Shown here: piece after piece, positions 1 through 64,000 of the stretch
Layout of the letters: each line of letters opens with the position of its first letter
Position numbering within the stretch: position 1 is the stretch's first letter
NCBI GenBank assembly: GCA_963921285.3
Contig: CAWUFD020000006.1
Span: 11,795 to 75,794 of the forward strand
Direction: 5' to 3'
Length of the DNA stretch: 64,000 nt
DNA from: Pseudomonadales bacterium
GTDB lineage: Bacteria; Pseudomonadota; Gammaproteobacteria; Pseudomonadales; Azotimanducaceae
Translations under genes and position numbers: made by a program
Notes under the pieces: generated by a model
Databases searched by the model: none
What the model was told of the DNA's origin: nothing
Seen by the model: the letters and a program-made list of their open reading frames with translations, nothing else

Positions 1-765
1 GACGCCAATGAACACCAGGGAAAAATCATCCGGTACAACCTCAGACCGCGGTCGAAACTTCGAAATATCAGTCCCGTGCGGTCCAAAGATCACGTTGTCT
101 ATTTCTGGGAGATTTCGGGCGCGACAGATACCTCGAATCTCGTCAACATCCTGTTGCCCGATAAGTACCGTTCTTGAAAAGTCACGCCAAAGGTTCGCCT
201 CATAACCCTGTAGAAGGTAGTTCTCCACTGAGTACAGGGCTTTCTCTCTAAAGTTCTGGTAGTTCGCAATCATTCGCCGCGTGTTTAATGACTGGGATAG
301 CTGCATCGCAACGATGGTTGCCTTGCCTGGATGCATTTTTCTCATTGATTCTGCACTACGTATATAGTAGCTGTAGCAAAGATCCACTTCAGACGCCCCT
401 TCGGCCAGGGACTGAGTCTGGCGCTGGTTTTGGAACCAACCAACCTGCAAGGGATGTCCCTTAAGCAGTCCTTTCAGAGCCCCAAAAACACTCTGAACCA
501 GTCCATGTCTCACAATCACCAGCTTTCGACAGCGATCACCAAGCCAATCTGACTGCTCGGTAGTCATAGATTCACCAGTATCCAGACAATAAAGATCTAC
601 TCGATGCCCTCTTGCCCAAAGAAACGAAATCAGATGGGCCACCGTCATCTGGTCCGCTCTGGTCATCGGAAGTGGAGTTCTTGAGTAAGCGATCGCGATT
701 GCGAATGTCCGCTCAGCCGGCTGGACATCCATTTCCATGGGCAAGTTGGCTGATGAAGAGCTCAT
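1..765 (-). CDS. Glycosyltransferase, GT-B fold (GT4 / group-1 type). Partial: N-terminal 255 codons, 3' end lies beyond the window start
   Basis: Absent from the ORF track because it runs off the window. I checked every frame-1 triplet from 1 to 765 for reverse-complement stops and found none. Translation from ATG 765-763: MSSSSANLPMEMDVQPAERTFAIAIAYSRTPLPMTRADQMTVAHLISFLWARGHRVDLYCL...NVIFGPHGTDISKFRP...FSLVFIGV. This layout is typical of GT4 sugar transferases (EpsH1-associated type). It lies 20 nt downstream of the preceding gene on the same strand. Confidence 0.65.
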   Translation of the reverse strand, partial: MSSSSANLPMEMDVQPAERTFAIAIAYSRTPLPMTRADQMTVAHLISFLWARGHRVDLYCLDTGESMTTEQSDWLGDRCRKLVIVRHGLVQSVFGALKGLLKGHPLQVGWFQNQRQTQSLAEGASEVDLCYSYYIRSAESMRKMHPGKATIVAMQLSQSLNTRRMIANYQNFREKALYSVENYLLQGYEANLWRDFSRTVLIGQQDVDEIRGICRARNLPEIDNVIFGPHGTDISKFRPRSEVVPDDFSLVFIGV

Positions 766-785
766 TTGCTTCTAATGCCTGAATG

Positions 786-2063
786 TCAGAGACGGGTTAG
801 ATTCAATGTTGCCATTTCTGAATCCAGCGATTGAACAACCGAATCCATTTGTTTACCAATGATCACTAAATCAGGTTCGCCAGCTTCATGCAGGCTGTTA
901 ACAAGAAGCCGCGAGAGGTGCGGTAAGTGATCATCTACGTACTGTGAATTTGCACCTATCAAAGTTCTACCTTGCAAGTCAGGGTCGATAATCTTCAGAT
1001 CATATCCTTTTCCCAGTAAGGTCTCCGCCAGATCGACTAACGGGCTCTCACGAAGATCGTCAGTATCAGATTTAAACGAGAGTCCAAGCAGTAGGATTTT
1101 AGAGCCTGGTGTCACTTTGCCGAACACGAGTTGCGCCAGATACGACTTATGCGAGGCGTTTGACTGCAAGGTCGAAGATATCAAAGGGATATCAACTCCT
1201 TGTGACTCTGCAAATGCTCTGATCGCACGCAGATCTTTTGGTAAGCAAGATCCCCCGAAAGGACCACCTGGTCTAAAATAGGCGGGCGAGATGTTCAGCC
1301 GTGTGTCCACAAGAAACGCATCAATGACCTGCTGTGGGTTCACAGATAAGCTCAATGCGATTCTTCCAATTTCGTTTCCAAAAGCAACCTTGATAGCGTG
1401 AAACGAATTATCCGTGAGTTTGATCATCTCTGCCGTCGAAAACGGCAATTCAAAGACTGGTGCTTCGATACCAGAATAGAGTCCGCGCAGTTGCTGCGAT
1501 GCACCAGGTTTCGCCTCCCCTATCACTATTTTCGCCGGCGCATAATAGTCGGCAATGGCTGACGACTCTCTTAGAAACTCCGGGTTGAATGCAAGATCAT
1601 AGTCAGCGCCAGGTTCACCTGCCAGATCCAGAAGGATAGGTGAAATCACGCTCTCCATGGTGCCAGGAGGTAAGGTGCTGCGATAGACAATCAAGGGGCG
1701 TTCTGCTGATTCCTCTAATTTCGATATCGCCAGTCCAATCTCGCGTGTCACAGATCTAACAAAGCTAAGATCAAGACTGCCCGATGGATGTGAGGGAGTA
1801 CCCACGCACACCAATACGACATCCGTACCCGAAAGGTTAGCTTCTATCGAAGTCGACGCTTCCAATCGGTTTTCAGCAACACCCCTGGCCAGCAACTCAT
1901 TGACGCCAGGTTCTGATACAGGGGATATCCCGGAAGCCACGTCAGCAACTTTTGAGTCATTAACATCTACTCCCACTACGTGATGTCCGTCATTGACAAG
2001 ACACGCCGCCGTCGTGACGCCCACATACCCCAAACCACAAACCATAATCTTCATAACAACCAC
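786..2063 (-). CDS. Nucleotide-sugar 6-dehydrogenase, pattern closest to GDP-mannose 6-dehydrogenase (AlgD family)
   Basis: Motifs GLGYVG (Rossmann), VGTPS..G.LDL, NPEFLRESSAI.DY, catalytic-Cys motif GGSCLPKDLRA and LLGLSFKSDTDDLRESPLVDLAETLLGKGY are colinear with AlgD as I recall it. The start is probably the internal MKIM at 2054. Confidence 0.8.
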   Translation of the reverse strand: MVVMKIMVCGLGYVGVTTAACLVNDGHHVVGVDVNDSKVADVASGISPVSEPGVNELLARGVAENRLEASTSIEANLSGTDVVLVCVGTPSHPSGSLDLSFVRSVTREIGLAISKLEESAERPLIVYRSTLPPGTMESVISPILLDLAGEPGADYDLAFNPEFLRESSAIADYYAPAKIVIGEAKPGASQQLRGLYSGIEAPVFELPFSTAEMIKLTDNSFHAIKVAFGNEIGRIALSLSVNPQQVIDAFLVDTRLNISPAYFRPGGPFGGSCLPKDLRAIRAFAESQGVDIPLISSTLQSNASHKSYLAQLVFGKVTPGSKILLLGLSFKSDTDDLRESPLVDLAETLLGKGYDLKIIDPDLQGRTLIGANSQYVDDHLPHLSRLLVNSLHEAGEPDLVIIGKQMDSVVQSLDSEMATLNLTRL

Positions 2064-2082
2064 CGCTTGAAACGCGAACCTC

Positions 2083-3864
2083 TCACGACACCACTTTGAT
2101 AAAGCGACTTAACTGAGAATCATCTGGCATCACAGCCGAGTCTGACCAACCCACCCACATCGCCGAAACATGGCGATCATTCTGACGAACCGGGTTGATC
2201 GAAAACGAATGGGCAGCCATTTCCAAACCAAAACGAGGCCAATGGCTACTTTCTACAGCTGGAGACATCTGTCCAATCAGTGCTTTAACGTCCACCTGTG
2301 TATCCTCCTGACAAAACTGCATCCCCGTGCCAGTCTTACGCCAGGATGTTGGAATAAGAAAGCGACTGAAACAGTCCTTAGGCTCCTCACACACCACCAC
2401 ATCAATGACAAGTAGACTCTCTTCTGGCCACAGGAACAGGAATCGACGAACCTCAGATCTAAGATGGGCGTAACCATCATGAGATCCAGCGCTACACAGT
2501 GGAGCAAGGTCTGCAAAACATGATGAATCAAGCTCGACGGCCTTGCCACGACGACCGACTCTGAACGACTTCCAGAACTCTATAGGTTCTTCACCTTTAA
2601 TTGACGGCCCATTGTGACATGACGCCGATCGGGACAGGTTACGCAATTTGCCTTCGGAATAGGTAGGGACACCAGGGTCAACGAAAAATCTATGACCATT
2701 GATCGAAAGTTCAATCGATAAGAAATCGGCATGAGCATGTCCTGGGTTGTCATCAGGACCACAAGGCCCACAATCGAAGATAACTACATCAGACTCACGC
2801 CCCATTCGAACATATCCAGTAGAAGGCGATCTGGCGAACTCCGTCATATCGACGTTTTGAAGAAACCCTGCTGCCCGGGGAGCTTCCCCAATCCATGAAT
2901 CATTGAACAACGCAATATCTCCGTCAGGATGAGTTACAACTGCCAGCGCATCCTTCATCAGACTTTTAGTACTGGTTAGTTTTGCAACGAACTCATCACC
3001 TAAAACACCACTGGAAGAGAGCACATCAAGATCATTCATGCACAACACATGATACATTGGACATCTCTCAGAGTGCCCACCATCCGGCAGGACATTCTGC
3101 TCAATTGACCGATCAATTGCCGACGGCAGGTCACTTAAAGATTTTGGCAGATGGCCAACGGCTGAAGCGTAAACTGCGAGACTCACGTAGTTCTTAAGAA
3201 GATGATTGTATTGAAGATCTCGCTCAAGATTCTCTAAAACAAAGGCCACGCAGAATCGGATATGAGTCATGATTACATCATGACTGCGGATTTCCAGCGT
3301 CCCCCCTGAACGAAGGAACAGAGCTAACCCCGCAAGAAGATTTATCACTCTGTGACTGACGGTGTATGCATTCCAGACATCACGGAAAACGCCCGGAATC
3401 GACCAGTGATTTTGTTTCTCCAATTCGGCCAGAATTTGAGAAACTAACTTCAAATCACTCTGCCGGCCTTCGGCAAGCAACGGAACCACATAACCCATAT
3501 ACGCCAGTGTCATGCGCCGAAGTGGATTATTCCGTTCCTCCTTGAATTCTTCACGCCATCTGATTCCATCTACATCTCCGAAGTCGTACTTCTGATTCAG
3601 AAGAAGAAATCGCCCGGATCTAACGTCAGTGAAGTCATCACAGTAAACCGTCGACTGCAGCCTCAGCACAGCTTCTGCAGCTTTCAGCAGGTCCGGAGAA
3701 TTCAACTTAGGTACAGGCAACGAGGTCGATGTTCTTTCAATCCGATCGTGGGCCACGCCAGGAAACAATGTCATCCAGACTCGATCACCTCGGCAGACCA
3801 ACCGATACAACCACTGCTCAGCACTAAGGTATTTGACCGTTCGCCACAGCCGAAGAAGGTTCAT
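2083..3864 (-). CDS. Heparinase II/III family protein (polysaccharide-lyase-like or epimerase-like fold)
   Basis: 593 aa. The C-terminal motif GHAHADFLSIELSINGHRFFVDPG is typical of the Hepar_II_III domain. It sits in the recurrent trio with a bi-domain oxidoreductase and an asparagine synthase. Confidence 0.65.
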   Translation of the reverse strand: MNLLRLWRTVKYLSAEQWLYRLVCRGDRVWMTLFPGVAHDRIERTSTSLPVPKLNSPDLLKAAEAVLRLQSTVYCDDFTDVRSGRFLLLNQKYDFGDVDGIRWREEFKEERNNPLRRMTLAYMGYVVPLLAEGRQSDLKLVSQILAELEKQNHWSIPGVFRDVWNAYTVSHRVINLLAGLALFLRSGGTLEIRSHDVIMTHIRFCVAFVLENLERDLQYNHLLKNYVSLAVYASAVGHLPKSLSDLPSAIDRSIEQNVLPDGGHSERCPMYHVLCMNDLDVLSSSGVLGDEFVAKLTSTKSLMKDALAVVTHPDGDIALFNDSWIGEAPRAAGFLQNVDMTEFARSPSTGYVRMGRESDVVIFDCGPCGPDDNPGHAHADFLSIELSINGHRFFVDPGVPTYSEGKLRNLSRSASCHNGPSIKGEEPIEFWKSFRVGRRGKAVELDSSCFADLAPLCSAGSHDGYAHLRSEVRRFLFLWPEESLLVIDVVVCEEPKDCFSRFLIPTSWRKTGTGMQFCQEDTQVDVKALIGQMSPAVESSHWPRFGLEMAAHSFSINPVRQNDRHVSAMWVGWSDSAVMPDDSQLSRFIKVVS

Positions 3865-3878
3865 AAGGATTCGATTTA

Positions 3879-6038
3879 CTAAAGTTCTACGGTCAGACCA
3901 GTTTGTAGCGACTCATTTATGGCTATAGTTGCAAGGCTTGTCTCAACCAGTTCTTGCTCATTCACCGGAGCCTCCAATCCTGTCGCTACTGCAGAAGTAA
4001 AAGCGAGTAGTTGTTGCTTATGCCCTTTATCTTGATCAATTCTGGCTACCTGCTTTCTCTGTCGTCCGTCAGTTGTAACGGAAATCGACCGGAAGTTGTC
4101 AATCGTTATGACTGTGCCTCCAGCGTAAGCTTCGAATAACTCTTTTGAGAATGACGTGTCTCCTTTTGCCGTGTAGGTTATTGAAGCGACGCTACCATCT
4201 GCAAATTTGAGTGTTGCGACCACATCGTCACAAGCATCCCTGGTGACTCTTGCTGCTTCTGCGTGAACAGATACGATGGGTGATCCGACCAGATATCTCG
4301 CAAGATCGACAAAATGACACATCTCTCCCAAAATTCGGCCATTGCCTTCTTCAGCGGCATTCTGCCAGCTTTCCTGAGGCAGCTGTCCGGCATTTATCCG
4401 TAGCATGAGAACGTAAGGCGCAGGGAGCTCAGTCAGTTTCGCTCGCATTTGCACAGCCATAGGAGCAAACCTGCGATTAAACCCAATTTGAAAAAAGCCC
4501 GAGCTGGAGCGACGCGCTGCGATCACACTATTGAGTTGATCACGGTCAAGAGCGAGTGGCTTCTCGACGAATACACATTTACCAGCCACGAGTGCAGCCG
4601 CCGTAAGTCGTGCATGACTGGAATGTGGTGTGGCGATCAGAACAGCATTGATTTCATCTTCACCAAAGATCGTTTCTTCGTCAGAAGTCGAAAACTCAAA
4701 GCCAAATGTGTTCTGAGCGTGCTCTGACGAAATACCTCGCTGGGTGGCGATGGTATGTAGCCTGCAATCGCTCATCTGTTTAAGTTTAGGAAGCAGAACA
4801 GTCCTTGCAAACGATCCTGCCCCTATGACTCCGAGTACGCACTGCCCTGTAGACGATGCGTTTGAGCGAATACCACCAAGCCGTTCGACTGGATCCGATG
4901 ATGTATCTCCATACTTTAGTACAACACCAAGATGAGGTTCCGTATTTTTGGTCACCAAACCGTAGGCTTCTTCGATCTCACTAAAATCATAATGGTGGGT
5001 TATCAAATCACCCATGTTCAATCGATGGGCCCTAGAGGGTGACATTCTCCTCACCACTTCCTCCAGGTTTCTTGTCTCTGTCCAAGGCACCCAACCGACA
5101 GGGTACTTCATCCCTCGATTTTCATAGTCAGAATCGTATCGCCCCGGTCCATATGATCGAGAAACAACTACTGACAGTTCTTTCTGCATGAACTCTCGAT
5201 ATGGAATTTCTGTACCTGTGATTCCAACGAGACTCACAATCGCTCTATCCCGGGCCAGGTTAGCTGCAAGATTAAAGGGTTCACTTGAATCAGTTGCGGC
5301 TGCAATCAACACACCATCGCAGCCCCTGCCTTCAGTGAACTCGAGTACGGGTTCCGAGGGATCCCCATTAGCCAGATTACAAGCAAGCTCAGCTCCCAAA
5401 CTGGTAGCGAGCGCAAGTCGATCCTGATTGTAATCCAATATCACCACCCTGACTCCTGATAACTCCAGAAGTTGTGCAGCAATTTGACCAACCAGACCAG
5501 CACCGATTACTGCAGCACAATCGCCAAATTGCAGTTGTGCATTGCGAACTCCATGGAGAGCAATCGTACCCAAGGTTCCAAAGCAGGCTTCTTCGTCCGA
5601 AACATCGTCGGGTACCGGGGCAGCGAGGTTAATCGGAATAGCGTTAAGTTCTGCATGATTTGCCAAACCTGCGCCTGAAATCGCAACACGCTGCCCTACG
5701 TGGAATTTGCCTTCGACACCATCGCCTACAGCTACGACATCACCACAAGCCGAATAACCGAGTGGCAGCGGTTCATCCAAGCGAGCGAGTACCGCCCGCA
5801 CTGTAGAGCCAATGCCGTCTCTTCTGGTCTTGTCCAGTACCTTCCGAACCAGATCAGGCCTTTCCTTGGCCTTTAAAAGCAGGTTTTTCTTGGCGAAATT
5901 CACCACCATACGTTCTGTACCTGCAGAAATGAGAGAAGATCGTGTCCTCACCAGAATATGCCCCCTGCGAACCCTGGCGTCAGGAACATCTTTCAAAACA
6001 AGTTCGCCTGATCGCGCACTCTGAACGATCTGCTTCAT
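3879..6038 (-). CDS. Bi-domain oxidoreductase: N-terminal Zn-ADH/MDR-like domain fused to a C-terminal Gfo/Idh/MocA domain
   Basis: 719 aa. The N-terminal part has a GroES-like region and the Rossmann motif AVIGAGLVGQIAAQ. The second Rossmann motif GVIGAGSFAR is followed by VFVEKPLA, typical of Gfo/Idh/MocA. A 4-nt overlap links it to the downstream FkbM gene. Confidence 0.75.
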   Translation of the reverse strand: MKQIVQSARSGELVLKDVPDARVRRGHILVRTRSSLISAGTERMVVNFAKKNLLLKAKERPDLVRKVLDKTRRDGIGSTVRAVLARLDEPLPLGYSACGDVVAVGDGVEGKFHVGQRVAISGAGLANHAELNAIPINLAAPVPDDVSDEEACFGTLGTIALHGVRNAQLQFGDCAAVIGAGLVGQIAAQLLELSGVRVVILDYNQDRLALATSLGAELACNLANGDPSEPVLEFTEGRGCDGVLIAAATDSSEPFNLAANLARDRAIVSLVGITGTEIPYREFMQKELSVVVSRSYGPGRYDSDYENRGMKYPVGWVPWTETRNLEEVVRRMSPSRAHRLNMGDLITHHYDFSEIEEAYGLVTKNTEPHLGVVLKYGDTSSDPVERLGGIRSNASSTGQCVLGVIGAGSFARTVLLPKLKQMSDCRLHTIATQRGISSEHAQNTFGFEFSTSDEETIFGEDEINAVLIATPHSSHARLTAAALVAGKCVFVEKPLALDRDQLNSVIAARRSSSGFFQIGFNRRFAPMAVQMRAKLTELPAPYVLMLRINAGQLPQESWQNAAEEGNGRILGEMCHFVDLARYLVGSPIVSVHAEAARVTRDACDDVVATLKFADGSVASITYTAKGDTSFSKELFEAYAGGTVITIDNFRSISVTTDGRQRKQVARIDQDKGHKQQLLAFTSAVATGLEAPVNEQELVETSLATIAINESLQTGLTVEL

Positions 6039-6814
6039 AGGTCTTTTCCTTCGTCAATAAAACGAGCTGGATCCTTTCTAACAAACACCGCATCTTCCTG
6101 ACGAACCCGTCCTGTTCTTTTTGATGTCAAAATCCCAAGAGGGCCTGCATAAGCCAGACCACGATCACTCAGATAACGATAAATCTCATCAAATTCACTT
6201 GCACCTTCATAAGCTTCCTCAAACGGTGCTTCAACAATAAGCGTCTCGACATCGTCCAGACGTTTCCCCATTCCCTTTATGACCTCCAGCTCTGCTCCTT
6301 GAACATCAATTTTCACAAACAAGGGACCTGGCAGTTCACCCAGAAGCGTATCAAGTCTTTTCAACTGGACATCTTCTGTTCTCAGTAGACCGTCACCCGG
6401 TCGATCTTCTACAAACTCTGAGGATGGTTGAAGAAGCGAACTGTTCTGGTTGTTTTTCGTGACAAAAAAGGTCGCATCTCCTTCTCTATCACTCGCCGCG
6501 CAACACTCGACCTGAACTCTGGACTGCTTTTCATAGATCGTTGATATCTGACGAGCCAGGTCTGCTGAAGGCTCTATCCCAACAATTCGGGAATTAGGCC
6601 ACAGTCTGTACGCCATATGCAGAAATTGCCCAAGATTGACCCCGACATCTACCACGGTTGACGGTGTCTGATCGACTATCCAGGGCTTAAGGTATTCATA
6701 CTTTGGCCAGGCACCATACCTGCGAGGAAATCGAAAGAAAAATCGAAATGCCAGAAAGAGCTTCTCTATTTTCCTGAGGCCATAGCCAGGGTCTGAAAGG
6801 AGATTGAAACTCAT
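6035..6814 (-). CDS. FkbM-family SAM-dependent methyltransferase
   Basis: Motifs VVDVGVNLGQF...IVGIEP...FVKIDVQGAELEVIKG, the FkbM signature layout. Confidence 0.75.
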   Translation of the reverse strand: MSFNLLSDPGYGLRKIEKLFLAFRFFFRFPRRYGAWPKYEYLKPWIVDQTPSTVVDVGVNLGQFLHMAYRLWPNSRIVGIEPSADLARQISTIYEKQSRVQVECCAASDREGDATFFVTKNNQNSSLLQPSSEFVEDRPGDGLLRTEDVQLKRLDTLLGELPGPLFVKIDVQGAELEVIKGMGKRLDDVETLIVEAPFEEAYEGASEFDEIYRYLSDRGLAYAGPLGILTSKRTGRVRQEDAVFVRKDPARFIDEGKDL

Positions 6815-6820
6815 TCTTCT

Positions 6821-8728
6821 CTATCCACTAAGATTAAGTTGTGGGGTGTTATCAAGTTTACGGCACCAGGCCTCGATCGCCATGAGAGGAAAAAGAGTCA
6901 TTGCGCCATCAACGCGATCTTCGTAAAAATCTCTACGCAGGCGATCAACCTCATCGGCATCAAACAACATTCTGTCTTCCACCGCTGATTTTGAGGTTAG
7001 CTCTTCCAATAGCGGTCTCGCAGGACCCTTTAGCCAACTACGAACGGGGACACCAAATCCCTGTTTCGGTCGTTGCAGAACTTCCTCAGGTAATCGATTG
7101 CTCTGAGATTTTCTGAGAATTTTCTTCGTGCTGTTTAGAGAGATTAAATCTGATAGCGGCAGGCTTCTCGCGTACTCGACAAGTCTCGGATCACACAGAG
7201 GAACCCGAACTTCAATTCCTTCAAGCATTGCCATCTTGTCGGTATAGTTCAAGTTGTGATCTGGTAAAAAACCCAACATTTCAAGATCAAGAATTCGCTC
7301 TACCGGATGAAGTTGTTTTGTTGCTTCCAGTGACCGGAGAACATTTGGAGAAACTCCTGATTCTGGCAGTTCATGCCAGTGGGACCGATGTACTAACCGC
7401 ATTCTTTGGTCAGACTTCACCCCGGAGAAACTCATCGCATCAACGATCATCGATTCCTCGTCGCGCGAAAGCAGCTCACCGATGCGCTTAACCCTTCTGC
7501 CCATCAGCGTGCCGGCGGGGACGAGAGCCAACATTTGCCCAAGGACCTTCCTTAACACACCCAGGCTGTTAATCTGCTGATAAAACAACGCCGCAGTATG
7601 TCTTCCATAACCAGTAAACAGATCATCCCCACCTACGCCAGACAAAAGCACCTTTACGCCCTTTTGCCTGGCAGCCCTCGCTAGAAACCTGGTTTGGAGA
7701 GCAGAGAAGTCCGCTGTGGGTTCATCCAACGACCAGACCATACTCTCCAACATGTCTATCACGTCGACATCGGTAGCGACTTCCACCAGGTTCACACCGA
7801 AGTGAGCAGCCACCCGTTTAGCAAATTTCTCATCGTCTCCAAAGTTGTCTGCACCTGCTTCAGCCGCTTGAACTGACGCACAGAACGTCGTTATCTGATC
7901 AGGAGGCATCACTCTGCACATGGAGGCAACTATCGCGCTGGAATCGACGCCACCTGACAGCAATGCACCTACCTCGACGTCAGACACCATCTGCTCACCG
8001 ACAACTTCATCGATTAGATTTCGCAGATCCGCATCTGACCCGGGCAGACCGTGGCTCACAGTCGGCACTCTATAGTAGCGCTCGATTTTTACGCCAGAAG
8101 AGTCAACTTTCATGTAACAACCCGGACGAAGTTTCTTTATCTTCCGGATCATCGTTGACTCACCCGCTGTCCACAGAAAACCAAGGTGGTCTGCGACAGC
8201 AATGGGATCAATATCTCGTTTAACGTCAGGGCACAAAACCAGAGACTTCAATTCGCTTGAAAAGAGAAACCCCTTGTCAATCTCGGCGTAATAGAGGGGT
8301 TTGACACCTATCTGATCTCTAGCGATGAAAAGCCGTTTCTCTTTTTGATCCCAGATCGCGAACGCAAATATCCCATGCAATTTCTGTAAACAGCTCTCGC
8401 CCTCACGCATGTAAAGATGCAACAGAACTTCCGTATCACTATGGGCCTTAAACGAAACTCCGACGGATTCAAGGGAGCGTCGCAACGCAACATAGTTATA
8501 TATTTCACCGTTGAACGTAAGGATGTATCGTCCATCTTCACTGAACATTGGCTGCGCTGCGTTATCAGATAGGTCTATTATCGAGAGGCGGGTGTGTCCC
8601 AGTGCCACGTTGCAGCTATCGTCGAGATAGACGCCTTGACCATCGGGACCTCTGTGAGCGAGAGAACCGACCATTTTTTCGATAAGTTCTTCAGGCCAAG
8701 GTCCCATGTAACCAACTATTCCACACAT
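6821..8728 (-). CDS. Asparagine synthase (glutamine-hydrolysing)-like amidotransferase
   Basis: N-terminal nucleophile MCGIVGY, the GATase-II domain, and the PP-loop SGGVDSS. 635 aa. In glycan loci this family amidates uronic acids (WbpS-type). Confidence 0.9.
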   Translation of the reverse strand: MCGIVGYMGPWPEELIEKMVGSLAHRGPDGQGVYLDDSCNVALGHTRLSIIDLSDNAAQPMFSEDGRYILTFNGEIYNYVALRRSLESVGVSFKAHSDTEVLLHLYMREGESCLQKLHGIFAFAIWDQKEKRLFIARDQIGVKPLYYAEIDKGFLFSSELKSLVLCPDVKRDIDPIAVADHLGFLWTAGESTMIRKIKKLRPGCYMKVDSSGVKIERYYRVPTVSHGLPGSDADLRNLIDEVVGEQMVSDVEVGALLSGGVDSSAIVASMCRVMPPDQITTFCASVQAAEAGADNFGDDEKFAKRVAAHFGVNLVEVATDVDVIDMLESMVWSLDEPTADFSALQTRFLARAARQKGVKVLLSGVGGDDLFTGYGRHTAALFYQQINSLGVLRKVLGQMLALVPAGTLMGRRVKRIGELLSRDEESMIVDAMSFSGVKSDQRMRLVHRSHWHELPESGVSPNVLRSLEATKQLHPVERILDLEMLGFLPDHNLNYTDKMAMLEGIEVRVPLCDPRLVEYARSLPLSDLISLNSTKKILRKSQSNRLPEEVLQRPKQGFGVPVRSWLKGPARPLLEELTSKSAVEDRMLFDADEVDRLRRDFYEDRVDGAMTLFPLMAIEAWCRKLDNTPQLNLSG

Positions 8729-8954
8729 AAAGACACTAACCTTTTAAGCAGATAAGTACGTTGACACAGAATTTCCTTCACGAAGAAACTCAATATAGTT
8801 GCTATCCTTATACGATCAGACAATTCAAGCTCTTTGAGAAAACTGTGATACAAGACCATTTCAATGGAACGTTGAAAAGCAGGATGGTCTAATTCAATCC
8901 AATCGCCGCTGGCTGGAAAATTACCCTGCACAAGGATCAAAATCAGGCCGTTTC

Positions 8955-10658
8955 CTATTCATCTTCATGTGGTCTTTCTTCGGCGGGGTACACAAACTCA
9001 GTGCCGTTCAGAATCCCATCACAGATCAGATCAAGCCCAAGGCATTTATCAGGAAGAAGTTCATCAACCCGCGTTATACCCAACGCGAAGGCCATGTTGT
9101 TTTTCGTCTTCTCTACGATAGGCAGGAAGATGCCGCGACGGTAAAAAAAGTGATACGCGTATTTTCTAGCTTCGTGAATCGTTTCAGCGTCCATGCGCTG
9201 ATTAATCGGCAACTTGTCCAGGATCTGGAAGTATTCTTCCTTGGAACTGGCATCCATTGTCAGTCCCTTGTTACGTATCCATGCTTCACCAGCCACAATT
9301 ACCGGCACGCCTCTCGCTGTCAGCTCTACTCCGGTTTTCGTACCATACACAAGCACACTATCGCAGGCTTGCATGATGGCGTACGTGCTTATTTTGCTCT
9401 CAGGTGGAACAAGAAAAATATTGGGCGGCAGTTCTGGAAAGACCTTTCCAATTTCGGCTAACAGGGGTTGCCTTGATTTGCTGTAGCGTTTGACCTCGGC
9501 AGGATGAGCCCGGACAATCAATTGCAGTTCGGGTCGCTGAGCAAAATACCTGACTGTTTCGATAGCCCATTCAATCAAATTCGTAAAGGCATTAGCGGGA
9601 TAATGCAACTGGGCATCCCAAACCACATTAGGAAGTAAGCCAATAGTCGGCTTGGAAAAATCAATACCCATTTCCTGAACTGCAAACTCAAGTGATGGAT
9701 TAGCGTTTTCATTGAACTGCTGCCAATCCCGTGACCCTTCTTCACGACTGTACAGATATTCCATGACCTGTTCTTCCAGCTGAGGGGTCAGTTCGAGCGA
9801 TTTCCAATTAGAAACTGGTTCGTTCATCAACATGTGATGATAAGTATCGTAATGTGTGAAGATGAATCTTCTTGAGCGGTAGGCAGTGTTCCAGTTCACA
9901 ACACCTACGCCTTTTTTCCTTGCGACGGCACCCAGGACACCATGTGGTATGTAGATTCCGTGGTAAAACACGGTTTGCTCAAACCCACCTTGATCCAGCA
10001 AATTGTTCATTGCATACATCGTCAGCAAGGCAGACTTCAGGTATCTTCTCAATATGGGGTCAGCGTAGTCCTGGCTTTGAAGGTCACCGGTACAATAGAA
10101 CCTAAGCGCGCCTGATATCGCGTGTTCACCAATTGGGAGGCCCTCGTACTCAAACGTTGCGATGTCTTCGTAGGCAATCGTGTCAACGAGGTCATCAATT
10201 TTTTTGAGCTCGTCCTGAGTTACAAACTCACTATAGGTGTTAACTTTCAGACCCAGGTCAGTGTACATTTGTCTGGAATAGGTGTAACAACCTACGCAGC
10301 TTTTTATCCCCTGAGGTCCCGAAGTGGCAAACTGCTTAAGATTGCCAACCTGTCCGAACTCAGTTTTAGCGCAACCGGGTAAAGATTCATCACATAACAT
10401 GACCTCAACATTAGCACCACGAAGTGTTAGTGCGACGGCCAGCATGCTCTCGATGATATTTCCGCTTCGATGGGCACCAACACTGGTGGCGATAAGAACT
10501 TTTTTGCCGCTTGCAGCAGACTTTTTCGCCGTTTCCCAAAGCTCCCTGTCCGGTGCCACCAACGCCCGCCAGTCCGGATAAGGGCCCATACGAAATCTGG
10601 TTCTGATTTCTTCTTTGATCTCTACCGGTAAGTTCTTTTTGATGAATTCAACAATCAC
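8955..10658 (-). CDS. Large GT-B-like protein with an N-terminal Cys4 cluster and a KpsS/KpsC (Capsule_synth)-like C-terminal half. Candidate ulosonic-acid transferase
   Basis: 567 aa. Cys pattern is C89-x6-C96...C121-x2-C124. The region LLPNVVWDAQ...LQLIVRAHPAE...DSVLVYGTKTGVELTARGVPVIV resembles the capsule-synthesis family. It is a distant paralogue of 30584-32356 with the same architecture. Confidence 0.4.
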   Translation of the reverse strand: MIVEFIKKNLPVEIKEEIRTRFRMGPYPDWRALVAPDRELWETAKKSAASGKKVLIATSVGAHRSGNIIESMLAVALTLRGANVEVMLCDESLPGCAKTEFGQVGNLKQFATSGPQGIKSCVGCYTYSRQMYTDLGLKVNTYSEFVTQDELKKIDDLVDTIAYEDIATFEYEGLPIGEHAISGALRFYCTGDLQSQDYADPILRRYLKSALLTMYAMNNLLDQGGFEQTVFYHGIYIPHGVLGAVARKKGVGVVNWNTAYRSRRFIFTHYDTYHHMLMNEPVSNWKSLELTPQLEEQVMEYLYSREEGSRDWQQFNENANPSLEFAVQEMGIDFSKPTIGLLPNVVWDAQLHYPANAFTNLIEWAIETVRYFAQRPELQLIVRAHPAEVKRYSKSRQPLLAEIGKVFPELPPNIFLVPPESKISTYAIMQACDSVLVYGTKTGVELTARGVPVIVAGEAWIRNKGLTMDASSKEEYFQILDKLPINQRMDAETIHEARKYAYHFFYRRGIFLPIVEKTKNNMAFALGITRVDELLPDKCLGLDLICDGILNGTEFVYPAEERPHEDE

Positions 10659-12403
10659 AAATTTTTCTCTTCTGGAATCAAAATCGCATCCACGACCATT
10701 TCTTCTTCTGGTAGTTCTCCGATTGCTGACGATATCAACTCACCGTCTTTGAAATAAAAAAGCCTATAACCATCATCTAATAAGGGCTTCAGGATATCCT
10801 CGGAGGACTTCCCTGAAATAGCCTGTGTAAACTGGTTGATCTCAATCTGAAATATCGGTCGGTTTTTTTCTATCGTCTTTTTCGCCCCCGATAGAACCGC
10901 CCACTCATGTCCTTCAACATCTATTTTTACAAAATCCAACTTGGGAATCTGTTCACTGTCAACAAACTCATCCACCGTAAAAAACTCCGCCTCCTGTGCT
11001 GATTTTTTGTTTGTGGAATAGACTGATGACAGACTCGGCCTATCCAGACCAACTTTGTTTCCATACCACTCGTGCTGATCTGGGTCAGGTGGTGAAATCA
11101 ACAAACTTTCATGCTTATCAGAAAAGCCCTGATTGAAAGCCTGCACGTTTCCAAGACTATTATTTTCGATATTCTGGCAAAGAAAATCATAACTCAGCTT
11201 TATAGGTTCGAATGAGTAGACCTTACTGTCCGGAATTCTGGAATAGAACATAGAATTTCTTCCGATCGACGCCCCAATGTCGAAGATCACGGGAGACTGC
11301 CTACCCCTTTCATCCAAAACTTCCGAGACCTTTCTGACTTCGGTTTTGAGCTTTTCCAGGTCCCCGCCAAAAAAGAGGTATTGAACAATACCGTGCACGG
11401 AAGCATCCCGAAAAACAAAACCATCCATCGTTATCTCATTATAGTTAGCCCCACCCTTGGTGAGCAGCATCACGGATGCCTTTTTGAAGTTATAAGTCGT
11501 CCCGAAGTACAACTTTTTCAGAAACGCTTTCAGTGGTTTGAGCATAGCTTTAATTTTTTCAAGCCTCCCCGTCTTCGGCATCCTGGACGGATCTTTGTTT
11601 ACGATTCCGTTCTCTGTGTACTCTTTGTTCGAATGGTCGATTGTATACAAATTCGAAATCCCCCCTGCCAGCTTGATCTGTTCTTTTGCTTCCGGTGACT
11701 TTCTCCGTTTCCACATGAATTCTTTGTAGGCTTTCTGATCAACAATTCTCGGCGGAGAGTCGTTAGTGGCAAAGTGTTCATGGTGTTGGTGCACCACCAC
11801 TGTAGTCGGAGACAGATCAATCACGTCTGCACCCAGTCTGCGGGCTTCGTAGATTAACCAGTTGTCGAATGCGATACGACCGACAGTGAAATCTGGAATC
11901 TGCTTCCATAACCCTTTAGGAAAGACAAAATAATCAATCGAGGATCCAGGGCTAAGGCGACCTCTCTCTTTCACCTCTCTTCTGAGGTGTTCACACCAGT
12001 TACCCGAAAAAACATCCAGATCCTCTTCCAAGATCAAGTTCCATCGCTGCCCGACCATCAGAAAAGGCTTATCCTGATAAGCTTCAGCAACCTTCTGCAC
12101 TACCGGCATGAAGTCATCCAGAAACACGATATCCGCATTCACGTACATCAGGACATCATTTGAACCCAACGCAGCTCCTCGCTCGAATAAAGAAGCGAGC
12201 CTGGGCAACCCGGCTTTGAAGCTTATTTGATCATCGGTGTTAAATCCCAGACCCCGTGCCACATCAACTCCCTTCTCGTCAGCTGCAAAAATGTGAACAT
12301 CATTGTTCGGGGACAATTTACTCCAACTGAAAAAGGCGTTCTTCTGTATTCGCATAACTTCATCGTCATGCATCGGTTTCGGTGTGGAAAATATTGTGAG
12401 CAT
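10655..12403 (-). CDS. Fusion protein: N-terminal GT-A-like (glycosyltransferase-like) domain and C-terminal FkbM methyltransferase domain
   Basis: The N-terminus MLTIFSTPKPMH...IQKNAFFSW...MYVNADIVFLDDF belongs to a widespread uncharacterised GT-like family. The C-terminus has FDIGASIGRNS...VYSFEP...FVKIDVEGHEWAVLSGA (FkbM). A 4-nt overlap links it to the downstream gene. Confidence 0.6.
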   Translation of the reverse strand: MLTIFSTPKPMHDDEVMRIQKNAFFSWSKLSPNNDVHIFAADEKGVDVARGLGFNTDDQISFKAGLPRLASLFERGAALGSNDVLMYVNADIVFLDDFMPVVQKVAEAYQDKPFLMVGQRWNLILEEDLDVFSGNWCEHLRREVKERGRLSPGSSIDYFVFPKGLWKQIPDFTVGRIAFDNWLIYEARRLGADVIDLSPTTVVVHQHHEHFATNDSPPRIVDQKAYKEFMWKRRKSPEAKEQIKLAGGISNLYTIDHSNKEYTENGIVNKDPSRMPKTGRLEKIKAMLKPLKAFLKKLYFGTTYNFKKASVMLLTKGGANYNEITMDGFVFRDASVHGIVQYLFFGGDLEKLKTEVRKVSEVLDERGRQSPVIFDIGASIGRNSMFYSRIPDSKVYSFEPIKLSYDFLCQNIENNSLGNVQAFNQGFSDKHESLLISPPDPDQHEWYGNKVGLDRPSLSSVYSTNKKSAQEAEFFTVDEFVDSEQIPKLDFVKIDVEGHEWAVLSGAKKTIEKNRPIFQIEINQFTQAISGKSSEDILKPLLDDGYRLFYFKDGELISSAIGELPEEEMVVDAILIPEEKNL

Positions 12404-12496
12404 TGGCAGCGTTGTTCTATATCTTGAACGTGTTCAATCTAAATTAGTAAAGGGATATCATCTCAACGATAATGGAAGTGGATGGCTCGCTTTGAT

Positions 12497-14440
12497 TTAC
12501 TGACCTGAGCCAGTGACTCTGGTTAGAACTTTTTCCACCAGGCTCAGCGTATCCAGTCCATGAGCCTGCAGTACTTCATCGTTGGTTCCACAATATGGAA
12601 TATCAGACAAACCAAAACTCATAAATTCACTGAAAGATGTATCGATTGTAATTAGTGATGACGCAAGCTTCTCTCCAAAACCGCCACTCAGAAAGTGATT
12701 GTCGAGTGAAACTATGAACTGACACCCCGAGACAATCTGGCGAAGCCATTCTACGTCAAGGTAGTTTAACCATGGGACATTCACCACTTTAACTGTCATC
12801 CCTCCATGGCGCTTTTCAAAAGCATCTGCAAACTCTATAGCAGCGCTGAGCATGACCGGGCCATAGGCAAAAACGACGATGTCATCTCCATCTCTTACTG
12901 GGTAACCTTTTCCCCGTTCGAGAGGGCTGTCTGGAATATCGAAGTCAACAGCAACAGGAATACTGACCAATCGCATGTAAACGCTGTTCTCGGATTCTTC
13001 CACACACCAACGCAGCAACCTATCAACCTCTTGTTCACAACAAGGCTCCACGATATCAAGGCCTGGCACTGCCCCGAGTGAAGAAATATCTCTAACAGAT
13101 TGGTGAGAATGTCCGGGTCCTCCTGGTAAAACACCAGCAAGTGAACCCACGTAAATAATCTTGGTTCGTTCGGACGCGTTATTGTATATCTGCTCGTTGG
13201 GACGGGTTGAAAGGAAACAAGCAAAAGAGTGCACGACTGGTAAGTATCCATTCAGGGCCAACCCACCTGCCTGAGACACCATGTCTTGTTCGGCAATGCC
13301 ACACTCTATGAATCTCTCCGGAATCTGCTCTTTAAACGGAATCAGACCTGTGTCCAGCACGAGATCTGCATCCAGGGCCACGATTTCTTTATTTTCTTTG
13401 GCCAATGACAGCAGAGTTTCCGAATATGCACCGATCAGTTTCTGAGTTTCGCTGTTTTGAGTCTTATCTTCTGAGTCCATCGTTTCGACAAGCAATGGAC
13501 CAAGACCAGCTCCCACAACAAGTCCACTCGTCCTCTCAAAAAGTTCATCAAGAGCATCAAAATATGCACTTGATGATGGAGCGCCACTGTGGAACTGATA
13601 ATACTCATCTTCAGACTGGAGTGACGTATGTTCCATGAACGATACGCCTTTACCCTTGATGGTATCTGCGATAATCACTTTTGGCCCATCTTTCAGCTGT
13701 TTTAACTCCTCAATAGTCGCTGAAAGTACTTTGATGTTATTACCATCACACCTTCTTACGTGCCAGCCAAAAGATTGAAACTTACTTTCAAGATTACCTA
13801 GATCACTCACGTGCGAGACAAACGTATCTGACTGAAGTTTATTGTGATCAACAATAACCAACAGCTCATGAAAGTTACCGCTACTGGCCGTTACAAGAGA
13901 CTCCCAAAACTGCCCTTCCTGCAATTCTCCATCACCAGTGAGAACGATCACCCTTTTGTTTTCGCCGCGCAGTCTATTTGCCTGGATCATTCCCTTGGCC
14001 TTGGAAACCCCCATGCCTAGCGAACCTGTGTTTGTAACAACATGTTCGGTGGAAACATCGGGGTGACCGGGTAGTCCGGAAAGCTTTCTAAGTTGGTGGA
14101 TCAGAGCAAAGTCTAGTTTTTCCAGACCAATCAAAACGTTATATAACGCCGGCGCATCGTGTCCTTTGGAGGAAAAGAAAACGGCCTCATTTCCCTGTTT
14201 GTTTGTGTCCCAAACTTCGTTGAGAAACACCCACGACATAATGTCCATACTACTGAAACTTGTACCAATATGACCGGAACCTGCCTTCGCGATCATGTAC
14301 AACGTGTTTATTCTCGATAACTCTGCAAACAGCGTGGCTTTTTCAACAGGGTCAAGCTCACTGTCCAGTACTTTTCTAAATTCATCTTGAGAGATGTAGT
14401 TCAACTTCCCTTCTACAACCTTGCCAATTTGATCGCCCAA
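12497..14440 (-). CDS. Transketolase-family TPP enzyme, single chain (N-terminal and C-terminal sections fused)
   Basis: Contains GSGHIGTSFS and LTGDGELQEGQFWES (TPP/Mg site), then the pyrimidine-binding region FIECGIAEQDM and a C-terminal domain. 647 aa. Confidence 0.8.
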   Translation of the reverse strand: MGDQIGKVVEGKLNYISQDEFRKVLDSELDPVEKATLFAELSRINTLYMIAKAGSGHIGTSFSSMDIMSWVFLNEVWDTNKQGNEAVFFSSKGHDAPALYNVLIGLEKLDFALIHQLRKLSGLPGHPDVSTEHVVTNTGSLGMGVSKAKGMIQANRLRGENKRVIVLTGDGELQEGQFWESLVTASSGNFHELLVIVDHNKLQSDTFVSHVSDLGNLESKFQSFGWHVRRCDGNNIKVLSATIEELKQLKDGPKVIIADTIKGKGVSFMEHTSLQSEDEYYQFHSGAPSSSAYFDALDELFERTSGLVVGAGLGPLLVETMDSEDKTQNSETQKLIGAYSETLLSLAKENKEIVALDADLVLDTGLIPFKEQIPERFIECGIAEQDMVSQAGGLALNGYLPVVHSFACFLSTRPNEQIYNNASERTKIIYVGSLAGVLPGGPGHSHQSVRDISSLGAVPGLDIVEPCCEQEVDRLLRWCVEESENSVYMRLVSIPVAVDFDIPDSPLERGKGYPVRDGDDIVVFAYGPVMLSAAIEFADAFEKRHGGMTVKVVNVPWLNYLDVEWLRQIVSGCQFIVSLDNHFLSGGFGEKLASSLITIDTSFSEFMSFGLSDIPYCGTNDEVLQAHGLDTLSLVEKVLTRVTGSGQ

Positions 14441-14453
14441 AAGCGTCTCCCCT

Positions 14454-15224
14454 CTAGTTCACAGTGTTTGAATATGGTTCATTTTGAATCTCAGGCAGCA
14501 ATGTCGGATCCTTCGAAAGATACAATTCCGCAAGGACCCAATCCTCTGGACGGTTTATGTCGAACCCTTCCAAACCTTCAGACACAAATGGGATTATTGA
14601 CTGGCCAGCAATACTTCTGTGATCTGAAACTACCGAACATTTGGCTATCTCCAGACTTGCATTCTGCTCGTAAACTTCTGGAAGTGCAGCGTATTGGCTA
14701 CTATGCCAAGGCGTTCCGTTGTTCGAGAAAGGCAGTAACGGAACCATTCGATCACCGTTGATGACCCACATTTTCCCGGGATGCTGATTACATGGTTCTA
14801 CCGCTCTGATAGAGTCCGCCGCGGTATCAACGCGGATGACATCCCACGCCCGACATATGGCTGCAGGTAATCTGAATGGACTTGTGGGTCTCAAGATACT
14901 GAAATAGTCAACGCTTCTGTTTTCTTCCTCTAAAAACGAGAGCATCTGCTGTACCCACTCGATATCCGGAGAAGAGTCACCAGAGATATCAGGCGATCGA
15001 AGAAATGGCACCTCCGCGCCATAGTACTTGGCGATATCTGCGTACAACGGACTATCAGTCGCACAGATCACCGACTCAAACACCGCGCTTTGTAAAGCGC
15101 CCTGAATTGTATAGGCCAACAAGGGGTGTCCGTTCAACAATTTGATGTTTTTGTCAGGAACTCGTTTTGATCCCGATCTGGCCGGTACAAAAGCAACTAC
15201 CCTAGGGTCGAGAGTGTCCATCAC
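14454..15224 (-). CDS. Acylneuraminate/ulosonate cytidylyltransferase (CMP-NulO synthetase family)
   Basis: AFVPARSGSKRVPDKNIKLLNGHPLLAYTI is the CMP-NeuAc/CMP-Kdo synthetase N-terminal signature. The ATG at 15221-15219 overlaps the ALDH stop by 1 nt. The track start at 15224 is a GTG. Confidence 0.8.
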   Translation of the reverse strand: MMDTLDPRVVAFVPARSGSKRVPDKNIKLLNGHPLLAYTIQGALQSAVFESVICATDSPLYADIAKYYGAEVPFLRSPDISGDSSPDIEWVQQMLSFLEEENRSVDYFSILRPTSPFRLPAAICRAWDVIRVDTAADSIRAVEPCNQHPGKMWVINGDRMVPLLPFSNNGTPWHSSQYAALPEVYEQNASLEIAKCSVVSDHRSIAGQSIIPFVSEGLEGFDINRPEDWVLAELYLSKDPTLLPEIQNEPYSNTVN

Positions 15225-16681
15225 AAACTATCCCGTACCAGGATTGATATGTTCTTCAGTTCGGAATAAACGTCCAAGGCCTCTAACCCAGGTTCTCGCG
15301 TTCCGTTCCCTGAGCCGCCCACGCCGCCAAACGGCATATGAGGTTCGCTACCGTAGGTCCCAAAATTCACGTTGGCAACGCCCGCACGTACGCCATGGCA
15401 AAAAGCCATCGCCCTATCAATATTCTGCGTATGTATCGCAGCCGTCAGTCCGTAATCCGAATCGTTTACAGCCATCATCGCTTCATCAAAAGACCTGACG
15501 GCGTGGATGGTAGCTACAGGTCCGAATAGCTCTGTTGAATTGATTGTGGACTCCCTGGTCAGGCCCTCAATCAAGGTGGGTTGTACATAGTATCCAGACA
15601 GGTCGGACATTGCCGAAGTATCACTCCCCCCACACAGGACAACAGCCCCTGCGTTTTCCGCCTGTTCGAGCAATCCAAGGATTCTCTCCTGTTGTCTCTT
15701 GTTGATGACGGGACCTAAATCAGCGCCTCTGTGCGTGCCCAGAACAAGCGACTGCGCTTTTTTCACCAGTTTTTCGACAAACTCCTCGTAGACCGAATCA
15801 AACACAGTGAATCTACTGGCCGAAGCACATCGCTGACCAGCATTACTGAATGCTGACAATGATGCCCAATGCACGGCATTGTCTATGTCAGCATCATCAC
15901 ATACGAGAAATGGATTTTTGCCACCAAGTTCGAGTGATATTCTGGCGAGTCGCCTTCCAGCCACCTCAGCAATTTCTCGGCCTACCGAGGTCGAACCGGT
16001 GAAACTGATGACTGCGACTCTATCATCCACAACAAGTTCCCTGCCTGCCCTGTCACCCTGACCATGGATCACATTGAAAACACCGTCAGGTAAGCCAGCT
16101 TTCTGGAACAGACTACCCATGAGTGAACCCAGCGATGGGGCATCTTCAGATGCTTTTAGGATAGTTGAGTTACCGCAGATTAATGCAGGAAATGTTTTCC
16201 AGGCAATGTTGGCGATCGGCGTGTTTGCAGGAACAATCAGGGCAGCCACGCCTCTTGGCTCTCGGACACTCTGTACCCGTTTACCGGACATGGAGGACGT
16301 CAAGGTCCTGCCAAATAGCCTGCTCCCTTCCCCAGCGAAGTATTCAGCTTGAGCAATTGCGGCTCGAACTTCGCCTTCTGCGTCCTGAGGAGGTTTGCCG
16401 GTTTCACGAGCAACACACTCACTTAGTTCATCGACGCGCACCTTCATTTCTGCTGCGATCTCGAAAAGAATCTGTCCTCTTTCTACTGGCGTTGTCGCTG
16501 CCCAACCGGGAAACGCTCTGACCGCTACGCTGATAGCGTGATCAACATCCTGCTTCGTCGAATTGTAAATCAGACTTTGGAGCGCACCTGTATGGGGATC
16601 GTACTTCTCTAAATGATCCCCCTGCGTCGCTGACTCTTTGCCTTCAATCCAATTAGCAATGGTTTGATGATTCTCAGACAT
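15221..16681 (-). CDS. NAD(P)-dependent aldehyde dehydrogenase
   Basis: Motifs ELGGKNP and the catalytic Cys FSNAGQRCASASR. 486 aa. Confidence 0.9.
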   Translation of the reverse strand: MSENHQTIANWIEGKESATQGDHLEKYDPHTGALQSLIYNSTKQDVDHAISVAVRAFPGWAATTPVERGQILFEIAAEMKVRVDELSECVARETGKPPQDAEGEVRAAIAQAEYFAGEGSRLFGRTLTSSMSGKRVQSVREPRGVAALIVPANTPIANIAWKTFPALICGNSTILKASEDAPSLGSLMGSLFQKAGLPDGVFNVIHGQGDRAGRELVVDDRVAVISFTGSTSVGREIAEVAGRRLARISLELGGKNPFLVCDDADIDNAVHWASLSAFSNAGQRCASASRFTVFDSVYEEFVEKLVKKAQSLVLGTHRGADLGPVINKRQQERILGLLEQAENAGAVVLCGGSDTSAMSDLSGYYVQPTLIEGLTRESTINSTELFGPVATIHAVRSFDEAMMAVNDSDYGLTAAIHTQNIDRAMAFCHGVRAGVANVNFGTYGSEPHMPFGGVGGSGNGTREPGLEALDVYSELKNISILVRDSL

Positions 16682-16690
16682 GACTCAGAT

Positions 16691-17518
16691 TCAAATCGCG
16701 GTCCAACCGCCATCGATGACAAGGTTGGAACCAGTCATATACGCAGAAGATTCACTGGCCAGGAATAGCAACGCACCATTGTAGTCAGTTTCATTCGCCA
16801 TCCTCCCTATAGGGATCCTTTTGTTGTAAGCATCCAGAAAATCATCATCCTGATTGTTATAGACTCCAGCTATCGTAAGTGTATTTACTCGTACCCCGTC
16901 CCTGGCCCAATAGGTAGCAAGATATTTCGTCAAATTCAGAATTCCGGATTTTGATGCGGAATACGCAACAGGCTTAAAAAAAACTTCGCCTTTGTCTCTT
17001 CGGTACTGATAAATTGACTGATCAGGCGAGACCAAACCGTAAATCGAAGCAACATTCACTATCGATCCACTATTTCTAGCTGCCATCGATTTTCCATAAA
17101 CCTGGCAGGCCAGAAACACACCCTTAAGATTGACCGTCATCACCCTATCCCAGGATTCTTCAGGATAGTCCTCAAAATAACCAACTTCCTCTGCCGGTGC
17201 ATCAGGCGGCGAGTCTATACCTGCGTTGTTAATCAAGACGTCTGGCGAACCCAGTGCTGTTTCGACCTGCAGCAGTGAATTACTCAGAGAAGTCTTGCTG
17301 GTAACGTCTGCACGGCAGAAAATGAACTGGTTATCGTACTTTTCCCTGAGTCTTGTTGATCGTTCCGATTCACCTAGGTCCAATCCTGCTACGAGAGCAC
17401 CATGTTCGAGAAAGCAGTCTGCATAAACAGCCCCCATCTGGCCACTTACACCAGTGATTACGATGACCTTGTCTTGAATCGAAAACACGTTATCTACCCC
17501 TGTGATCGAGCCAAACAA
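16691..17518 (-). CDS. Short-chain dehydrogenase/reductase (SDR)
   Basis: Motifs ITGVSGQMG, NNAG and YSASKSG (YxxxK). An alternative GTG start at 17488 has AGGGG 9 nt upstream and would remove the 25-nt overlap with the phosphatase gene. Confidence 0.85.
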   Translation of the reverse strand: MFGSITGVDNVFSIQDKVIVITGVSGQMGAVYADCFLEHGALVAGLDLGESERSTRLREKYDNQFIFCRADVTSKTSLSNSLLQVETALGSPDVLINNAGIDSPPDAPAEEVGYFEDYPEESWDRVMTVNLKGVFLACQVYGKSMAARNSGSIVNVASIYGLVSPDQSIYQYRRDKGEVFFKPVAYSASKSGILNLTKYLATYWARDGVRVNTLTIAGVYNNQDDDFLDAYNKRIPIGRMANETDYNGALLFLASESSAYMTGSNLVIDGGWTAI

Positions 17519-18009
17519 ATAAGATCACACAACTCTCTGACGGCCCCATAGCCCCCCTGTCTGGCCGTAATATATTCCACGTGTGGATGAACCTCTGGGT
17601 AGGCATCTGCAACTGCAACTGGTACCCCAACCAGTTCAAAAGCAGGAATATCGTTGATGTCATTTCCTACGAACATGACGCGATCACTCGGGGTGTCGCA
17701 AACAGACATGATCTCCTTCAGTGTCTCAGCCTTGTCGTGCGCACCCTGCCAACAATCAATATTCAATTTCTTACACCGGACCGAAACTACTTTGTTCTGT
17801 TCGGTGGAAAGTACGGCGGTCTTCAGGCCAAGCTTGTGAATTCTGGAAATTCCCAAGCCATCACTACGCCAACATCGAACCGACTCTTCTCCGGTTTCGG
17901 ACACATACACTGAGTTGTCTGTAAAAACCCCGTCGAAGTCAAAAACTATCAGTTCGAGGCCACGAAGGAGATCAGCAGGTATACTATTTTCTCTGATGTT
18001 GGAAGGCAC
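17494..18009 (-). CDS. HAD-IIIA (C0) phosphatase, KdsC / NulO-9-phosphate phosphatase type
   Basis: Motifs FDFDGVFTDN (DxDGxxTD) and VGNDINDIP (GDxxND). 171 aa, the typical KdsC size. Confidence 0.8.
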   Translation of the reverse strand: MPSNIRENSIPADLLRGLELIVFDFDGVFTDNSVYVSETGEESVRCWRSDGLGISRIHKLGLKTAVLSTEQNKVVSVRCKKLNIDCWQGAHDKAETLKEIMSVCDTPSDRVMFVGNDINDIPAFELVGVPVAVADAYPEVHPHVEYITARQGGYGAVRELCDLICLARSQG

Positions 18010-18042
18010 TTGCGGATTCGTTGTCAGTTGTTCGGGATCCGT

Positions 18043-19071
18043 TCAATCCAGCAAATCTAGAGTAATGGCTTCACCAACTTCAATATCGCGTTTCGCAGTC
18101 TTTCCAATCACAAGGTTTGAATCTCTGACTGGCAGGATCTGGTCTTTGAAAATTCTGCCCGACAACATGCGCGAAGATACCACTTCACCTTTTCCAATTT
18201 TGGTCGACGCTATCAGGGACTTTCCAAGCTTCTTGAAAACCATTTCCGAGCCTAACTCTTCTGGCGGCTTCGGATTCATCATGTGGGTTACCCTTCGAAT
18301 ATCCCGGCAGAATTTTCTGAACCCATCAGGCTCAAGCGAAAAGCTGTGATCAGTTCCTCGCCACGAGCGATTAAAGGTGACATGCTTTTCAAACACTCTA
18401 GCTCCTTTGGTGTAAGCGATAGGTCCTGACAATGTGCCATTAAAATGATCAGACAACCCAACAACATAGTCCGGGTATCGCTCAGCCAGCACCTCGATGT
18501 TATCGAGACCAAGTCTGTTGTATTCACAAGGGTATTCAGAAACACAATGGAGTATCGCCAGCTCACTTGGGAATTTGGCGATCGTCTCTACACTTGACGC
18601 AATCTGATCAGATTTTCCGCCACCAACGCTGATAACGGTAGGGACGTTAGACTCAGCAATTCGCTCTATGAGTGGCAAGTTGCCAAGATCAAAAGACGCA
18701 ATCTTCAGCACGTCAACGCCAGTATCCAACAGCAATTGCAGGCTGGGTTCATCAAAAGGCGTTGACATGAATTTAACACCGAGTTTATGGCAATCATCCC
18801 TCAAGGCAGGTAACCATTCCGGCTTTAGCTCAAGCATCTCCCGGTGCGCGCCATAGGTCTCCGCAAAGGCATTCTCACTCTCATACGACGCATTGTATGA
18901 AAAATCGTCGAACAGGTATTTGTTACATCGCGTCTGGAACTTAATTGCATCCGCACCAAGGCTCGCGAACACTTTTATGTATTCCCTCGCGGTATCCAGG
19001 TCACCTTGATGGTTTTGACCTACTTCCGCGATTATAAAAACATCATCAACAAGTTCGGATTTCTTGAACAA
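18043..19071 (-). CDS. NeuB-family PEP-condensing synthase of the phosphate-dependent (NANS / Kdn-9-P synthase-like) type, with a C-terminal SAF domain
   Basis: FIIAEVGQNHQGDLDTAREYI..GADAIKFQ, TYGAHREMLE, DHSFSLEPDGF and KLGKSLIASTKIGKGE parallel human NANS as I recall it. TTG start at 19071. Confidence 0.8.
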   Translation of the reverse strand: MFKKSELVDDVFIIAEVGQNHQGDLDTAREYIKVFASLGADAIKFQTRCNKYLFDDFSYNASYESENAFAETYGAHREMLELKPEWLPALRDDCHKLGVKFMSTPFDEPSLQLLLDTGVDVLKIASFDLGNLPLIERIAESNVPTVISVGGGKSDQIASSVETIAKFPSELAILHCVSEYPCEYNRLGLDNIEVLAERYPDYVVGLSDHFNGTLSGPIAYTKGARVFEKHVTFNRSWRGTDHSFSLEPDGFRKFCRDIRRVTHMMNPKPPEELGSEMVFKKLGKSLIASTKIGKGEVVSSRMLSGRIFKDQILPVRDSNLVIGKTAKRDIEVGEAITLDLLD

Positions 19072-19234
19072 TGGGAGTGCCTAATTTCTGAAAATGGAGA
19101 AGGATAGAGAAAAAAAATAAGATTTAAAGATACTCACGATAAATCATGCCTGACCCTGACTATTTCCACTGGAGCTAGAATCACAAGTACGCGAAACTGT
19201 CAGGTAATCTGATTTTTTTACCGTGGCACGCAGT

Positions 19235-19920
19235 TTAACCTAAATGAATGATGTTGCGGATGATAATCAGCAAAACCCGACGACCCGTTATCGACAATTT
19301 CAAAGCATCTTGGCTAGTAAAGTTTTTGGAATAAGTAGTCACACCGGCAACTCCGCTGTCATCAAGCTGAACGATCTTGTTGCAGTGTCTCAGACTGGAT
19401 ATCCGCTGCGCAACCATGATCACAGTTACGTTCCTATCGAGGCTTTTTAATGCCTCAATTGCCCAGTGCTCAGCTTCATTATCCAACGCACTAGTCGCTT
19501 CATGCAGAAGCATCAAGATACCAGTGAAGATGACGTCGAGATGCTTTTTAAACGTTGCCCGCGTAATACCAATTCAGGAGTGGACCCATTTCTTTCCCAG
19601 GTGACTCAGTGATAAATCGTCACTGCCGCCACTTTGGCAGCAGTCTCAAAGCCAACAGCATCCGGTGCTTGTGTCCGGTGACGGTCCGGAACGGAATCTC
19701 GCAGGTGCTCTTGACGAATACCTTGTTTGCAGCCTGAATCAGTTGAGATACTCCGCGTCGCGACTCAGCTCGAGCCCCTAGGATGACTCTATTTGCAAGC
19801 TCGTAAAACATCGGAATAAGGCCACAGCAAAAACTAAGGCACCGGCAGCATTGGTTTCGTTGACGTCAAACTCAAACTGGGCCAGCTCTGTTTGCTTTGC
19901 AGGCAAAGAAACTGCCTCAA
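19235..19920 (-). pseudogene. Decayed MsbA-type ABC exporter remnant
   Basis: ORF 19235-19516 encodes only the end of an NBD: LLHEATSALDNEAE...NVTVIMVAQRISSL. The Walker-B Asp is replaced by His and the H-loop His by Gln. Upstream pieces in other frames resemble a degraded Walker A (SPGKEMGPLLN) and a TMD-NBD linker. There are multiple frame breaks and no intact TMD. Confidence 0.55.
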
Positions 19921-20245
19921 TATTATCATTTTGTCGAAATTAAGGTCATTCTCACGCTTCCTTCCTTTAAGTTGAGGTCAAACAACTGGACCAAAACTGC
20001 TTTCCGGTTTCACGGTCTGAGCGTTGATGGTTAGGGACATACCGCAAGTCATACATCGACGGAGCACAGATACCAAAGCGAATTCGCAAGGCACTATCAA
20101 AGAAACTGCTCAACTTCCACGTATCCGGTCCGGGAGCAGCTTGGCTCTCAAAATTTTTTCGACTATACGGAGCTACAACATCAAGCATTAGGAATGCCGA
20201 ATGTATAATGATGCTTCAACTCGTAGCGGCACATTCCAGTAAGAC

Positions 20246-20953
20246 TTGCTCATGGCAATACAGAAGAACATAAACACAAACGCAAAACTCTGGGGCGCAC
20301 TCTACGGCGAAGGCTCACTCAGCCTAGGCTACCCCGACGAAAATCTCGTCCGCCTCTTCAAACGCCCAGAACCAGGCGTCCCTAACTCACCCGCTCGCGT
20401 CCTCGACCACGGTTTCGGTTCCGGCAACAACGCCCTCTTCATGGCCCTCGAAGGCTACGAGGTCCACGGCGCAGAAGTTAGCCAGGCATCAGTTGATTCC
20501 GCCAACGACCTGTTCCAGAAGGCAAATCTTTCCGGAGACTTCAAACTCATTGATGCGTTACACCTAGATTACGAAGACAATTTTTTCGACATGGTCGTGT
20601 CCTGGAACTGTATGCACTACAACGGCACGCAGGAAGCTGTTGAGACGGTAAGAGATGAACTCCTTCGGATATTAAAACCGGGAGGAACTCTCCTTCTTTC
20701 CACCATCTCAAGAAAGCACAGTCTGTGTTATGGAGCGGATATCCTGACCAACGGTCAGATTCGCGTACCAGAGGATTATCGCTTTGATAACAGAAAGGGC
20801 CTGACGCTGTTCGTCCCCTACTCCAGGGATCATTTCATGGAGATCTACGCTAAAGGCTTCGAAGACGCAAAATACGGCTGGCTTGATGATTTTCTTTTTG
20901 TTGAGGACAAACCTTACGGCTGCCACCTACTGCACGCACGCAAACCCAAATAA
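20246..20953 (+). CDS. Class I SAM-dependent methyltransferase
   Basis: Motif VLDHGFGSGNNALFMALEGYEVHGAEVS (motif I plus acidic loop). TTG at 20246, or ATG at 20252. Confidence 0.75.
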   Translation: MLMAIQKNINTNAKLWGALYGEGSLSLGYPDENLVRLFKRPEPGVPNSPARVLDHGFGSGNNALFMALEGYEVHGAEVSQASVDSANDLFQKANLSGDFKLIDALHLDYEDNFFDMVVSWNCMHYNGTQEAVETVRDELLRILKPGGTLLLSTISRKHSLCYGADILTNGQIRVPEDYRFDNRKGLTLFVPYSRDHFMEIYAKGFEDAKYGWLDDFLFVEDKPYGCHLLHARKPK

Positions 20954-21679
20954 CTAGCGACGTTGCCTCGCGAGCACAAACGCTTCTGCCGCATCAAACC
21001 CAACGCTGTGCCCTCGATGGAGCGCAAGACTCCTCAGGTGCTCATAGCTCCGCGAGTGCGGTGCGGGTCGCATTTCTTCCGCGTAAGCTTCCAGCGCCTT
21101 CATTTTCGTTTCGAGGTAGCCCGTTATGTCCTCAAACACGTTAGGGGAAAAAACTTCCGCACCAGGCAGTGACCACTCACTCGACGATATAACCTCAAAG
21201 AAGTAAATCTCGTTAACGCTTGAACCAGGCAGCGGCCTGCAGGCAGTCATCACTGCCTCACAGGTCAGACGGTGGTCGACATTCAAATCCCCGGGATGAT
21301 GTGTGTAGACGACAGACGGTAGTATCTCAGCTAGCTTCTGTTCAATCCTCTGGATCACATCCAGAAGCGGAACACTGTCCAGCTTGTTATCTGGGAAGCC
21401 CAGATGGCTGATGCTGGAAACACTCAGGATCTCGGCTGCTGAATCACAGGCTCGCTGCCGCTGATTCGAAGCACTCGCAGCATCACCACCCCTGGCACCC
21501 ACGCCGTCGGCAACAAACAGAAGGTGAACTTCATCACCTTCCGCAACTCTCTTTGCAATGGTTCCTCCACAACCCAAAGCTTCATCATCGGGGTGAGCTG
21601 CAACAACAAGTATCGTGTTCATTTCATCAATTTCGTCATTCGTTGCCTGAAGGGAGCTGATACCCGTCATCCCATTCAT
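20954..21679 (-). CDS. PIG-L / LmbE-family N-deacetylase
   Basis: Motif ILVVAAHPDDEALGCGGTIAK. The likely start is MNTILVV at 21622, which removes the overlap with the upstream gene. Confidence 0.85.
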   Translation of the reverse strand: MNGMTGISSLQATNDEIDEMNTILVVAAHPDDEALGCGGTIAKRVAEGDEVHLLFVADGVGARGGDAASASNQRQRACDSAAEILSVSSISHLGFPDNKLDSVPLLDVIQRIEQKLAEILPSVVYTHHPGDLNVDHRLTCEAVMTACRPLPGSSVNEIYFFEVISSSEWSLPGAEVFSPNVFEDITGYLETKMKALEAYAEEMRPAPHSRSYEHLRSLALHRGHSVGFDAAEAFVLARQRR

Positions 21680-22487
21680 CGATGTCTGAGCGTCGTGTTA
21701 CCCGTGTAAATTCGTCTTTTGGTGCCCGTGACCTGAACCCCATGATCTCCTTTTGTCGGTCTGTCAGCTTCGATACCAGTTCAGCGGGTGTGTTCCTGGT
21801 GAGGTCAAAGGATGGTTTAACAAACCAGCGGGAGTAGGTGCCTATGATGATCCAGCGTTCTTCCTCTGAATACTTAGGACCACTACCGTGCCACACAGAG
21901 CCATCCACCACAGCAAGGCTGCCTGCAGGGCATTCCAACGTTACTTCATCAGGATAAACGGTATCAGGCTCGGCGAACGCAGCTTGATGGTGCGATCGCG
22001 GTACAACCCTCGTAGCACCGTTACGCGGGCCGAACTCATCCAGCACCCAGAAGAATTGAAGCACGAGGGGGTGACCGGTCCCAGGCAGCCTTGAATCAAT
22101 ATGTAATTGCTGGGCCTCGCACTCTCCCACAAGACCGCGCGCCTGGGTCTGTTGAATCTGCCACGGTTCCTGGTCCAGGTAAGAACCCGCACGCAACAGG
22201 TCATCGCAAACTGTGATCACGTTCTCGTCAAAAATCAGGGCGAGAAAATCGTCACTCTTGTTATGAAGGTTGTAGATGAGTTTCACGCCACTGTCGCCAT
22301 GAAAGTTACCTACCCTCGCGGAAGAAACATAGTGCCGGGCGTATCGCTCGTAGCTGTCTTTGCAAAGCGTCCTGTAATGAGCTGCTGCGTCACTCGTCAG
22401 CACATTCTCAAAGACGGTATACCCGACTTCCCGAACCTCGGCGATACCACGTTCAATGCACTCTTTTTCGATTGTTCGCGCCTTCAC
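21636..22487 (-). CDS. Phytanoyl-CoA dioxygenase (PhyH)-family Fe(II)/2-oxoglutarate oxygenase
   Basis: HxD in QLHIDS, NGATRVVPRSH, and the distal His in SVWHGSG. Confidence 0.8.
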   Translation of the reverse strand: MKARTIEKECIERGIAEVREVGYTVFENVLTSDAAAHYRTLCKDSYERYARHYVSSARVGNFHGDSGVKLIYNLHNKSDDFLALIFDENVITVCDDLLRAGSYLDQEPWQIQQTQARGLVGECEAQQLHIDSRLPGTGHPLVLQFFWVLDEFGPRNGATRVVPRSHHQAAFAEPDTVYPDEVTLECPAGSLAVVDGSVWHGSGPKYSEEERWIIIGTYSRWFVKPSFDLTRNTPAELVSKLTDRQKEIMGFRSRAPKDEFTRVTRRSDIDEWDDGYQLPSGNE

Positions 22488-23377
22488 CCGGCGACGCCTC
22501 CTTTCACGAACACCGCCGTGATGAGCCGACCAAGACCAACGCCCAGCATGCTGCGATAAAACTCGATCAGATCATCTGTGTCCTGCCTGGCCATCATCAA
22601 CTCAAAGGCAATGCGTGCTCGATGCGCGTTTTTCCCGACCGAAGGGTCCAGTGCATAGTTTGATGTTTCGTTGAACAAGTAGAGATCAATTGGAAAATCA
22701 GCAATCGCATCCACCATCTCCCATCCACAGCTCATGCCGAGTTGTTGCAGACCTGACTTGTTAAAGTACGACAGGTGTTCGGGTGGACACTCCCAGTAGT
22801 TACCTTTTGCAAGACCCCGATCACTGCATTCCTTCTGGATTGCAGAGTAGTCATTGGGCACCTCGACCATCAGCACTGAATCGTCGGCAGCAAGCTTGAA
22901 GAGGTTTTTAAGCAATAGATCCGGCGTTGGCGAGTGCTCAAGCACATTATCAAGCCACATCACGTCATACTTCTCACCCGCTGATACCAGCCGTTCAATC
23001 GCGGCGTCAGGATGGTCCTGGATCAACTTGTCCGCCAACTGCGGGTTGTGCTGCCGTACCGCGTAGTCGCTGTAATCGATGCCGGTCGGGATCGCACCTT
23101 CTTTTTCCAGGTGCGCAAGCGTCCAACCTTCCCCGACACCCACCTCGAGGACACGTTTACCGGCAAACTCGTCCTGTATGGTCTTTTTCAACAGGGCAAC
23201 CTTGCGTTCGATAATGCGTTGCAGGTAGGCCCGCTCCTCTTCGTCGTACTCGTGCGAATATCGCAAATCCGACTGGAAATACTTCTCCTGGTAAAAGCGA
23301 TCGAGCACCTCCTGGTCTGGCTTAGGGTCGACCTCGTAGTAGCCAAACTGATTTTTTACGATGTTGTATTCAACCAA
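22484..23377 (-). CDS. Class I SAM-dependent methyltransferase
   Basis: Motif VLEVGVGEGWTLAHLEKEGAIPTGIDYS. A 4-nt overlap links it to the downstream gene. Confidence 0.75.
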   Translation of the reverse strand: MVEYNIVKNQFGYYEVDPKPDQEVLDRFYQEKYFQSDLRYSHEYDEEERAYLQRIIERKVALLKKTIQDEFAGKRVLEVGVGEGWTLAHLEKEGAIPTGIDYSDYAVRQHNPQLADKLIQDHPDAAIERLVSAGEKYDVMWLDNVLEHSPTPDLLLKNLFKLAADDSVLMVEVPNDYSAIQKECSDRGLAKGNYWECPPEHLSYFNKSGLQQLGMSCGWEMVDAIADFPIDLYLFNETSNYALDPSVGKNAHRARIAFELMMARQDTDDLIEFYRSMLGVGLGRLITAVFVKGGVAG

Positions 23378-23412
23378 CCGACTGTCCTGCCGTTAACGTC
23401 ATCTGCATTATA

Positions 23413-24102
23413 CTAGTCATCCTCAGCCCTGATCCGAACCTCGGCAATCAAATCTCCTGATTCGTCAAAACGCGCACCAGTAAATTCAAATTTAATCGCA
23501 CTCGTGTTGAAGAACGCAGGCGGATATCCATCTGCATCAAGCATTCGAATATAGTCATAGATCTCTTCCAACGTACCCAGATCGTGCAGATTCCCTTCAG
23601 CGGGTTTGCGTCGTTTGAAAACAACTGGTTCACCCGTTTGCGGCGTAGGCTCAGGCGACTCCTTGACAATCGTTTCTATCATCCCGGCAATAACATCATT
23701 GGCTCGAAAAAATATATCCCTCGCGGTACCTTCCAGCGACAGTGGTCTTTTGAGATAAACGTCTCCTGCATCAATCTCGTCGGTGGCCCGCAACGCCGTC
23801 ATTTTGGTTTCTTTCACGCCCCGCACAATGAGATTCTGGACAGGGCTGCCACCCCTGCCATAGGGCAGATCGGTTTCATGAAAGATGACACATTCAAACG
23901 TATCGATAATCGCCTGGTCTATACGATGCGACCAGTGCGGCACAAAAATGTATCTGGGTTTGAGCGCAGCCAGTCGTTCAAGCGTCAGCTCCTCGGGGGT
24001 TCGGATCGTCGTCCACGTGCCACCTACCCGTTCCTGCATCAGGTCAGCGAGCGTCGCGTTCCAGGGCTTGCCAGAAAGCACAACATAGTGCGGATCACTC
24101 AT
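23413..24102 (-). CDS. Formyltransferase-like protein (Fmt N-domain relative, the type seen in Pse/Leg loci)
   Basis: FHETDLPYGRGGSPVQNLI parallels the HPSLLPxxRG loop of formyltransferases. 229 aa. Confidence 0.6.
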   Translation of the reverse strand: MSDPHYVVLSGKPWNATLADLMQERVGGTWTTIRTPEELTLERLAALKPRYIFVPHWSHRIDQAIIDTFECVIFHETDLPYGRGGSPVQNLIVRGVKETKMTALRATDEIDAGDVYLKRPLSLEGTARDIFFRANDVIAGMIETIVKESPEPTPQTGEPVVFKRRKPAEGNLHDLGTLEEIYDYIRMLDADGYPPAFFNTSAIKFEFTGARFDESGDLIAEVRIRAEDD

Positions 24103-24817
24103 AGTTGCCCCTGATGTAGTCCCTAGTTTTTTCGAGGCCGATATTGCAGATCACATCCACAATCGAGAGGTGGCTGACAAACGCTGAAGCCCCTCGTTGT
24201 TCGTATGGCGCCGGATCGAAAGTGAAATAGTCGAGCTGGATAGGAGCGCCATCAAAAGCTTGTTCCTCTTCAAGGTATGCCCTGGAACCAGGTGCAGCGA
24301 CATAACGCTCTGCATCCAGTGCATCACAGAGCAACTTCAACTTCTCTCCCTTCCTTCCTCCAACACCCAATTCACTGGAGACCTCGATCTGCGTTGTCAC
24401 GCCAAGTGCCTCAGCGATCAATCGAATAAAGGTCATGTTCAACTCGGCAAGATTAGTGATATCACCTCCGATCACTGCATCGATAATCTCAGCAATTTCA
24501 TGACGGCAGCTTTTCTTGCCATACGCCTGCTGCAGGGTCTGCAAGTGGCGCTTACGCCATTTCTCACGATCAGCCACCACGGAATCCTTGAGCAGCTGTT
24601 CCTGGGCGTCATGGATGACGGGTACGGTCAACCAGTGCTCCTTGCCATTTAACAAAATGCGATTACGTTGGTGCCATGCATGCGGCCCTCTTCGCGTCAG
24701 TTGGACATCGTCCAGAAAAACGAACACATCCACTGCTTCGATCATGCCAAAGAAACCAGCCCACGGTAGGTAGGTTGGCTGCATGATGGCGCAGGATTTC
24801 ACTTTGCTTATTCCCAT
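24095..24817 (-). CDS. WbqC-family protein
   Basis: The N-terminus AIMQPTYLPWAGFFGMIEAVDVFVFLDDVQ is the WbqC-like signature. Function unknown. Confidence 0.75.
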   Translation of the reverse strand: MGISKVKSCAIMQPTYLPWAGFFGMIEAVDVFVFLDDVQLTRRGPHAWHQRNRILLNGKEHWLTVPVIHDAQEQLLKDSVVADREKWRKRHLQTLQQAYGKKSCRHEIAEIIDAVIGGDITNLAELNMTFIRLIAEALGVTTQIEVSSELGVGGRKGEKLKLLCDALDAERYVAAPGSRAYLEEEQAFDGAPIQLDYFTFDPAPYEQRGASAFVSHLSIVDVICNIGLEKTRDYIRGNYE

Positions 24818-24891
24818 AGTAAGTTTTACAGCTTAACGGCATAGTTTAAGTCGTCAGCGATCATGAAAGTAGTCGAGTTGGGGAGAAGAAT
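24818..24891. promoter_or_regulatory. Divergent promoter region (wbqC operon leftward, pseG operon rightward)
   Basis: Inferred only from gene geometry: a 74-bp AT-rich gap between divergent starts. GGGGAG lies 7 nt upstream of the TTG start of pseG. Confidence 0.3.
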
Positions 24892-25932
24892 TTGAAGGTT
24901 GCGATTCGAGTGGACTCATCGCAGGTCATCGGCACCGGCCACCTTGCCCGCTGCATGACATTCGCAACGCAAATCGCCCGCCATGGCGCCCAGGTGTTGT
25001 TTATCTGCAGAAACCTGCAGGGGCATGTTGCAGACCTCGTCTCCGCGAAAAGCTTTCATCTCACCCTACTGGGTGACGAACCTGTTGAGATCAAATCCCG
25101 CGTCGAATCAGACTGGCTGGCTGTACCAGTTAACCAGGATGCTGGAGAAACGACCAACGCCATAACCCATCACTTTGGCACAGCCGCAGACTGGCTGATC
25201 ACCGATCACTACAGCATCGATGCCTCGTGGCACACCTGCGGTCGCAATGCGGCAAACAAGATCATGGTCATCGACGATCTCGCCAATCGGCCTCACGATT
25301 GTGACCTTCTGCTGGATTGCAATTTTTTTGCCGAGCCTGAAAGTCGATACAGGTCACTCGTTCCTTCCCATGCAAGAATGTTGCTCGGCCCTGCTTACGC
25401 ACCGCTTCGAGAAGAATTTTTCAGCCAAAAAACCAATCCAGAGAAAAGAGTCATGCTCTATTTCGGCGGTAGCGATACAGGTGAACTCCTTGAGAAGGCG
25501 ATAAATGCCGTTGCCGCCAGCGATCTCGCAAACACCTATGAGGTCGATGTGCTGCTATCCCGTGGTTCGGGCCGCGAAGAACAAGCAGCACTGTGTACCC
25601 GCCACGGGTTTAAAGCTTATTCCAGCATCGATGATATGGCAGGACACCTGACACGAACCGAATTGGTTCTTGGTGCTGGTGGGATCAGCATCTGGGAGCG
25701 CCTGCACCTCGGCGTTAAGTCGATTCTCGTATCAATTGCGGCGAATCAGGAGCAACCTCTTAAGGAGCTGGCCTATGCTGGCTACGTGCACTACCTGGGG
25801 AAAAGCGACGAGGTTTCCGAGCAGAAGATGATTGACGCTCTCAATGCATTTATGGATGCTAGCCTCGAATTTACACCGTACGACATCAGTGCCAAACGAG
25901 ATTTTCTTTGGGAGCAGCTCCAAAGCGCTTGA
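24892..25932 (+). CDS. pseG: UDP-2,4-diacetamido-2,4,6-trideoxy-beta-L-altropyranose hydrolase
   Basis: MKVAIRVDSSQVIGTGHLARCMTFA...GAQVLFICR is the PseG N-terminal signature. TTG start. Confidence 0.8.
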   Translation: MKVAIRVDSSQVIGTGHLARCMTFATQIARHGAQVLFICRNLQGHVADLVSAKSFHLTLLGDEPVEIKSRVESDWLAVPVNQDAGETTNAITHHFGTAADWLITDHYSIDASWHTCGRNAANKIMVIDDLANRPHDCDLLLDCNFFAEPESRYRSLVPSHARMLLGPAYAPLREEFFSQKTNPEKRVMLYFGGSDTGELLEKAINAVAASDLANTYEVDVLLSRGSGREEQAALCTRHGFKAYSSIDDMAGHLTRTELVLGAGGISIWERLHLGVKSILVSIAANQEQPLKELAYAGYVHYLGKSDEVSEQKMIDALNAFMDASLEFTPYDISAKRDFLWEQLQSA

Positions 25933-26650
25933 CGCCACGCGGCGCGTATTTGGAGACACAGTCAGCTGCGTTTGTGAGACAAGTCATCTGGGGCAGGGGT
26001 TAGCCGATTACTGTTCACAACAACAGGTCACACTGACCTCCGTTGATTCACTCGCCGACCTCGACATGCTATCGCTCGAAGGTGCTGAGCTTGGGGTCAG
26101 TTGCGGCTTCGGTCTCATCTTCCCTGAACACTTCATTGCCAGATTCCCAAGCGGCATCATGAACATCCACTACGGCAAACTGCCGGATATCCGCGGTCGA
26201 CACCCTATCGCCTGGGCATTCCTTCGCAACGATAAAACCTTCTCGGTGTCGTTTCATATGGTTGATGACCAGATTGATGTCGGCAGGCTGGCTCACCAGT
26301 TTGATCTCCTCCGGGAACCCGGTGATACACCCGAATCCGTGCAAGCGCGTATCGAGGCCAGGCTCGAACCCGAACTTGCAGAGGCAGTGACCAATCTCAG
26401 GGCCGGTAACCTGACGCCTCTTACGCGAGGGCAGTACTACCCAAGCCTTGCCACCAGGTACAAATCGGTTGTCGCTGCGGACCACAGCAGCGACTTCCTG
26501 TATAACCTTGTCATCACGCAGAAAGCCCACGGTGGGGTTAAAATTGACGATCACCTGACTACCGAGTGCGTTTTTCTGCAGGCAGACCTCGACTGCAGCA
26601 ACTACAAGATCATTACCTGCCAGGACGGCATCAAACTAGGAATACGCTAA
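25832..26650 (+). CDS. Formyltransferase (Fmt/PurN-type N-domain)
   Basis: IFFGSS...NIHYGKLPDIRGRHPIAW...HMVDDQIDVG carries the Asn/His/Asp catalytic pattern. The true start is uncertain (TTG 25832, ATG 25844 or 25856, GTG 25889). All options overlap the pseG 3' end by 44-101 nt. Confidence 0.7.
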   Translation: MTLSMHLWMLASNLHRTTSVPNEIFFGSSSKALDATRRVFGDTVSCVCETSHLGQGLADYCSQQQVTLTSVDSLADLDMLSLEGAELGVSCGFGLIFPEHFIARFPSGIMNIHYGKLPDIRGRHPIAWAFLRNDKTFSVSFHMVDDQIDVGRLAHQFDLLREPGDTPESVQARIEARLEPELAEAVTNLRAGNLTPLTRGQYYPSLATRYKSVVAADHSSDFLYNLVITQKAHGGVKIDDHLTTECVFLQADLDCSNYKIITCQDGIKLGIR

Positions 26651-26652
26651 TC

Positions 26653-27705
26653 ATGAGGAACCACCTCACCATCGACGGCATCAATATTGGTCCCAACGAA
26701 CCGCCGTACATCATTGCGGAAATTTCAGCGAACCATAATGGCAGCATTGATCGCGCCATTGAGCTGATCAGGAAAGCCAAGGCCGCGGGGGCGCATGCAA
26801 TAAAACTACAGACCTACACTGCCGATACGATGACCATCGACAGCGAAGCACCCGACTTCATCCTGCCGGAAGGAAACACATGGGCAGGACAGAAACTCTA
26901 CGATCTCTATACTGACGCGGCAATGCCATGGGAATGGCATGATGCTCTCTTTGAAGAAGCGAAAAAATTGGGCATCACCGCTTTCAGTACCCCTTATGAA
27001 GAAACGGCGGTCACCTTTCTTGAAGAATTCGATGTACCCGTTTACAAAATCGCGTCGTTTGAAATGAACGACCTCCCACTTATCCGTCGCATCGCGGAGA
27101 CAGGCAGGCCCGTCATCATGTCAACGGGCATTGCCAGCCTTGAAGAGATCGACGAGGCTGTTGCGACGCTTGAAGACAACGGTTGTAAAGAACTTGTCCT
27201 GTTGCATTGTGTCAGCGGGTACCCTTCGATGCCGTCGGAGGCAAATCTCGCCACCATACCTGCTCTTGCACAGCGCTACGGATGCGCCGTTGGTCTCTCT
27301 GACCACACGCTTGGTATCGGCGTTTCGGTTGCTTCCATATCGATGGGGGCCTGCATGATCGAGAAGCATTTCACCTTACGTCGCGCAGACGGCGGGCCGG
27401 ACTCGAGTTTTTCGCTGGAACCGGAGGAACTGGCCGCATTGGTAAGTAACTGTGCCGTTGCATTTGAGGCGCAGGGAGCGCCGAACTTCAAGACGACTGA
27501 TTCCGAGCAGTACACCATGAACTATGGTCGATCACTTTATGTCGTTAATGATATCCAGTGCGGCGACACGCTCACACCCGAGAATATCCGCAGTATCAGG
27601 CCCGGATTTGGGCTCGCGCCAAAATACTATGATGAAGTGATCGGCAAGACTGCAACCCGCGATCTGAAGCGAGGCGAACCGCTCAGGCTTGAAGACCTCA
27701 GCTAA
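26653..27705 (+). CDS. pseI: Pseudaminic acid synthase
   Basis: Starts MRNHLTIDGINIGPNEPPYIIAEISANHNGSIDRAIELI..AGAHAIKLQTYTADTMT, with a C-terminal SAF domain. I start it at ATG 26653, not the track's 26566. Confidence 0.9.
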   Translation: MRNHLTIDGINIGPNEPPYIIAEISANHNGSIDRAIELIRKAKAAGAHAIKLQTYTADTMTIDSEAPDFILPEGNTWAGQKLYDLYTDAAMPWEWHDALFEEAKKLGITAFSTPYEETAVTFLEEFDVPVYKIASFEMNDLPLIRRIAETGRPVIMSTGIASLEEIDEAVATLEDNGCKELVLLHCVSGYPSMPSEANLATIPALAQRYGCAVGLSDHTLGIGVSVASISMGACMIEKHFTLRRADGGPDSSFSLEPEELAALVSNCAVAFEAQGAPNFKTTDSEQYTMNYGRSLYVVNDIQCGDTLTPENIRSIRPGFGLAPKYYDEVIGKTATRDLKRGEPLRLEDLS

Positions 27706-28870
27706 CCTCAGTCCCCAATAGCGATTCACGCAGTGCTTTCACTACCTGATCCTGTTGGTCATTAGTCATTGTCGGATACAGAGGAATGGTGATCGCCTCG
27801 GCGTAGTACTTTTCCGCGTTTGGATACTCGGCAGGTTCAAAGCCCATCTTGGAAAAGTATGGCTGGCGATAGACAGGGATGTAGTGAAGGTTGACTCCGA
27901 TGCCCAGCTCCCTCATTGATTCGAACACTGCAAGATGGGTTGTTGCGATAGACTCAAGGTCGAGGCGAATCACATAAAGATGAAACGCGGAGACGCGCGC
28001 CTCCGCTACCGCTGGTGTCTTTACAGGTAGCCCCTGCAGCAGACCATCATATCGGCTCGCCAGTTCGTTACGCCGAGCAACATACTCACTAAGCCGTTGC
28101 ATTTGACTGACACCCAGCGCTGCGTGCAGGTCAGACATGCGATAGTTGTACCCGAGATCGATCTGCTCGTAATACCAGGGCCCGTGGCTTTCCATACTCA
28201 TCACATCGGCATCACGTGTAATCCCGTGACTTCGAAGGAGCGCCAGCCTTTGTGCGAGCTGTGGGTCGTTAGTGACCGCCATGCCACCTTCCGCTGACGT
28301 GACAATCTTTACGGGATGAAAGCTGAACACAGTAACGTCACTGTATCGGCAGTTACCTACAGGCTCGCCGTTCAATTCTGCGCCGATGGCATGCGATGCG
28401 TCCTCTACAACGCGAAAACCATACTTTTCAGACAGAGCATGGATGGCCTGCATGTCACTCGCCTGCCCGCACATGTGAACAACCACGACAACCTTTGGCA
28501 GCCTATCTTCTGCTGCTGCCATTTCGAGCTTTGTTTCAAGGGCAGCCGGCGACATGTTGAACGTGCCCGGGTCAATGTCCACAAAGTCCACCTGGGCGCC
28601 GCAGTACAAACCACAATTAGCGGACGCAACGAATGTAATGGCACTCGTCCACAGCCAGTCACCTGGACCGACATCCAATGCCTGCGTGGCAATATGCAGC
28701 GCTGCGGTGCCACTGTTTACTGCTACCCCAAATTTCGCGTCAACCGCCTGGCAAACTGCTTCTTCGAACCGCGGCACCATGGGTCCTTGGGTCAGGAAGT
28801 CGGAACCCAACACCTCTACAACGGCGTCGATGTCGGCCTGGGTTATTTCCTGTTTACCATAGGAGATCAT
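27698..28870 (-). CDS. pseC: UDP-4-amino-4,6-dideoxy-N-acetyl-beta-L-altrosamine transaminase (DegT/DnrJ/EryC1 family)
   Basis: Starts MISYGKQEITQADIDAVVEVLGSDFLTQGPMVPRFE and contains FSFHPVKIVTSAEGG (PLP Lys). Confidence 0.88.
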   Translation of the reverse strand: MISYGKQEITQADIDAVVEVLGSDFLTQGPMVPRFEEAVCQAVDAKFGVAVNSGTAALHIATQALDVGPGDWLWTSAITFVASANCGLYCGAQVDFVDIDPGTFNMSPAALETKLEMAAAEDRLPKVVVVVHMCGQASDMQAIHALSEKYGFRVVEDASHAIGAELNGEPVGNCRYSDVTVFSFHPVKIVTSAEGGMAVTNDPQLAQRLALLRSHGITRDADVMSMESHGPWYYEQIDLGYNYRMSDLHAALGVSQMQRLSEYVARRNELASRYDGLLQGLPVKTPAVAEARVSAFHLYVIRLDLESIATTHLAVFESMRELGIGVNLHYIPVYRQPYFSKMGFEPAEYPNAEKYYAEAITIPLYPTMTNDQQDQVVKALRESLLGTEVS

Positions 28871-30582
28871 GTCAACTCTCCCTGTCCGGCTGCGCCATGC
28901 TTGAGCTTCCCGAGATCAATCACTTCATCGACGCTCTCAAAAAAGCTGCTGTCGTGGGTGACAAAGATCAACAACTTACCCTTGAAGGCAGACAACAAAC
29001 GGTCAACCACATCGGTTTTGGTCTGTGGATCAAGCGCACTGGTAACTTCATCAAGAATCAACACATCAGGTTTTCGAATGAGCGCCCGTGCAAGGTTGAT
29101 GCGTTGCCGCTGGCCGCCAGAAACATTCGCTCCCCGGTAGGCCAGGCTGAAGTCCAACCCTTCCTCAAGGTCAGCCACCATCTCTGTCAGGCATGCATCT
29201 GCGAGGGCCTGGTCAATTTCTGCATTGGTGAATTCCCTGTCGAGACAGATGTTCTCTCGAATTGTCCGGTTGAATATGAGGCTATCCTGACTCACGTACA
29301 CCACGCGATCCGTCAAGGTGTTGCTCTCGAGGTCCTGAACCTGACGGCCGTTCATTGTTATCTGGCCCGTCTCCGGTGAAACGTAGTCCATGATGAGGTC
29401 CAGCAACGTCGATTTACCGGTACCCGACTCTCCGTAGATGGCGTAACTGGTGCCCGCCCGGAACGTGTAGTTAAAACCCTCAAAGATTCGATTACTTCCA
29501 TAACCGAACGAAACATTGCTGATCTTGATCTCATCTACAGCTGATTCGAGTTGAGCGCCCCCGACATCATCGCGGGGTTTACGCAAAAACGTCACAATAT
29601 TGCTGACACCCTTCAGATCTCCAATCACTTTGCCAACATAACCCGACAGCGTGCCAATCGAATGCAGCAACCTCACCAGCATCACCAGTACGGTAATCAG
29701 TAAAGCAACGTCATAGCCCTCGTCTGCGTTAAAGACATAGGCCAGCAACATGCCATAAAAAACGAGGAGCAGAACCAGTGGCACGTACTTCACCAGCGCG
29801 CCGTAAATATCGATACTGCTGTTCACACCGCAATAATCTGCCAGCGCATCATGGTATTCGTGCGTCACATAAGGGCCCAGACCAAACGCCCTGACCACTC
29901 GAAGCGAATTCAGGGAGTCCATGAACAGACTGTGAGAGCGGCGACGAAAGATCGCCTGCTGGTATCCCAGCATGAACAACCGACGGTAAACCGGCCAGAT
30001 CGCAAGCGCGATCACCGCGAAAAGACCCACTGTTGCCAGCATCACGTTCGTGGAGAAAAGCAGGATAAGCACCACGTATACGACCGACAGAAAACTGATG
30101 TTGATGATATTAAGTGCAGACAAGAGCACCTGGGATGCGAGAGAGGCCTCGTCTCCCGCCAGCGTGATGTAGTGGCCAATTTCCTTTTCTTCGATCTTCT
30201 TTATGTCTTCCCTGGTGATTTGTTCGACTGCACGGGTTGAGAGGTGAACCTGTAGTTCCTTGGCAAAGTAAACGAACGAGCTTTCCACGATGAAAAGTGA
30301 GATGAAACGAACCAAAAGTAGTGCGACGAAGATCAGAAAGAGGGATTCCCTGTCCACAGTGGTTAGATCAATGAACGCGACGGGTACCTCTGGTTGCGAG
30401 ATGACCGCCAGCACACCGATTGCTGAAAACTCCAATAAGATAGATAGCACACCGCCAAAAAGCAGCAGGTAGAGAAGCTTGTCCCGCGAGAATGCGATAC
30501 CCAGGATGTATGCCAGGTAGTCCAGTCGCACTTTCAGTTTGTCAAACTGCGTTGACGGTTCGTTGGTCGTGTCCATGGTCAA
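28867..30582 (-). CDS. ABC exporter, fused TMD-NBD half-transporter (MsbA/PglK-like)
   Basis: An N-terminal region of about 300 aa with 6 hydrophobic segments, then Walker A GESGTGKST, signature VSGGQRQR, Walker B LILDEVTSALD and H-loop VTHD. Confidence 0.85.
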   Translation of the reverse strand: MTMDTTNEPSTQFDKLKVRLDYLAYILGIAFSRDKLLYLLLFGGVLSILLEFSAIGVLAVISQPEVPVAFIDLTTVDRESLFLIFVALLLVRFISLFIVESSFVYFAKELQVHLSTRAVEQITREDIKKIEEKEIGHYITLAGDEASLASQVLLSALNIINISFLSVVYVVLILLFSTNVMLATVGLFAVIALAIWPVYRRLFMLGYQQAIFRRRSHSLFMDSLNSLRVVRAFGLGPYVTHEYHDALADYCGVNSSIDIYGALVKYVPLVLLLVFYGMLLAYVFNADEGYDVALLITVLVMLVRLLHSIGTLSGYVGKVIGDLKGVSNIVTFLRKPRDDVGGAQLESAVDEIKISNVSFGYGSNRIFEGFNYTFRAGTSYAIYGESGTGKSTLLDLIMDYVSPETGQITMNGRQVQDLESNTLTDRVVYVSQDSLIFNRTIRENICLDREFTNAEIDQALADACLTEMVADLEEGLDFSLAYRGANVSGGQRQRINLARALIRKPDVLILDEVTSALDPQTKTDVVDRLLSAFKGKLLIFVTHDSSFFESVDEVIDLGKLKHGAAGQGELT

Positions 30583-30583
30583 C

Positions 30584-32356
30584 TCAAACCTGGCCAGCGA
30601 TGTAAGCTACAAGATTTTGACGCAGAGGGCTGAGGCTGCTTTCATCCCGCCAGCCTTCACCAAACCTGACATCGGCAAGCCCGCCGACAATCTCTCTAAG
30701 GTAGGCAGACTCGTCACCTGGTGACATACGAACTACCGTCGGTTCCAGCACATCTACCGTGGGCAGATTGTTCGTTACCTTCTCCGCGATCAACGGCGCC
30801 GCCTTCGCTGTTGCGGATTTTCCTTTTAGCAGTCGTCTTTTTGTATAGGTTCGTTTTGTCAGCTTGTCGAGTACGCGGTCAAACCCTGAGCTTGGCTCAC
30901 CAAAGTCACGGGGCACGACATCGCTCAGATCAAAAACCGAACCTTCCAACTCGTAGGCGCACCAACGATAGGCCTGTTCAAGCCGTTCAGCAGACCAACC
31001 GGCCTCGAGAGCAGCTTCAATCGCCGCGTAGTATTCACCTGGTGTCTCACCCACAAATCCCAGTTCCCTTTTCGGGTAGAAACCAATGTCATCGGTGTAA
31101 CTGACAATTGGGATACCCCACAGGGCAATTTCTTTTCCGGCAGATGACCACGATGATATACCCACATCGATCATTTCAAGCCAGTCATACATCGATAACT
31201 GATCTTCAGGCCAGTTAACTTTGACATTAGCTGGCAGATTCTGCAGTTCTGCTTTCAGCAGCTTTGAATGTTCCGAACCGCGTGATTCCCGTCTATTCGG
31301 GAACTCTCTCGGGTGCACCCTGATGATCAGGGTCATGTCAGGCTTGTCCCGAACATAATCAATCGTGCCTTTGAGCCAGTCTATCTGTGTTTCAAAGGCC
31401 ATGATCGGGTCTGCCGGGAGCCTTTCGATGGATTGCGCGGCGAGCAATTCGTCATAGCTGCTCGTCGCCACAAACAGCACCTTCGAACCACGATCGATAT
31501 CAAATCGTTCCCTCAGTTCCTGAGGGGAAATCCTCGAGTTGCCACCGCCATAGATAAAATTGCTGCTCCCCGCCAGCAAGGATTTCTGGAACGCATACAG
31601 GTCGCTCAAGCCTTGTTTCGTGGCGGTTTTCTTCGCGTAGGTTTCATCCCAGCAACGCACGCGGCCCTGAACAAGGTGAAATGAGTCCGTTCTAGAAACA
31701 AAAATTCGCTGGAGCCGGTGATGCCAGTTTGCGCCGGCCGCTATGGAAAAACATCGAATGCCACGTTGTTCAGCCTGGAGCCGAACCACAAGGTTGATCG
31801 AATACGCGCTGGTATAGAAGAAGAGGTAGTCCGGCGAATGTTTGTCCAGGAGACGCCTGCCGGCATAGAAAGACACCAGGCAACTCCTGAAGTGCTTGAG
31901 GAAACTACCCCACTCTTCATCCGTGAAATTGTTATCGAAGTGCTTCTTCCGGTTCAGCGTAAAGTTGTACATGGAGGCCACACCAACCTTGACGCCATCA
32001 ATCACGAACTCGGATAGTGTCTGCGGTGTTATCGCTTCAATGTGTTGTTCCACCGCAGACAAGTCGTCATCAGTAATGTAGGCAGACAACTCACTCGACT
32101 CAAAATCAAATTTATCGAGGATCAGCCGCTTATTCGCCTCACAGTCGCCGCAGACCCATGCTTTGCGACTCTCCGGCATTTGCTCCCCTTCGCCCGTCGA
32201 TTCCATAGAAACACACCAGGAGGAAAGCGCTCTGCCGCAGGTGACATAGTGGAGTTCAATCCCCTCACTCTGAAGAGCCTCTGCCACAATCGCCTCAGGA
32301 TAAGCATGGACCCACACAAAAGCTTGGGGAGAGAAAAACATAGCTCGCTTAGCCAA
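30584..32356 (-). CDS. Large GT-B-like protein with an N-terminal Cys4 cluster and a KpsS/KpsC-like C-terminal half. Candidate pseudaminic-acid transferase
   Basis: 590 aa. Cys pattern is C40-x7-C48...C69-x2-C72. LIIRVHPRE...IDVGISSWSSAGKEIALWGIPIV is colinear with 8955-10658. It ends 1 nt upstream of the ABC exporter start. Confidence 0.4.
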   Translation of the reverse strand: MAKRAMFFSPQAFVWVHAYPEAIVAEALQSEGIELHYVTCGRALSSWCVSMESTGEGEQMPESRKAWVCGDCEANKRLILDKFDFESSELSAYITDDDLSAVEQHIEAITPQTLSEFVIDGVKVGVASMYNFTLNRKKHFDNNFTDEEWGSFLKHFRSCLVSFYAGRRLLDKHSPDYLFFYTSAYSINLVVRLQAEQRGIRCFSIAAGANWHHRLQRIFVSRTDSFHLVQGRVRCWDETYAKKTATKQGLSDLYAFQKSLLAGSSNFIYGGGNSRISPQELRERFDIDRGSKVLFVATSSYDELLAAQSIERLPADPIMAFETQIDWLKGTIDYVRDKPDMTLIIRVHPREFPNRRESRGSEHSKLLKAELQNLPANVKVNWPEDQLSMYDWLEMIDVGISSWSSAGKEIALWGIPIVSYTDDIGFYPKRELGFVGETPGEYYAAIEAALEAGWSAERLEQAYRWCAYELEGSVFDLSDVVPRDFGEPSSGFDRVLDKLTKRTYTKRRLLKGKSATAKAAPLIAEKVTNNLPTVDVLEPTVVRMSPGDESAYLREIVGGLADVRFGEGWRDESSLSPLRQNLVAYIAGQV

Positions 32357-32642
32357 ACTGCCTGATCCGGAACGATAAAACCATCAGGGGTATTATCTGA
32401 AGGATCAGGACCAATATCGAGGAAAAATGAAGTTGTTTAGGAACCTCTGATTAAGGTCTTTTCCCGCGATAGCTTCGTTAAAGTCGTCCTCGGAAAGCCA
32501 CTAAGTTAACGCATCTTAGTGTTTTCCTGCGGGCGACTTTGCCTTGCTCTCACGGAAAAACCCACTTAATCAGCGGCTCCTTAGGGTAAAATCGCCATTC
32601 CTGAAAGAAGTTCACTCAGCCACTGTGCCGGTGTAGTCATCA
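32357..32642. promoter_or_regulatory. Divergent promoter region
   Basis: A 286-bp non-coding gap between divergent starts at 32356 (-) and 32643 (+). Called from geometry only; no motif assigned. Confidence 0.3.
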
Positions 32643-33857
32643 ATGCCATCTACTCCTGATGTTAGCGACGTTGGATCATGCTCCGTCTGTTATGACGAGC
32701 ATCCTGCGTTCAAAACCAGCGAACCACCCTGGCAGGTTGATCAAAGTCGGCTTGAAACCTTCGATGTCATCTACAGGGAAATCTCAACACAGCCAGTGTC
32801 TCCATCGGGTGCCAGGCAAAAACACCAGCAATTGGTGCAACTGATCGATGAAATCTTCGAGGGTCTCGAAGAGCAGGCGTCTGCCTCTCACGAAGCACTT
32901 TTCCTGAAAGAACTCTCTGCCAGAACAAAGGCGCTGCTTGAAAGAGAAACCGCTCACTACGCCGCAGTGAAACGCGAACCAGGGAGCCAGTCCCGACTCT
33001 CGCGAGATAAGCACTTCTTTATGTCACTTTCAGCCCCGGCTGTGGAAGAACTGACCGCTATTGCTGAAACAGAAGTCAGGATATTCAGGGAAAGAGCGGC
33101 GGAGGGCAAACTAGAACGTGATGACCTGAGTGCGAATGGCGGCGAATCTGTGAACAACACCGTTGCTCGATTGCAGGAAGAGTACACTGATCAAGGCGTA
33201 CTCGACGAGGTCAGCGAATACATGGGGTATCCGTTCAGGGTTGGCGGTACGGCCATTGAACTGAGCACACCTTCTGCAAACTGGTGGGGCGGGATTTTTG
33301 ATGAACTCCCGCCGCCAGATTCGCTTTATGCGCATTTTGATGAAGCTAAAGGCATACCGAAATCCATCGTCTATCTCAGTGAGGTTGACGAAAGCACCGG
33401 GCCTACCTCGTGCTACCCGGGCATCTATGAACAGCTGCCGTTAAATGCACTGCAGGACCTGATCGGCCGGATCATATTAACCCTGCATCTCAACAACGAA
33501 CTGAAACAGTATTATGACAATGTAAAAAATCGTTCGCTGATGATGTCCGGCAGGTTCCGAAACCACTTCATGCGCTTACCCGAACAGCTTCGTTTCAACA
33601 GCCATTTTGGCTGGGACGTCATTCCCGGCAGTGCGCTGGATCACACGCTCGTCCGAGCAGAACATAAGATGCTTGGGCCAGCAGGTACGGCCATTGTTTT
33701 TGACGGTGCAAAGCTGCTGCATCGTGGCGGGCTCATTACACATGGCGAGCGGATTGCCCTGCAGGTTATCTTCACGCCTCGCCCAACCTTCATCCAACGC
33801 GTCTATTCATTTGCGACGAGAAAAATCCAGGCGGTAACCGGCCATAACAATGCTTAA
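32643..33857 (+). CDS. Hypothetical protein with a C-terminal Fe(II)/2OG-oxygenase-like core
   Basis: YAHFDEAKG (HxD), then GTAIVFDGAKLLHRGG (distal His) and GERIALQVIF (Arg). The N-terminal 200 aa or so are helical and charged with no motif I recognise. Confidence 0.4.
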   Translation: MPSTPDVSDVGSCSVCYDEHPAFKTSEPPWQVDQSRLETFDVIYREISTQPVSPSGARQKHQQLVQLIDEIFEGLEEQASASHEALFLKELSARTKALLERETAHYAAVKREPGSQSRLSRDKHFFMSLSAPAVEELTAIAETEVRIFRERAAEGKLERDDLSANGGESVNNTVARLQEEYTDQGVLDEVSEYMGYPFRVGGTAIELSTPSANWWGGIFDELPPPDSLYAHFDEAKGIPKSIVYLSEVDESTGPTSCYPGIYEQLPLNALQDLIGRIILTLHLNNELKQYYDNVKNRSLMMSGRFRNHFMRLPEQLRFNSHFGWDVIPGSALDHTLVRAEHKMLGPAGTAIVFDGAKLLHRGGLITHGERIALQVIFTPRPTFIQRVYSFATRKIQAVTGHNNA

Positions 33858-34791
33858 GAGCCTGCTGAAATCACTCATGCCTGATGCGCTGTTATCCTTC
33901 CTGAAAGGATTCTCGCCGCGTCATCAACTTATTGCAGCCCTCAGTCCGCTGCTCGGAAAAGTTACCTGTATCGATGTTGGTGCATCCTATTTCCCACACA
34001 GCAAGTGGTTTCTGTTTCTGTCATCGGATAAGACAGACTGGTTCGCTGTTGACCCCATGGCGAGTAACCTCAGCTACGTTGCAGACTGGCCATACCTTTC
34101 AACGCTTCACCCAGTAGAAGCTGGCCTCAGCGAGACAGGTGGACAACAGCCCTTCTACGTCACTAACGTCGACACAGGCTCGAGCCTGCTTGAGCCTGTT
34201 ATTCCCCCCGCGATGCAGCACCGGACAACCGATGTATTGAAGAATTACCTGTTCCCCTACAAAGAGATCGAAATCGATACGCGGACCCTGACGGAAGTTA
34301 TTGATAAGGGGGTAAAGGATTCACCCGTGTTTATAAAACTGGATACCCAGGGCACAGAACTATCAATTCTGCGTGGTGCATCGGCTTATCTCGCAGCTCA
34401 GCGTATTGTCGGTATAGAAATGGAGAGTACCCTCCTCGCGCAACCCATCATGCAGGGATCAGGCAAATTCTGGGAGGCTTGTAAATTTCTCGAAGGGCAC
34501 GGCTTTGAGCTTATCGAATTCAATCCACTTTCAGCCGGCTCGAGCCTTGGCATCCGGAATCCAAAAGGAAATCACTTTCTCGGCGAGTGTGATGCCGTTT
34601 TCTCGCTACGCGCAGATATCGTGAGAGACAAGCCAATGGACTACCGGGTTGCCTTGGTACTGTTTTACGCCAGCTACAGCCTCTTTGAGGAAGCGATACT
34701 CTACCTGGAACACGACAGCGAACTGTCGGACTACCTCTCGGAAAAAACTTCGTTAGCAGACCTTCAAAAGTTGCTATATCGCCGGGCCTAG
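33850..34791 (+). CDS. FkbM-family methyltransferase
   Basis: Motifs CIDVGASYFPHS...FIKLDTQGTELSILRGA. An 8-nt overlap links it to the upstream gene. Confidence 0.7.
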   Translation: MLKSLLKSLMPDALLSFLKGFSPRHQLIAALSPLLGKVTCIDVGASYFPHSKWFLFLSSDKTDWFAVDPMASNLSYVADWPYLSTLHPVEAGLSETGGQQPFYVTNVDTGSSLLEPVIPPAMQHRTTDVLKNYLFPYKEIEIDTRTLTEVIDKGVKDSPVFIKLDTQGTELSILRGASAYLAAQRIVGIEMESTLLAQPIMQGSGKFWEACKFLEGHGFELIEFNPLSAGSSLGIRNPKGNHFLGECDAVFSLRADIVRDKPMDYRVALVLFYASYSLFEEAILYLEHDSELSDYLSEKTSLADLQKLLYRRA

Positions 34792-35031
34792 CCTGCATGT
34801 TTCACCAAACCACTTAAAATTGCTTTTAGAAAAGTAATATCAGATCGTTACGTAGATCCTACGAAAGTACACTTTGTAGCCGGGCTCGTTCCCACAAATC
34901 TGGTGTGCTAATTTTGCCTCTGAGCCGCCATGCTCGCTGCGCCCTATTCTCGATAGGGCTCCGCTCACGAGCCGCCACAGAGCCAAAATTATCATCCCCA
35001 GATTTGCGGATTTGATGAAACATGCAGGCTA
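34789..35031. mobile_element. MITE-like element: 239-bp core with 19-bp terminal inverted repeats, flanked by TA/TA
   Basis: TAGCCTGCATGTTTCACCAAA at 34789-34809 matches the reverse complement of 35011-35031 (TAGCCTGCATGTTTCATCAAA) at 20 of 21 positions. An internal imperfect palindrome of about 125 nt spans 34885-35010 (CAAATCTGG/CCAGATTTG, TAATTTTG/CAAAATTA, CTCTG/CAGAG, GCCCTAT/ATAGGGC). Confidence 0.45.
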
Positions 35032-36027
35032 GAGCGCGCCTATGGTGACGCGATCCTCTTCTAGCCACCCTCTCAGCGCTTCTGGACTCATCCATTCCTC
35101 GTTGTTATCACTCGAATAGCTGAATCCCTCATCCACCTTCACACCGTCCTTGATTCGGTTCGTACTCTCAGACCGGTTGTAAATCGCCGGTAGAATTTTG
35201 TAATAGCCGTCATAGCTGTAGGTATGGAACGAGTCCTCAACTGCAATCATCTGTTCATGCATCTTCTCACCAGGCCGGATACCGACAATTTCGATGTCGA
35301 GGTCTGGGCGAATCGCCTTTGCAATATCAATCACCTTCATCGACGGTATTTTCTTCACGTAGATCTCGCCGCCAATAGCATCCTCGAAGGCTTTCCAGAC
35401 CATTTCCACCGCTTGTGGCAGCGGAATCATGAAACGGGTCATGCGTTCATCCGTGATCGGAACTTTCTCGGAAGCATTGAGAGAGAGAAAAAACGGGATG
35501 ATAGAACCACGAGAACCCATGACGTTGCCATAACGAACAACGGAGAACCTCGTTTCATGACCACCAGCGTAAGAGTTTCCAGCAACAAACAGTTTGTCTG
35601 ACGCAAGCTTGGACGCGCCATATAGATTAACCGGGCTGCTTGCCTTGTCGGTGGAAAGTGCCACGACACTCTGTACGCGCTGGTCGATGCAGGCATCAAT
35701 CAGGTTCATTGCACCGATAACATTGGTTTTGATGCACTCAAACGGGTTGTACTCAGCAGTCGGTACGATCTTTGTGGCAGCCGCGTGCACAACAACATCG
35801 ACACCATCAAGCGCCCGATATAAACGATCCTTGTCTCGCACGTCACCGATGAAGAATCGGATTCTTGGATCATCGTTGAATCGCCTTGCCATCTCCCACT
35901 GCTTCATTTCGTCCCTGGAGAAGACGATGATCTTGCGCGGATTGAACCGCTCCAGCGTCATTGGAACGAAGGTGTTGCCAAATGATCCCGTTCCACCTGT
36001 CACCAGGATCGTTTTGTCTTCGAGCAT
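35029..36027 (-). CDS. pseB: UDP-N-acetylglucosamine 4,6-dehydratase (inverting)
   Basis: Starts MLEDKTILVTGGTGSFGNTF and contains IIVFSRDEMKQWEM...FFIGDVRD and YGASKLASDK. Confidence 0.9.
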   Translation of the reverse strand: MLEDKTILVTGGTGSFGNTFVPMTLERFNPRKIIVFSRDEMKQWEMARRFNDDPRIRFFIGDVRDKDRLYRALDGVDVVVHAAATKIVPTAEYNPFECIKTNVIGAMNLIDACIDQRVQSVVALSTDKASSPVNLYGASKLASDKLFVAGNSYAGGHETRFSVVRYGNVMGSRGSIIPFFLSLNASEKVPITDERMTRFMIPLPQAVEMVWKAFEDAIGGEIYVKKIPSMKVIDIAKAIRPDLDIEIVGIRPGEKMHEQMIAVEDSFHTYSYDGYYKILPAIYNRSESTNRIKDGVKVDEGFSYSSDNNEEWMSPEALRGWLEEDRVTIGAL

Positions 36028-36062
36028 CTCTATTTCCTAAATGTTGTATCTATTTGTGCTGG

Positions 36063-37343
36063 CTACCGCACTTTAAAAAGCGGAACCAGAGGCTCGCACT
36101 CAAGGTGTTCTATCAGCGAATCTGTGCTCAACGCGTCGTTAATGATACTGAAGACTTCTCCATACACCTCGATCAGTCGCTCAATATCAGCTGCACTATG
36201 GGCATAGCTGAGATTGTGTGTGCCAATTGTCAGAATGCCCCGGCGAAAACACTCCTGTAGAAACAGTGTCTTAATTGTCCAGCCACTGTTCTCGCCAATA
36301 TCGTTGAAAGTCAGAAACGTCCAAGCCGGGTGACCTGACAGTGATATGGTGCTGTCCATCTGATGTTGCCTCAGCTGTGCATTGACACCTTCAACCAGCT
36401 GATTGCCAAGGTTTGTCAGCGTTTCCACAACTGGCTCGTTTTCCATTTTGGCCAGAACGGCACTTGCCGCAGCCAGCGACAGTGTTTCACCACCGAAAGT
36501 ACCCGAGAAGAAGATCTCCTCCATCAGCTTCATAATGTCTGACCTGCCAACGATCGCGGAAAGGGGATAACCATTGGCCAGACCTTTTCCAAATGTAGCG
36601 AGATCCGGTGTAACGCCAAAATAGCCCTGTGCGCCACCCAACCCGAATCGGAAGCCCGTCACAGTTTCATCAAAAACCAACACTGCCCCGTGTTCCGCGC
36701 ACAGCGCCTTCACCGCTTCGAGGTATCCTGGCTCGGGGAATGCAACATTCATGGGTTCCATAATGACCCCGGCAATCTGCTGTGGATGCGCATCAAAGAG
36801 TGCCTCCAGTGATGGCAGGTTGTTGTATTCGAACCCATGCGTCAGTGCCTTCACCGCTGCCGGCACGCCAAGATCACGTGAAGTGGAGCCGATGTACCAG
36901 TCGTGCCATCCGTGATAACCGCAGACAGCCACGTGTTCACGGCCAGTAAACGCACGCGCGAGGCGTATCGCTGCAGATGTTGTGTCAGAGCCGTTTTTGC
37001 CGAATCGAACAGCATCAGCACAGGGAATCAGGCGCACCAGGGATTCTGCCACGTCCACTTCGAGAGGGTGCGGCAAGGTAAAAGAAACCCCATTTTCCAT
37101 CTGCGCTCTGACTGCCGCATCCACATCTGCATCGCAATAGCCCAGGGTGACGCAGAGCAGACCGTTCACAAAATCGATGTATTCGTTGCCGTCCACATCG
37201 GTGACCCGTGATCCCTTGCCCTTTTGCAGGAACAGGGGCGACACGCCCCGTGGATACTGGGTAATACTCTTACTGAACGTCTGCGATCCAAGTGGAATCA
37301 CTTTCAGTGCTCTCTCGAGCATATTTTCAGAGGCTGCGTACAA
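36063..37343 (-). CDS. Class-III aminotransferase (glutamate-1-semialdehyde 2,1-aminomutase-like)
   Basis: Contains FTLPHPLEV, VFDETVTGFRFG and TFGKGLANGYPLSAI (PLP Lys). 426 aa. Confidence 0.85.
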   Translation of the reverse strand: MYAASENMLERALKVIPLGSQTFSKSITQYPRGVSPLFLQKGKGSRVTDVDGNEYIDFVNGLLCVTLGYCDADVDAAVRAQMENGVSFTLPHPLEVDVAESLVRLIPCADAVRFGKNGSDTTSAAIRLARAFTGREHVAVCGYHGWHDWYIGSTSRDLGVPAAVKALTHGFEYNNLPSLEALFDAHPQQIAGVIMEPMNVAFPEPGYLEAVKALCAEHGAVLVFDETVTGFRFGLGGAQGYFGVTPDLATFGKGLANGYPLSAIVGRSDIMKLMEEIFFSGTFGGETLSLAAASAVLAKMENEPVVETLTNLGNQLVEGVNAQLRQHQMDSTISLSGHPAWTFLTFNDIGENSGWTIKTLFLQECFRRGILTIGTHNLSYAHSAADIERLIEVYGEVFSIINDALSTDSLIEHLECEPLVPLFKVR

Positions 37344-37345
37344 AA

Positions 37346-38113
37346 CTATTTCCTCGATACGATCTCATCATCCGCACGCAACGAATCTGTCATACCTTCA
37401 TTGCGTGCAATGTGTTTGTTTACGGTCGCCAGCGCAGGTTCACGTTCCAGCAGGTCAAGTACGTCCTGCATCGTGAAAGCTGGATTGCGCTCGTATAGAT
37501 GACCGTATACCTGCCGAACAAACTCAAGGTCTTCTTTCTCATCAACAGTCCAGCGTAGAACTGAAAGGTCTTCCTCGTTACGAAGGCTACCCAGCCTGAA
37601 CCGCTCAGGCCGCGAAATGATGAATGGCGTCACGTGTTCTCGTTCTGAGGGCAGAGTTGCCTCGTTCACCGCAGCGGAAAGAGCTGTTGCCGTCATGATT
37701 TCCGCATCCAACCCATCCGGGAACGTTGGCGGTACAGCACTGGAACAATAGTCGTAGTTTCCAGCAAGGTGCAGCGAAATCAACCTGTCGATAATCTCGG
37801 GATCAGTTAGCGGGCAGTCCCCCGTCAGCCTGACAACGTGGCTGGCACCATAGTCGGCCGCACAATCTCCGAACCGCCGCAAGACATCGTCCAGATCACC
37901 TCGGAACACCTCCACACCGTGTGCCTTGCAAAGATCCGCGAGGGCATCGTCATCCATGCGATCACTTGTCGCAACCACGAGTTGATCAATGTTTTTTGCG
38001 CGCATGACCCTTTCAACCTGGCGCAGGATCATCGGGCTGCCAAGAATGTCAGCCAACACCTTGCCCGGTAGCCTTGTCGACGAGACACGTGCCTGAAGAA
38101 CCGCCAGGATCAT
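37346..38113 (-). CDS. SpsF-type cytidylyltransferase (COG1861-like). Possible CMP-pseudaminic acid synthetase
   Basis: Contains ILAVLQARVSSTRLPGKVLADILGSPMI and RLTGDCPL. I place the start at ATG 38113, which forms an ATGA overlap with the upstream stop. The track start is 38128. Confidence 0.7.
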   Translation of the reverse strand: MILAVLQARVSSTRLPGKVLADILGSPMILRQVERVMRAKNIDQLVVATSDRMDDDALADLCKAHGVEVFRGDLDDVLRRFGDCAADYGASHVVRLTGDCPLTDPEIIDRLISLHLAGNYDYCSSAVPPTFPDGLDAEIMTATALSAAVNEATLPSEREHVTPFIISRPERFRLGSLRNEEDLSVLRWTVDEKEDLEFVRQVYGHLYERNPAFTMQDVLDLLEREPALATVNKHIARNEGMTDSLRADDEIVSRK

Positions 38114-38997
38114 CGTGATAGTTTCCAAAGAGATGGATTTAAGAGCGCCGGTTCGTCAACGCAAAATCGCTCAAATTCCAACCCGACGGCACCGGTGTCG
38201 TCTACCACATCAATGATCTCTTCAAGCTGTTGGCAGGAGTTGACACCAACGATCACTTTGCTGATCTGCTGCAATTGAAGCGGAAACATCATTGCTGCCT
38301 GCAGCATCGACAATCCCGCGTCAGAGACCTCGGCGTGCAAAGTGCCTATATGCGCGACATAAGGTTCAAAATACTCGTCCAGCTGGCTTAAGTGCATGAG
38401 CAAAAGCCCCTGTAGGAAAACTGAACGTACGTGGATTTCGACCCCAATTGAGTGCAGATGATCCAGATGGCCTGTTCTAAGGAGGCGTTGATCCAGCAGG
38501 TTAAGCGGTACCTGGATAATGTCAGGCACGAAAAGATCCAAAATTGCTTCTATCTGGCGCGCGTCGTACACAGAGACACCACACTTGGCGACCTTACCTT
38601 GCATTTTCAACTGGTTGAGTTGATCAACAATTTGCTCACCTCGTTGCCGGGAACTGATTAAATCATCAGCAGCATGCACCAGCAGTCCATAAACAGAAGG
38701 TCGGTTGAGTTGAACCAACGAACGTTCAAACACCTCTCCCAACATTTCGTCTGAACCGCCAGTCTCTGACGCTGGTAACTTGGTGACAATCGCCATGTCT
38801 TCAGGACAGGTTCGACCAAGCACCGATTCACAGTTACCATAGCTCGCCGCAGTATCAATGAGTCTTATCCCGGCGTCGTGGGCACGGTCAACAATCAGCT
38901 GAACTTCTTCTGCTGGTGTCTGCCCTGACAGATTTGAAACGCCATAGTCAAACCCGAACTGCGCTGAACCGAGCGCAAGCTTCTCAATCAAGTTCAT
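38110..38997 (-). CDS. Aldo/keto reductase
   Basis: Contains LGSAQFGFDYG, IRLIDTAASYGNCE and IQVPLNLLDQR. 295 aa. Confidence 0.8.
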   Translation of the reverse strand: MNLIEKLALGSAQFGFDYGVSNLSGQTPAEEVQLIVDRAHDAGIRLIDTAASYGNCESVLGRTCPEDMAIVTKLPASETGGSDEMLGEVFERSLVQLNRPSVYGLLVHAADDLISSRQRGEQIVDQLNQLKMQGKVAKCGVSVYDARQIEAILDLFVPDIIQVPLNLLDQRLLRTGHLDHLHSIGVEIHVRSVFLQGLLLMHLSQLDEYFEPYVAHIGTLHAEVSDAGLSMLQAAMMFPLQLQQISKVIVGVNSCQQLEEIIDVVDDTGAVGLEFERFCVDEPALLNPSLWKLSR

Positions 38998-39538
38998 GGC
39001 TCAGAAGTCCCAGAATCACAGCATCGTAGGTAGTGCCATCTGAGATAACGGCCTGACGCTGGGTGCCTTCCAGCTGGTAGCCAACTTTAAGAAAAGCTTT
39101 CTGTGAGCCAATATTCTGTTCATAGCAGCCAGCCTCAAGTCGATGAATGCCCAACGACGCAAAGCTGAAGCGCGATGTTGCATCGATCAACTCCGATGCA
39201 TAACCCTGACCCCAGCTGTTTTTGTCGCCGATCATCAAACCGATGTGTGAGCGTTTGTGATGGAAATTTGTTGGGCCGATTTTGATGTTGCCGATATGAG
39301 TGCCGCCGTTAAGAAACGCACCCCAGATGATATCCGTGTCGCTCTCGTACACACTCTCGACAAAGCCGCAGACTTCCTCAAGCGCGTGCTCGACAAAGCG
39401 GCTTTCAAGGTATCGATTGACCTCGGGATCATTGAGCCAATCCACATAAAGTGAAGTGACATCGTCAGCACGGAGCACTCGCATCTGCAGGCGTTCGCTG
39501 GAAAATCCGGATTCAAACTGTGAGTAACTGGTGTTCAA
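38984..39538 (-). CDS. GNAT N-acetyltransferase (RimL/PseH-like)
   Basis: 184 aa. Contains LRADDVTSLYVDWLNDPEVNRYL...WGQGYASELI. Its position in the pse region makes it a PseH candidate, but I cannot prove this. Confidence 0.7.
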   Translation of the reverse strand: MNTSYSQFESGFSSERLQMRVLRADDVTSLYVDWLNDPEVNRYLESRFVEHALEEVCGFVESVYESDTDIIWGAFLNGGTHIGNIKIGPTNFHHKRSHIGLMIGDKNSWGQGYASELIDATSRFSFASLGIHRLEAGCYEQNIGSQKAFLKVGYQLEGTQRQAVISDGTTYDAVILGLLSHELD

Positions 39539-39745
39539 TTAGTTTTGTTCAGCGAGGAACTGGCGTTCTTTGGTTTCACAACACGACATTATACGCTGCA
39601 TTCCATGCGCAGACAGACTGCAACCAGCCTCGTATCGAAACATGATGATGACTATGCGTTCGAATGTCTCGAGGTCCAGCCTCATGGGTTGAACCAATAT
39701 CCTGAATATCCACGCGTGATAATATAGCCACTTTCAAGCTCTCTG

Positions 39746-40672
39746 ATGCTGTCAATGACCTACGGTGACACCACACCAGCCCCGATAGTCCTGTTTGTTT
39801 ACTCAAGACCCTGGCATACCGCCAGGACAATCGAGGCGCTGCTTGAAAACGAAGAGGCCTCAGAAAGTGATCTCATCATCTATTCTGACGCACCTGGCAC
39901 CCAATCCGCTGAATCCGCCGTTGAAGAGGTACGATCCTTTATCGAGGGAATTGAGGGCTTCAAATCCAAAACTATTTTCCTCAGGGAACATAATCTTGGT
40001 CTGGCTGAGTCAATCATAGATGGCGTCACGACCACACTAACGAAGTACGAAAAGGTCATCGTCCTGGAAGACGACATGGTCACGTCGCCACATTTCCTTC
40101 AGTACATGAACAAGGCGTTAGACCTGTATGAAGCAGACAGTGAAGTGGCGAGCATCCATGCCTACCAGTATCCGACCGAGCAAGCGCTACCCGATACTTT
40201 TTTCCTGCGAGGCACCGATTGCTGGGGGTGGGGAACCTGGCGTGAAGCATGGCAGGTTTTCAACCCCGACGGCGAGTATTTGCTGAATGAACTCCGCAGT
40301 AAAAACCTGACCAAACGGTTCGACTATGACGGGAGTTATTCCTATTCAGGGATGTTGAAGGACCAGATACGTGGCAAGAACGACTCCTGGGCAGTTCGAT
40401 GGCACGCGTCGGCTTTTCTCGCCGATAAACTGACATTGTTTCCCGGAACGTCACTGGTTCAGAACATTGGCACTGATAACTCTGGAACACACTGTGACGA
40501 CAATACAATGCTGGACGTAACGCTCAGTAATGAGCCAGTTACTCTGGAACGTATTCCGGTCGTCGAATCCGAAATCGGCCGCAATGCTATTGTGGATTTT
40601 TTTCGTGGTGCCCGTGGCAGCCTGGTTCAACGAGCCTTCAGAAAAGCGACCAGACTACTGCGATCGAACTGA
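39746..40672 (+). CDS. GT-A-fold glycosyltransferase (GT2/GNT-I-like)
   Basis: Contains PIVLFVYSRPWHTARTIEALLEN...LIIYSDAP...VIVLEDDMV (DxD-like EDD). Confidence 0.55.
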   Translation: MLSMTYGDTTPAPIVLFVYSRPWHTARTIEALLENEEASESDLIIYSDAPGTQSAESAVEEVRSFIEGIEGFKSKTIFLREHNLGLAESIIDGVTTTLTKYEKVIVLEDDMVTSPHFLQYMNKALDLYEADSEVASIHAYQYPTEQALPDTFFLRGTDCWGWGTWREAWQVFNPDGEYLLNELRSKNLTKRFDYDGSYSYSGMLKDQIRGKNDSWAVRWHASAFLADKLTLFPGTSLVQNIGTDNSGTHCDDNTMLDVTLSNEPVTLERIPVVESEIGRNAIVDFFRGARGSLVQRAFRKATRLLRSN

Positions 40673-41490
40673 TGCTTAAAGCACTTGCACAGGAGCTGCT
40701 GCCTCCCCTGGTCTATCGAGCGCTCCGCGCGAGCGGTGCTGGCAACGCCTATAAAGGTGACTACAACACCTGGGACGATGCAGTACAGGCAAGTCAGGGT
40801 TACGATGACAGTAGCATTCTTGAAAAGGTTCTGAGTGCGTCGCTTGCCGTCAAGAATGGAGCTGCCGCGTATGAAAGAGATTCGGTGCTGTTTGATCAAA
40901 TCGAATATGCATGGCCAGTGACAGCAAGCCTGATGTGGGTGGCTGCACAACACAATGGTCGCTTGAATGTGCTTGATTTTGGTGGGTCACTGGGCTCCAG
41001 CTACTTTCAAAATCGCAAGTTCCTGCAGAGCCTGGACGAAGTATCCTGGCAGGTGGTGGAGCAACCTCACTACGTGCAGACCGGTAAGGACCATCTTCAG
41101 GACGAACGGCTTCGCTTCTTCTTCGACATCAAAGAAGCCGTTGATGAAGCTCTTCCAGACGTTGTTTTACTGTCCAGCGTGCTGCAATACCTTGAGTCGC
41201 CTTACGAGCTTCTCGATGAGATAGAAAAAATCGGCACAGAGTTCCTGATCATCGATAGAAACCCGGTAGCACCCAAACCATCTGACAGGATCCTGATTCA
41301 GGAGGTACCACCGGCGATCTACGAAGCCAGCTATCCCTTCAGGGTGTTCTCAGAGAAGAAGCTACTGGAAGCACTCGAAGGTCAATGGACTGTAATCGAA
41401 AAGTATTCATCTCTGGGCGGCGTTACCCCGATTCATGGTGGCGGTCAGTTCGAATACACCGGTATGACACTGCGGCGAAAGCGCGCTTGA
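40672..41490 (+). CDS. Putative methyltransferase, TIGR04325-like family
   Basis: YKGDYNTWDDAVQASQGYDDSSILEKV...ERDSVLF...LNVLDFGGSLGSSYFQ...WQVVEQPHYV matches my memory of that family. A 1-nt overlap links its start to the upstream stop. Confidence 0.65.
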   Translation: MLKALAQELLPPLVYRALRASGAGNAYKGDYNTWDDAVQASQGYDDSSILEKVLSASLAVKNGAAAYERDSVLFDQIEYAWPVTASLMWVAAQHNGRLNVLDFGGSLGSSYFQNRKFLQSLDEVSWQVVEQPHYVQTGKDHLQDERLRFFFDIKEAVDEALPDVVLLSSVLQYLESPYELLDEIEKIGTEFLIIDRNPVAPKPSDRILIQEVPPAIYEASYPFRVFSEKKLLEALEGQWTVIEKYSSLGGVTPIHGGGQFEYTGMTLRRKRA

Positions 41491-41514
41491 TGCAATCTCT
41501 GGTAACAGCATAAT

Positions 41515-42537
41515 GTGCACTCCCTAAGACAAGGTTGCCGTTTGACAAGTTTTGCGAACAAAAGAGTGCTCATTACTGGCGGACTTGGCTTTATTGGTTC
41601 CAACCTTGCCAGGACACTGGTCTCGCTTGGGGCCGACGTCACCCTGGTCGATAGTCTGATCCCGGAGTACGGTGGCAACCTGTTCAACATTGCCGACATT
41701 CAGAGCAACGTGACTGTCAACCTGAGCGACGTCCGCGACCCATTTTCAATGGCGCAACTGATAAAAGGCCAGGATGTACTGTTCAACCTGGCTGGCCAGA
41801 CCAGCCATATGGATTCAATGACGGACCCACAGACGGACCTTGATATTAACGCCTCAGCGCAACTGTCTATTCTGGAGGCCTGCCGAGAGCACAACCCTGG
41901 CATCAAGGTGGTCTTTGCCAGTACGCGGCAGCTCTACGGTAAACCGGATTACCTGCCTGTAGATGAAGCCCATCCGATCAGGCCTGTGGATGTTAACGGC
42001 ATCAACAAACTTTCCGGCGAGTGGTATCACCTGCTATACAACAACGTGCACGGTATCAGGGCTACAGCACTCAGGCTGACCAATACCTACGGCCCCGGTA
42101 TGCGCGTCAAGGATGCCCGCCAGACATTCCTCGGCATCTGGGTCCGTTTGCTTATAGAAGGTCAGCCCATCAAGGTTTTTGGTGACGGTGAGCAGCTTCG
42201 CGACTTCAACTACGTGGACGATTGCGTGAACGCACTGATCACCAGCGCGCTGAGCGATGAAGCTAACGGCAACGTGTACAACCTTGGTAGCGCCGAAGTG
42301 ATAAGCCTGAAAGATCTCGCCGAGATGATGGTGACATTGGGTTTTGGCGGTTCGTACGAACTCATTGCCTTTCCAGATGATCGCAAGGCCATCGATATCG
42401 GTGACTACTACAGCGATTTCACAAAGATCCAACGCGAACTGGGATGGCAACCAGCGGTGTCACTCGCGGGTGGCCTGAAGCGCACCATCAGTTACTACCA
42501 GGAGAATCACGGGCACTACTGGTCCAGTGATTCATGA
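41515..42537 (+). CDS. NAD-dependent sugar epimerase/dehydratase (extended SDR)
   Basis: Contains KRVLITGGLGFIGSNLA and a YxxxK equivalent in NKLSGEWY. GTG at 41515, or a more plausible TTG at 41542. Confidence 0.8.
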   Translation: MHSLRQGCRLTSFANKRVLITGGLGFIGSNLARTLVSLGADVTLVDSLIPEYGGNLFNIADIQSNVTVNLSDVRDPFSMAQLIKGQDVLFNLAGQTSHMDSMTDPQTDLDINASAQLSILEACREHNPGIKVVFASTRQLYGKPDYLPVDEAHPIRPVDVNGINKLSGEWYHLLYNNVHGIRATALRLTNTYGPGMRVKDARQTFLGIWVRLLIEGQPIKVFGDGEQLRDFNYVDDCVNALITSALSDEANGNVYNLGSAEVISLKDLAEMMVTLGFGGSYELIAFPDDRKAIDIGDYYSDFTKIQRELGWQPAVSLAGGLKRTISYYQENHGHYWSSDS

Positions 42538-43484
42538 GCGCCGTCTCGGAACAGGATCAGACAGACTACTTCTGTACACTGTTTGATTCAGGATACCTGC
42601 TGAAGGGCTACTGCACACTGACGAGCTTAAAAGCGCAGTGCCCGAGCGCATATGTGTTTGTGCTTTGCATGAACGATGAGTGTTTCGAGATCCTGACAGC
42701 ACTCAACCTGCCGTTTGTTTCCTGTATCCGACTTGAAGACGTTGAAACACCCGCTTTGCTCGAAGCAAAGGAAGATCGAAGTGTCGCCGAGTATTGCTGG
42801 ACATTGTCGTCCTGTTTTACCTGGCACGTCATGGAGACAGAACCCCACATTGATTTCATTACCTACCTGGATGCTGATCTGCTCTTCTACTCTCCCGTGC
42901 AGCCGTTGTTTGATGAAATTGGTGAGCGTTCCATTGCCATTATCGAACACCGCTTCCCGCCTCACCTCATCGACTGGGAGGTGAACGGACGTTTCTGCGT
43001 TGAATGGGTGAGTTTCAGGCGAGACGAAGAAGGAATGGCCTGCCTTTCACGTTGGAAGGATCAGTGTATTGAGTGGTGTTACTACCGGCTCGAAGACGAC
43101 CGGATGGGAGATCAGAAGTACCTCGACGAATGGCCTGACCGATACGCCGGTTGCCATATTATCCAGGCTCTCGGGGCGGGAGTCGCGCCATGGAACTACT
43201 GTCGATATGACATCTCATCCGACGATGAGATTACCGTTGATGGCGCACCGTTGATTTTTTACCACTTTCACCAATTCCAGATGCTGGGTGACGCCAGTTT
43301 TGACCGGATTTCCACCTTCTACTCAGATTACTGTCCGGAGCCTGATGCAATTTATGCGCGGTACGAGTCTGCGCTGCAGAGTGCGTTGTTTGAGATTAGG
43401 AAAGTGCGTCCAGATTTTCGCGTGCGAAATCCATATAGCTGGTTGCAGCGCGTAAAGCGCTATCTGGGTAGGGTGTTTGGTTGA
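42534..43484 (+). CDS. Putative nucleotide-diphospho-sugar transferase (GT-A-like), otherwise hypothetical
   Basis: Contains YFCTLFDSGYLLKGYCTLTSL...YLDADLLFYSP (DxD). An ATGA overlap links it to the upstream gene. Confidence 0.4.
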   Translation: MSAVSEQDQTDYFCTLFDSGYLLKGYCTLTSLKAQCPSAYVFVLCMNDECFEILTALNLPFVSCIRLEDVETPALLEAKEDRSVAEYCWTLSSCFTWHVMETEPHIDFITYLDADLLFYSPVQPLFDEIGERSIAIIEHRFPPHLIDWEVNGRFCVEWVSFRRDEEGMACLSRWKDQCIEWCYYRLEDDRMGDQKYLDEWPDRYAGCHIIQALGAGVAPWNYCRYDISSDDEITVDGAPLIFYHFHQFQMLGDASFDRISTFYSDYCPEPDAIYARYESALQSALFEIRKVRPDFRVRNPYSWLQRVKRYLGRVFG

Positions 43485-43502
43485 TCGATAACGGAGAGGA
43501 AC

Positions 43503-43542
43503 AGATCCCTCCACTACGCCTACGGCTTCGGTCGGGATGACG
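43503..43542. repeat. REP-like palindromic element, copy 4 (degenerate)
   Basis: AGATCCCTCCactacgcctacgGCTTCGGTCGGGATGACG, compared with copy 1 at 46220. It sits in the 69-bp gap between convergent stops. Confidence 0.55.
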
Positions 43543-43553
43543 ATATGAGCTGC

Positions 43554-44279
43554 TCAAACACTTCGATTAATGAAGACTGCATCTATGTAGATGCAGTGGA
43601 AATCGTCTGCGTAGGTCTGATTCATGTTTCCGGCGTATTCGTATCCAAGTTCGTCCAGCAGGCTGACGAGTCCTGCAAATGACGCCTGCGATTCGTAAAG
43701 CGGGTCAAGGTTCACTTCAAGGATGCAGGCACCGGCTGAACGGAAGGTTTGTTTACCGCCTTTGATCACCCTGTCTTCAAAACCCTGAACATCCAGCTTG
43801 ATCAGGGTGCCACGATCCACCTGAAGTCCCATCTCAGCTGTGCAAGCATCCAGCGTGCGTTGTTGAATGGTCACAGGCCGCTGAGATCGAGTGAAAGGAT
43901 AAAGCTCTCCTTTCAGTTCGGTCGTCTTGAGCAGGGATGACGATTCTGAGTGATCCTCATGCAGGAACATTTCCACTTCACCTGACTCTTCTCCAAGCGC
44001 GTAGGGCATCGTACTGACCCACTCCCCTTCACTATCCGCCCAGGCTTCGAGTTCGGCGTACGGTTCTGGCAAGGGTTCAAAACAAACAAGATTTGCGTCA
44101 GGCAGAAACTCCCTGATCTCGCGCGCAAACTGGCCGGTGTTGGCCCCAACATCCAGTACAGTGTGAAACTGATGCTGGGCTAAGCCCATCAACGTTAGCC
44201 GCGGCACTTCCGCTTTATGCACCAGCTCCTGGCCTACGAGGCGAAACAACCAGCGAATGAAACTTTTAACCAATCCCAA
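43554..44279 (-). CDS. FkbM-family methyltransferase
   Basis: Contains VLDVGANTGQFAREI...VCFEP...LIKLDVQGFEDRVIKG. TTG start with AGGAG 6 nt upstream. Confidence 0.75.
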   Translation of the reverse strand: MGLVKSFIRWLFRLVGQELVHKAEVPRLTLMGLAQHQFHTVLDVGANTGQFAREIREFLPDANLVCFEPLPEPYAELEAWADSEGEWVSTMPYALGEESGEVEMFLHEDHSESSSLLKTTELKGELYPFTRSQRPVTIQQRTLDACTAEMGLQVDRGTLIKLDVQGFEDRVIKGGKQTFRSAGACILEVNLDPLYESQASFAGLVSLLDELGYEYAGNMNQTYADDFHCIYIDAVFINRSV

Positions 44280-44300
44280 GCGTACTCCTGCTAACCGCTA

Positions 44301-46178
44301 TCAGGGGTGATCATCCAAATACTTCACGACCCTGTCGACACATTCTTCGATGGACAGGTTATGGGTATCAAGATAGATGTCGGGATTTTCAGGTACTTCG
44401 TAGTCGCTGTCGACTCCGGTGAAGTTTGGTAGTTCTCCCCTGCGAGCTTTGGCGTACAACCCTTTGGGATCTCGTTTTTCCGCTTCCTCGACTGAGATGT
44501 CTACGTGGACCTCAACAAAGTCCTCGTCTGAAAGAAGGCGACGCGCCGAATCCCGCTCTGCCCTGAAAGGAGAGATAAAGGCAGTGATAACAACCAGCCC
44601 GGCATCTACCATCAGTTTGGCCACTTCGGAAACACGACGTATGTTCTCTATGCGATCGCCATCTGAGAAGCCGAGATCCTGGTTCAAACCGTGCCTGACG
44701 TTATCGCCGTCAAGAATATAGGTACGGACGCCCTTGCCGTGCAGTTGCTGCTCCAGCGCATCAGCGATCGACGATTTGCCCGACCCACTCAGACCCGTCA
44801 TCCAGATCACTCGACCACGATGGCCGTTCATGGACTCCCGTGCTGCTCGATCAATAACCAGGGATTGTGCATGCACATTACTCGCCCGGCGCAGCGCAAA
44901 ATTCAACATCCCTGCGGCCACAGTGGCGTTGGAATATCTATCGATAAGCACAAACGCCCCCATGCTGCGACTGTCACCGTAGGCTTCAAAGGCAACCGGC
45001 TTGTCGAGGCTGAGCGTGGCCACGCCAATGTCATTCAACCCGAGATCTTTAGACGACAGGTGATCAAGCGTATTGATGTTGTACTTGTACTTGATGTCCA
45101 TCACAGTGGCATTCACAACGGTGTTTCCGATCTTCAGCCAGTAGGCCCTGCCAACGTGCCCCGGGTCTGTATCCATCCAGACCACATTTGCTTCAAACTG
45201 GTCAGCAACTTCATTAGGTGATGCGGCTGCAACGATGACATCTCCCCTGGAGCAGTCAATTTCGCGATCAAGTGTAATGGTGACCGCCTGGTCTGTTGTC
45301 GCCTGCTCAAGGCTGTCTGTATAGAGAATGATGTCTTTTACTTTTGCGAGTTGCCCTGCCGGCAAGACGCGAACTTCATCGCCTGGTTTTACTGTGCCGG
45401 CGACTACCGTGCCCGAAAAACCACGGAAGGTACGGTCTGGTCGATTAACCCACTGCACCGGGAATCGCAGTGGTTGTAGCGCTTTCGACTCATGCGCATC
45501 GACAGTTTCGAGAAAACCCATCAAGGTTGGGCCGCTATACCAGGACGTTTTGGCGGAACGTTCAATAACGTTATCGCCAAGTAATGCAGACAGAGGGATT
45601 GGCGTAATGGACTCGAACTCGAGCTGTTCCGCAAACCGTTCATAGTCCTCAACAATCCCTTCGTAGGTCGCCTGGTCGTAATCGACCAGGTCCATCTTGT
45701 TTACGGCGAGCGCGACGTGCTTGATACCAAGAAGTGATGTGATGAACGAATGTCTGCGGGTTTGGGTCAGTACACCTTGTGAGGCATCAACAAGAATCAC
45801 AGCAACGTCGGCGGTGGATGCGCCTGTCGCCATGTTACGCGTGTACTGTTCATGGCCGGGCGTATCTGCCACGATGAATTTGCGGTGGTCTGTTGAAAAG
45901 AACCGGTAAGCCACGTCAATAGTGATGCCCTGCTCTCTTTCTGCCGCCAGTCCGTCGACCAGTAGCGCAAAGTCGATATCGCCATCCTGGGTACCGACCT
46001 TCCTGGAGTCATTGCGCAGCGCAGCCACCTGGTCTTCGAAGATAAGCTGCGCCTCGTAAAGCATTCGGCCAATGAGCGTACTCTTGCCGTCGTCAACGCT
46101 CCCGCAGGTGATAAACCGGAGAAGGTCAAGGTTGGTCTGGGTATCGAGGTATTCCTCGATTTTTTGCAGTTCATTCAT
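44301..46178 (-). CDS. cysNC: Bifunctional sulfate adenylyltransferase subunit 1 / adenylyl-sulfate kinase (NodQ-type)
   Basis: The GTPase domain has [21 protein letters not shown] and NKMD. The C-terminal APS kinase has [11 protein letters not shown] and [14 protein letters not shown]. Confidence 0.95.
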
Positions 46179-46219
46179 TGGGTGTTCCTTGGGACTGCTG
46201 GTTTATGGTGGCATCAGGT

Positions 46220-46303
46220 GAGATCTCTCCGCTGCGCAGCCTTTGGCTGCTACGGTCGAGATGACGGTCTCTCGCCGCCATCTCGAGGGCAGCCGAGAGA
46301 TCT
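46220..46303. repeat. REP-like palindromic element, copy 1 (most complete)
   Basis: The outer arms are GAGATCTCTCCGCTGC and GCAGCCGAGAGATCTG. They enclose hairpins GCAGCC-ttt-GGCTGC and TCGAGATG-15nt-CATCTCGA. The element is intercistronic between DUF2061 and cysNC. Confidence 0.7.
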
Positions 46304-46316
46304 GAACCCTCGCACT

Positions 46317-46577
46317 TCAAGATCGCACCTCCGGCTCGGGTGCCACAATTTGACGAACCGCACCTCTGGGAACCATTTGCCACGCACGTTCATGCCCGTA
46401 ATAGATAAAAAACTTGGCAAAAAACTCTATACCGCCAATGAGGAGCGCGGCCTCCACCTCGCCCGTAATAATGAAGGCGATAATGGCGGTAGTGGTTGTT
46501 GCAACGATTCTCCATGAGAACGCTTTCAGCAGGCTTCTCAGGTGGGATTCTCGATACTCATATGGTTCTGTATGCAT
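46317..46577 (-). CDS. DUF2061-family small membrane protein
   Basis: Contains SLLKAFSWRIVATTTTAIIAFIITGE...GIEFFAKFFIYYGHERAW. Confidence 0.65.
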   Translation of the reverse strand: MHTEPYEYRESHLRSLLKAFSWRIVATTTTAIIAFIITGEVEAALLIGGIEFFAKFFIYYGHERAWQMVPRGAVRQIVAPEPEVRS

Positions 46578-46597
46578 TGGTTTCTCGTGTGTATAAG

Positions 46598-46659
46598 GAG
46601 TTCTGCTTCGGTCGAGACGACAACGTAGGGCGTCATCCCGAGCGTCAGTCGAGGGATCT
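46598..46659. repeat. REP-like palindromic element, copy 3 (degenerate)
   Basis: GAGTTCTGCTTCGGTCGAGACGAC...GTCATCCCGA...GTCGAGGGATCT. It is intercistronic between cysD and DUF2061. Confidence 0.55.
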
Positions 46660-46676
46660 GGTACACGCGATATTGC

Positions 46677-47576
46677 TTAGAAATATCCTTCCTGTTTCTT
46701 CTTCTCCATAGAGCCTGAACTGTCCGTGTCGATCGCCCTTCCCTGGCGTTCACTGGTCCTGGCTTCGAGAAGTTCCAGCAGAATCTTGGGCAAGGTGTCG
46801 GCTTCCGATTCGATTGCCCCGGTAAGGGGATAGCAGCCAAGTGTTCGGAAACGTACTCGCTTCGTCATCACTTTTTCATCGGGGAAGAGCTTCAGGCGAT
46901 CATCGTCGACCATCATGAGCATGCCGTCGCGCTCTATTACGGGTCTTTCTGCCGCAAAGTAAAGCGGCACAATGGGGATGTCCTCCTTCAGGATGTACTG
47001 CCAGATGTCCAGCTCAGTCCAGTTGGAAAGGGGAAACACCCGAATAGACTCTCCCGGCGCCTTTTTGCCGTTGTAGATGTTCCATAGTTCCGGACGCTGG
47101 TTTTTGGGATCCCATCTGTGGGCACTGTTCCTGAACGAAAACACACGTTCCTTCGCTCGACTTTTCTCTTCATCGCGCCTTGCCCCGCCAAAGGCGGCAT
47201 CAAACTTGTGTTCATTGAGCGCCTGAATCAGCCCCTGTGTTTTCATGATGTCCGTATGTAAAGCACTGCCGTGATCAAACGGATTGATGTTCTTTTCAAC
47301 ACCCTCCGGGTTGATATGAACAATCAGGTCCATACCCGTCTCATCGGCAATCATCTGCCTGAATTCATACATCGCCTGGAACTTCCAGCGGGTATCAACA
47401 TGAAGGAGCGGGAACGGTGGCTTACTTGGATAGAAAGCTTTCTGGGCCAGTCGCAACATGACAGAGCTGTCCTTGCCAATGGAGTACAGCATTACGGGGT
47501 TTTCAGATTCCGCCATCACCTCACGAATGATATGAATGCTTTCAGCTTCGAGGCGATCAAGATGTGTCAGGTCCAT
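46677..47576 (-). CDS. cysD: Sulfate adenylyltransferase subunit 2 (canonical core)
   Basis: [40 protein letters not shown]...[13 protein letters not shown]...[24 protein letters not shown] is colinear with E. coli CysD from its first residue. The ATG is at 47576-47574. Confidence 0.95.
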
Positions 47577-48188
47577 ACTTCCAGATTTCCTTTGAGAATA
47601 GCTTTTAGGGTAGCTTTGAGAATAGCTTGGGGTTTTGTGTTCGGGGTTCAGAAACGAAGCGACCGAGCTTTTTTGATAAGCGGTGAGACCAAACTGGACA
47701 TTATGAGCACCCAGTTTCAATTCCTGACTGCCATGTTGCGCGACGATATCTCTGGCGTGCTCTATAACCTCAGCACCTGGCCAGACCTGGATATCGCGAT
47801 CATAAGACTGCGTTATCTGCTCGAGAAATTCTGTCAGTGATGCACTGTCCAACTGCTGAGCGTAGTTCCAGCGGCGCCCGCCGCGACCATCGTTCACCAT
47901 CAGAACGTAACCTGCGTCAGCGTGTTGCTGTGCCTGCAGCACGAGGCATGGGACACGTTTTCTTTTTGCCTCGGCTTCCAGCTCATCGACGACCAGCTGT
48001 TTCAAGTTGAGTGCACTGATCAGTTCAGGGAGCAGTTTTACCGCGGGCAGGATTTGTTCATCATCAAGCATGCGCTCCACAGTCCGCAGTGACACGGCGT
48101 GACCTGCCAGTTTTAAGGCCTGCTGCATACCGCGTAGATCCCACGGTGCACCGGGATTGGACTTCAGAAGAGAAGGAGCGAGCTTCAT
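47577..48188 (-). CDS. 204-codon ORF of unknown function, in frame with and not separated by a stop from cysD (N-terminal extension, or an upstream gene that lost its stop)
   Basis: The ORF track gives one 503-aa ORF at 46677-48188. The N-terminal part begins [41 protein letters not shown] and ends in the low-complexity linker [18 protein letters not shown] recognise no family. Confidence 0.45.
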
Positions 48189-48260
48189 GTCGTAATTTGC
48201 AGATATTTGCTTGTTATCACTTGGGTAGTGAATATTACTCTACAAAATGCAAATTACGAC
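48189..48260. promoter_or_regulatory. 13-bp perfect inverted repeat in the AT-rich leader directly abutting the 48188 start codon
   Basis: GTCGTAATTTGCA at 48189-48201 pairs with TGCAAATTACGAC at 48248-48260, with a 46-nt spacer. Confidence 0.35.
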
Positions 48261-48285
48261 AATAATAAAATCCTACTTTTATAGA

Positions 48286-49152
48286 CTATTTTGGAATAAA
48301 TGATTTCAACATCAGCCAGGTTTGGCTGATCAATATTCTGCTGAAATCACAGATCAGAAAAGGTACAACGTGCACTGGTGGCGGCGCCAGCCTGGCAAAA
48401 TTGAGCCGATAAAGCAGGCAAAACGGTGAGCGTCGGGAGAAGAAGCTGATGATCCAGGCAATCGGAGACAAGCGTGTTTCTCCCGCTATACCGGTGTCGG
48501 TCAGCACCGCCGAGGTTGATACGGCAAGCCTATATCCAGATCTCGCTGCTCGAGCGGCGAACTCATAGTCAGCACCATAGTGCGGCAGGTGCGACTCATC
48601 GTAGAGACCACACTCCCTGAATGCGCGGACCGGGATCAACGTTCCCCGGCCTGGCAATACATTCACCTCAGGATCATCATCTCGGCCCTGCAGATCCGTC
48701 AGCGACATGCCCTCGGTCCTGTTTAGCTTTGCAGTGAGCCAGTTAACGCTGACCCCACCATCCAGCACTCGCCCGCTTCCAGCTTCGACCAGCACTGATC
48801 CGATCAAGGTGGACTCATCAGCACTTGAGACCAATTCAGCCACGTAGTCGACTGGGCACAAGGTGTCATCGTTCAGACTGAGAACGAAATCTGCGTCAGT
48901 CGCTTCGTCGAGCACCTGACTGACACCATAGTTCATACCCCCGGTCCACCAAAGGTTCCCATCACCATGCAGCACGGTGACATAGGGGTAATGCTCGTTT
49001 ATGGCCTGCGAAGTACCATCGTCTGAACCATCATCGACAACGATTGTGGTGATGTTTGAATAGGTCTGGTGGGAGAGTGTCTCGAGACAATCAAGCGTCT
49101 TTTGTTTTCGGTTGTGAACCGGTATGACGATATAGACAGCCGGTATCACCAA
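48286..49152 (-). CDS. Family 2 glycosyltransferase
   Basis: Contains VIPVHNRKQKTLDCLETLSHQTY..ITTIVVDDGSDDGT and LNDD. Confidence 0.85.
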   Translation of the reverse strand: MVIPAVYIVIPVHNRKQKTLDCLETLSHQTYSNITTIVVDDGSDDGTSQAINEHYPYVTVLHGDGNLWWTGGMNYGVSQVLDEATDADFVLSLNDDTLCPVDYVAELVSSADESTLIGSVLVEAGSGRVLDGGVSVNWLTAKLNRTEGMSLTDLQGRDDDPEVNVLPGRGTLIPVRAFRECGLYDESHLPHYGADYEFAARAARSGYRLAVSTSAVLTDTGIAGETRLSPIAWIISFFSRRSPFCLLYRLNFARLAPPPVHVVPFLICDFSRILISQTWLMLKSFIPK

Positions 49153-49161
49153 CCTCGCTCC

Positions 49162-50574
49162 CTAGTAGGCGTTTTGGGAACGGACAAGAACAAACAGTGT
49201 CCTCAGCATAATCTGGATATCAAGCCAGGGGGACCAGTTATTGATGTAGGCAAGATCATGCTGGATGCGCCCTTCCATGTCCTTGATGTCCCGCGTCTCA
49301 CCCCTGAAACCACTAACCTGGGCAAGCCCTGTAAGCCCCGGTTTAACCCTGTGTCGAGCCATATAGGAACCGATCTTGTCCGAGTAGTAGTCATTCAAGG
49401 AGATTGGGTGGGGCCGCGGTCCTACGATCGACATCGTGCCATTTAGCACGTTGAACAACTGTGGCAGCTCATCAATGCTCGACTTTCTGATAAACCTCCC
49501 AATGGGGGTCACCCTCGGGTCATCTCGAGTGGCCTGGGTTGCAACACCATTCGGTTCTTCATGAACCACCATGCTCCTGAATTTGTAGATTTTGATAACC
49601 TCGCCATCCCAACCATGACGTAACTGCGTGAAGATGACCGGCCCAGGCGATGTCACTTTGATGATGAGCGCTGTGACTAACATCACCGGTGAAAGCACAA
49701 TCAGCGCCACCAGCGCGATGCTGAAATCCATCACTGCTTTGATGAACTTGTTGCTGCCAACCAGCGGGGTTTCAGACAGGGAGATGACAGGTGCGCCGCC
49801 AAGTTCCCGAACGCTGTGGTTTAAAAGATCGACGCTGAAAATATCAGGTGCCCAGATAACGTCGATGTTCAGCTCAGCGAGGCGAACGAACAGTGGTTGA
49901 ATCAGATCCGCCTGTTTCATCGGCAACGCAAGATAAACTCGCCGGATATCGTACTGCTTAATGGTTTCTTCCAGACGGTCAATCGATGCTATTGCACTAC
50001 CATTACCGTTCGTTTCGTCTGACTCGATCAACCCTACAACCTCATCAGGAATCCACCGGTTTGCATTGATGACCCATTCGAGGTGCTGTGCGAGTTCCTG
50101 TGTGCCGACAATCACACAGGGGATTTTCTCTGCGGAGGACTTGATCAGCAGTTGGCGAACAAAGAGATAAGACAGCAGTTGCGCAACAAAACCTGAGATG
50201 GACCATAGAACTGTTGCTTCCCGCGAGAAGGTCGCAGAGGACTTCGTCAGGAACGTCACGGCTATTGTTAACGCCACAACCACGCTCCATGATTTTATCA
50301 GCGCCGTAAATCGATCAAAGAAAGAAGAATTGATGCGGTAAACGCCGTTCAACGAATAGACCACCAGCATCAGCAGAACGATCGAAAACGCGAGCAGGCG
50401 GTGCGGGGTATCGTCCCACTGCATGCCGCGATACCACGCATGGAAGAAAAACAGCCCCACAACAAGAGCCACGTCCAGAATCATCTGCAGCCAGCGTGCA
50501 GAGGAATTGTGTTCGCGAACTAGCGCTTTCCCGGATTTCGGGATTCTGCTGGTGGCTGCCTGGGTTGCGTTCAT
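49162..50574 (-). CDS. Polyprenyl-phosphate hexose-1-phosphate transferase (WcaJ/WbaP-type initiating phosphoglycosyltransferase)
   Basis: Several N-terminal TM segments. The C-terminal sugar-transferase domain has KFRSM, DELPQLFNVLNGTMSIVGPRP and KPGLTGLAQVSG. Confidence 0.9.
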   Translation of the reverse strand: MNATQAATSRIPKSGKALVREHNSSARWLQMILDVALVVGLFFFHAWYRGMQWDDTPHRLLAFSIVLLMLVVYSLNGVYRINSSFFDRFTALIKSWSVVVALTIAVTFLTKSSATFSREATVLWSISGFVAQLLSYLFVRQLLIKSSAEKIPCVIVGTQELAQHLEWVINANRWIPDEVVGLIESDETNGNGSAIASIDRLEETIKQYDIRRVYLALPMKQADLIQPLFVRLAELNIDVIWAPDIFSVDLLNHSVRELGGAPVISLSETPLVGSNKFIKAVMDFSIALVALIVLSPVMLVTALIIKVTSPGPVIFTQLRHGWDGEVIKIYKFRSMVVHEEPNGVATQATRDDPRVTPIGRFIRKSSIDELPQLFNVLNGTMSIVGPRPHPISLNDYYSDKIGSYMARHRVKPGLTGLAQVSGFRGETRDIKDMEGRIQHDLAYINNWSPWLDIQIMLRTLFVLVRSQNAY

Positions 50575-50776
50575 GGCGCGTAGTTTACCACCTGGAAGCT
50601 AGCAGTCTGCAGGACTTAGCGCTGATCTACTGCGCTGATGGGAAATTGGCCAGATTATCCAGTTTTCCTCGTTGAATATTCTCGATATTCGCCGAAACGT
50701 CGGACCGCTGAAAAACCGAATAATCTGACTCAATTTCCCACCGTGCTCGCTACGATCGTCTAAGCCCCGCAGACTG

Positions 50777-51613
50777 CTAGTATTCTCCTCTGATAAGACG
50801 CATAACCCTGGCAGGGGTCAGGCGTTGAATCAGGTTCCAGGACAATCGCGGGACCGAGCGAAGAATCAACTTCCAATCGGGCTCACTGGCCAGGTGATGT
50901 AAACCCAGCGATTTGGCGATGGCGGACGATTTTGCGTCAGATCCACTTTCAAAGAATCGTGAATTCAGATAAGTGCCGCCGATCGCAACCACAGATTTTT
51001 TGAATCCATGCTCTTTGATCAGCCTTGGCATCTGGAGGCGGCCGAAGTCCAGCACCCCCTCAGTCAGTTCGAGGTCCGCAAAGAAAAAACCGTGGCGCGT
51101 CAGGAAATCCTGCATTTGCATGAAGGTATTTTCACCTTGATAGAATTCATAAATACCCGGTTCAATCGACACGGCCGTCAGGTTGTGCAAAACCTCATCA
51201 GGCAAGGCGGCAAGGATATCCATGTCTGCGCCCTGGGTATCCAGCTTGATCCAGTCCGCCGTTACCGATTCCTGCTCAAGAAATTCTGCGAGCGCCACCG
51301 CTTCGACTGTCGTTTCTGACACAACAGAGAAGCGTTCAGCAAAGGTATATCGATTAACGTGAACCGGGTTAGGCGGCTTCAGGCTGGAACACGTTGGATT
51401 CCTGGTCAGATAGAACGGCAACTCACTTGTCTGCTCAGCAATGGCCACCGCATGAAATTCCTGCCCCTCAAACTTCGGCACCAGCCGGCCGTCTGGATCA
51501 AACGATATAATTCTTCGTTGTTTCAGCTTGAGGAAGGGATCATAGGGACGTACGGATCCGCCGATATCAAGGCAGACGACGGGAAAATCTCGAGCACTCA
51601 TCTTCGCAACCAA
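50777..51613 (-). CDS. FkbM-like methyltransferase
   Basis: Contains CLDIGGSVRPY and WIKLDTQGADMDILAAL. Same subtype as 33850-34791. Confidence 0.6.
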   Translation of the reverse strand: MVAKMSARDFPVVCLDIGGSVRPYDPFLKLKQRRIISFDPDGRLVPKFEGQEFHAVAIAEQTSELPFYLTRNPTCSSLKPPNPVHVNRYTFAERFSVVSETTVEAVALAEFLEQESVTADWIKLDTQGADMDILAALPDEVLHNLTAVSIEPGIYEFYQGENTFMQMQDFLTRHGFFFADLELTEGVLDFGRLQMPRLIKEHGFKKSVVAIGGTYLNSRFFESGSDAKSSAIAKSLGLHHLASEPDWKLILRSVPRLSWNLIQRLTPARVMRLIRGEY

Positions 51614-52467
51614 CTTCGAGTACCCGATCGTGCATTAGCGAGACATTGCTGCGAAACCAGCGACAGCAATGGCAAGAAAGATTCACGATGCCGCTGCCAG
51701 ATTCGAGTCGGGTCAGAAACAAGCCGCCACAACCACTCCAGGCCTATTGCATGCACCCAACGCGGCGAATCAGTTTGTTCGCCAGTGATGTAGTCAAAGG
51801 CTGCGCCGACACCAATGCAGTAAGCATTGAGCTGATCTGAATTGTTTGCCATCCAAAGTTCCTGTTTGGGGCAGCCAAGGCCAAGCACGACAAAATTGGC
51901 ACCCGATTCGTTGATTCTGCGCAGCAGACCATCATCCCTCGAAGTTATCGCATCAGAAAAAGGTGGGCATTCTGCGAAAACACAGTTAATCCCATATTGT
52001 TTCTGCAACCCTCTTGATAAAGCATCGAGCTGGCCAGGTGTTCTTCCTCCATACAACGCAACCCTTGCACTGTTTCCAAGCTCCCCCAGGATCTGCGCAA
52101 GCAATCTGTCTCCCCGCAATACAGGGGGCGGTTTGCGAAGTGAAATCAGCGATAGGAGCGCAGTGAGCACACGGGAATCAGGATAAACCATATCCGCGGA
52201 AGCATAGGCCTCTGACATTTTGGCATCACGGTTCGCTAAAACCATAGAGTGCACATTGGAGACACAACAATATCCCCGATGTCTTCTTGTCACCTTGGCA
52301 CAAACGTCCCGCACAAACTCACCGAGCTCTATGTCCGCGTAGGCAGCGGTACCAAGGAAAATCCTGTTATCACACATGGGCGCTGATTTTGGCACGAAAG
52401 CGACGTGGGCCCCAGACTTGATTAGCTTCCCAGCCGCGAGATCATTTCCACCAGATTGTCCCGCCAT
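51598..52467 (-). CDS. WecB/TagA/CpsF-family (GT26) glycosyltransferase
   Basis: Contains VSNVHSMV, VVLGLGCPKQELWM and IGVGAAFDYITGE...PRWVHAIGLEWLWRL. An alternative start, MCDNRIF at 52377, would remove the overlap with rfbD. Confidence 0.8.
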   Translation of the reverse strand: MAGQSGGNDLAAGKLIKSGAHVAFVPKSAPMCDNRIFLGTAAYADIELGEFVRDVCAKVTRRHRGYCCVSNVHSMVLANRDAKMSEAYASADMVYPDSRVLTALLSLISLRKPPPVLRGDRLLAQILGELGNSARVALYGGRTPGQLDALSRGLQKQYGINCVFAECPPFSDAITSRDDGLLRRINESGANFVVLGLGCPKQELWMANNSDQLNAYCIGVGAAFDYITGEQTDSPRWVHAIGLEWLWRLVSDPTRIWQRHRESFLPLLSLVSQQCLANARSGTRSWLRR

Positions 52468-53309
52468 GGTGTGGCCCTTATGCCAAGCTGCTTTTCAATT
52501 TTCGAGACATTAAGAGAGCTGTACCGTGGACGTTTCGCGGGTGTGGGGTATTCATGTGTCTCGATAGGTTGAATGGTTACCTCCGAATTCAGTAACCCGG
52601 CTCGCGTTGCCTCTTCATAGATAGCGCTCGCAAAATCAAACCACGTGATGGTGCCTGCATCGGACCAGTGGTATGTGCCCGGGGGTGTTTCAGAACCAAC
52701 CATCATCCAGAGCATCCGCGCCAACGACTTCGCATAGGTTGGGGAGCCGAACTGGTCGTTAACAACACCCAACTCATCTCGCTCCGACATCAGGCGAATC
52801 ATGGTCTTCACGAAGTTTCCACCATGTTCGGAGTAAACCCACGAGGTTCTGATGATGATAGTGCTTTCTGGCGCTTGGTCTAAAGCGGCCCTCTCACCCT
52901 TGAGCTTGGAATTCCCGTAGACGCCTATCGGTCGCGGTTCGTCTGACGTGCCGTAGGGTTGATCGGCTTCGCCACTGAAGACGAAATCGGTTGAGATGTG
53001 GATGAGCGTGGCAGGTTTGAGATCTCTCCGCTTCGGTCGAGATGACGTCCAATGAGCCATAGCTTCTGGGGCGAGTGTGTTGATCTGGTGGGCGAGTTCC
53101 GGTTCGGATTCCGCTTTGTCTACGGCTGTGTAGGCTGCCGCGTTGATGACCACGTCCGGATTATGCCTATCCAGCATCGTTTCGATTTGATCTGGGTAAG
53201 AAAGATCACAGGCTGAGCGGTCAACAAACTCGGCCTCAATGTCTTTTGGCAGCGTCTTGCTGAGCGCATCTCCAACCTGCCCATTAGCCCCAAAAACTAA
53301 GACTTTCAC
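52422..53309 (-). CDS. rfbD: dTDP-4-dehydrorhamnose reductase-family (RmlD-type) sugar nucleotide reductase
   Basis: Starts MKVLVFGANGQVG and contains AAYTAVDKAESEPELA, STDFVFSG, YGNSKLKGE and RTSWVY. No rfbA, rfbB or rfbC is present in the window. Confidence 0.8.
   Translation of the reverse strand: MKVLVFGANGQVGDALSKTLPKDIEAEFVDRSACDLSYPDQIETMLDRHNPDVVINAAAYTAVDKAESEPELAHQINTLAPEAMAHWTSSRPKRRDLKPATLIHISTDFVFSGEADQPYGTSDEPRPIGVYGNSKLKGERAALDQAPESTIIIRTSWVYSEHGGNFVKTMIRLMSERDELGVVNDQFGSPTYAKSLARMLWMMVGSETPPGTYHWSDAGTITWFDFASAIYEEATRAGLLNSEVTIQPIETHEYPTPAKRPRYSSLNVSKIEKQLGIRATPWRDNLVEMISRLGS
53019..53047. repeat. REP-like element fragment (copy 2) embedded in frame in the rfbD coding sequence
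   Basis: GAGATCTCTCCGCTtCGGTCGAGATGACG equals copy 1 (46220-46266) minus its 19-nt inner hairpin. It encodes the extra loop residues TSSRPKRRDLK. Confidence 0.6.
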
Positions 53310-54274
53310 GTGTCAACCCTATAGTAATCCCGGTACCAGTCAACAAACTGACTTAACCCATCTCTAAGGGAGGTCTCGGGTGCGTAGCCAAAATCGCGTT
53401 TAAGAGGCGTGATATCTGCGAAGGTTTCATCAACATCCCCAGGCTGCTTGGGCAAGAGCACCCGCTTGGCCTTGCGCCCTGAAAGTTCTTCGAGTGTCGT
53501 CACGTAGTCTTCGAGGGCTACGGGCTCTCCCCTGCCGATGTTATAGAGCCCGTATTGGGAATCTTCGTATTTGTGATTGAGCACCCGTAGTACACCTTCA
53601 ACGATGTCATCTACAAAGGTGAAATCCCGACGGTGATCGCCATGGTTGAACAGCTGGATATCACTGCCTTCAAACAGCGCCTTGGTGAAAAGAAACGGAG
53701 ACATATCTGGCCTTCCCCACGGACCATAAACTGTGAAAAACCGCAGTCCCGTCACGTTCAAACCAGCCTGCTGGTGATATACGTAAGCCATCAGTTCACA
53801 AGCTCTTTTTGTAGCAGCGTACATTGACACAGGCTCATCAACCCGGCTGTCCGTTGAAAACGGAATTGGTGTGGTATCGCCGTAAACTGAGCTTGAAGAG
53901 GCATAAACTACGTGTTCAACGCCACCTGCTTTGCAAGCCTCAAAAACACGCAGCGACCCCATGATATTGCTGTCAACGTATTCATCCGGATGTGTTATTG
54001 AGTAACGTACGCCCGCCTGCGCTGCCAGGTGTACGACCTTTTCTACCCCCTGCTCCTCAACAATCCCAGCGACAACGCCATCATCTTCGATGTTCGCCTT
54101 GATACATCGGAAACTCGGGAAGTACTGCGTGATAAGATCAAGACGCGCCTGCTTGAGCGAGGGGTCGTAGTAATCGCTAAGGTTGTCTATGCCCACGACC
54201 TCCTGCCCGTTCTGCAAGAGGTGTTTTGTAACGTGGTAACCGATAAAGCCGGCCGCGCCGGTGACTAAAATCAC
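53306..54274 (-). CDS. NAD-dependent epimerase, UDP-glucuronate 4-epimerase type
   Basis: Starts MILVTGAAGFIGYHV and contains NLSDYYDPSLKQARL and YAATKRACE. Confidence 0.75.
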   Translation of the reverse strand: MILVTGAAGFIGYHVTKHLLQNGQEVVGIDNLSDYYDPSLKQARLDLITQYFPSFRCIKANIEDDGVVAGIVEEQGVEKVVHLAAQAGVRYSITHPDEYVDSNIMGSLRVFEACKAGGVEHVVYASSSSVYGDTTPIPFSTDSRVDEPVSMYAATKRACELMAYVYHQQAGLNVTGLRFFTVYGPWGRPDMSPFLFTKALFEGSDIQLFNHGDHRRDFTFVDDIVEGVLRVLNHKYEDSQYGLYNIGRGEPVALEDYVTTLEELSGRKAKRVLLPKQPGDVDETFADITPLKRDFGYAPETSLRDGLSQFVDWYRDYYRVDT

Positions 54275-55599
54275 ACTGATTCGAAAAGAGCTGAGCTTCT
54301 GCCAATCCCAAAATAGTGTAACCCATAATCAGCACATCGCTGCGGGTTGTAGAGATTACGTCCATCAAAGATGGTTTGTGACTTGAGCTGCCTGGATAAT
54401 CGCCTGAAATCCGGTTGCTTAAACTGGCGCCATTCAGTGACAACAATTAGTGCATCAGCTCCTTCTGTCGCTTCATAGGGATCAGCTGCAAAAACCGTCC
54501 CGGTCCCCTCCAGCGCCTCCTCTGCAGTAGCACCCGCTTGCGGATCGTAGGCAATGACCGCAGCACCTCGTTGACGCAGGTGACGGGCAATTTCGATCGA
54601 AGGTGCGCTGCGAATATCATCCGTTTCGGGTTTAAAAGCCAATCCCCAGAGCGCGAAGGTTTTGCCGGTGAGATCGGTGCCAAACCTGTCGACAATCTTG
54701 TCAACGATCACAAGTTGCTGCTTCTGGTTGCGCCGTTCGACTGCCTCGAAGATGGTATTTTCAAGACCGGCGTTAACCGCCATGTTAATCATCGCTCTAA
54801 CATCCTTGGGGAAGCAAGAACCGCCATAACCGCAGCCAGGGTAGATAAACGACGGGCCTATTCTTGGATCAGACCCGATGCCACGGCGCACATTCTCAAC
54901 ATCAACACCGAACTCATCACACATCAGTGCAATTTCATTCATGAAGGAAATCTTAGTCGCCAGCATTGCGTTAGCGGCATACTTGATCATCTCAGCATCA
55001 CGAATACCGACAAACTGGATTCGGTCTTCTTTTTTTGAGAATGCGCCGTAGAGTTCTTCCATGACGCGCATGCTTTTCGGATTGTCTGTGCCAACGACGA
55101 TCCGGTCTGGGTACATAAAGTCGCTGACGGCATTGCCCTCGCGAAGAAACTCAGGGTTGCTGACCACATCGAACTCAATGGCGACGCCTCTGCTATTGAG
55201 TTCCGCCGCAATCGCAGCACGAACCTTATCAGCGGTACCAATGGGCACAGTTGATTTATCAATGACAACAATTGGATGTTCGAGCTTCTGACCTATGCTG
55301 GTTGCAACAGCGAGTACGTGGGACAAATCCGCACTACCGTCTTCATTTGGCGGCGTTCCAACTGCGATGAACACCACTTCCGAACCATCAAGTGCCGACG
55401 CCAGGTCGGATGTAAAGGTCAATCGACCAGCTTCCATATTGTTGGTAACCACTGCATCAAGGCCTGGTTCATGGATCGGAATCTCTCCATTGCGCAAGGC
55501 CTCGAGCTTCGCTTCATCTATGTCAACACAGGTAACGGTGTTGCCCATTTCGGCAAAACACGCTCCGGTTACGAGGCCGACATACCCCGTTCCTACCAT
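54271..55599 (-). CDS. ugd: UDP-glucose 6-dehydrogenase
   Basis: Contains GTGYVGLVTGACFAEMGN, GGSCFPKDV and GLAFKPETDDIRSAP. The true start is probably CTG at 55611 (see the finding). Confidence 0.9.
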   Translation of the reverse strand: MVGTGYVGLVTGACFAEMGNTVTCVDIDEAKLEALRNGEIPIHEPGLDAVVTNNMEAGRLTFTSDLASALDGSEVVFIAVGTPPNEDGSADLSHVLAVATSIGQKLEHPIVVIDKSTVPIGTADKVRAAIAAELNSRGVAIEFDVVSNPEFLREGNAVSDFMYPDRIVVGTDNPKSMRVMEELYGAFSKKEDRIQFVGIRDAEMIKYAANAMLATKISFMNEIALMCDEFGVDVENVRRGIGSDPRIGPSFIYPGCGYGGSCFPKDVRAMINMAVNAGLENTIFEAVERRNQKQQLVIVDKIVDRFGTDLTGKTFALWGLAFKPETDDIRSAPSIEIARHLRQRGAAVIAYDPQAGATAEEALEGTGTVFAADPYEATEGADALIVVTEWRQFKQPDFRRLSRQLKSQTIFDGRNLYNPQRCADYGLHYFGIGRSSALFESV

Positions 55600-55607
55600 T
55601 GCAAGCT

Positions 55608-56429
55608 TCAGGATTGCATCTCCTTGTGAACAAAGTTGGTCGCTTCGACAAATCCTTCGATGCTCCCACAGTCGAACCGCCGGCCCTTGAACCTGTAACC
55701 TAGCACCATACGTTTTCTTGCTTGTTCATTAATCGCATCCGTAATCTGGATCTCACCTCCCGAACCGGGTTTGGTGGCACGAATGTAGTCAAAAATATCC
55801 GGTGTCAGTATATACCTGCCAATAATTGCAAGATTGGAGGGTGCTTCTTCCGGTGATGGTTTTTCCACCATGGATGAAATCTTATAAACACCATCCTGTA
55901 TTTCTTCGCCATCAATCACCCCATAGTTCTGGGTTTGATCCATCGGCACCTCTTCGATCGCCACGATAGAACACTGGTACTCGTCGTAGAGCTCAACCAT
56001 CTGACTGAGTACCCCTTCTCCGTTTGTGCAAAGGTCATCGGCGAGCAGCACTGCAAAAGGGTTATCACCGACCAAAGTCTCCCCAGTTAAGATCGCGTGT
56101 CCGAGACCTTTCATCTCTACCTGACGGGTGTAGGAAAACGTACATCGATCAATTACAGCTCGGATATCCGAAAGCAGCTCCTCTTTTGAGGTACCCGCGA
56201 TCTGATGCTCAAGTTCGTAAGAAATATCAAAATGATCCTCGATCGCCCTTTTGCCTCGACCAGAAATGAAACCGATATCCGTCAGCCCAGCTTCTATTGC
56301 CTCCTCGACTCCATATTGAATCAGCGGTTTGTTAACGATAGGGAGCATTTCCTTTGGCATCGCCTTGGTCGCCGGAAGAAATCTTGTGCCGTAACCGGCA
56401 GCGGGGAATAGGCACTTGGTTAACATCAC
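55608..56429 (-). CDS. galU: UTP--glucose-1-phosphate uridylyltransferase
   Basis: Contains KCLFPAAGYGTRFLPATKAMPKEMLPIVNKPLIQY and VEKP. Confidence 0.95.
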   Translation of the reverse strand: MMLTKCLFPAAGYGTRFLPATKAMPKEMLPIVNKPLIQYGVEEAIEAGLTDIGFISGRGKRAIEDHFDISYELEHQIAGTSKEELLSDIRAVIDRCTFSYTRQVEMKGLGHAILTGETLVGDNPFAVLLADDLCTNGEGVLSQMVELYDEYQCSIVAIEEVPMDQTQNYGVIDGEEIQDGVYKISSMVEKPSPEEAPSNLAIIGRYILTPDIFDYIRATKPGSGGEIQITDAINEQARKRMVLGYRFKGRRFDCGSIEGFVEATNFVHKEMQS

Positions 56430-56450
56430 TTTCCTTATAGTATAGGGCCG

Positions 56451-57881
56451 TCAGGAACTTCTTCCGTACACATCATCGAAGCGTTCTATATCATCTTCAC
56501 CCAAGTAGCTTCCTGACTGCACTTCGATAATCTCAAGCGGTTCCGCTTGCATGTTCTGAAGTCGATGTTTGCAGCCAATCGGTATATAGGTTGATTCATT
56601 AGCCTTCAGTTGAAACACATCCTCATCTTTTGTCACCGTCGCCACACCGTTAACAACCACCCAGTGCTCTGCGCGTTTTGCATGCCGTTGCAGCGAAAGG
56701 CTGGCACCCGGTGACACAGTGATGCGCTTGACCTGAAAGTTCTCACCAGCATCAATCCCTTCGTAGTAACCCCAGGGCCGGTAGACCTTGCGATGCGAAA
56801 TTCGCTCATCACGGTCACAGGATTTCAAATTATTCACGATGGATTTCACCTGCTGTGCTTCTTCCTGTGAGGCAATCAAGACAGCATCGGCAGTCTCAAC
56901 AACAACCACATCAGAAATACCAACAACAGAAACCAGTCTGTGTTCGGCACGCACGTAGCTGTTTTCAACGTTTTCGGCAATGACATCGCCAACCAGAGCG
57001 TTGCCGTTTTCATTTCGATCAGAAGCCTGCCATAGTGCATCCCATGAGCCGATATCACTCCAGCCAGCATTAAGGGGCACTACCGCCGCCATCTCCGTAT
57101 GCTCCATCACCGCATAGTCAATGGATTCACTCGGGCATTTCCTGAAAGCCGCCTCATCCACACGGGTAAAATCTATATCCTGTTTTCGGCCATTAAACGC
57201 GTCTCTGGCGGCACTTGCGATATCCGATCTGTACTTTTCCAGTTCCTCCAGGTAGCGGGCGGCCTTGAAAACGAACATTCCACTGTTCCAGTAGTAGTCT
57301 CCTTCAGCAAGGTATCGCTCGGCGGTATCAACGTCCGGCTTTTCAACAAACCGATCAACCAGTGCACAATCTGAAAGTAACCTTGGCGCGTCAAGCGCCT
57401 TACCCGCTCGAATGTAACCGTAGCCTGTTTCCGGGTGCAGCGGCGTGACACCGAACGTAACAAGATAGCTTTCCGACGCGAGCGCTATCGCATCGGACAG
57501 CGCGTTCTGAAATGCTACCTCCTCTGGAATGACATGATCCGAAGGTAAAACCACAACAACAGCGTCTTCGTCTACCTCCAAAGCCTGCAATACACCAATT
57601 GCCACGGCGGGTGCGGTATTCCTTGCAGCAGGTTCAAGCAACATCGCTTCAGGCTTTACTTCTAACTGACGAAGCTGTTCCGCAACCAGAAACCGATGTT
57701 CTTCGTTACTAACCAATACTGGTTCGCTGGCGTCTGCGTGAGCATGACAACGCAGAACTGTATTTTGCAGAAGTGACTTGTCATCAATCAATGACAAGAG
57801 CTGCTTGGGGTAATGCTCTCTTGATAGTGGCCACAGCCGCGTACCGGCACCGCCACATAAAATTAGGGGAATGACTCTCAA
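56451..57881 (-). CDS. manC: Mannose-1-phosphate guanylyltransferase / mannose-6-phosphate isomerase (bifunctional, cupin C-terminus)
   Basis: Contains IPLILCGGAGTRLWPLSREHYPKQ and a C-terminal cupin region RPWGYYE...HRLQN. 476 aa. Confidence 0.93.
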   Translation of the reverse strand: MRVIPLILCGGAGTRLWPLSREHYPKQLLSLIDDKSLLQNTVLRCHAHADASEPVLVSNEEHRFLVAEQLRQLEVKPEAMLLEPAARNTAPAVAIGVLQALEVDEDAVVVVLPSDHVIPEEVAFQNALSDAIALASESYLVTFGVTPLHPETGYGYIRAGKALDAPRLLSDCALVDRFVEKPDVDTAERYLAEGDYYWNSGMFVFKAARYLEELEKYRSDIASAARDAFNGRKQDIDFTRVDEAAFRKCPSESIDYAVMEHTEMAAVVPLNAGWSDIGSWDALWQASDRNENGNALVGDVIAENVENSYVRAEHRLVSVVGISDVVVVETADAVLIASQEEAQQVKSIVNNLKSCDRDERISHRKVYRPWGYYEGIDAGENFQVKRITVSPGASLSLQRHAKRAEHWVVVNGVATVTKDEDVFQLKANESTYIPIGCKHRLQNMQAEPLEIIEVQSGSYLGEDDIERFDDVYGRSS

Positions 57882-58016
57882 AATTTACAAATTTCCAATG
57901 AATACTAAACAGACTGGCTACGCCGGGAATGGCCGCTATTGTAAGATAAAGGCAGCCTATCGTCTGCCGGAATCCCTACCATTTACCAACGATTAACAAA
58001 CGGTATCTATTTCCTG

Positions 58017-59165
58017 ATGGCCGGCATGGTCATCCTGACGTTTGTGCTGTTTTTTCTGGCGGAAAATGGTCGGATTAACAGTTTTGCCACGTATTTTGTG
58101 GCGATTTTTCTGTTGATGCTTGTTGTTCTCGATCTGCGCCGAATCAAGACCCTTGACTGGCGATGGATGATTCTGCCGGTCTGTCTATTGGGTTATCTCG
58201 CTGCCAGTTCGTTGTGGTCAGATCCGACTGCCCCAGTGCTCAAGTACCTTGGTTACGCCGCCCTGCTGATTTGCTTTCTCGTCGCCTTTCAAGCCTGTGA
58301 TAAGCAATATCGCCTTTTTCTACCGACTATAACCAACATGATTATCGCTGCTGCGTTCGCATCAGCGTGTTGGTCAATCTACCTCCATGTAAGCCTGCCC
58401 GAATACCAGCCGCTACCTGAGCCTCGGCTGTATGGACTAGGCCGATTAAATAACCCGGTCATCAGCGCAACAGCATATGGGTTTGCTGCCATATTGGCGA
58501 TCCACAGTATCCTGTTTGATCAGGATCTGACACGGCGAGGGTTATTCGCCGTTTCTCTTGTTGTGTTCCTGGCAGCGATCGTGCTTTCCGGCACACGAAG
58601 TATTTGGCTCGGTTTACTGATCTCCACCGCACTTGGATTACGCTTTCTTTTTCACGGAAACCTTCGCCTGCAGTTCTTGTCCGTTGTTGTTCTAACTGTT
58701 GTGTTAACGGGACTTGTGTTTACGACCTACGGTACTGATGAACTGATGCGAAGAGCCTTGAGTTTTCGCCCGGAAATATGGGCAGAGTTCGTGACAAGGA
58801 CGTTAAACAATGGGTGGATAACAGGCTCGGGGATTGCCACCGCCACGACGTTCGTTCTGCCTGAGTTGACGATACAGCACCCACACAGCCTTTTTGTCTC
58901 TACGTTTTTCTATGGGGGCCTTGTCGGTTCTTTGTTATTTTGCCTGGTGCTTGGACAGGTAGCCTACGCTGTGCGTTTGAGCGAAACCTCTGTGGAGGGC
59001 TGGTTGTGCGGAATGCTTTTGAGCTACGGTGTGGTACTGGCTGTGTTCGATGGCAACCATTTGCTTACCAAGGTGGATCACATCTGGCTGACTATCTGGT
59101 TTCCATGTGCGTTGGCGATGGCGCTCATGAACAAAAAACGAGATATCAACGTTTCAAGGGAGTGA
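58017..59165 (+). CDS. O-antigen ligase/polymerase-family (Wzy_C domain) integral membrane protein
   Basis: About 10 hydrophobic segments, with SGTRSIWLGLLIS in the characteristic periplasmic-loop region. Confidence 0.65.
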   Translation: MAGMVILTFVLFFLAENGRINSFATYFVAIFLLMLVVLDLRRIKTLDWRWMILPVCLLGYLAASSLWSDPTAPVLKYLGYAALLICFLVAFQACDKQYRLFLPTITNMIIAAAFASACWSIYLHVSLPEYQPLPEPRLYGLGRLNNPVISATAYGFAAILAIHSILFDQDLTRRGLFAVSLVVFLAAIVLSGTRSIWLGLLISTALGLRFLFHGNLRLQFLSVVVLTVVLTGLVFTTYGTDELMRRALSFRPEIWAEFVTRTLNNGWITGSGIATATTFVLPELTIQHPHSLFVSTFFYGGLVGSLLFCLVLGQVAYAVRLSETSVEGWLCGMLLSYGVVLAVFDGNHLLTKVDHIWLTIWFPCALAMALMNKKRDINVSRE

Positions 59166-61083
59166 CGTTTCCCAGTCCATCACGACTCTGTAAGCGCGCG
59201 AGCGCCGGATCAACGGTCGAATCAGCAAGTTTGTAACCGGCTACGTGTGCCTCCAATAGTTGTTGGACCATTCTGTAGTCTGCTCTGGCTGACGCACCTA
59301 CCAACTCACTGCATACCGATTCAAGTTCAACCCAGTCAAGCCCGTCTTCGTTTGCTCGCATTATCTTGGGATGTCGGGTACCGGTGATTTGTTCACCGAT
59401 AACAAGTTCCTCTGTAAGTTTCTCACCTGGTCTCAGGCCGATATAGTCAATCTCAATCGATTCAGGCTCGGAAGGTGCCTCTTCCCCTACCTTGTGCCCG
59501 CTGAGGTGAATCATCTTCTCCGCCAGATCGCGGATCAGGACTGGCTGACCCATATCGAGAACAAATATCTCACCGCCTTCAGCCATTGCACCAGCTTGAA
59601 CAACCAGTTCTGCCGCCTCATCACAAGTCATGAAGTATCGACTTGCATCAGGATGCGTGACGGTAACTGGACCACCTGACGTGATCTGGCTCTCAAAGAG
59701 TGGAACCACGGAACCGGACGACCGCAGCACGTTGCCGAACCTGACCATACAGTAGGTTTTACGGGAAGCTGTTTCAGCCGACTTGGCAGCAAAGCCCTGT
59801 ATGATGAGCTCTGCCATTCGTTTGCTCGCACCCATCACATTAGTCGGTCTAACTGCTTTGTCACTCGAGATCATCACAAGTTCTTCTGCCTTGCTGTCTG
59901 CAACCGCACTCGCCACCTGCCATGTCCCAACGACGTTGTTTCGAACACCTTCTATTATGTTCTGCTCCACCAGCGGTACGTGCTTATAGGCCGCAGCGTG
60001 GTAAACGGTATTGATTTCAAAGGTTGAGAGCACATCGTCCAGGTGGCCTCGATTTAGGATGGAACCAAGCAAAAACACAATCTCCGTGCGCTCAGAACAT
60101 AGCTCCTGCAATTCTGCTTCAATGTTGTAGAGACCGTATTCCGAGTTATCGAATACGACCAGGCACCGTGGTTCCCTTTTCAGGATCTTCCGGCAGAGCT
60201 CAGAACCAATTGTTCCTGCAGCACCGGTTACAAGAATGTTTCGCCCCCCGATCGCGTCAGCGAGAAGGCCCTCGTCCGGGGGAACGACATCCCTTCCCAG
60301 AAGATCCGCCAGATCTATGCTCTTAACTTCTCCAACCGTGGCGGCGCCCGCAAGTATCTCTCGCATATGAGGTACGGTATGGATTTCAACTGGCAGCTCA
60401 GTCAAATTGTTCAACACTCTTGTCCGTTGACTGGTCGAGAGAGACGGCATAGCGAGCAGGATACGCTTCACACCTAACGCCGGGATCAGGGTCGCCAGTT
60501 TGTTCGTACCATATACCCGAATACCATGAATGGTTCTTTTTCTTAAACTCTTATCATCGTCGAGAAAAGCAACCGGCATGTACTCCGTGCCGCTAAGCAG
60601 CGTAACCGCAAGCTGGGCACCGGCGTCACCTGCTCCATATATCGCAACCGGTTCGCGAAGCAGGTAGTTATTGAACAGCCCGTAAAAATAAGCGCGAACA
60701 GCAACGCGGCCACCGCCAATCATCAGGATCGCAATAAACCAGAAAATTATTGGTGCCGACCTCGGAAAAGTAACAGCGCCTGTTAGATATGCGGTTAACG
60801 ATGCAGCCAACGCCGCAATGGTGACCCCTTTAAAAACCGGCAGCATTGAGCTTGGGCCAATGTAACGGACAATCGCCCGGTAGAGGTCAAAACAATAGAA
60901 AGAACAAAGACCGCAAACGGAAACAACTGGAAACACCCACCAGAATGCCATCATGTCGACGTCCACTTCTCCATAGCGAAGCGTGACAGCAATCCAAAGC
61001 GCTGCCGGAAGCGTGATCGCATCCATGGCCATCAACGTCAGTCTTTTTGCCCTGTCTGACATTTTCGGGTTATCCATCTTCAT
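59146..61083 (-). CDS. Membrane-anchored UDP-HexNAc 4,6-dehydratase (WbpM/PglF/CapD family)
   Basis: N-terminal TM segments, two Rossmann regions (NILVTGAAGTIGSEL) and MGASKRMAEL (the family's MxxxK variant). 645 aa. Confidence 0.9.
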   Translation of the reverse strand: MKMDNPKMSDRAKRLTLMAMDAITLPAALWIAVTLRYGEVDVDMMAFWWVFPVVSVCGLCSFYCFDLYRAIVRYIGPSSMLPVFKGVTIAALAASLTAYLTGAVTFPRSAPIIFWFIAILMIGGGRVAVRAYFYGLFNNYLLREPVAIYGAGDAGAQLAVTLLSGTEYMPVAFLDDDKSLRKRTIHGIRVYGTNKLATLIPALGVKRILLAMPSLSTSQRTRVLNNLTELPVEIHTVPHMREILAGAATVGEVKSIDLADLLGRDVVPPDEGLLADAIGGRNILVTGAAGTIGSELCRKILKREPRCLVVFDNSEYGLYNIEAELQELCSERTEIVFLLGSILNRGHLDDVLSTFEINTVYHAAAYKHVPLVEQNIIEGVRNNVVGTWQVASAVADSKAEELVMISSDKAVRPTNVMGASKRMAELIIQGFAAKSAETASRKTYCMVRFGNVLRSSGSVVPLFESQITSGGPVTVTHPDASRYFMTCDEAAELVVQAGAMAEGGEIFVLDMGQPVLIRDLAEKMIHLSGHKVGEEAPSEPESIEIDYIGLRPGEKLTEELVIGEQITGTRHPKIMRANEDGLDWVELESVCSELVGASARADYRMVQQLLEAHVAGYKLADSTVDPALARLQSRDGLGNVTPLKR

Positions 61084-62136
61084 CTATTGAGCCAGCTTCT
61101 TAATCCTCGGTTGCGCTTGCCCTGCGCCAACCAGAAACTGTAGCGCCAGTAACGGTGCCAGAGCACATCCTAGCAGAAGCCCCCCAATCTCCCTATTTTG
61201 ATCAGCGAAGTAGGCGATCGGCAGAAGCCAACACACGTTAACCGCCAACAGTACAAGCAAGGTGCGATGCACCCCTACTGCCCGGTTCAGGTGCTGGTAT
61301 GCGTGCGAGTTGTGTGCTTCGTGAATCTTTTCACCTCTAAAAAGACGCAGAACAATCGTCAAGCATGTATCGGAAACGAACCAGCCCAGCAAAATCATCC
61401 ATACCCATAGGTTGACCCCAAGCTCGTATAACGCCAGATAACCAAACAACAAACCAAGGAAGCCGCTACCGGCATCACCCATAAAAACTCGCGCCTGAGG
61501 CCAATTGATAACGAGGAAACCCGCGCAACAGCCCAGCATCACCACCATCCGCCAGGGAACCGGATCGCCTTTCACAACTATCAGGGCAATTACGGAAGAA
61601 AAGACAAAGACCGCCTCACCGATGGCGATTGCATCAATCCCGTCCATAAAGTTGTACAGGTTGAGTAACCAGACGAGCGCAATAGTGCCAAAGGCCAGAG
61701 CGGTATACCCTCTACCAAAATCGATGCCGAGAAAACTCAGCGCAGGGAATCCGGTGATGCCAATGACCCAGGCGGCTGCAGCAAAATGGACTGGCGCACG
61801 GTATGCCCAGGAAAGATCCCTGAAGTCGTCCCATAGCCCAAGTATCGCAACGAGGATTAGCGGGTAGAGAAACGCCACCTCAAAGGTCGTTTCCAGGCGA
61901 GTCGAAAGAAAAAGAATAACCAGACTGATGGTAAGTACAAAGCACACACCCGCACCTGTAGGCGTGGCTTTTTCATGAGCAGAACGATGGTTGGGTTGAT
62001 CAACTATTCGGACCGCAACAGCGACCAACCTGTACACGTGGCAAAGGGAATAGGTTATCACTGCACATCCTGCACCGAGGAGAATCAGGCGCATATCCAT
62101 CAATCTAAAACCTGAATGGCCCTTCCTTATAAGCAA
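61084..62136 (-). CDS. Polyprenyl-phosphate HexNAc-1-phosphate transferase (MraY/WecA superfamily, WbpL-like)
   Basis: Contains DQPNHRSAHEKATPTGAG, WDD, NFMDGIDA, FMGDAGSGFLG and HNSHAYQHL. Confidence 0.85.
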   Translation of the reverse strand: MLIRKGHSGFRLMDMRLILLGAGCAVITYSLCHVYRLVAVAVRIVDQPNHRSAHEKATPTGAGVCFVLTISLVILFLSTRLETTFEVAFLYPLILVAILGLWDDFRDLSWAYRAPVHFAAAAWVIGITGFPALSFLGIDFGRGYTALAFGTIALVWLLNLYNFMDGIDAIAIGEAVFVFSSVIALIVVKGDPVPWRMVVMLGCCAGFLVINWPQARVFMGDAGSGFLGLLFGYLALYELGVNLWVWMILLGWFVSDTCLTIVLRLFRGEKIHEAHNSHAYQHLNRAVGVHRTLLVLLAVNVCWLLPIAYFADQNREIGGLLLGCALAPLLALQFLVGAGQAQPRIKKLAQ

Positions 62137-63026
62137 GCCAGTTTGTCACTCGAAAGTAAACTACGCACATAACCATAAACACCACAAATGACCAGCTTTC
62201 ACTAACTCCTGCATAATACAGAGCAGTACCAAGGGCACTCAGCAATATCGATGAGCGGGATAAAAAGTAGCCACAGCGCTGTGATCGGAGTGAGCGCCTG
62301 GGGTCCTCCGGAGTAGGGCCCCTGACTAGCCATAAGAAAAAGTGCGGCAATCATGAAACCAAGCACATAGGCACCACTGTCTCCCATGAATACCCTCGCA
62401 TTAGGATTCCAACTGAATCGAAAGTTGAAAAGTAAAAAGGTAAGCACACAGGTTCCGAGAATAGTCGACAGGAGGAAGACGTCCTCCATGCCTGCGAAAT
62501 AGGCCATGAACGAGAGAAAAAACAGGGTTACCAGTACAAGCCCCCCGCAGAGTCCATCCAGACCATCCATCATATTGATCGCGTTCACGCCACCAACGAC
62601 AGCGATGCAAGTGAATGTCAGCGAGTAAGGCCCGAGACCAAGATCTCCGATGAACCAGATATCACCTACTGACTTAAAAGACAGGTTACCTTCAAAGTGA
62701 ATAGCACAAGCTACAGCGATCTGGATGAACATGCGTATCGCGCTATGTATATGACGAATGTCATCTGCTACGCCCGTCGCCATCAAGACCAGTGCACCCG
62801 CGAACACCACCCAATGTTCCAGAAAAAGCTGTGGCATGGTCAGGTAGAGTGAGCAACGCCCGAGGACCATCGCAAGGCCGCCAATTATCGGGGTAGCTTT
62901 TTTGTGCTGCTTACGACCCTGAGGCTCGTCGACAAGTTGGAGATGAGCTGCAAACTTGCTGAAGGCAAGGATTCCCACTGCAGTGCATGCTGCTGCAACG
63001 ACAACGGCGATTGCTACTGTGTACAA
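62105..63026 (-). pseudogene. WecA-like polyprenyl-phosphate HexNAc-1-P transferase disrupted by an internal deletion plus a frameshift
   Basis: ORF 62202-63026 has VDEPQGRKQHKKATPIIGG, ADD, NMMDGLDGL and FMGDSGAY. It stops right after PLIDIA, and the expected R..G.SPF..DR.H.HH segment is absent. The last TM region (LLSALGTALYYAGVSESWSFVVFMV) continues in another frame at 62105-62350. Confidence 0.6.
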
Positions 63027-64000
63027 CAGAGAATATCTTCCAGATTGTTCAGGGCTTGCTTACTCGAGTATCTCTCATTGGAGATGTTACGAGCATTTTT
63101 CCCCATATGACGCTTCATCGCTTCGTTATTCTTTATTTTATTTATAGCTTCCACGAGCCGCACAGTATCACCCAGTGATACAGCGACGCCTGAGTCGCTT
63201 TCACTTAGGATTCGGGCCAGCTGTCCTTCCGGGTCACCAACAAAGATCGTCGGTTTACCTGCAGCCAGAATCCCGTATATCTTACTGGGGACTATCAGAC
63301 CTTCCAGTGACGGCTGCAAAGACACTAAATGAACATCTCCCGCCGCCAAGCTATCTGCTAGATGCTCTCGGGCCACGTAACCATGAAAGACAAAATTCTC
63401 CAGCGCTTCCTGGGACACGCGTTCTCTCAGCTCATTCATCAACGCGCCCCCACCGACCATCAGGAACTTCACGTCAGACTCTCTCAACAATCGCGCCGCA
63501 CCCAACAATGTCTCAATGTCATGGGCTCTTCCCAGGTTTCCGGAATATTGCACAACAAAGCAATCATCCAGACCTATCGAGTCTCGCAGTTTTGAAGTCG
63601 CCTGTGGAGCAATAGCTTCGCCATCAGCCCAGTTGTGATTGACGGTCACATCAATGTTGTCGTCTATCCTGCTGATCCTCTCGGCCATCACGTCACCTAG
63701 CGCTATATTCACTGTTGCCAATCTAAGTGATTTATTACGCGCCCAGAGGATAACGCTAAGCAACGGAGTCGGAATTCGCAAACCCAAATTGGTTGCAACT
63801 TCGGGAAACAAATCCTGCAGCCAGTTAACCAGTTTTGCCTTTTTTAGATAGCAGACCATCGCACAGGGAATCGAGAGCAAAGGAGGATCGGTCTTCGCTA
63901 CAATAACGTCACCCTGCTTCACCTTCATGAGCAGATACAGGAAGACTCCTGCGTAGAACGTCAAATAGTCGACGCTACGCCCAAGAACAGTGAAGCGGCC
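63014..64000 (-). CDS. Group-1 (GT4) glycosyltransferase, WbuB-like. Partial: 5' end lies beyond the window
   Basis: Contains VQYSGNLGRAHDIETLL...FLMVGGG...VHLVSLQPSLEGLIVPSKIYGILAAGKPTIFVG. The frame stays open from 63964 to 64000 (GRFTVLGRSVDY...). Confidence 0.75.
   Translation of the reverse strand, partial: GRFTVLGRSVDYLTFYAGVFLYLLMKVKQGDVIVAKTDPPLLSIPCAMVCYLKKAKLVNWLQDLFPEVATNLGLRIPTPLLSVILWARNKSLRLATVNIALGDVMAERISRIDDNIDVTVNHNWADGEAIAPQATSKLRDSIGLDDCFVVQYSGNLGRAHDIETLLGAARLLRESDVKFLMVGGGALMNELRERVSQEALENFVFHGYVAREHLADSLAAGDVHLVSLQPSLEGLIVPSKIYGILAAGKPTIFVGDPEGQLARILSESDSGVAVSLGDTVRLVEAINKIKNNEAMKRHMGKNARNISNERYSSKQALNNLEDILCCTQ

Follow-up and report, generated by a model that had tools for sequence, protein, structure and literature searches.

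A conserved six-gene cassette that may build a Kdn-type acid, trim it to a seven-carbon diacid and activate it with CMP

In the Kdn pathway of Bacteroides thetaiotaomicron and in the animal NANS/NANP/CMAS pathway, a sugar 6-phosphate and PEP yield NulO-9-P, which is converted to NulO and then to CMP-NulO. The route to L-tartrate by way of 5-keto-D-gluconate starts with gluconate 5-dehydrogenase or L-idonate dehydrogenase and continues with transketolase, followed by a semialdehyde dehydrogenase. Conversion of 5-keto-gluconate to tartrate by a transketolase and a succinate-semialdehyde dehydrogenase (SSDH) has been demonstrated experimentally (PMC13527115). The diacid Dha has been documented in bacteria (PMC4019464), and its biosynthesis and activated form are still unknown (PMC12168206).

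We have examined a 6-gene block on the minus strand (12497-19071) of a 64,000-nucleotide stretch of DNA from a Pseudomonadales bacterium, referred to below as the window. In our proposal, to which we give about an even chance, this cassette builds a Kdn-type acid, trims it to a seven-carbon diacid, and CMP-activates the diacid for a surface polysaccharide. All of the proposed steps are read from sequence and gene context. The genes are listed in Table 1.

Table 1. The six cassette genes, in gene order, and the two adjoining genes (positions within the window)
Feature	Position	Strand	Length	Basis
NeuB-family synthase	18043-19071	-	342 aa	Pfam NeuB, 213 bits
KdsC-type HAD phosphatase	17494-18009	-	171 aa	Pfam Hydrolase_3/HAD
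SDR	16691-17518	-	275 aa	Pfam adh_short_C2, 145 bits
ALDH	15221-16681	-	486 aa	Pfam Aldedh, 486 bits
CMP-ulosonate-type cytidylyltransferase (CMPt)	14454-15224	-	256 aa	Pfam CTP_transf_3, 76 bits
Fused transketolase (TK) homologue	12497-14440	-	647 aa	Pfam Transketolase_N + Transket_pyr + Transketolase_C
FkbM-domain protein	10655-12403	-	582 aa	Methyltransf_21, residues 375-548 (C-terminal)
KpsC-like GT-B protein	8955-10658	-	567 aa	AF2 model and homologue context

An initial annotation of this DNA had described six co-directional genes with two overlaps, and we found all six ORFs where it had placed them. The ALDH and cytidylyltransferase ORFs overlap by 4 bp (15221-15224), and the phosphatase and SDR ORFs by 25 bp (17494-17518, contingent on the SDR start call); the remaining intergenic gaps are 9-33 bp. 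Also as claimed, the Pfam-assigned genes of the block include no epimerase, aminotransferase, acetyltransferase or 4,6-dehydratase.

The synthase translation contains each of the motifs that had been quoted for it, namely FIIAEVGQNHQGDLD, TYGAHREMLE, SLEPDGF and KLGKSLIASTKI; the second NeuB homologue of the window, encoded on the plus strand (26653-27705), bears IIAEISANHNGS. The cassette synthase, which is ~70% identical to homologues from many phyla, scores under both the NeuB and the PseI equivalog cut-offs of NCBIfam, and falls in a separate clade of an NJ tree with 100% bootstrap. These observations exclude an ordinary NeuB, LegI or PseI, and to this extent support the initial annotation. 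The claim that it is of the NANS type fared less evenly: against human NANS, in a sequence that the alignment corroborates only in part, the synthase scored 183 bits, compared with 110 for Neisseria meningitidis NeuB and 113 for PseI, but it grouped with NANS at a bootstrap of only 67% and an identity of 32%. The synthase is probably NANS-like and Kdn-9-P-forming.

The phosphatase, whose translation contains DFDGVFTD and GNDIND, matches the TIGR01670 KdsC subfamily at 119.5 bits (cut-off 106.95), and we regard it as a KdsC-type (C0) HAD phosphatase that is a candidate for acting on a phosphorylated ulosonate. A phosphatase of this type follows the synthase in about two-thirds of the loci (35 of 52), which fits a phosphorylated synthase substrate and is consistent with the phosphorylated-substrate route that had been suggested.

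The SDR was found in 42 of the 52 loci, the ALDH in 41 and the cytidylyltransferase in 44. The motifs TGxxxGxG, NNAG and YxxxK are present in the SDR translation, and among its named PDB neighbours are sorbitol dehydrogenase and gluconate 5-dehydrogenase, which oxidise the secondary alcohol of a penultimate carbon and thereby leave a terminal ketol. We propose this classical SDR as a candidate C8-OH dehydrogenase, which would create such a ketol. For the ALDH, which has the catalytic motifs ELGGKNP and GQRCAS, the best NCBIfam scores, all of them under the cut-offs, were to 2,5-dioxovalerate, alpha-ketoglutaric-semialdehyde and succinic-semialdehyde dehydrogenases; we propose it as a candidate for oxidation of a C7 aldehyde to the carboxylate. 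The best NCBIfam match of the cytidylyltransferase was PseF (124 bits, under the cut-off).

Human TKT is the closest solved structure to the TK homologue (170 bits), which scores under every NCBIfam transketolase and DXS cut-off. Like human TKT and DXS, the homologue has a three-domain fold, the ThDP/Mg residues, and the catalytic histidines and glutamate; residues H37, H77, H110, D155, N185, H258 and E366 (human TKT numbering) are retained. Unlike human TKT, it has I at R318 (I/V across the clade), D at S345, L at H416 and S at R474, which we take to be the four sugar-phosphate-binding positions, and P at D424, which presumably reads the donor C4-OH; alignments corroborate the residue roles and the human sequence only in part. 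This five-residue signature holds in ~110 TK homologues and is kept across the clade in ~90-95% of homologues; the clade is a dedicated one, almost confined to the cassette context. Because all four sugar-phosphate-binding positions are occupied by other, clade-conserved residues, we rule out a pentose-phosphate enzyme. The loss of the binding residues points to a non-phosphorylated substrate, which would account for the phosphatase acting earlier, and the proline at the D424 position suggests that canonical donor recognition is not kept. We propose that this protein is a specialised ThDP enzyme of transketolase fold, and a candidate C7-C8 lyase or ketol transferase.

The identical six-gene order occurs in 25 of 53 synthase-anchored genomic loci, with each gene 50-70% identical, and spans Proteobacteria, Bacteroidota, Zixibacteria, an Opitutales bacterium and SAR86. 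A TK-anchored metagenome scan recovered the same partner genes, the order recurs on many metagenome contigs, and the only families widely common to the loci are the six of the cassette. The arrangement is far beyond a chance neighbourhood, and the linkage of TK, ALDH and SDR to synthase and cytidylyltransferase, on which the initial annotation depended, is strongly conserved in other genomes. Our literature search found no paper describing the six-gene set and no characterised pathway containing it, in agreement with what had been claimed; the cassette is strongly conserved across many phyla and apparently uncharacterised.

Variant loci were informative with regard to the target of the SDR-TK-ALDH triad, which is linked to at least 3 robustly separate synthase clades. 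In loci L152 and L162 (SDR-TK-ALDH-NeuC-NeuB-NeuA), the triad is joined to a classical sialic acid set, and the synthases cluster with N. meningitidis NeuB at 93.5% bootstrap. Association with both Kdn-type and NeuC/NeuB/NeuA sets suggests a target common to Kdn and Neu5Ac, that is, the glycerol tail. The synthase clade of the window's cassette is also found in plain NeuB-HAD-CMPt trios, which indicates that the triad is an add-on. A Streptomyces locus (NeuB-SDR-TK) has a class III aminotransferase in the place of the ALDH, and both of these enzymes act on a terminal aldehyde; this swap, together with the placement of the triad beside NeuC/NeuB/NeuA, points to tailoring of the glycerol tail after the synthase step. 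In 4 loci, genes for an enolase-superfamily member and a PanE-type keto-acid reductase are inserted behind the ALDH. Such enzymes require an alpha-proton adjoining a carboxylate, and these inserts support a new terminal carboxylate because only it would supply that proton.

The proposed pathway would begin with the NANS-like synthase, which would join PEP to a hexose 6-phosphate, most simply mannose-6-P, giving Kdn-9-P, and the phosphatase would then release free Kdn. Oxidation of the penultimate C8-OH by the SDR would produce a terminal ketol, CH2OH-CO-CHOH, predicted to be D-threo, as transketolase donors require, and to match 5-keto-D-gluconate carbon for carbon. The ThDP enzyme would cut between C7 and C8, with C8-C9 leaving as a glycolaldehyde unit, and the ALDH would oxidise the resulting C7 aldehyde to a carboxylate. 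The predicted product, 3-deoxy-hept-2-ulosaric acid (C7H10O8, 222 Da), would be a diastereomer of Dha, with L-arabino as the derived stereochemistry if the precursor is Kdn; the cytidylyltransferase would convert it to CMP-3-deoxy-hept-2-ulosaric acid. To our knowledge, no reported bacterial glycan contains this sugar. Also speaking against the proposal are the proline at the D424 position, five loci that lack the ALDH, and a delta-proteobacterial lineage that has SDR and ALDH but neither TK nor HAD within 10 kb. Of the two roles initially offered for the extra enzymes, we favour the conversion of a terminal aldehyde into a carboxylate, in the more specific form of a C7 aldehyde arising from C7-C8 cleavage.

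Two adjoining genes may extend the pathway. FkbM genes interrupt the cassette in 8 genomic loci, with a similar insertion in another; the N-terminal half of the window's FkbM-domain protein has no family match, and the protein is probably accessory and may O-methylate the sugar. The KpsC-like gene overlaps the upstream FkbM-domain gene by 4 bp, and full-length homologues of its product (mostly 41-50% identity) occur in 27 of the retrieved loci, mostly on the downstream side of TK; some relatives bear PF05159 and the name 'capsule biosynthesis protein'. Like KpsC/KpsS (PF05159, Capsule_synth), the protein models as GT-B (AF2, pLDDT 87), with KpsC beta-Kdo transferases as the best TM-score matches (TMt 0.53-0.57), and it has an invariant HP motif (R-x-H-P). 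Unlike KpsC/KpsS, it is ~570 aa and has no Pfam match of its own; a profile search against PDB sequences was insignificant (E = 1.5 to KpsC). It is a likely candidate for transfer of the CMP-activated sugar.

Other readings of the cassette have to be weighed against truncation at C7-C8. The SDR could instead make the C9 aldehyde of Kdn and the ALDH a nine-carbon diacid, with TK separate or auxiliary. In favour of this, five delta-proteobacterial loci have NeuB-SDR-ALDH-CMPt with no TK or HAD within 10 kb, and the enolase-superfamily and PanE inserts would suit any new terminal carboxylate equally. However, the TK-less loci belong to a single lineage, in which TK would have to act in trans or the aldehyde would have to come from another source, and TK is split in some other loci. 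Most SDR/ALDH loci do have TK, with a conserved and specialised active site; SDR and TK are both retained in loci that lack ALDH; and the SDR's named PDB neighbours act on secondary, not primary, alcohols. We consider C9 oxidation unlikely, and a non-2-ulosaric acid product unlikely to the same degree. The other role initially offered, in which TK, SDR and ALDH would build an unusual sugar phosphate before the synthase adds PEP, agrees with the usual substrates of transketolases and with the distinctness of the synthase clade. It is disfavoured by the replacement of all four phosphate-binding residues of TK, and by the occurrence of the triad with several synthase clades, including the NeuC/NeuB route on free, non-phosphorylated ManNAc. 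Also, the cassette's synthase clade exists as a plain trio, and the carboxylate made by an ALDH is hard to reconcile with the omega-phosphate of an aldose; we give this role only a slim chance.

Transketolase homologues carry out non-canonical transfers in natural-product pathways, such as those of rifamycin (Rif15, onto a hydroxyl) and anisomycin, and the direction of reaction cannot be read from the remodelled substrate channel of the TK homologue. TK might thus place a glycolaldehyde or acyl unit on an SDR-made keto-intermediate or on a hydroxyl. A ketol adduct would, however, offer the ALDH no obvious aldehyde; ulosonic acids offer no precedent known to us; and the class III aminotransferase swap and enolase-superfamily insert are better suited to a terminal aldehyde or carboxylate. 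Such an addition seems to us very unlikely, as does the nonulosonic acid expected from it, which would be branched or O-substituted and would be oxidised further by the ALDH. Finally, each gene taken singly has a generic annotation, as would be expected of an ordinary CMP-Kdn or CMP-sialic acid pathway with SDR, ALDH and TK as unrelated housekeeping neighbours. That reading is scarcely credible against an order and adjacency kept across phyla, and against a dedicated TK clade that has altered substrate residues and occurs almost only in cassettes.

In its core, the cassette resembles the B. thetaiotaomicron Kdn and NANS/NANP/CMAS routes in having a NeuB-family synthase, a C0 HAD phosphatase and a CMP-ulosonate synthetase, and the synthase has QNHQGDLD, TYG.H, DHS.SLEP and KLGKS in common with human NANS. 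It differs from both routes in embedding a conserved SDR, ALDH and TK homologue in the operon, and from the Kdn pathway in that its phosphatase scores 92.8 bits, below the Kdn-9-P phosphatase equivalog cut-off of 180. With NeuC/NeuB/NeuA, the cassette shares the families of the synthase and cytidylyltransferase, but in the window it has a phosphatase and no NeuC, and its synthase belongs to a different clade. The tartrate route has the same 3 enzyme classes in the same proposed order of chemistry, namely penultimate-carbon oxidation of a sugar acid, ThDP-dependent removal of two carbons, and aldehyde oxidation; by our derivation, the C3-C6 configuration of gluconate is also that of C6-C9 in Kdn and Neu5Ac. 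Yet the transketolases of the tartrate route are generic and its end product is a free metabolite, whereas the cassette has a dedicated TK clade devoid of the phosphate site, is proposed to act on a nine-carbon ulosonic acid, and would deliver a product that is CMP-activated for glycan assembly. Like Dha, that product is predicted to be a 2-keto-3-deoxy C7 diacid, of equal formula and functional groups; unlike Dha, it would have the opposite C4, as set by NeuB-type chemistry, and with C5 and C6 derived from Kdn it would be L-arabino rather than D-lyxo.

The six minus-strand open reading frames of the cassette lie exactly where the initial annotation had placed them, and its family calls agree with Pfam: NeuB (PF03102), an HAD hydrolase, a classical SDR, an ALDH, CTP_transf_3 (a CMP-ulosonate-type cytidylyltransferase, CMPt) and a three-domain, fused transketolase homologue (TK). 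The peptide motifs reported there, a 4-bp overlap at 15221-15224 and a 25-bp overlap at 17494-17518 are likewise real, and in each of the six translations the catalytic motifs are legible. None of the six reached an NCBIfam equivalog cut-off, and the phosphatase alone passed a curated NCBIfam threshold. The cassette is embedded in a large surface-polysaccharide locus that holds Ugd, FkbM methyltransferases, an AsnB-type amidotransferase, WbqC, a formyltransferase and a separate PseI, and this one locus seems to provide the organism with at least two distinct ulosonic acids. GC content is 0.45-0.49 across window positions 8000-20000 vs 0.50-0.53 elsewhere in the window, which fits a horizontally mobile glycan cassette. 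A scan for promoters and terminators from 8.5 to 20.5 kb of the window gave none beyond shuffled expectation. The downstream part of the locus also encodes an unusual 719-aa fusion of ADH_zinc_N and GFO_IDH_MocA domains.

Positions of the cassette genes, their surroundings and features of homologous loci
Feature	Sequence	Position	Strand	Content
NeuB-family synthase	window	18043-19071	minus	
HAD phosphatase	window	17494-18009	minus	
SDR	window	16691-17518	minus	
ALDH	window	15221-16681	minus	
CMPt	window	14454-15224	minus	
TK	window	12497-14440	minus	
582-aa protein	window	10655-12403		FkbM domain
N-terminal ~300 aa of 582-aa protein	window	10655-11750		
567-aa protein	window	8955-10658		KpsC-like
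Downstream part of locus	window	786-8728		Ugd, heparinase II/III-like protein (593 aa), stand-alone FkbM methyltransferase, AsnB-type amidotransferase
Second ulosonic-acid/amino-sugar block	window	20954-27705		PseI-type synthase, WbqC-like protein, formyltransferase, SAM methyltransferase, PhyH-family dioxygenase, PIG-L deacetylase, protein with GT28 C-terminal-like domain
PseI-type synthase	window	26653-27705	plus	
Triad with NeuC/NeuB pair	L152	6052-13451		SDR-TK-ALDH-NeuC-NeuB-NeuA
Triad with NeuC/NeuB pair	L162	6975-14091		SDR-TK-ALDH-NeuC-NeuB-NeuA
Streptomyces variant	L163, Streptomyces sp. NBC_01237 plasmid NZ_CP108509 (~808-831 kb)	2969-19011		NeuB-SDR-TK, then RmlD-like reductase, HAD, class III aminotransferase
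Insert after ALDH	L011	13880-15966		MR_MLE protein, PanE/ApbA reductase
Other TK type in place of fused TK	L008	13861-15643		split into two genes
Other TK type in place of fused TK	L014	14116-15885		split into two genes
Divergent TK in place of fused TK	L034	14619-16355		29% identical

The association of the SDR, TK and ALDH genes (the triad) with those of the synthase, phosphatase and cytidylyltransferase, proposed by the initial annotation from the window alone, is clearly conserved in other genomes. An alignment of the synthase clade was used to search a single genome of each species, followed by tblastn with all six proteins, which gave a set of 53 loci whose inclusion required a synthase at least 55% identical. 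The order NeuB-HAD-SDR-ALDH-CMPt-TK occurs in 25 of these, each protein being 50-70% identical to that of the window; all six are also consecutive, and identically ordered, in a Sideroxyarcus MAG, and a locus from Chlorobium has the first five before its end. Unsupervised clustering of the ORFs found only six families to be widely shared, namely NeuB (52 loci), CMPt (44), SDR (42), ALDH (41), HAD (35) and TK (30), a split TK being present in four further loci. The three triad genes are linked, in fixed order, in dozens of loci. Synthase homologues of ~70% identity occur in very different bacteria, and among the hosts are alpha-, beta-, gamma- and delta-proteobacteria, Bacteroidota, Zixibacteria, an Opitutales bacterium and SAR86, from soil, freshwater and marine lineages that include rhizobia and sulfur- and iron-oxidising Proteobacteria. 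Isolates with the cassette include Rhizobium leguminosarum Tri-43 (which lacks the HAD gene), Bradyrhizobium shewense ERR11, Methyloversatilis thermotolerans 3t and Daejeonella rubra DSM 24536, and Thalassospira povalilytica Zumi 95 is a further culturable carrier. When metagenome contigs were scanned for the TK clade, genes for CMPt, ALDH, SDR and a NeuB-family protein were found directly upstream wherever the contig was long enough. Three high-GC metagenome loci (L113, L126 and L159) contain a member of the specialised TK clade with no recognisable cassette partners nearby, in DNA whose high GC makes ORF calls unreliable; the neighbours in such TK-only loci had no Pfam matches, except for a Capsule_synth-like gene in one (L124).

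The synthase matched PF03102 with 213 bits (residues 32-265), its homologues also carry the SAF domain PF08666, and it aligned over its full length to the NeuB and PseI models, below the equivalog cut-offs of both (241.3 vs 399.65 bits for TIGR03569 and 198.4 vs 340.25 bits for TIGR03586). The initial annotation had recognised in it the pattern of animal NANS and Bacteroides Kdn-9-P synthase. In a neighbour-joining tree the synthase does belong to a clade of its own, distinct from classical NeuB (100% bootstrap), in which it groups nearest to that of a Piscirickettsiaceae MAG (L020), but the wider group that contains NANS, and also a second module-linked clade, a Bacteroidota NeuB-HAD clade and Leptospira NeuB, received just 67%. 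By phmmer it scored 183 bits with human NANS, 149 with B. subtilis SpsE, 113 with a PseI and 110 with N. meningitidis NeuB; the C-terminal domain of the NANS sequence used matches PDB 1wvo. The term NANS-like is plausible, and for a putative phosphorylated substrate the genomic context is a better argument than the NANS score. In 35 of 52 loci (about two-thirds) the gene after that of the synthase encodes a KdsC-type phosphatase, which is missing from both loci that join the triad to a NeuC/NeuB pair. The phosphatase of the window, whose translation shows HAD motifs I and IV as DFDGVFTD and GNDIND, scored 119.5 bits against a cut-off of 106.95 for the KdsC subfamily TIGR01670, and fell below the models for Kdn-9-P phosphatase (NF058599, 92.8 vs 180 bits) and KdsC (NF007019, 128.8 vs 208 bits).

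By Pfam, the TK has the N-terminal ThDP, the pyrimidine-binding and the C-terminal domains of a transketolase; its closest solved structure is human TKT (170 bits), and it lies below the NCBIfam transketolase and DXS cut-offs (at best 354.4 vs 488 bits, NF004559; DXS 179.8 vs 465.95). We aligned 31 clade members and then ~119 homologues, with 4kxu giving the human positions. The ThDP/Mg and catalytic residues H57, H94, H126, D170, N200, H284 and E384 (human H37, H77, H110, D155, N185, H258 and E366) are kept in 116-119 of the ~119. Human R318, S345, H416 and R474, the sugar-phosphate ligands of canonical transketolase, are replaced by I/V336, D363, L434 and S493, and D424, which reads the C4/C2 hydroxyl, by P442; all of these replacements are conserved across the clade, which has K147, K149 and R450 as residues of its own. 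The TK is predicted to be a ThDP enzyme that cleaves or transfers a ketol and acts on a non-phosphorylated substrate. As one of two options, the initial annotation had it helping to make or tailor a sugar phosphate, a role against which the loss of the phosphate-binding residues and such a substrate argue. The split or divergent TKs that take the place of the fused enzyme in three loci keep canonical-like S345 and H416.

Among the PDB neighbours of the SDR, the top match is an unnamed SDR (6uh2) and the named ones include sorbitol dehydrogenase and gluconate 5-dehydrogenase, enzymes that oxidise a penultimate carbon to leave a CH2OH-CO terminus. The ALDH (PF00171, 486 bits, residues 20-478; GQRCAS and ELGGKNP in the translation) reached no equivalog cut-off and had its best scores with acid-semialdehyde dehydrogenases. 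The CMPt matched PF02348 with 76.5 bits and scored below the PseF equivalog (124 vs 205.7 bits); ARSGSKRVPDKN in its translation answers to the N-terminal SGSKR loop.

We infer the overall chemistry from these assignments, and four comparative observations constrain the target of the triad. In L152 and L162, where the triad precedes NeuC, NeuB and NeuA, the synthases group with N. meningitidis NeuB (93.5% bootstrap), and the synthase clades to which the triad is linked, robustly separated from one another, number at least three in all, which points to a portable tailoring module whose target is a feature common to Kdn and Neu5Ac. These two sugars differ at C5 and share an identical C7-C9 glycerol tail; L152 and L162 would imply a Neu5Ac-derived version of the same modification. 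On the linear plasmid of a Streptomyces (L163) the locus has no ALDH and includes a class III aminotransferase, ALDH and omega-transaminase being alternative fates for a terminal aldehyde. The locus resembles a natural-product cluster in which the SDR/TK pair has been put to use again, perhaps to make an amino sugar acid. Its neighbours are a glyoxalase/dioxygenase-fold protein (possibly HmaS-like), an FMN-dependent dehydrogenase (Hmo-like), an aminotransferase, an AMP-binding enzyme and a LuxR regulator, the first three being possible hydroxyphenylglycine genes. Four other loci (L011, L016, L027 and L036) have two additional genes between ALDH and a divergent cytidylyltransferase (~30% identity), one for an enolase-superfamily MR_MLE protein and one for a PanE/ApbA 2-keto-acid reductase. 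Acid-sugar enzymes of the enolase superfamily need an alpha-proton beside a carboxylate; the C1 carboxylate of Kdn lacks such a proton, which would be available beside a carboxylate newly formed at the other end. The insert suggests a further deoxygenated or epimerised derivative. Finally, plain NeuB-HAD-CMPt trios exist in the same synthase clade, for example in Synechococcus (L047), which makes the triad an add-on to a Kdn-type core.

The most economical reading is a route of six steps. Kdn-9-P would be dephosphorylated to Kdn, which the SDR would convert to 8-keto-Kdn; the TK homologue would then give a C7 aldehyde and the ALDH 3-deoxy-hept-2-ulosaric acid, after which the cytidylyltransferase would yield the CMP-sugar and the KpsC-like 567-aa protein, as candidate transferase, would attach it to a glycan. 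By our own derivation from Fischer projections, C6-C9 of Kdn and Neu5Ac have the configuration of C3-C6 of D-gluconate, so that the 8-keto derivative would be an exact analogue of 5-keto-D-gluconate, with a D-threo ketol. Transketolase donors require a D-threo ketol. Removal of a two-carbon unit and oxidation of the aldehyde, from 5-keto-gluconate to tartrate, has been shown for a transketolase with succinate-semialdehyde dehydrogenase (PMC13527115), a route that had been proposed earlier (reviewed in PMC7970118). With confidence a little short of even, we suggest that the cassette is the first biosynthetic route to a Dha-class ulosaric acid (a 2-keto-3-deoxy C7 diacid), in which a dedicated, phosphate-blind TK shortens the glycerol side chain of Kdn (in the sister version, that of Neu5Ac) and the ALDH turns the remaining end into a carboxylate, all before CMP is attached. 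The free acid would have the formula C7H10O8 (222 Da) and be an isomer of Dha, and NeuB-type stereochemistry predicts a diastereomer rather than the D-lyxo form. We considered authentic D-lyxo Dha as the product and rejected it for the misfit of NeuB-family C4 stereochemistry and Kdn C6 configuration (own derivation).

Other roles for the same enzymes were weighed against the comparative data. Decarboxylation of the 2-keto acid itself by the TK was rejected, as it would destroy the anomeric centre needed by the cytidylyltransferase. That the ALDH only detoxifies released glycolaldehyde was set aside as less probable, since it accounts neither for TK-less loci with SDR and ALDH nor for the aminotransferase swap. 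Direct oxidation of C9 by the SDR and ALDH stays in contention: it is kept alive by a delta-proteobacterial lineage with NeuB-SDR-ALDH-CMPt and neither TK nor HAD within 10 kb, and by several loci from which ALDH is missing. Both kinds of locus are explicable under truncation of the tail, our preferred reading, by genes acting in trans, and generic transketolases do cleave 5-keto-gluconate.

We included in the functional unit the 567-aa protein and the FkbM-domain protein that lies between it and the TK. Full-length homologues of the 567-aa protein are present in 27 fetched loci, and it recurs just downstream of TK. It has no Pfam match itself, some relatives of 50% identity having PF05159 and the name capsule biosynthesis protein, and a profile search of the PDB placed KpsC at an insignificant E = 1.5. 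Its AlphaFold (AF2) model (pLDDT 87) has a GT-B fold whose best TM-score matches are the KpsC beta-Kdo transferases 6mgb, 6mgc and 8fuw (TMt 0.53-0.57), and R383-x-H385-P386 is invariant. Genes for FkbM methyltransferases turn up repeatedly within the cassette or next to it, which makes O-methylation of the product sugar likely. The N-terminal region of the 582-aa protein gave no family match and no homologue in other cassettes.

Ulosonic acids, among them Kdo and sialic, legionaminic and pseudaminic acids, influence the make-up of bacterial surfaces, recognition by the immune system and the binding of phages and lectins, and their pathways serve to predict glycan structure from genomes. Current annotation would label the present cassette as a sialic acid synthase plus housekeeping genes. 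It is widespread and strongly conserved, and from it a new class of activated sugar is predicted in terms concrete enough to test. If the truncation is true, many environmental bacteria carry a C7 keto-sugar with two acid groups that has gone unrecognised and would escape standard surveys for nonulosonic acids; a widespread, so far unseen acidic sugar would be added to those of bacterial surfaces, and transketolase chemistry would gain a new biosynthetic use in glycan tailoring, which the Streptomyces variant suggests may extend to natural-product biosynthesis. There would also be an enzymatic route to Dha-like sugars, whose biosynthesis is still a gap in research on plant RG-II, and for which standards are lacking. 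Dha is present in a bacterial LPS core (PMC4019464), and its biosynthesis and activated form were listed as unknown in 2025 (PMC12168206).

A full-text literature search, most subscription journals lying outside it, found no paper on this gene set, and no pathway found in the literature searched contains the embedded triad, a TK of the phosphate-blind clade or a linked transferase resembling KpsC. The core of the cassette is the known phosphate-type Kdn/NANS logic. Tartrate-type chain-shortening, for which the demonstrated precedent is with 5-keto-gluconate only, uses the same classes of dehydrogenase, transketolase and ALDH that are here genetically linked.

Follow-up and report, generated by a model that had tools for sequence, protein, structure and literature searches.

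Two separately recurring gene modules meet beside pseG and pseI in a predicted pseudaminic acid tailoring locus

One operon in this stretch of Pseudomonadales DNA merges two modules that recur independently in pseudaminic acid (Pse) loci. Module A couples a 1ZGH-type formyltransferase (Fmt)-like protein, FmtL, with a PIG-L deacetylase; module B comprises WbqC, a methyltransferase and a PhyH oxygenase. An earlier note on this DNA treated the five genes as a single cassette, a view that does not hold, as both modules shared a locus in only 1 of the 160 sampled. Its broader claim of a Pse tailoring set is supported; both modules recur beside pseI-type synthases. The model we favor, to which we give an even chance, would make the region the centre of a Pse biosynthesis and tailoring locus within a surface-polysaccharide cluster, with N7 formylation, an N5 swap, and then a hydroxyl and a methyl group added while the sugar is still a hexose. 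We infer its specific steps and take the module roles from gene neighborhoods.

The eight genes that the earlier note had placed at 20954-27705 were all found there as open reading frames, with their domains and quoted motifs (Table 1), and the Pfam and NCBIfam E-values for the operon genes are far beyond chance. In order of transcription, the leftward operon encodes WbqC, the Fmt-like protein, the SAM methyltransferase, PhyH and PIG-L. Neighboring genes overlap or are separated by no more than 35 nt; FmtL and wbqC share 8 nt, and the PhyH and methyltransferase genes share 4 nt. The rightward operon encodes PseG, a Formyl_trans_N protein and PseI. A consensus promoter scan of the intergenic region between the two operons gave no match above shuffled background. 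The Formyl_trans_N gene occupies an open reading frame at 25832-26650 with GTG 25889 as its likely start, and the PseI frame opens at 26566 with ATG 26653 as its likely start. Convergent with pseI, and overlapping it at the 3' end, is pseC; this gene and pseB are additions to the earlier description of the locus.

Table 1. Features of the Pse region, with the profile matches and motifs that define them.
Feature	Positions	Strand	Evidence
PIG-L/LmbE-family metal-dependent de-N-acetylase (predicted)	20954-21679	-	PIG-L 1.2e-28; contains AHPDDEALGCGG; last gene of leftward operon
PhyH-family Fe(II)/2-oxoglutarate oxygenase	21636-22487	-	PhyH 1.1e-16; contains HIDS, WHGSG
Class I SAM-dependent methyltransferase (MT23)	22484-23377	-	Methyltransf_23 3e-19
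1ZGH-type Fmt-like protein (FmtL)	23413-24102	-	PF21553 2.9e-19; Formyl_trans_N 1.2e-6 (weak); contains FHETDLPYGRGGSP
WbqC-family protein	24095-24817	-	Pfam PF08889 5.5e-62, 209.9 bits; first gene of leftward operon
Divergent intergenic region, wbqC/pseG	24818-24891		74 bp; sequence read
PseG	24892-25932	+	TIGR03590 235.6 bits (cut-off 153.55)
PseJ-like sugar N-formyltransferase (predicted)	25889-26650	+	Formyl_trans_N 7.3e-16; contains NIHYGKLPDIRGRHP and DDQID
PseI, pseudaminic acid synthase	26653-27705	+	TIGR03586 490.6 bits (cut-off 340.25)
PseC aminotransferase	27698-28870	-	TIGR03588 549 bits (cut-off 423.5)
PseB, inverting UDP-GlcNAc 4,6-dehydratase	35029-36027	-	TIGR03589 509.8 bits (cut-off 407.75)
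Accessory set: class III aminotransferase, CTP_transf_3 cytidylyltransferase, aldo-keto reductase, PseH-like GNAT	36063-39538	-	Pfam and NCBIfam matches

PseB, PseC, PseG and PseI each score above the NCBIfam cut-off, and their family membership shows a route from UDP-GlcNAc to the Pse skeleton. The accessory set is common in pse loci, although its GNAT reaches just 43.8 bits on the PseH model, below the cut-off of 93.1. Of the 80 FmtL-anchored loci, 21 contain its reductase and aminotransferase; in PhyH-anchored loci of at least 8 kb, the class III aminotransferase occurred in 29/49 and the aldo-keto reductase in 26/49. The window, by which we mean the whole 64,000-nucleotide stretch analysed, is a surface-polysaccharide locus, and no flagellar genes were found within it. 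A second NeuB-type pathway lies at 12.5-19 kb, 2 kb from the region.

The formyltransferase between pseG and pseI has PseJ as its closest solved relative (6CI2/6CI4, E 9e-9), with the gramicidin (LgrA) F domain among the next-best. This F domain reportedly originated from PseJ-like enzymes. The catalytic residues on which the earlier note made its reading depend are all present: N-I-H and Asp align with those of the characterised enzymes, so that Asn, His and Asp are kept. Judging by this closest characterised relative and by gene position, we infer that the protein works as PseJ does, which would mean transfer of formyl from N10-formyl-tetrahydrofolate (THF) to UDP-4-amino-4,6-dideoxy-L-AltNAc, yielding the 4-N-formyl group that becomes N7-formyl. 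In 11/80 PhyH-anchored loci, the position immediately ahead of WbqC is filled by a PseJ-like gene and not by PseH. A published account (PMC11040635) names PseJ for the route to Pse5Ac7Fo. Because PseJ formylates a free 4-amino group, the "canonical" formyltransferase of the earlier note needs no deacetylase.

A candidate partner for the deacetylase is FmtL. In 80 species-representative genome loci anchored on FmtL, PIG-L was found 77 times and a PseI-type synthase 74 times, with PseC in 63 loci and PseB in 55. FmtL and PIG-L were adjacent in 56 of the 77, most commonly in the order PseG-FmtL-PIG-L-PseI, so the pairing of a deacetylase with an Fmt-like protein in pse loci is real. Exchange of N-acetyl for another N-substituent is the best available reading of the pair. 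In 44 of the 53 loci that have PseB, PseC and PseI, a further acyltransferase (GNAT, LbH or Fmt) is encoded; therefore, FmtL is an addition and not a PseH substitute. None was found in the remaining 9/53, of which a relaxed search cleared three (6/53 left). Two Fmt-like proteins together with WbqC had been called unusual. Two Fmt-fold genes in one pse locus are not rare, being present in about a quarter of the loci, but the exact combination of PseJ-like and 1ZGH-type proteins is rarer, at 4-5/80.

The closest solved relative of FmtL is 1ZGH (E 1.6e-57), and both Fmt-fold proteins count ArnA among their solved relatives. The motif [IV]FHxTDLPxGRGGSPxQN is invariant in the family, as are His75 and Asp111. 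The third catalytic residue, Asn, whose loss the earlier note had named as grounds for refutation, is missing: all 22 aligned members have Ile or Val in its place. Because aligned characterised N10-formyl-THF transferases have this Asn, the acyl donor of FmtL is uncertain. The deacetylase has intact metal and base motifs, with AHPDDE and THHxGDxNxDH kept across 82 sequences of its subfamily. Its solved relatives (TT1542, diacetylchitobiose deacetylase and BshB) de-N-acetylate 2-acetamido sugars, and it scores far under the BshB and MshB cut-offs. The same subfamily (43-44% identity) occurs in NeuB-less amino-sugar clusters of Bacillus mycoides and Mycobacterium branderi, which points to a probable 2-N-acetyl substrate at the hexose level.

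Module B was counted in metagenome loci anchored on this PhyH subfamily. In the 49 that were 8 kb or longer, PseI was present in 47, the methyltransferase in 42, and WbqC and PseC in 40 each. The order in loci examined was PseG-(PseH or PseJ-like)-WbqC-MT-PhyH-PseI. The PhyH protein keeps its HxD...H triad and Arg (H129, D131, H200 and R211 are invariant), and among solved structures it is closest to DhiD (8ZYB, 1.7e-23) and to further oxygenases of small molecules; the methyltransferase has the SAM-binding motif VLEVGVGEG. In one locus, with pse genes absent nearby, the methyltransferase-PhyH pair stands alone beside flagellin genes, and the substrate of the pair might therefore not be the sugar precursor. 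WbqC belongs to a very large family (16349 clusters at 50% identity). Its AlphaFold2 model is confident (pLDDT 92.9), and neither Foldseek (best E 0.06, TM at most 0.36) nor profile searches found a match in the PDB. In other organisms WbqC is fused to GNAT, to PseG plus GNAT, to PseJ-type Fmt or to Methyltransf_23 (as in P0472).

In our favored model, PIG-L would strip the GlcNAc-derived ring N-acetyl, that is, hexose N2 and future Pse N5, most likely from the UDP-hexose or free hexose. The amine so exposed would then be re-acylated by FmtL, with formyl as the likeliest group and another acyl group as the alternative. C. jejuni PseI accepts hexoses whose acyl groups at N2 and N4 are altered (PMC13576459). 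Module A is further supported by a 2026 preprint on Candidatus Kuenenia stuttgartiensis (bioRxiv 10.64898/2026.04.20.719630), whose CMP-nonulosonates carry free amine, N-formyl and O-methyl groups and whose cluster encodes a deacetylase and a formyltransferase. Module B would work on these hexose-stage intermediates too, alongside the steps of PseH/PseJ and PseG, adding one hydroxyl and one methyl, for example as a methoxy on the sugar or N-acyl group, with WbqC a putative nucleotide-sugar-handling partner of N-acyltransferases. The predicted product is a Pse in which neither nitrogen bears acetyl, for example the 5,7-di-N-formyl or 5-amino-7-N-formyl form, plus an extra OH or OMe. Against the model, neither module contains a characterised enzyme, and we found no known glycan structure for any organism that carries them. 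We also counted against it the missing Asn of FmtL, the gene order, which does not separate 'deacetylate then formylate' from 'formylate then deformylate', the 9/53 loci, the lone methyltransferase-PhyH pair, WbqC and PIG-L outside Pse loci, and the second NeuB-type pathway.

The missing Asn raises the possibility that FmtL is not a formyltransferase. It would then transfer another acyl group, or serve PIG-L as a partner without catalytic activity, and the N5 substituent would be something other than formyl. The family-specific invariant signature HWS...C...FHxTDLPxGRGGSPxQN would fit, as would a third Asn-less Fmt-fold family in pse loci, and we found no functional literature on 1ZGH. We think this quite unlikely, given the invariant His and Asp and the natural occurrence of N-formyl nonulosonates; HypX, which reportedly uses N10-formyl-THF, also lacks the Asn in our alignment. 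Formyl might instead be a transient protecting group, added by FmtL and later removed by PIG-L, that pulls transamination or aids later enzymes. In L-Ara4N synthesis, the formyltransferase ArnA is followed by the deformylase ArnD, and the tightly coupled genes, often FmtL then PIG-L, recall this precedent. However, ArnD belongs to the polysaccharide deacetylase family and not to PIG-L, the PseC equilibrium is already driven by PseH or PseJ, and the PIG-L subfamily also occurs without an Fmt partner, which argues for an N-acetyl substrate. We rate this explanation the least probable.

The operon could also act on another polysaccharide amino sugar, or on what the second NeuB-type pathway makes; the synthase set of that pathway is nearby. 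WbqC and PIG-L pairs do occur in non-NulO amino-sugar clusters, and WbqC was named from an O-antigen cluster without nonulosonic acid (Pfam description). Yet both modules, sampled independently, almost always lie beside a PseI-type synthase with PseB and PseC, every one of the nearest WbqC relatives examined (41-48% identity) adjoins NeuB/PseI, and the operon shares its divergent region with pseG, making a non-Pse substrate very unlikely. A somewhat less remote alternative, though still unlikely, also comes from Kuenenia, whose CMP-nonulosonates have one free amine and one N-formyl and whose cluster contains just one deacetylase and one formyltransferase. By analogy, FmtL would add formyl to the 4-amino nitrogen that becomes N7, either together with the PseJ-like enzyme or in its place, and PIG-L would remove the N5 acetyl without replacement, leaving a free, positively charged amine there. 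The 6 to 9 of 53 complete loci without another detectable N-acyltransferase are consistent with this, but in most loci, and in this window too, a PseH- or PseJ-type enzyme for that amine is present and would make a second N7 formyltransferase redundant. The source text gives no locus tags by which the Kuenenia enzymes could be matched to these two families.

Several known systems resemble parts of this locus. The PseJ pathway to CMP-Pse5Ac7Fo of Anoxybacillus kamchatkensis likewise has a small single-domain Formyl_trans_N enzyme in its pse operon, with the Asn-His-Asp triad in common, although the similarity is modest. That pathway lacks a deacetylase, WbqC, an oxygenase and a second Fmt-like protein, whereas the window also keeps its weak PseH-like GNAT, 12 kb away. 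The Kuenenia cluster shares a deacetylase and formyltransferase among nonulosonate genes, and product kinds as predicted here. Its core is Leg-type and ours Pse-type, its gene-product link is correlative only, WbqC and PhyH are not reported, and its enzymes are likened to ours by description.

ArnA and ArnD, like module A, pair an Fmt-fold enzyme with an amidohydrolase acting in turn on one sugar nitrogen, in lipid A modification. However, ArnD is a CE4-type deacetylase, ArnA has the full triad, and the formyl is transient and on a pentose. MshB, BshB and diacetylchitobiose deacetylase share with the window PIG-L the fold, the AHPDD metal/base motif and the C-terminal xDH metal ligand, and remove the 2-N-acetyl of GlcNAc-type pyranoses; the window enzyme has its own THHxGDxNxDH motif and a proposed 2,4-diamino-2,4,6-trideoxyhexose-derived substrate. 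The Aeromonas group I flagellin glycosylation islands (PMC7874193) are flagellar in context, unlike the polysaccharide context here; their description assigns no functions and leaves Fmt-like, WbqC and oxygenase genes unmentioned. In Campylobacter, PseA/PtmG and PtmH (acetimidoyl and N-methyl-acetimidoyl on CMP-Pse/CMP-Leg) are likewise nonulosonate-locus accessory genes that rework and methylate the N-acyl group, but they belong to unrelated families (PP-loop amidotransferase). According to PMC5378307 they work on the CMP-sugar, whereas the WbqC fusions point to a probable UDP-hexose or hexose stage for the enzymes described here.

All open reading frames and motifs that the earlier note had listed between 20954 and 27705 are present in the window. 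Within the leftward operon, which runs from 24817 down to 20954, neighbouring genes either overlap or are separated by no more than 35 nt, and a 74-bp gap separates it from the rightward pseG operon. A scan of the 19-29 kb region returned fewer promoter-like sites than shuffled sequence gives and only a background number of terminator-like sites, and is therefore uninformative on operon structure. For the core pathway to pseudaminic acid (Pse), PseB, PseC, PseG and PseI exceed their NCBIfam cut-offs, and the PseH and PseF candidates fall below theirs. Overall, the window is a surface-polysaccharide locus, with glycosyltransferases, an MsbA/HepA-like ABC exporter, an initiating transferase, sulfate-activation genes and several FkbM methyltransferases; it holds no flagellar genes. 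Six of its proteins form singleton clusters, and the nearest genome relatives reach only about 50-57% identity.

Features of the window, with identifying family scores where available
Feature	Position	Strand	Family or score
WbqC	24095-24817	-	PF08889, 5.5e-62; 209.9 bits (cut-off 21.3)
Fmt-like	23413-24102	-	PF21553, 2.9e-19, 68.9 bits; Formyl_trans_N weak
Class I SAM methyltransferase	22484-23377	-	Methyltransf_23, 69.8 bits
PhyH oxygenase	21636-22487	-	PF05721, 62.2 bits
PIG-L deacetylase	20954-21679	-	PF02585, 100.6 bits
Further class I methyltransferase	20246-20953	+	Methyltransf_25/11, TehB-like
pseG	24892-25932	+	NCBIfam 235.6 (cut-off 153.55)
PseJ-like (Formyl_trans_N)	likely GTG start 25889	+	
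pseI	likely ATG start 26653	+	NCBIfam 490.6 (cut-off 340.25)
PseC	27698-28870		NCBIfam 549 (cut-off 423.5)
PseB	35029-36027		NCBIfam 509.8 (cut-off 407.75)
GNAT, PseH model	38984-39538		43.8 (cut-off 93.1)
PseF model, candidate	14454-15224		124.1 (cut-off 205.7)
PseF model, candidate	37346-38128		27.5 (cut-off 205.7)
Second ulosonic-acid set	12497-19071	-	
Reductase-aminotransferase set	36063-39538	-	
ABC transporter	28867-30582		
FkbM-type methyltransferases	6035-6814, 10655-12403, 33850-34791, 43554-44279, 50777-51613		
CysNC and PAPS_reduct-domain protein	44301-48188		
Heparinase II/III-like protein	2083-3864		

The two formyltransferase-like proteins are indeed different, sharing 27% identity over just 62 residues. 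The one encoded between pseG and pseI has Formyl_trans_N as its sole Pfam domain and no Fmt-type C-terminal domain. Its top PDB matches are 6CI2 and 6CI4, both "formyltransferase PseJ" (E 9e-9 to 1.3e-8), which outrank all other formyltransferases by a small margin over the next matches, the linear gramicidin synthase formylation domain among them. In the alignment to PseJ, mNiHygklPdirGrhP and vDdqiDvG of the window protein face iNlHisylPwnkGadP and iDsglDtG, so that the catalytic Asn-x-His...Asp residues are all kept. PseJ formylates the free 4-amino group of a UDP-sugar, substituting for PseH. The literature names PseJ as completing the pathway that leads to Pse5Ac7Fo (PMC11040635). An enzyme resembling PseJ and acting in the place of PseH would require no deacetylase, and by its sequence the pseG-pseJ-pseI part is a system of an already known kind. 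To that extent the proposal that deacetylase and formyltransferase together swap N-acetyl for N-formyl is not needed for this enzyme; what supports it is the pairing of PIG-L with the other, Fmt-like protein, which recurs in 77 of the best 80 loci of a scan.

This Fmt-like protein falls in the same family as 1ZGH (E 1.6e-57), a structural-genomics entry for which we found no functional literature, and its PF21553 match marks an Fmt-like C-terminal domain. The family comprises 6319 clusters at 90% identity (E at most 1e-10). All 22 aligned members keep the catalytic His (H75), which lies in the invariant signature [IV]FHxTDLPxGRGGSPxQN, and the catalytic Asp (D111), but the catalytic Asn of Fmt 4IQF, two residues before the His, is replaced by Ile or Val in all 22 (..V-I-F-H..). 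All three catalytic residues are thus found in the PseJ-like protein and two of them in the Fmt-like one. A third Fmt-fold family, also lacking the Asn and carrying the motif LVVHESDLPxG[KR]G, occurs in about 23 of the best 80 pse loci (L007, L010, L012, L013, L025, L041, L044, L046, L048, L049, L051, L052, L053, L061, L062 and others), either as a protein of about 215-230 aa or within a 580-750-aa ORF together with PseG.

We examined the neighbourhoods of the leftward genes in two samples, each consisting of the best 80 loci of a scan and hence not random: one anchored on the Fmt-like protein in species-representative genomes of many phyla, the other on the PhyH subfamily in metagenomes, where the counts cover the 49 loci that span 8 kb or more. 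ORFs were taken from stop to stop in these loci and identified by phmmer searches with the window proteins, which undercounts distant family members; Fmt types were classified by score. The earlier note had treated the five leftward genes as one cassette, a view that the co-occurrence data contradict. All five are found in a single locus of the 160 (L098), and even there the Fmt-like and PIG-L genes (module A) are not interleaved with wbqC and the methyltransferase and PhyH genes (module B). The operon in the window thus interleaves two modules that are usually found apart.

Module A is closely tied to Pse synthesis. In the best 80 Fmt-like-anchored loci we counted a PseI-type synthase in 74, PseC in 63, PseB in 55 and PseG in 48, and no WbqC or PhyH-subfamily member in any, even at E below 1e-3. 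The Fmt-like and PIG-L genes are direct neighbours in 56 of the 77 loci that have both, most commonly in the order PseG-FmtL-PIG-L-PseI, and the same arrangement appears in precomputed Pfam neighbourhoods and on a Synechococcus plasmid. A separate acyltransferase of the GNAT, left-handed-helix or second Fmt type accompanies 44 of the 53 loci that contain PseB, PseC and PseI. This argues that the pair is an add-on to a complete pathway, and we largely reject the Fmt-like protein as a replacement for PseH.

The PIG-L subfamily keeps the motifs AHPDDE and THHxGDxNxDH; A28, H29, P30, D31, D32 and E33, together with H127, H128, D131, N133, D135 and H136, each show 90% conservation or more across 82 sequences. 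Solved relatives take the 2-N-acetyl off GlcNAc-type sugars, and members at 43-44% identity lie in amino-sugar clusters that lack NeuB, on Bacillus mycoides pBWB401 and a Mycobacterium branderi plasmid. The acyltransferase counts, these motifs, the solved relatives and the NeuB-less clusters lead us to favour a reading in which PIG-L would strip the GlcNAc-derived ring N-acetyl (hexose N2, the later Pse N5) at the hexose stage, and the Fmt-like protein would re-acylate the amine. Such editing ahead of PseI would be feasible, since C. jejuni PseI is reported to take hexoses altered on either nitrogen (PMC13576459). The two plasmid loci (KBAB4 pBWB401, 3774-14519, and M. branderi, 764-10243) share a conserved cluster of nucleotide-sugar dehydrogenase, two aminotransferases, dehydratase, FemAB-family or GNAT transferase, WbqC, PIG-L and MFS exporter, apparently a pathway to an aminoacylated diamino sugar that is secreted or sits at the surface. 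PIG-L matches on Sinorhizobium pSymB were considered as part of the Pse-producing rkp-3 region and set aside, as we saw no pse genes in the stretch inspected.

For module B, PseI was present in 47 of the 49 PhyH-anchored loci (from the best 80), the methyltransferase in 42, and WbqC and PseC in 40 each; PIG-L appeared in only 3 and the Fmt-like protein in only 1. Neighbourhoods of PhyH relatives show WbqC-MT-PhyH or WbqC-PhyH-MT (MT, methyltransferase) immediately ahead of pseI; this was seen in Shewanella sp. ULN5 and Rheinheimera baltica, within flagellar glycosylation islands, and in one metagenomic polysaccharide locus. The PhyH iron triad (H129, D131, H200) and the 2-oxoglutarate-binding R211 are invariant in 25 sequences. 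KanJ-like oxidative deamination is not favoured, as KanJ matches at about 5e-7 versus 1.7e-23 for DhiD and a deacetylase is mostly absent from the module; we found no functional literature on DhiD or on LmbE-type enzymes in connection with nonulosonic acids. The methyltransferase contains the GxGxG of SAM motif I (VLEVGVGEG) and, in GIDYS, the acidic residue after strand 2; its target atom may be O, N or C. In one locus (L088, 8120-9963) the MT-PhyH pair is flanked by fliW and flagellin genes, and neither pse genes nor wbqC occur within 9 kb, so in some organisms the pair may act on a substrate other than a Pse precursor. In the window, the further class I methyltransferase gene converges on the PIG-L gene with zero gap between stop codons; weak relatives occur in a few Fmt-like-anchored loci, in one (L007) directly after pseI.

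A profile search places WbqC in a family of 16349 clusters at 50% identity, which the open literature calls uncharacterised; Pfam gives no function and our literature search yielded nothing functional. Its AlphaFold2 model is confident (pLDDT 92.9), but no PDB structure matched it significantly in Foldseek (best E 0.06, TM at most 0.36). Among the weak, non-significant matches were E1 adenylation domains and aminoacyl-tRNA synthetases of class I. A profile search of PDB sequences gave no match. The closest relatives examined (41-48% identity) adjoin NeuB/PseI. Fusion partners of WbqC include GNAT, PseG plus GNAT, a PseJ-type formyltransferase (motif NLHISLLPFNKG) and the same methyltransferase type, and WbqC adjoins PIG-L in three unrelated contexts (L103 and the two plasmid clusters, L174 and L175). 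When 19 loci were read one gene at a time, nearly all had either a PseH-like GNAT (on its own or inside an ORF of PseG-fusion size) or a PseJ-like enzyme immediately ahead of WbqC, and we therefore discarded WbqC as a PseH replacement. From its fusions and neighbours, WbqC is placed at the UDP-hexose or hexose stage, beside the N-acylation and UDP-hydrolysis steps, where it probably acts; association with WbqC would put the methyltransferase and oxygenase there too.

Taken together, these observations suggest the following pathway. PseB and PseC would produce a 4-amino sugar, whose N4 the PseJ-like enzyme would then formylate, with N10-formyl-THF and UDP-4-amino-4,6-dideoxy-L-AltNAc as putative substrates. 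PseG would free the hexose, PIG-L would remove the N2 acetyl, and the Fmt-like protein would re-formylate N2, unless the amine is left free. WbqC, the methyltransferase and PhyH might contribute one hydroxyl and one methyl group before a final condensation with phosphoenolpyruvate by PseI. The core steps follow from family membership, and the PseJ step from the closest relative and gene position; we infer the steps of modules A and B from conservation, neighbourhoods and fusions.

Other schemes would use the same genes differently. The Fmt-like protein might formylate N7 with the N5 amine staying free, at the nitrogen that the pathway above assigns to the PseJ-like enzyme. Its formyl group might instead be transient, by analogy with ArnA/ArnD, or, because the catalytic Asn is missing, the protein might use a non-formyl acyl donor, although His and Asp are retained. 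The leftward operon might also work on a different sugar of the window polysaccharide; set against this is the frequent presence of PseI beside both modules in the sampled loci. We continue to favour N-acetyl removal by PIG-L and re-acylation by the Fmt-like protein. A broader joint reading is tentative and, taken whole, rather unlikely: WbqC would found a large enzyme family (>16000 clusters at 50% identity, its fold lacking any solved relative) and partner sugar N-acyltransferases, WbqC, methyltransferase and PhyH would install an undescribed modification of the Pse precursor, such as a hydroxylated, methylated N-acyl group or C9, and the Fmt-like/PIG-L pair would be the missing N5-acetyl exchange route. 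If this were true, the window polysaccharide would have a Pse derivative absent from all known structures.

The window holds further gene sets. The second ulosonic-acid set has a NeuB-family synthase that reaches neither the NeuB nor the PseI cut-off, a KdsC/YrbI-type phosphatase that passes its own, an SDR, an aldehyde dehydrogenase, a fused transketolase-like protein and a PseF-like cytidylyltransferase (124 bits vs 205.7). The phosphatase suggests a route via a phosphorylated intermediate; GC is 0.45-0.49 here versus 0.52-0.53 in the pse region. The FkbM paralogues, the CysNC and PAPS_reduct proteins and the heparinase II/III-like protein together point to a polysaccharide with heavy methylation and sulfation, which the ABC transporter would export. 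The reductase-aminotransferase set comprises a KidO-like aldo-keto reductase, a KdsB-like CTP_transf_3 protein, a GSA-like class III aminotransferase and a weak PseH-like GNAT. Its reductase and aminotransferase recur in 21 of the best 80 Fmt-like-anchored loci; among the 49 PhyH-anchored loci, 29 have the aminotransferase and 26 the reductase. Often the aminotransferase ORF is 682 aa long, apparently a cytidylyltransferase-aminotransferase fusion.

Pse decorates flagella, capsules and O-antigens, and its N-substituents govern antibody and phage recognition. The N5 acetyl originates from UDP-GlcNAc and is replaced in Pse5Hb7Fo of Pseudomonas aeruginosa; we found no published description of a route for this replacement, of either module as a conserved unit, or of links between WbqC and PseG, PseH or PseJ. 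The Fmt-like/PIG-L pair is a widespread, concrete and testable candidate for N5-acetyl replacement. Module B hints at further unknown sugar chemistry, common in marine bacteria, and highlights in WbqC a very large protein family without known structure or function. Cultured carriers of both modules exist, making these predictions directly testable: Psychromonas ossibalaenae ATCC BAA-1528, Marivirga tractuosa, Flavobacterium aquariorum and Synechococcus sp. NIES-970 have module A, and Rheinheimera baltica and Shewanella sp. ULN5 have module B.

The literature describes nonulosonic-acid-modifying enzymes as largely unknown (PMC11040635; PMC5378307). Formyltransferases have been described without assigned functions in Geobacillus and Halorubrum clusters, as have deacetylase, methyltransferase, reductase and aminotransferase genes in Aeromonas pse islands, whose group I has the same genes as the reductase-aminotransferase set of the window (PMC7874193). 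In Kuenenia, CMP-nonulosonates bear one free amine, one N-formyl and O-methyl groups, and the cluster, compared here by its description only, resembles the window in having both a deacetylase and a formyltransferase (bioRxiv 10.64898/2026.04.20.719630).

Follow-up and report, generated by a model that had tools for sequence, protein, structure and literature searches.

A long CysD with an N-terminal domain derived from an IS630-type transposase and an inverted motif pair at its own promoter in Proteobacteria

In the 64-kb stretch of DNA analysed here (the window), a cysD gene of 503 codons plus a stop codon was found on the reverse strand at 46677–48188, encoding a single polypeptide composed of an N-terminal domain, a linker and CysD. 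The initial annotation had placed the CysD N-terminus at 47576, with the frame remaining open for a further 204 codons upstream. Both points agree with the list of open reading frames, in which a 204-aa N-terminal part is joined in frame to canonical CysD, and the source annotation's gene call (P0035) is the identical 503-aa protein. The ATG at 48188 is the first available start downstream of the upstream in-frame stop. Downstream, on the same strand, are a gene for a DUF2061 small membrane protein (46317–46577; PF09834, E = 3.1e-20), an operon partner, and cysNC (44301–46178; GTP_EFTU and APS_kinase), the operon and catalytic partner, which encodes a fusion of the sulfate adenylyltransferase GTPase subunit with APS kinase. 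In most loci with a long cysD, the DUF2061 gene adjoins either cysD or cysNC, and cysNC lies directly downstream in essentially all related loci, in the same order. The neighbours upstream of long cysD are not conserved, so the co-travelling unit consists of the promoter motif described below, long cysD and cysNC.

Residues 205–503 and the stop codon (46677–47576, reverse strand) correspond to canonical CysD, the sulfate adenylyltransferase small subunit. This part matches NF009214 (527 bits, cut-off 413; E = 1.8e-158), TIGR02039 (508.9 bits, cut-off 396.6) and PF01507 (PAPS_reduct; E = 6.7e-56), and all three matches fall on residues 201–503. The PP-loop motif S-x-G-K-D-S is present as SIGKDS at residues 236–241 and is nearly invariant in the alignment, and the CysD part is 69–90% identical to those of related loci. 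Judged from these matches, the C-terminal part corresponds to a normal small subunit (CysD) of GTP-dependent ATP sulfurylase. By comparison with canonical CysD of the proteobacterial CysD-CysN(C) ATP sulfurylase, the last 299 aa are thus ordinary and highly conserved, with cysNC next to them, whereas the canonical protein is ~300 aa long and lacks the N-terminal domain. Neither the 503-aa nor the 299-aa product gave a match when looked up as an exact sequence. Homologous proteins carry the plain database label 'CysD', and the extra domain, its origin and the motif have therefore been overlooked. Our literature searches found no report of this fusion or of any regulatory CysD fusion.

No purine-rich Shine-Dalgarno sequence precedes 48188, and the internal Met205 codon (47574–47576, reverse strand) is preceded by a weak one (AGGAAA, 9–11 nt upstream), both as described in the initial annotation. 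The near-invariant W16 is included only if translation begins at 48188. Since the window's clade retains a Met at the junction, this codon could additionally give rise to some free-standing CysD of 299 aa. The best reading of the gene product is nevertheless one 503-aa protein initiated at the ATG at 48188, with the predicted DNA-binding role developed below.

The same fusion occurs in ~50 species-level genomes and >110 metagenomic protein clusters, and its carriers include marine Pseudomonadales, SAR116, Parvibaculaceae, Polynucleobacter and Granulosicoccaceae, i.e. members of the alpha-, beta- and gammaproteobacteria. In an alignment of the window's protein with 118 database homologues, 112 of the 119 sequences have the N-terminal extension, and in the genome collection it is kept in frame in 51 loci. 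That so long an open frame is not a matter of chance, as the initial annotation had argued, is borne out by the 51 other loci, in which the stop-to-stop frame spans 487–641 aa, and by purifying selection: dN/dS values are 0.09–0.33 for the N-part and 0.01–0.07 for the CysD part. The initial annotation had offered two explanations, namely a real fusion of a novel domain to CysD, or an upstream gene that had lost its stop codon. The latter, or an indel error joining two genes such that the functional product is the 299-aa CysD only, could draw on Met205 with its weak upstream AGGA in the window and on one lineage (L031 and L044) that lives on the short form. The recurrence of the in-frame architecture in independent assemblies contradicts it, as do the selection on the N-part, its confidently predicted fold and the lack of any Met near the junction in ~40% of homologues (42 of 112 long proteins; 21 of 52 loci). 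In addition, no stand-alone gene for the N-domain was found among 1.84 billion representative proteins, where 18 of the 31 matches, covering all those of at least 160 aa, were retrieved and proved to be fragments of the fusion. A word-indexed homologue search gave no match for the N-part alone and only three fragments for the N-domain profile, a method of limited sensitivity that nonetheless yielded >100 long homologues with the full-length query. An artefact of annotation or assembly is thus effectively refuted and retains virtually no probability, and the fusion can be regarded as real. A stop or frameshift between the two parts in relatives, which had been named as evidence against it, was seen in the L031/L044 lineage and nowhere else. 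There, the N-domain was lost secondarily by deletion, and the domain is therefore likely to be dispensable for catalysis rather than spurious.

The two parts are connected by a disordered, low-complexity linker of ~28 aa (residues 177–204; 47577–47660, reverse strand), with pLDDT values of 45–54 in the full-length model. Its length and sequence vary among homologues. The 17-residue junction peptide given by the initial annotation agrees with the translation, but the 15-nt repeat encoded there requires a different description. The two copies at 47590–47604 and 47614–47628 are indeed identical; a third, 80% identical copy lies between them at 47602–47616, and Tandem Repeats Finder reports a period of 12. 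The unit is therefore a 4-codon tandem repeat (12 nt, 3.2 copies, 47590–47628) and not a single 8-codon duplication. This repeat is absent from the homologues' linkers and is probably a recent, neutral expansion in the tether.

Structure predictions, run on database proteins, gave a confident AF2 model of the N-part (pLDDT 92.2, pTM 0.88), in which a helix-turn-helix (HTH) is followed by a beta-beta-beta-alpha-beta-alpha-beta-beta arrangement. The first region, residues ~16–60 (48009–48143, reverse strand), is a predicted winged HTH (wHTH) with helices at residues 18–27, 34–43 and 53–60, all with pLDDT >90, and it aligns by hhalign to the second HTH of IS630 transposases; the 'helix-turn-helix-like beginning' noted initially is thus upheld by both model and homology. 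W16 and R35 are nearly invariant, and the helix S-L-R-T-x-E-R-x-L contains E38 and the invariant R39. The second region, residues ~78–170 (47679–47957, reverse strand), is assigned by its AF2 topology, Foldseek and hhalign to a catalytically dead RNase H-like half-domain, and carries the motifs AKRKR, NDGRxGRRW and WP(H)G and the invariant Q85. The top Foldseek matches in the PDB are all DDE transposase or integrase cores (P-element transposase, ASV and HIV integrases, and Mos1), with marginal support (E ~3e-3) and low TM-scores (0.3). A profile search of the PDB yielded only weak matches (E = 1.7e-4 and below), to Helicobacter pylori HP0242 and to a designed knot; these involve helices only, disagree with the fold search and were rejected as spurious.

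The initial annotation recognised no family for this part. This holds for Pfam and NCBIfam, where the window's N-part has no significant match, but profile comparison points to a degenerate derivative of an IS630 transposase. The connection is provided by Granulosicoccaceae, whose CysD carries a longer form of the N-terminus. This form matches the NCBIfam IS630 transposase (E = 4e-13), plasmid IS630 transposases over 95–100% of its length, and the IS630 profile with 99.8% probability (E = 6e-29), and the short N-domain profile in turn matches the Granulosicoccaceae form (89%, E = 2e-6). When compared with IS630 directly by hhalign, the short profile gave E = 1.7e-4 at a moderate probability of 50%. 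Against NF033545 (cut-off 100 bits), the window's N-domain gave no match and the Granulosicoccaceae forms scored 36–50 bits, below the cut-off but significant (E down to 3e-13). The hhalign alignment covers IS630 positions 98–273; the window's form retains only the second HTH, and the Granulosicoccaceae forms retain both. The first catalytic Asp of IS630 aligns to the variable A86, beside invariant Q85, the second aligns to near-invariant P137, and the third acidic residue falls past the end of the N-domain. These comparisons identify the N-domain as a descendant of an inactivated IS630-family (Tc1/mariner superfamily) transposase, linked to it through the Granulosicoccaceae form. It shares a homologous HTH and RNase H-like core with IS630-family transposases (NF033545; Pfam HTH_29, HTH_32, HTH_33 and DDE_3) but lacks the DDE triad, the first HTH and the C-terminal third. 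It also has no flanking terminal repeats or target duplication, and the inverted pair described below lies entirely upstream of the gene. Unlike the mobile, multicopy IS630 elements, the domain is single-copy, orthologous across species and always located at cysD. With one orthologous locus, purifying selection and a lost DDE triad, it has the properties of a domesticated transposase.

Two inverted copies of a 14-bp motif (TGWCGYAATWTGCA) bracket a candidate promoter of the long cysD gene and went unnoticed in the initial annotation. The proximal operator-like arm (48188–48201; coding strand, TGCAAATTACGACA) ends with the A of the ATG start codon, and the distal arm (48248–48261; coding strand, TGTCGTAATTTGCA) lies 60 nt upstream, start to start. 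The arms form a perfect 14/14 inverted repeat and are the only perfect motif sites within the 64 kb; further copies above chance level were found neither in the window nor in the flanks of the related loci. The candidate sigma-70 promoter between them (48203–48232, reverse strand; TTCACT, 18 nt, AAATAT) is weak and was read from the sequence and by analogy to relatives. Its -10 element ends 1 nt ahead of the proximal arm; an alternative candidate is TCGTAA, 16 nt, TAATAT (-10 at 48232–48237). Near-consensus promoters were found at the same place in eight loci (L001, L004, L006, L009, L014, L016, L017 and L051), and in 19 of 35 loci the distance from the end of the -10 element to the proximal arm is -1 to +4 nt.

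The association of this motif pair with long cysD is strict. Of the 46 long loci outside Granulosicoccaceae, ~38–43 carry the pair at the corresponding position, as against none of the 29 short-cysD promoters, and among 241 million metagenome records perfect paired motifs occurred three times, always directly upstream of a long cysD. In the L031/L044 lineage that has lost the N-domain, the distal arm has decayed. The Granulosicoccaceae forms lack the motif; a distinct AT-rich element is conserved among them instead. The spacing of the arms is quantised, at 59–60 nt in 19 loci (the window and 18 others), 80–83 nt in 15 and 102 nt in one, so that the classes of ~60, 81 and 102 bp differ by two helical turns per step.

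Given the perfect complementarity of the window's arms, one may ask whether they form an RNA hairpin in the 5' leader that hides the start codon and controls translation, with no relation to the N-domain. If both arms were transcribed, the fold would have a free energy of -24.6 kcal/mol (z = -4.65) and would place the AUG at the base of its stem, and the missing Shine-Dalgarno sequence before 48188 would suit such control. In the relatives, however, the distal arm is not transcribed because the near-consensus promoters sit between the arms. Moreover, steps of ~21 nt in loop length reflect the geometry of helical DNA rather than of RNA, and across loci the arms pair at 11.3 of 14 positions versus the 11.0 expected of two independent copies of one consensus, showing no RNA-stem-like covariation. 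Rfam contains no family matching the region 46000–48700. The hairpin was accordingly rejected on comparative grounds (spacing steps, pairing statistics and promoter placement) and is very improbable.

The ancestry of the N-domain raises the further question of whether the repeat is a functionless fossil, i.e. the two terminal repeats of a miniature IS630-type element left beside a captured transposase gene. IS630 transposases do bind terminal inverted repeats adjoining their own start codon, as in L081–L087, and the inverted layout beside the cysD start codon recalls such IS630 left ends. However, the terminal inverted repeats of the five IS630 elements sampled bear no resemblance to the motif, a functionless 14-bp sequence would not persist between lineages whose N-domains are only 20–40% identical, and a fossil would keep neither the helical phasing nor the fixed position relative to the -10 element. 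We therefore consider a mere relic to be highly unlikely as well.

The reading that we favour, and regard as probable, is that a domesticated, transposase-derived DNA-binding module makes CysD self-regulating in the manner of BirA or PutA. The N-module (176 aa, comprising one wHTH and a truncated RNase H-like half-domain) would bind DNA sequence-specifically, its targets being the two inverted 14-bp sites around the operon's own promoter. The distal site would lie upstream of the -35 element, and the proximal site would cover the transcription start and the start-codon region. Two N-modules may hold both sites simultaneously and thereby loop the promoter; such bridging is conceivable because CysD acts in oligomeric complexes with CysN(C). 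A surplus of free enzyme, or a ligand state indicating that sulfur is sufficient, would then lead to repression of the cysD-DUF2061-cysNC operon, the outcome being a self-contained system in which CysD is a 'trigger enzyme' comparable to BirA or PutA. The analysis shows the fusion with its conservation, selection and fold, the transposase ancestry, and the motif pair with its strict association and helical phasing; we infer from these the identity of the N-module as the protein that binds the motif pair, repression as the effect, and ligand or sulfur state as the signal.

The main competitor is a real and conserved N-module that does not bind DNA and serves instead in oligomerisation, in docking to CysNC or the DUF2061 membrane protein, or in allostery, the motif being the site of a separate host factor. 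The most conserved motifs (NDGRxGRRW, WPHG and Q85) do sit in the RNase H-like half, outside the HTH, and the fairly high pTM of the full-length model (0.77) may indicate packing of the two domains. A different transcription factor common to all these hosts could bind the motif, and the examined flanks contain no second target and hence no regulon for a cross-check. Against this, the HTH helix with the nearly invariant R35, E38 and R39 shares ancestry with the HTH through which IS630 transposases bind DNA, and the motif co-occurs with the N-domain across three proteobacterial classes and is missing from every short-cysD promoter. With no conservation among neighbouring genes, the motif is not accompanied by any alternative candidate factor. 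A purely structural or allosteric role thus appears unlikely, yet clearly less so than the hairpin or the fossil.

The self-regulating CysD proposed here resembles known enzyme-repressors of the BirA/PutA type in several respects. In both cases, a metabolic enzyme carries an N-terminal (winged) HTH, here a predicted one encoded in one continuous ORF with CysD, and inverted sites are found in the enzyme's own promoter, here operator-like candidates that are conserved, phased and specific to long cysD. Domain-less versions exist in other lineages, as with the Group I and Group II ligases, which differ in the presence of the DNA-binding domain (PMC4016012), and the prediction of RbkR was likewise based on a domain fusion together with a conserved upstream motif (PMC5397151). 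The long CysD differs in the enzyme concerned and in that its module is transposase-derived, with a dead RNase H-like half-domain; its DNA binding and effector are predictions.

A second likeness is to SETMAR (Metnase), a primate SET methyltransferase fused to the domesticated Hsmar1 mariner transposase. Both combine an enzyme with a transposase of the Tc1/mariner/IS630 superfamily that has lost transposition. In SETMAR, the HTH has kept its specificity for the inverted repeats of Hsmar1 and exerts repression on genes close to them (PMC8327481). Long CysD is, by contrast, bacterial, its transposase part is N-terminal and heavily truncated (one HTH and half of the catalytic core), and its candidate sites are only two, both at its own promoter and unlike the terminal repeats of the sampled IS630 elements. 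More tentatively, and with somewhat less than even confidence, we suggest a bacterial counterpart of SETMAR, in which an IS630 transposase became joined in frame to cysD, lost catalysis and kept a DNA-binding head that reads two operators at its own promoter, possibly derived from terminal repeats. CysD would thereby report the status of sulfate activation to transcription, and a cassette of promoter, operators, regulator and enzyme would have moved among oceanic alpha-, beta- and gammaproteobacteria.

Transposases domesticated into regulators are amply documented for eukaryotes but seldom for bacteria, and long CysD, if the proposal is correct, would provide a clear prokaryotic example for a DNA transposase. 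It would also be a new addition to the small set of enzymes that double as transcription factors, and the first for the sulfate-activation step. Such a cassette could give sulfur regulation to streamlined genomes that have no dedicated CysB-type regulator, and would explain the control of sulfate assimilation in abundant marine lineages, including relatives of OM182, Azotimanducaceae, Litoricola, HIMB30 and SAR116.

The cysD gene at 46677-48188 (minus strand), read from the first available start after the upstream stop, encodes a product of 503 aa. Residues ~201-503 are unambiguously CysD: they score 527 bits with NCBIfam NF009214 (cut-off 413) and 509 bits with TIGR02039, and Pfam PAPS_reduct matches at E 7e-56. 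The protein belongs to the CysD family; residues 1-204 match no Pfam or NCBIfam model. The initial annotation had proposed either a real fusion or an upstream gene that lost its stop codon. Among 80 cysD loci sampled from one genome per species, the frame is open for 450-641 aa, with ~200 or more additional N-terminal codons, in 51 (including L042, which is truncated by the contig end). The hosts of these long cysD genes are chiefly marine Pseudomonadales (Azotimanducaceae, OM182, Litoricola, and HIMB30), and the others are SAR116 and further Alphaproteobacteria, one Parvibaculaceae, one Polynucleobacter, and Granulosicoccaceae. A full-length protein search recovered the window's own product and >110 clusters of 440-520 aa, and the named long homologues are labelled merely 'sulfate adenylyltransferase subunit CysD/2'.

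The conserved motifs of the N-terminal part are W16, S-L-R-T-x-E38-R39-x-L, LP, DE-G, AK(K/R)KR, an invariant Q85, NDGRxGRRW, WPHG, and (L)TAY. Pairwise dN/dS values are 0.09-0.33 for this part and 0.01-0.07 for CysD, indicating that the former is a protein under purifying selection, evolving ~10 times faster than the enzyme. A junction Met (within 6 residues of the CysD start) is absent from 42 of 112 long proteins and from 21 of 52 loci; to judge from the sequences, the long polypeptide is the sole possible product in proteins lacking it. The retention of the frame, the purifying selection, and the frequent absence of the junction Met all argue for a genuine fusion, which we regard as practically certain, and an artefactual origin is extremely improbable. 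An exhaustive HMMER search with the N-terminal part against 1.84 billion representatives gave 31 matches, and no stand-alone N-domain gene was found among the 18 retrieved, which include every match of 160 aa or more (the other 13 are each <160 aa) and are all fragments of the CysD fusion. In P0003, a 257-aa homologue from a metagenome, residues 1-157 form the N-domain and are followed not by CysD but by an apparent succinyl-CoA ligase alpha fragment (identified by eye); this protein may be either an assembly chimera or a distinct fusion.

The junction peptide and two identical 15-mers are present in the linker as initially described, and a third copy (80% identical) lies between the two. Because Tandem Repeats Finder assigned a period of 12 (47590-47628, 3.2 copies), the repeat unit is four codons instead of the 8-codon duplication first suggested. 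This repeat is a minor, lineage-specific expansion within a disordered tether (residues ~176-205; pLDDT 45-54 in the full-length model). The absence of a Shine-Dalgarno sequence ahead of 48188 was confirmed, as was the presence of just a weak, distant AGGA ahead of the internal ATG. A 189-aa antisense ORF (47271-47840, plus strand), which crosses the cysD junction opposite the conserved coding region, is most likely spurious.

The AlphaFold2 model of residues 1-180 (119-sequence alignment; mean pLDDT 92.2, pTM 0.88) contains helices at 18-27, 34-43, 53-60, and 64-76, followed by a beta-beta-beta-alpha-beta-alpha-beta-beta arrangement. Its top Foldseek matches in the PDB are exclusively catalytic cores of DDE transposases and retroviral integrases, namely P-element transposase, ASV, RSV, and HIV integrases, and Mos1 (E-values ~3e-3, probabilities 0.84-1.0). 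The sequence link passes through an intermediate, the longer N-terminus of Granulosicoccaceae CysD (~300 aa), which matches the NCBIfam model 'IS630 family transposase' (E 3e-13 to 5e-9) and, below threshold, Pfam HTH_29, HTH_32, and HTH_33. Annotated plasmid IS630 transposases match it across 95-100% of its length, and a profile of six of them aligns with it over 267 columns (99.8% probability, E 6e-29). The short N-domain profile is in turn related to the Granulosicoccaceae form (89% probability, E 2e-6, 146 columns) and, directly, to the IS630 profile (E 1.7e-4, 50% probability) at transposase positions 98-273, which comprise the second HTH and the initial two-thirds of the catalytic core. 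In this alignment, the first catalytic Asp corresponds to the variable A86, adjoining the invariant Q85, the second to the near-invariant P137, and the third acidic residue lies past the domain end; the N-domain therefore appears as a truncated, catalytically dead remnant of an IS630-type transposase. We consider this transposase ancestry very likely. The N-domain itself falls below the IS630 family cut-off, lacks the DDE triad, and has one HTH, and long cysD has no flanking terminal repeats and is not mobile, so the protein does not belong to the IS630 transposase family. CysD of five Granulosicoccaceae loci (L048, L064, L065, L070, and L074) carries a near full-length dead IS630 transposase of ~300 aa with two HTHs.

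Directly upstream of the ORF lies a perfect (14/14) inverted repeat, with arms at 48248-48261 and 48188-48201. The coding strand reads TGTCGTAATTTGCA, 46 nt, and TGCAAATTACGACA, the final A being the A of the ATG. The two arms are the only perfect TGWCGYAATWTGCA matches in the 64-kb window, and looser matches are at chance level. An arm pair occurs at the same place in related loci: it was found with two or fewer mismatches upstream of long cysD in ~38 of 46 loci outside Granulosicoccaceae (~43 of 46 if weaker arms at canonical spacing are included), and all 29 short-cysD loci lack it. In 241 million metagenome records, the perfect paired motif was found in three contigs, in each case directly upstream of long cysD. 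Measured start to start, the arms are 59-60 nt apart in 19 loci, 80-83 nt in 15, and 102 nt in one; the classes differ by steps of ~21 nt, equal to two turns of B-DNA. Sigma-70 promoter sequences close to consensus (e.g. TTGAYA, 16-17 nt, (C/G)ATAAT) are located between the arms; in 19 of 35 loci, the distance from the end of the -10 element to the proximal arm, that at the start codon, is -1 to +4 nt. Such a motif pair, inverted, phased, and placed on both sides of the promoter, accompanies the module and is absent where the module is absent.

An RNA hairpin could be formed by such a repeat, and the window's copy folds at -24.6 kcal/mol; however, the promoter position, the quantised spacing, and the absence of arm co-variation (mean pairable positions 11.3/14, against 11.0 expected for independent drift around the consensus) make this explanation highly improbable. 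It is equally improbable that the repeat is a functionless transposon fossil. Comparison with five sampled IS630 elements showed no resemblance between the motif and their terminal repeats, so the idea that the operator-like arms arose from such repeats is speculation. A third, weaker motif copy is located ~23 nt upstream of the distal arm in L001, L009, and L014 and adjoins the proximal arm in L016 and L021, which suggests more than two putative binding sites in some loci. In L030, the two arms share a variant that has one additional base (TGTCGTCAAAT ... ATTTGACGACA), and the HTH helix of the protein is unusual (QKKIERLL in place of LRTxERxL); this could be protein-site co-variation. The TGWCGYAAT motif is missing from the five Granulosicoccaceae loci, which have their own conserved AT-rich element (TTCTTGCAATTAAATATTTAA ... 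TTAATTGTTTAAT) ~20-75 nt upstream of the long cysD start, and this may be a different putative operator for the two-HTH form.

Two MAG loci, L031 and L044, encode a CysD 89% identical to that of the window, but most of the N-domain is gone through a secondary deletion. What survives, mutually out of frame, is the initial three codons (MTF) and the tail (LALTAYRN...KKDRS), leaving a 33-codon upstream ORF (MTFNRRW...; L031 3429-3530, L044 ~6010-6110), whose TAA overlaps the cysD ATG of MDLTHLD (ATGGACTTAA) in what looks like translational coupling to short CysD. The distal arm is unrecognisable in both. Because CysD is retained in these loci, the N-domain appears dispensable for catalysis, as is expected of a regulatory add-on; the loss parallels the difference between Group I and Group II biotin ligases (PMC4016012).

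The downstream order cysD-(DUF2061)-cysNC is conserved, and the upstream genes are not. The DUF2061 small membrane protein gene (46317-46577) consistently accompanies cysD and cysNC in most long-cysD loci; the closest relatives have it between the two, others downstream of cysNC. The gap between DUF2061 and cysNC (46179-46316) contains two nested imperfect inverted repeats (46221-46235 with 46289-46303, 93% complementarity; 46249-46267 with 46275-46293, 79%), which could form an intercistronic stem-loop. The window's upstream genes are part of a polysaccharide-synthesis cluster surrounding cysD-DUF2061-cysNC (39746-44279 and 48286-51613) and encoding GT2 glycosyltransferases, an initiating sugar transferase, an epimerase/dehydratase, and two FkbM methyltransferases. 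The related loci all lack this upstream context, and the PAPS made here may serve polysaccharide sulfation.

The CysD N-terminal domain is thus unannotated, widespread, and transposase-derived, with a matching conserved promoter element, and the literature searched does not describe this CysD fusion. Long CysD would belong to the enzyme-regulator fusions or the domesticated transposases, both already known types. The systems nearest in function are BirA (Group II), PutA, NadR, and RbkR, enzymes that carry a fused DNA-binding domain and control their own pathway (PMC4016012, PMC5397151); in evolutionary terms, the nearest counterpart is SETMAR, in which a domesticated mariner transposase, its HTH still directed to specific sites, is fused to an enzyme (PMC8327481). 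A role of the N-domain as an accessory without DNA binding, with a separate factor acting at the motif, is rather unlikely. The reading that we favour, with reasonable though limited confidence, is that the N-domain binds the motif and mediates autoregulation. The single conserved polypeptide joins an IS630-derived wHTH and a dead RNase H-like module to the enzyme through a flexible tether. The N-module would bind the motif. Since the transcription/translation start lies under the proximal site and the two sites stay on one face of the helix, an oligomeric CysD-CysNC with at least two modules could clamp the pair of sites and repress the operon; occupancy of the sites would be set by the enzyme's ligand or assembly state.
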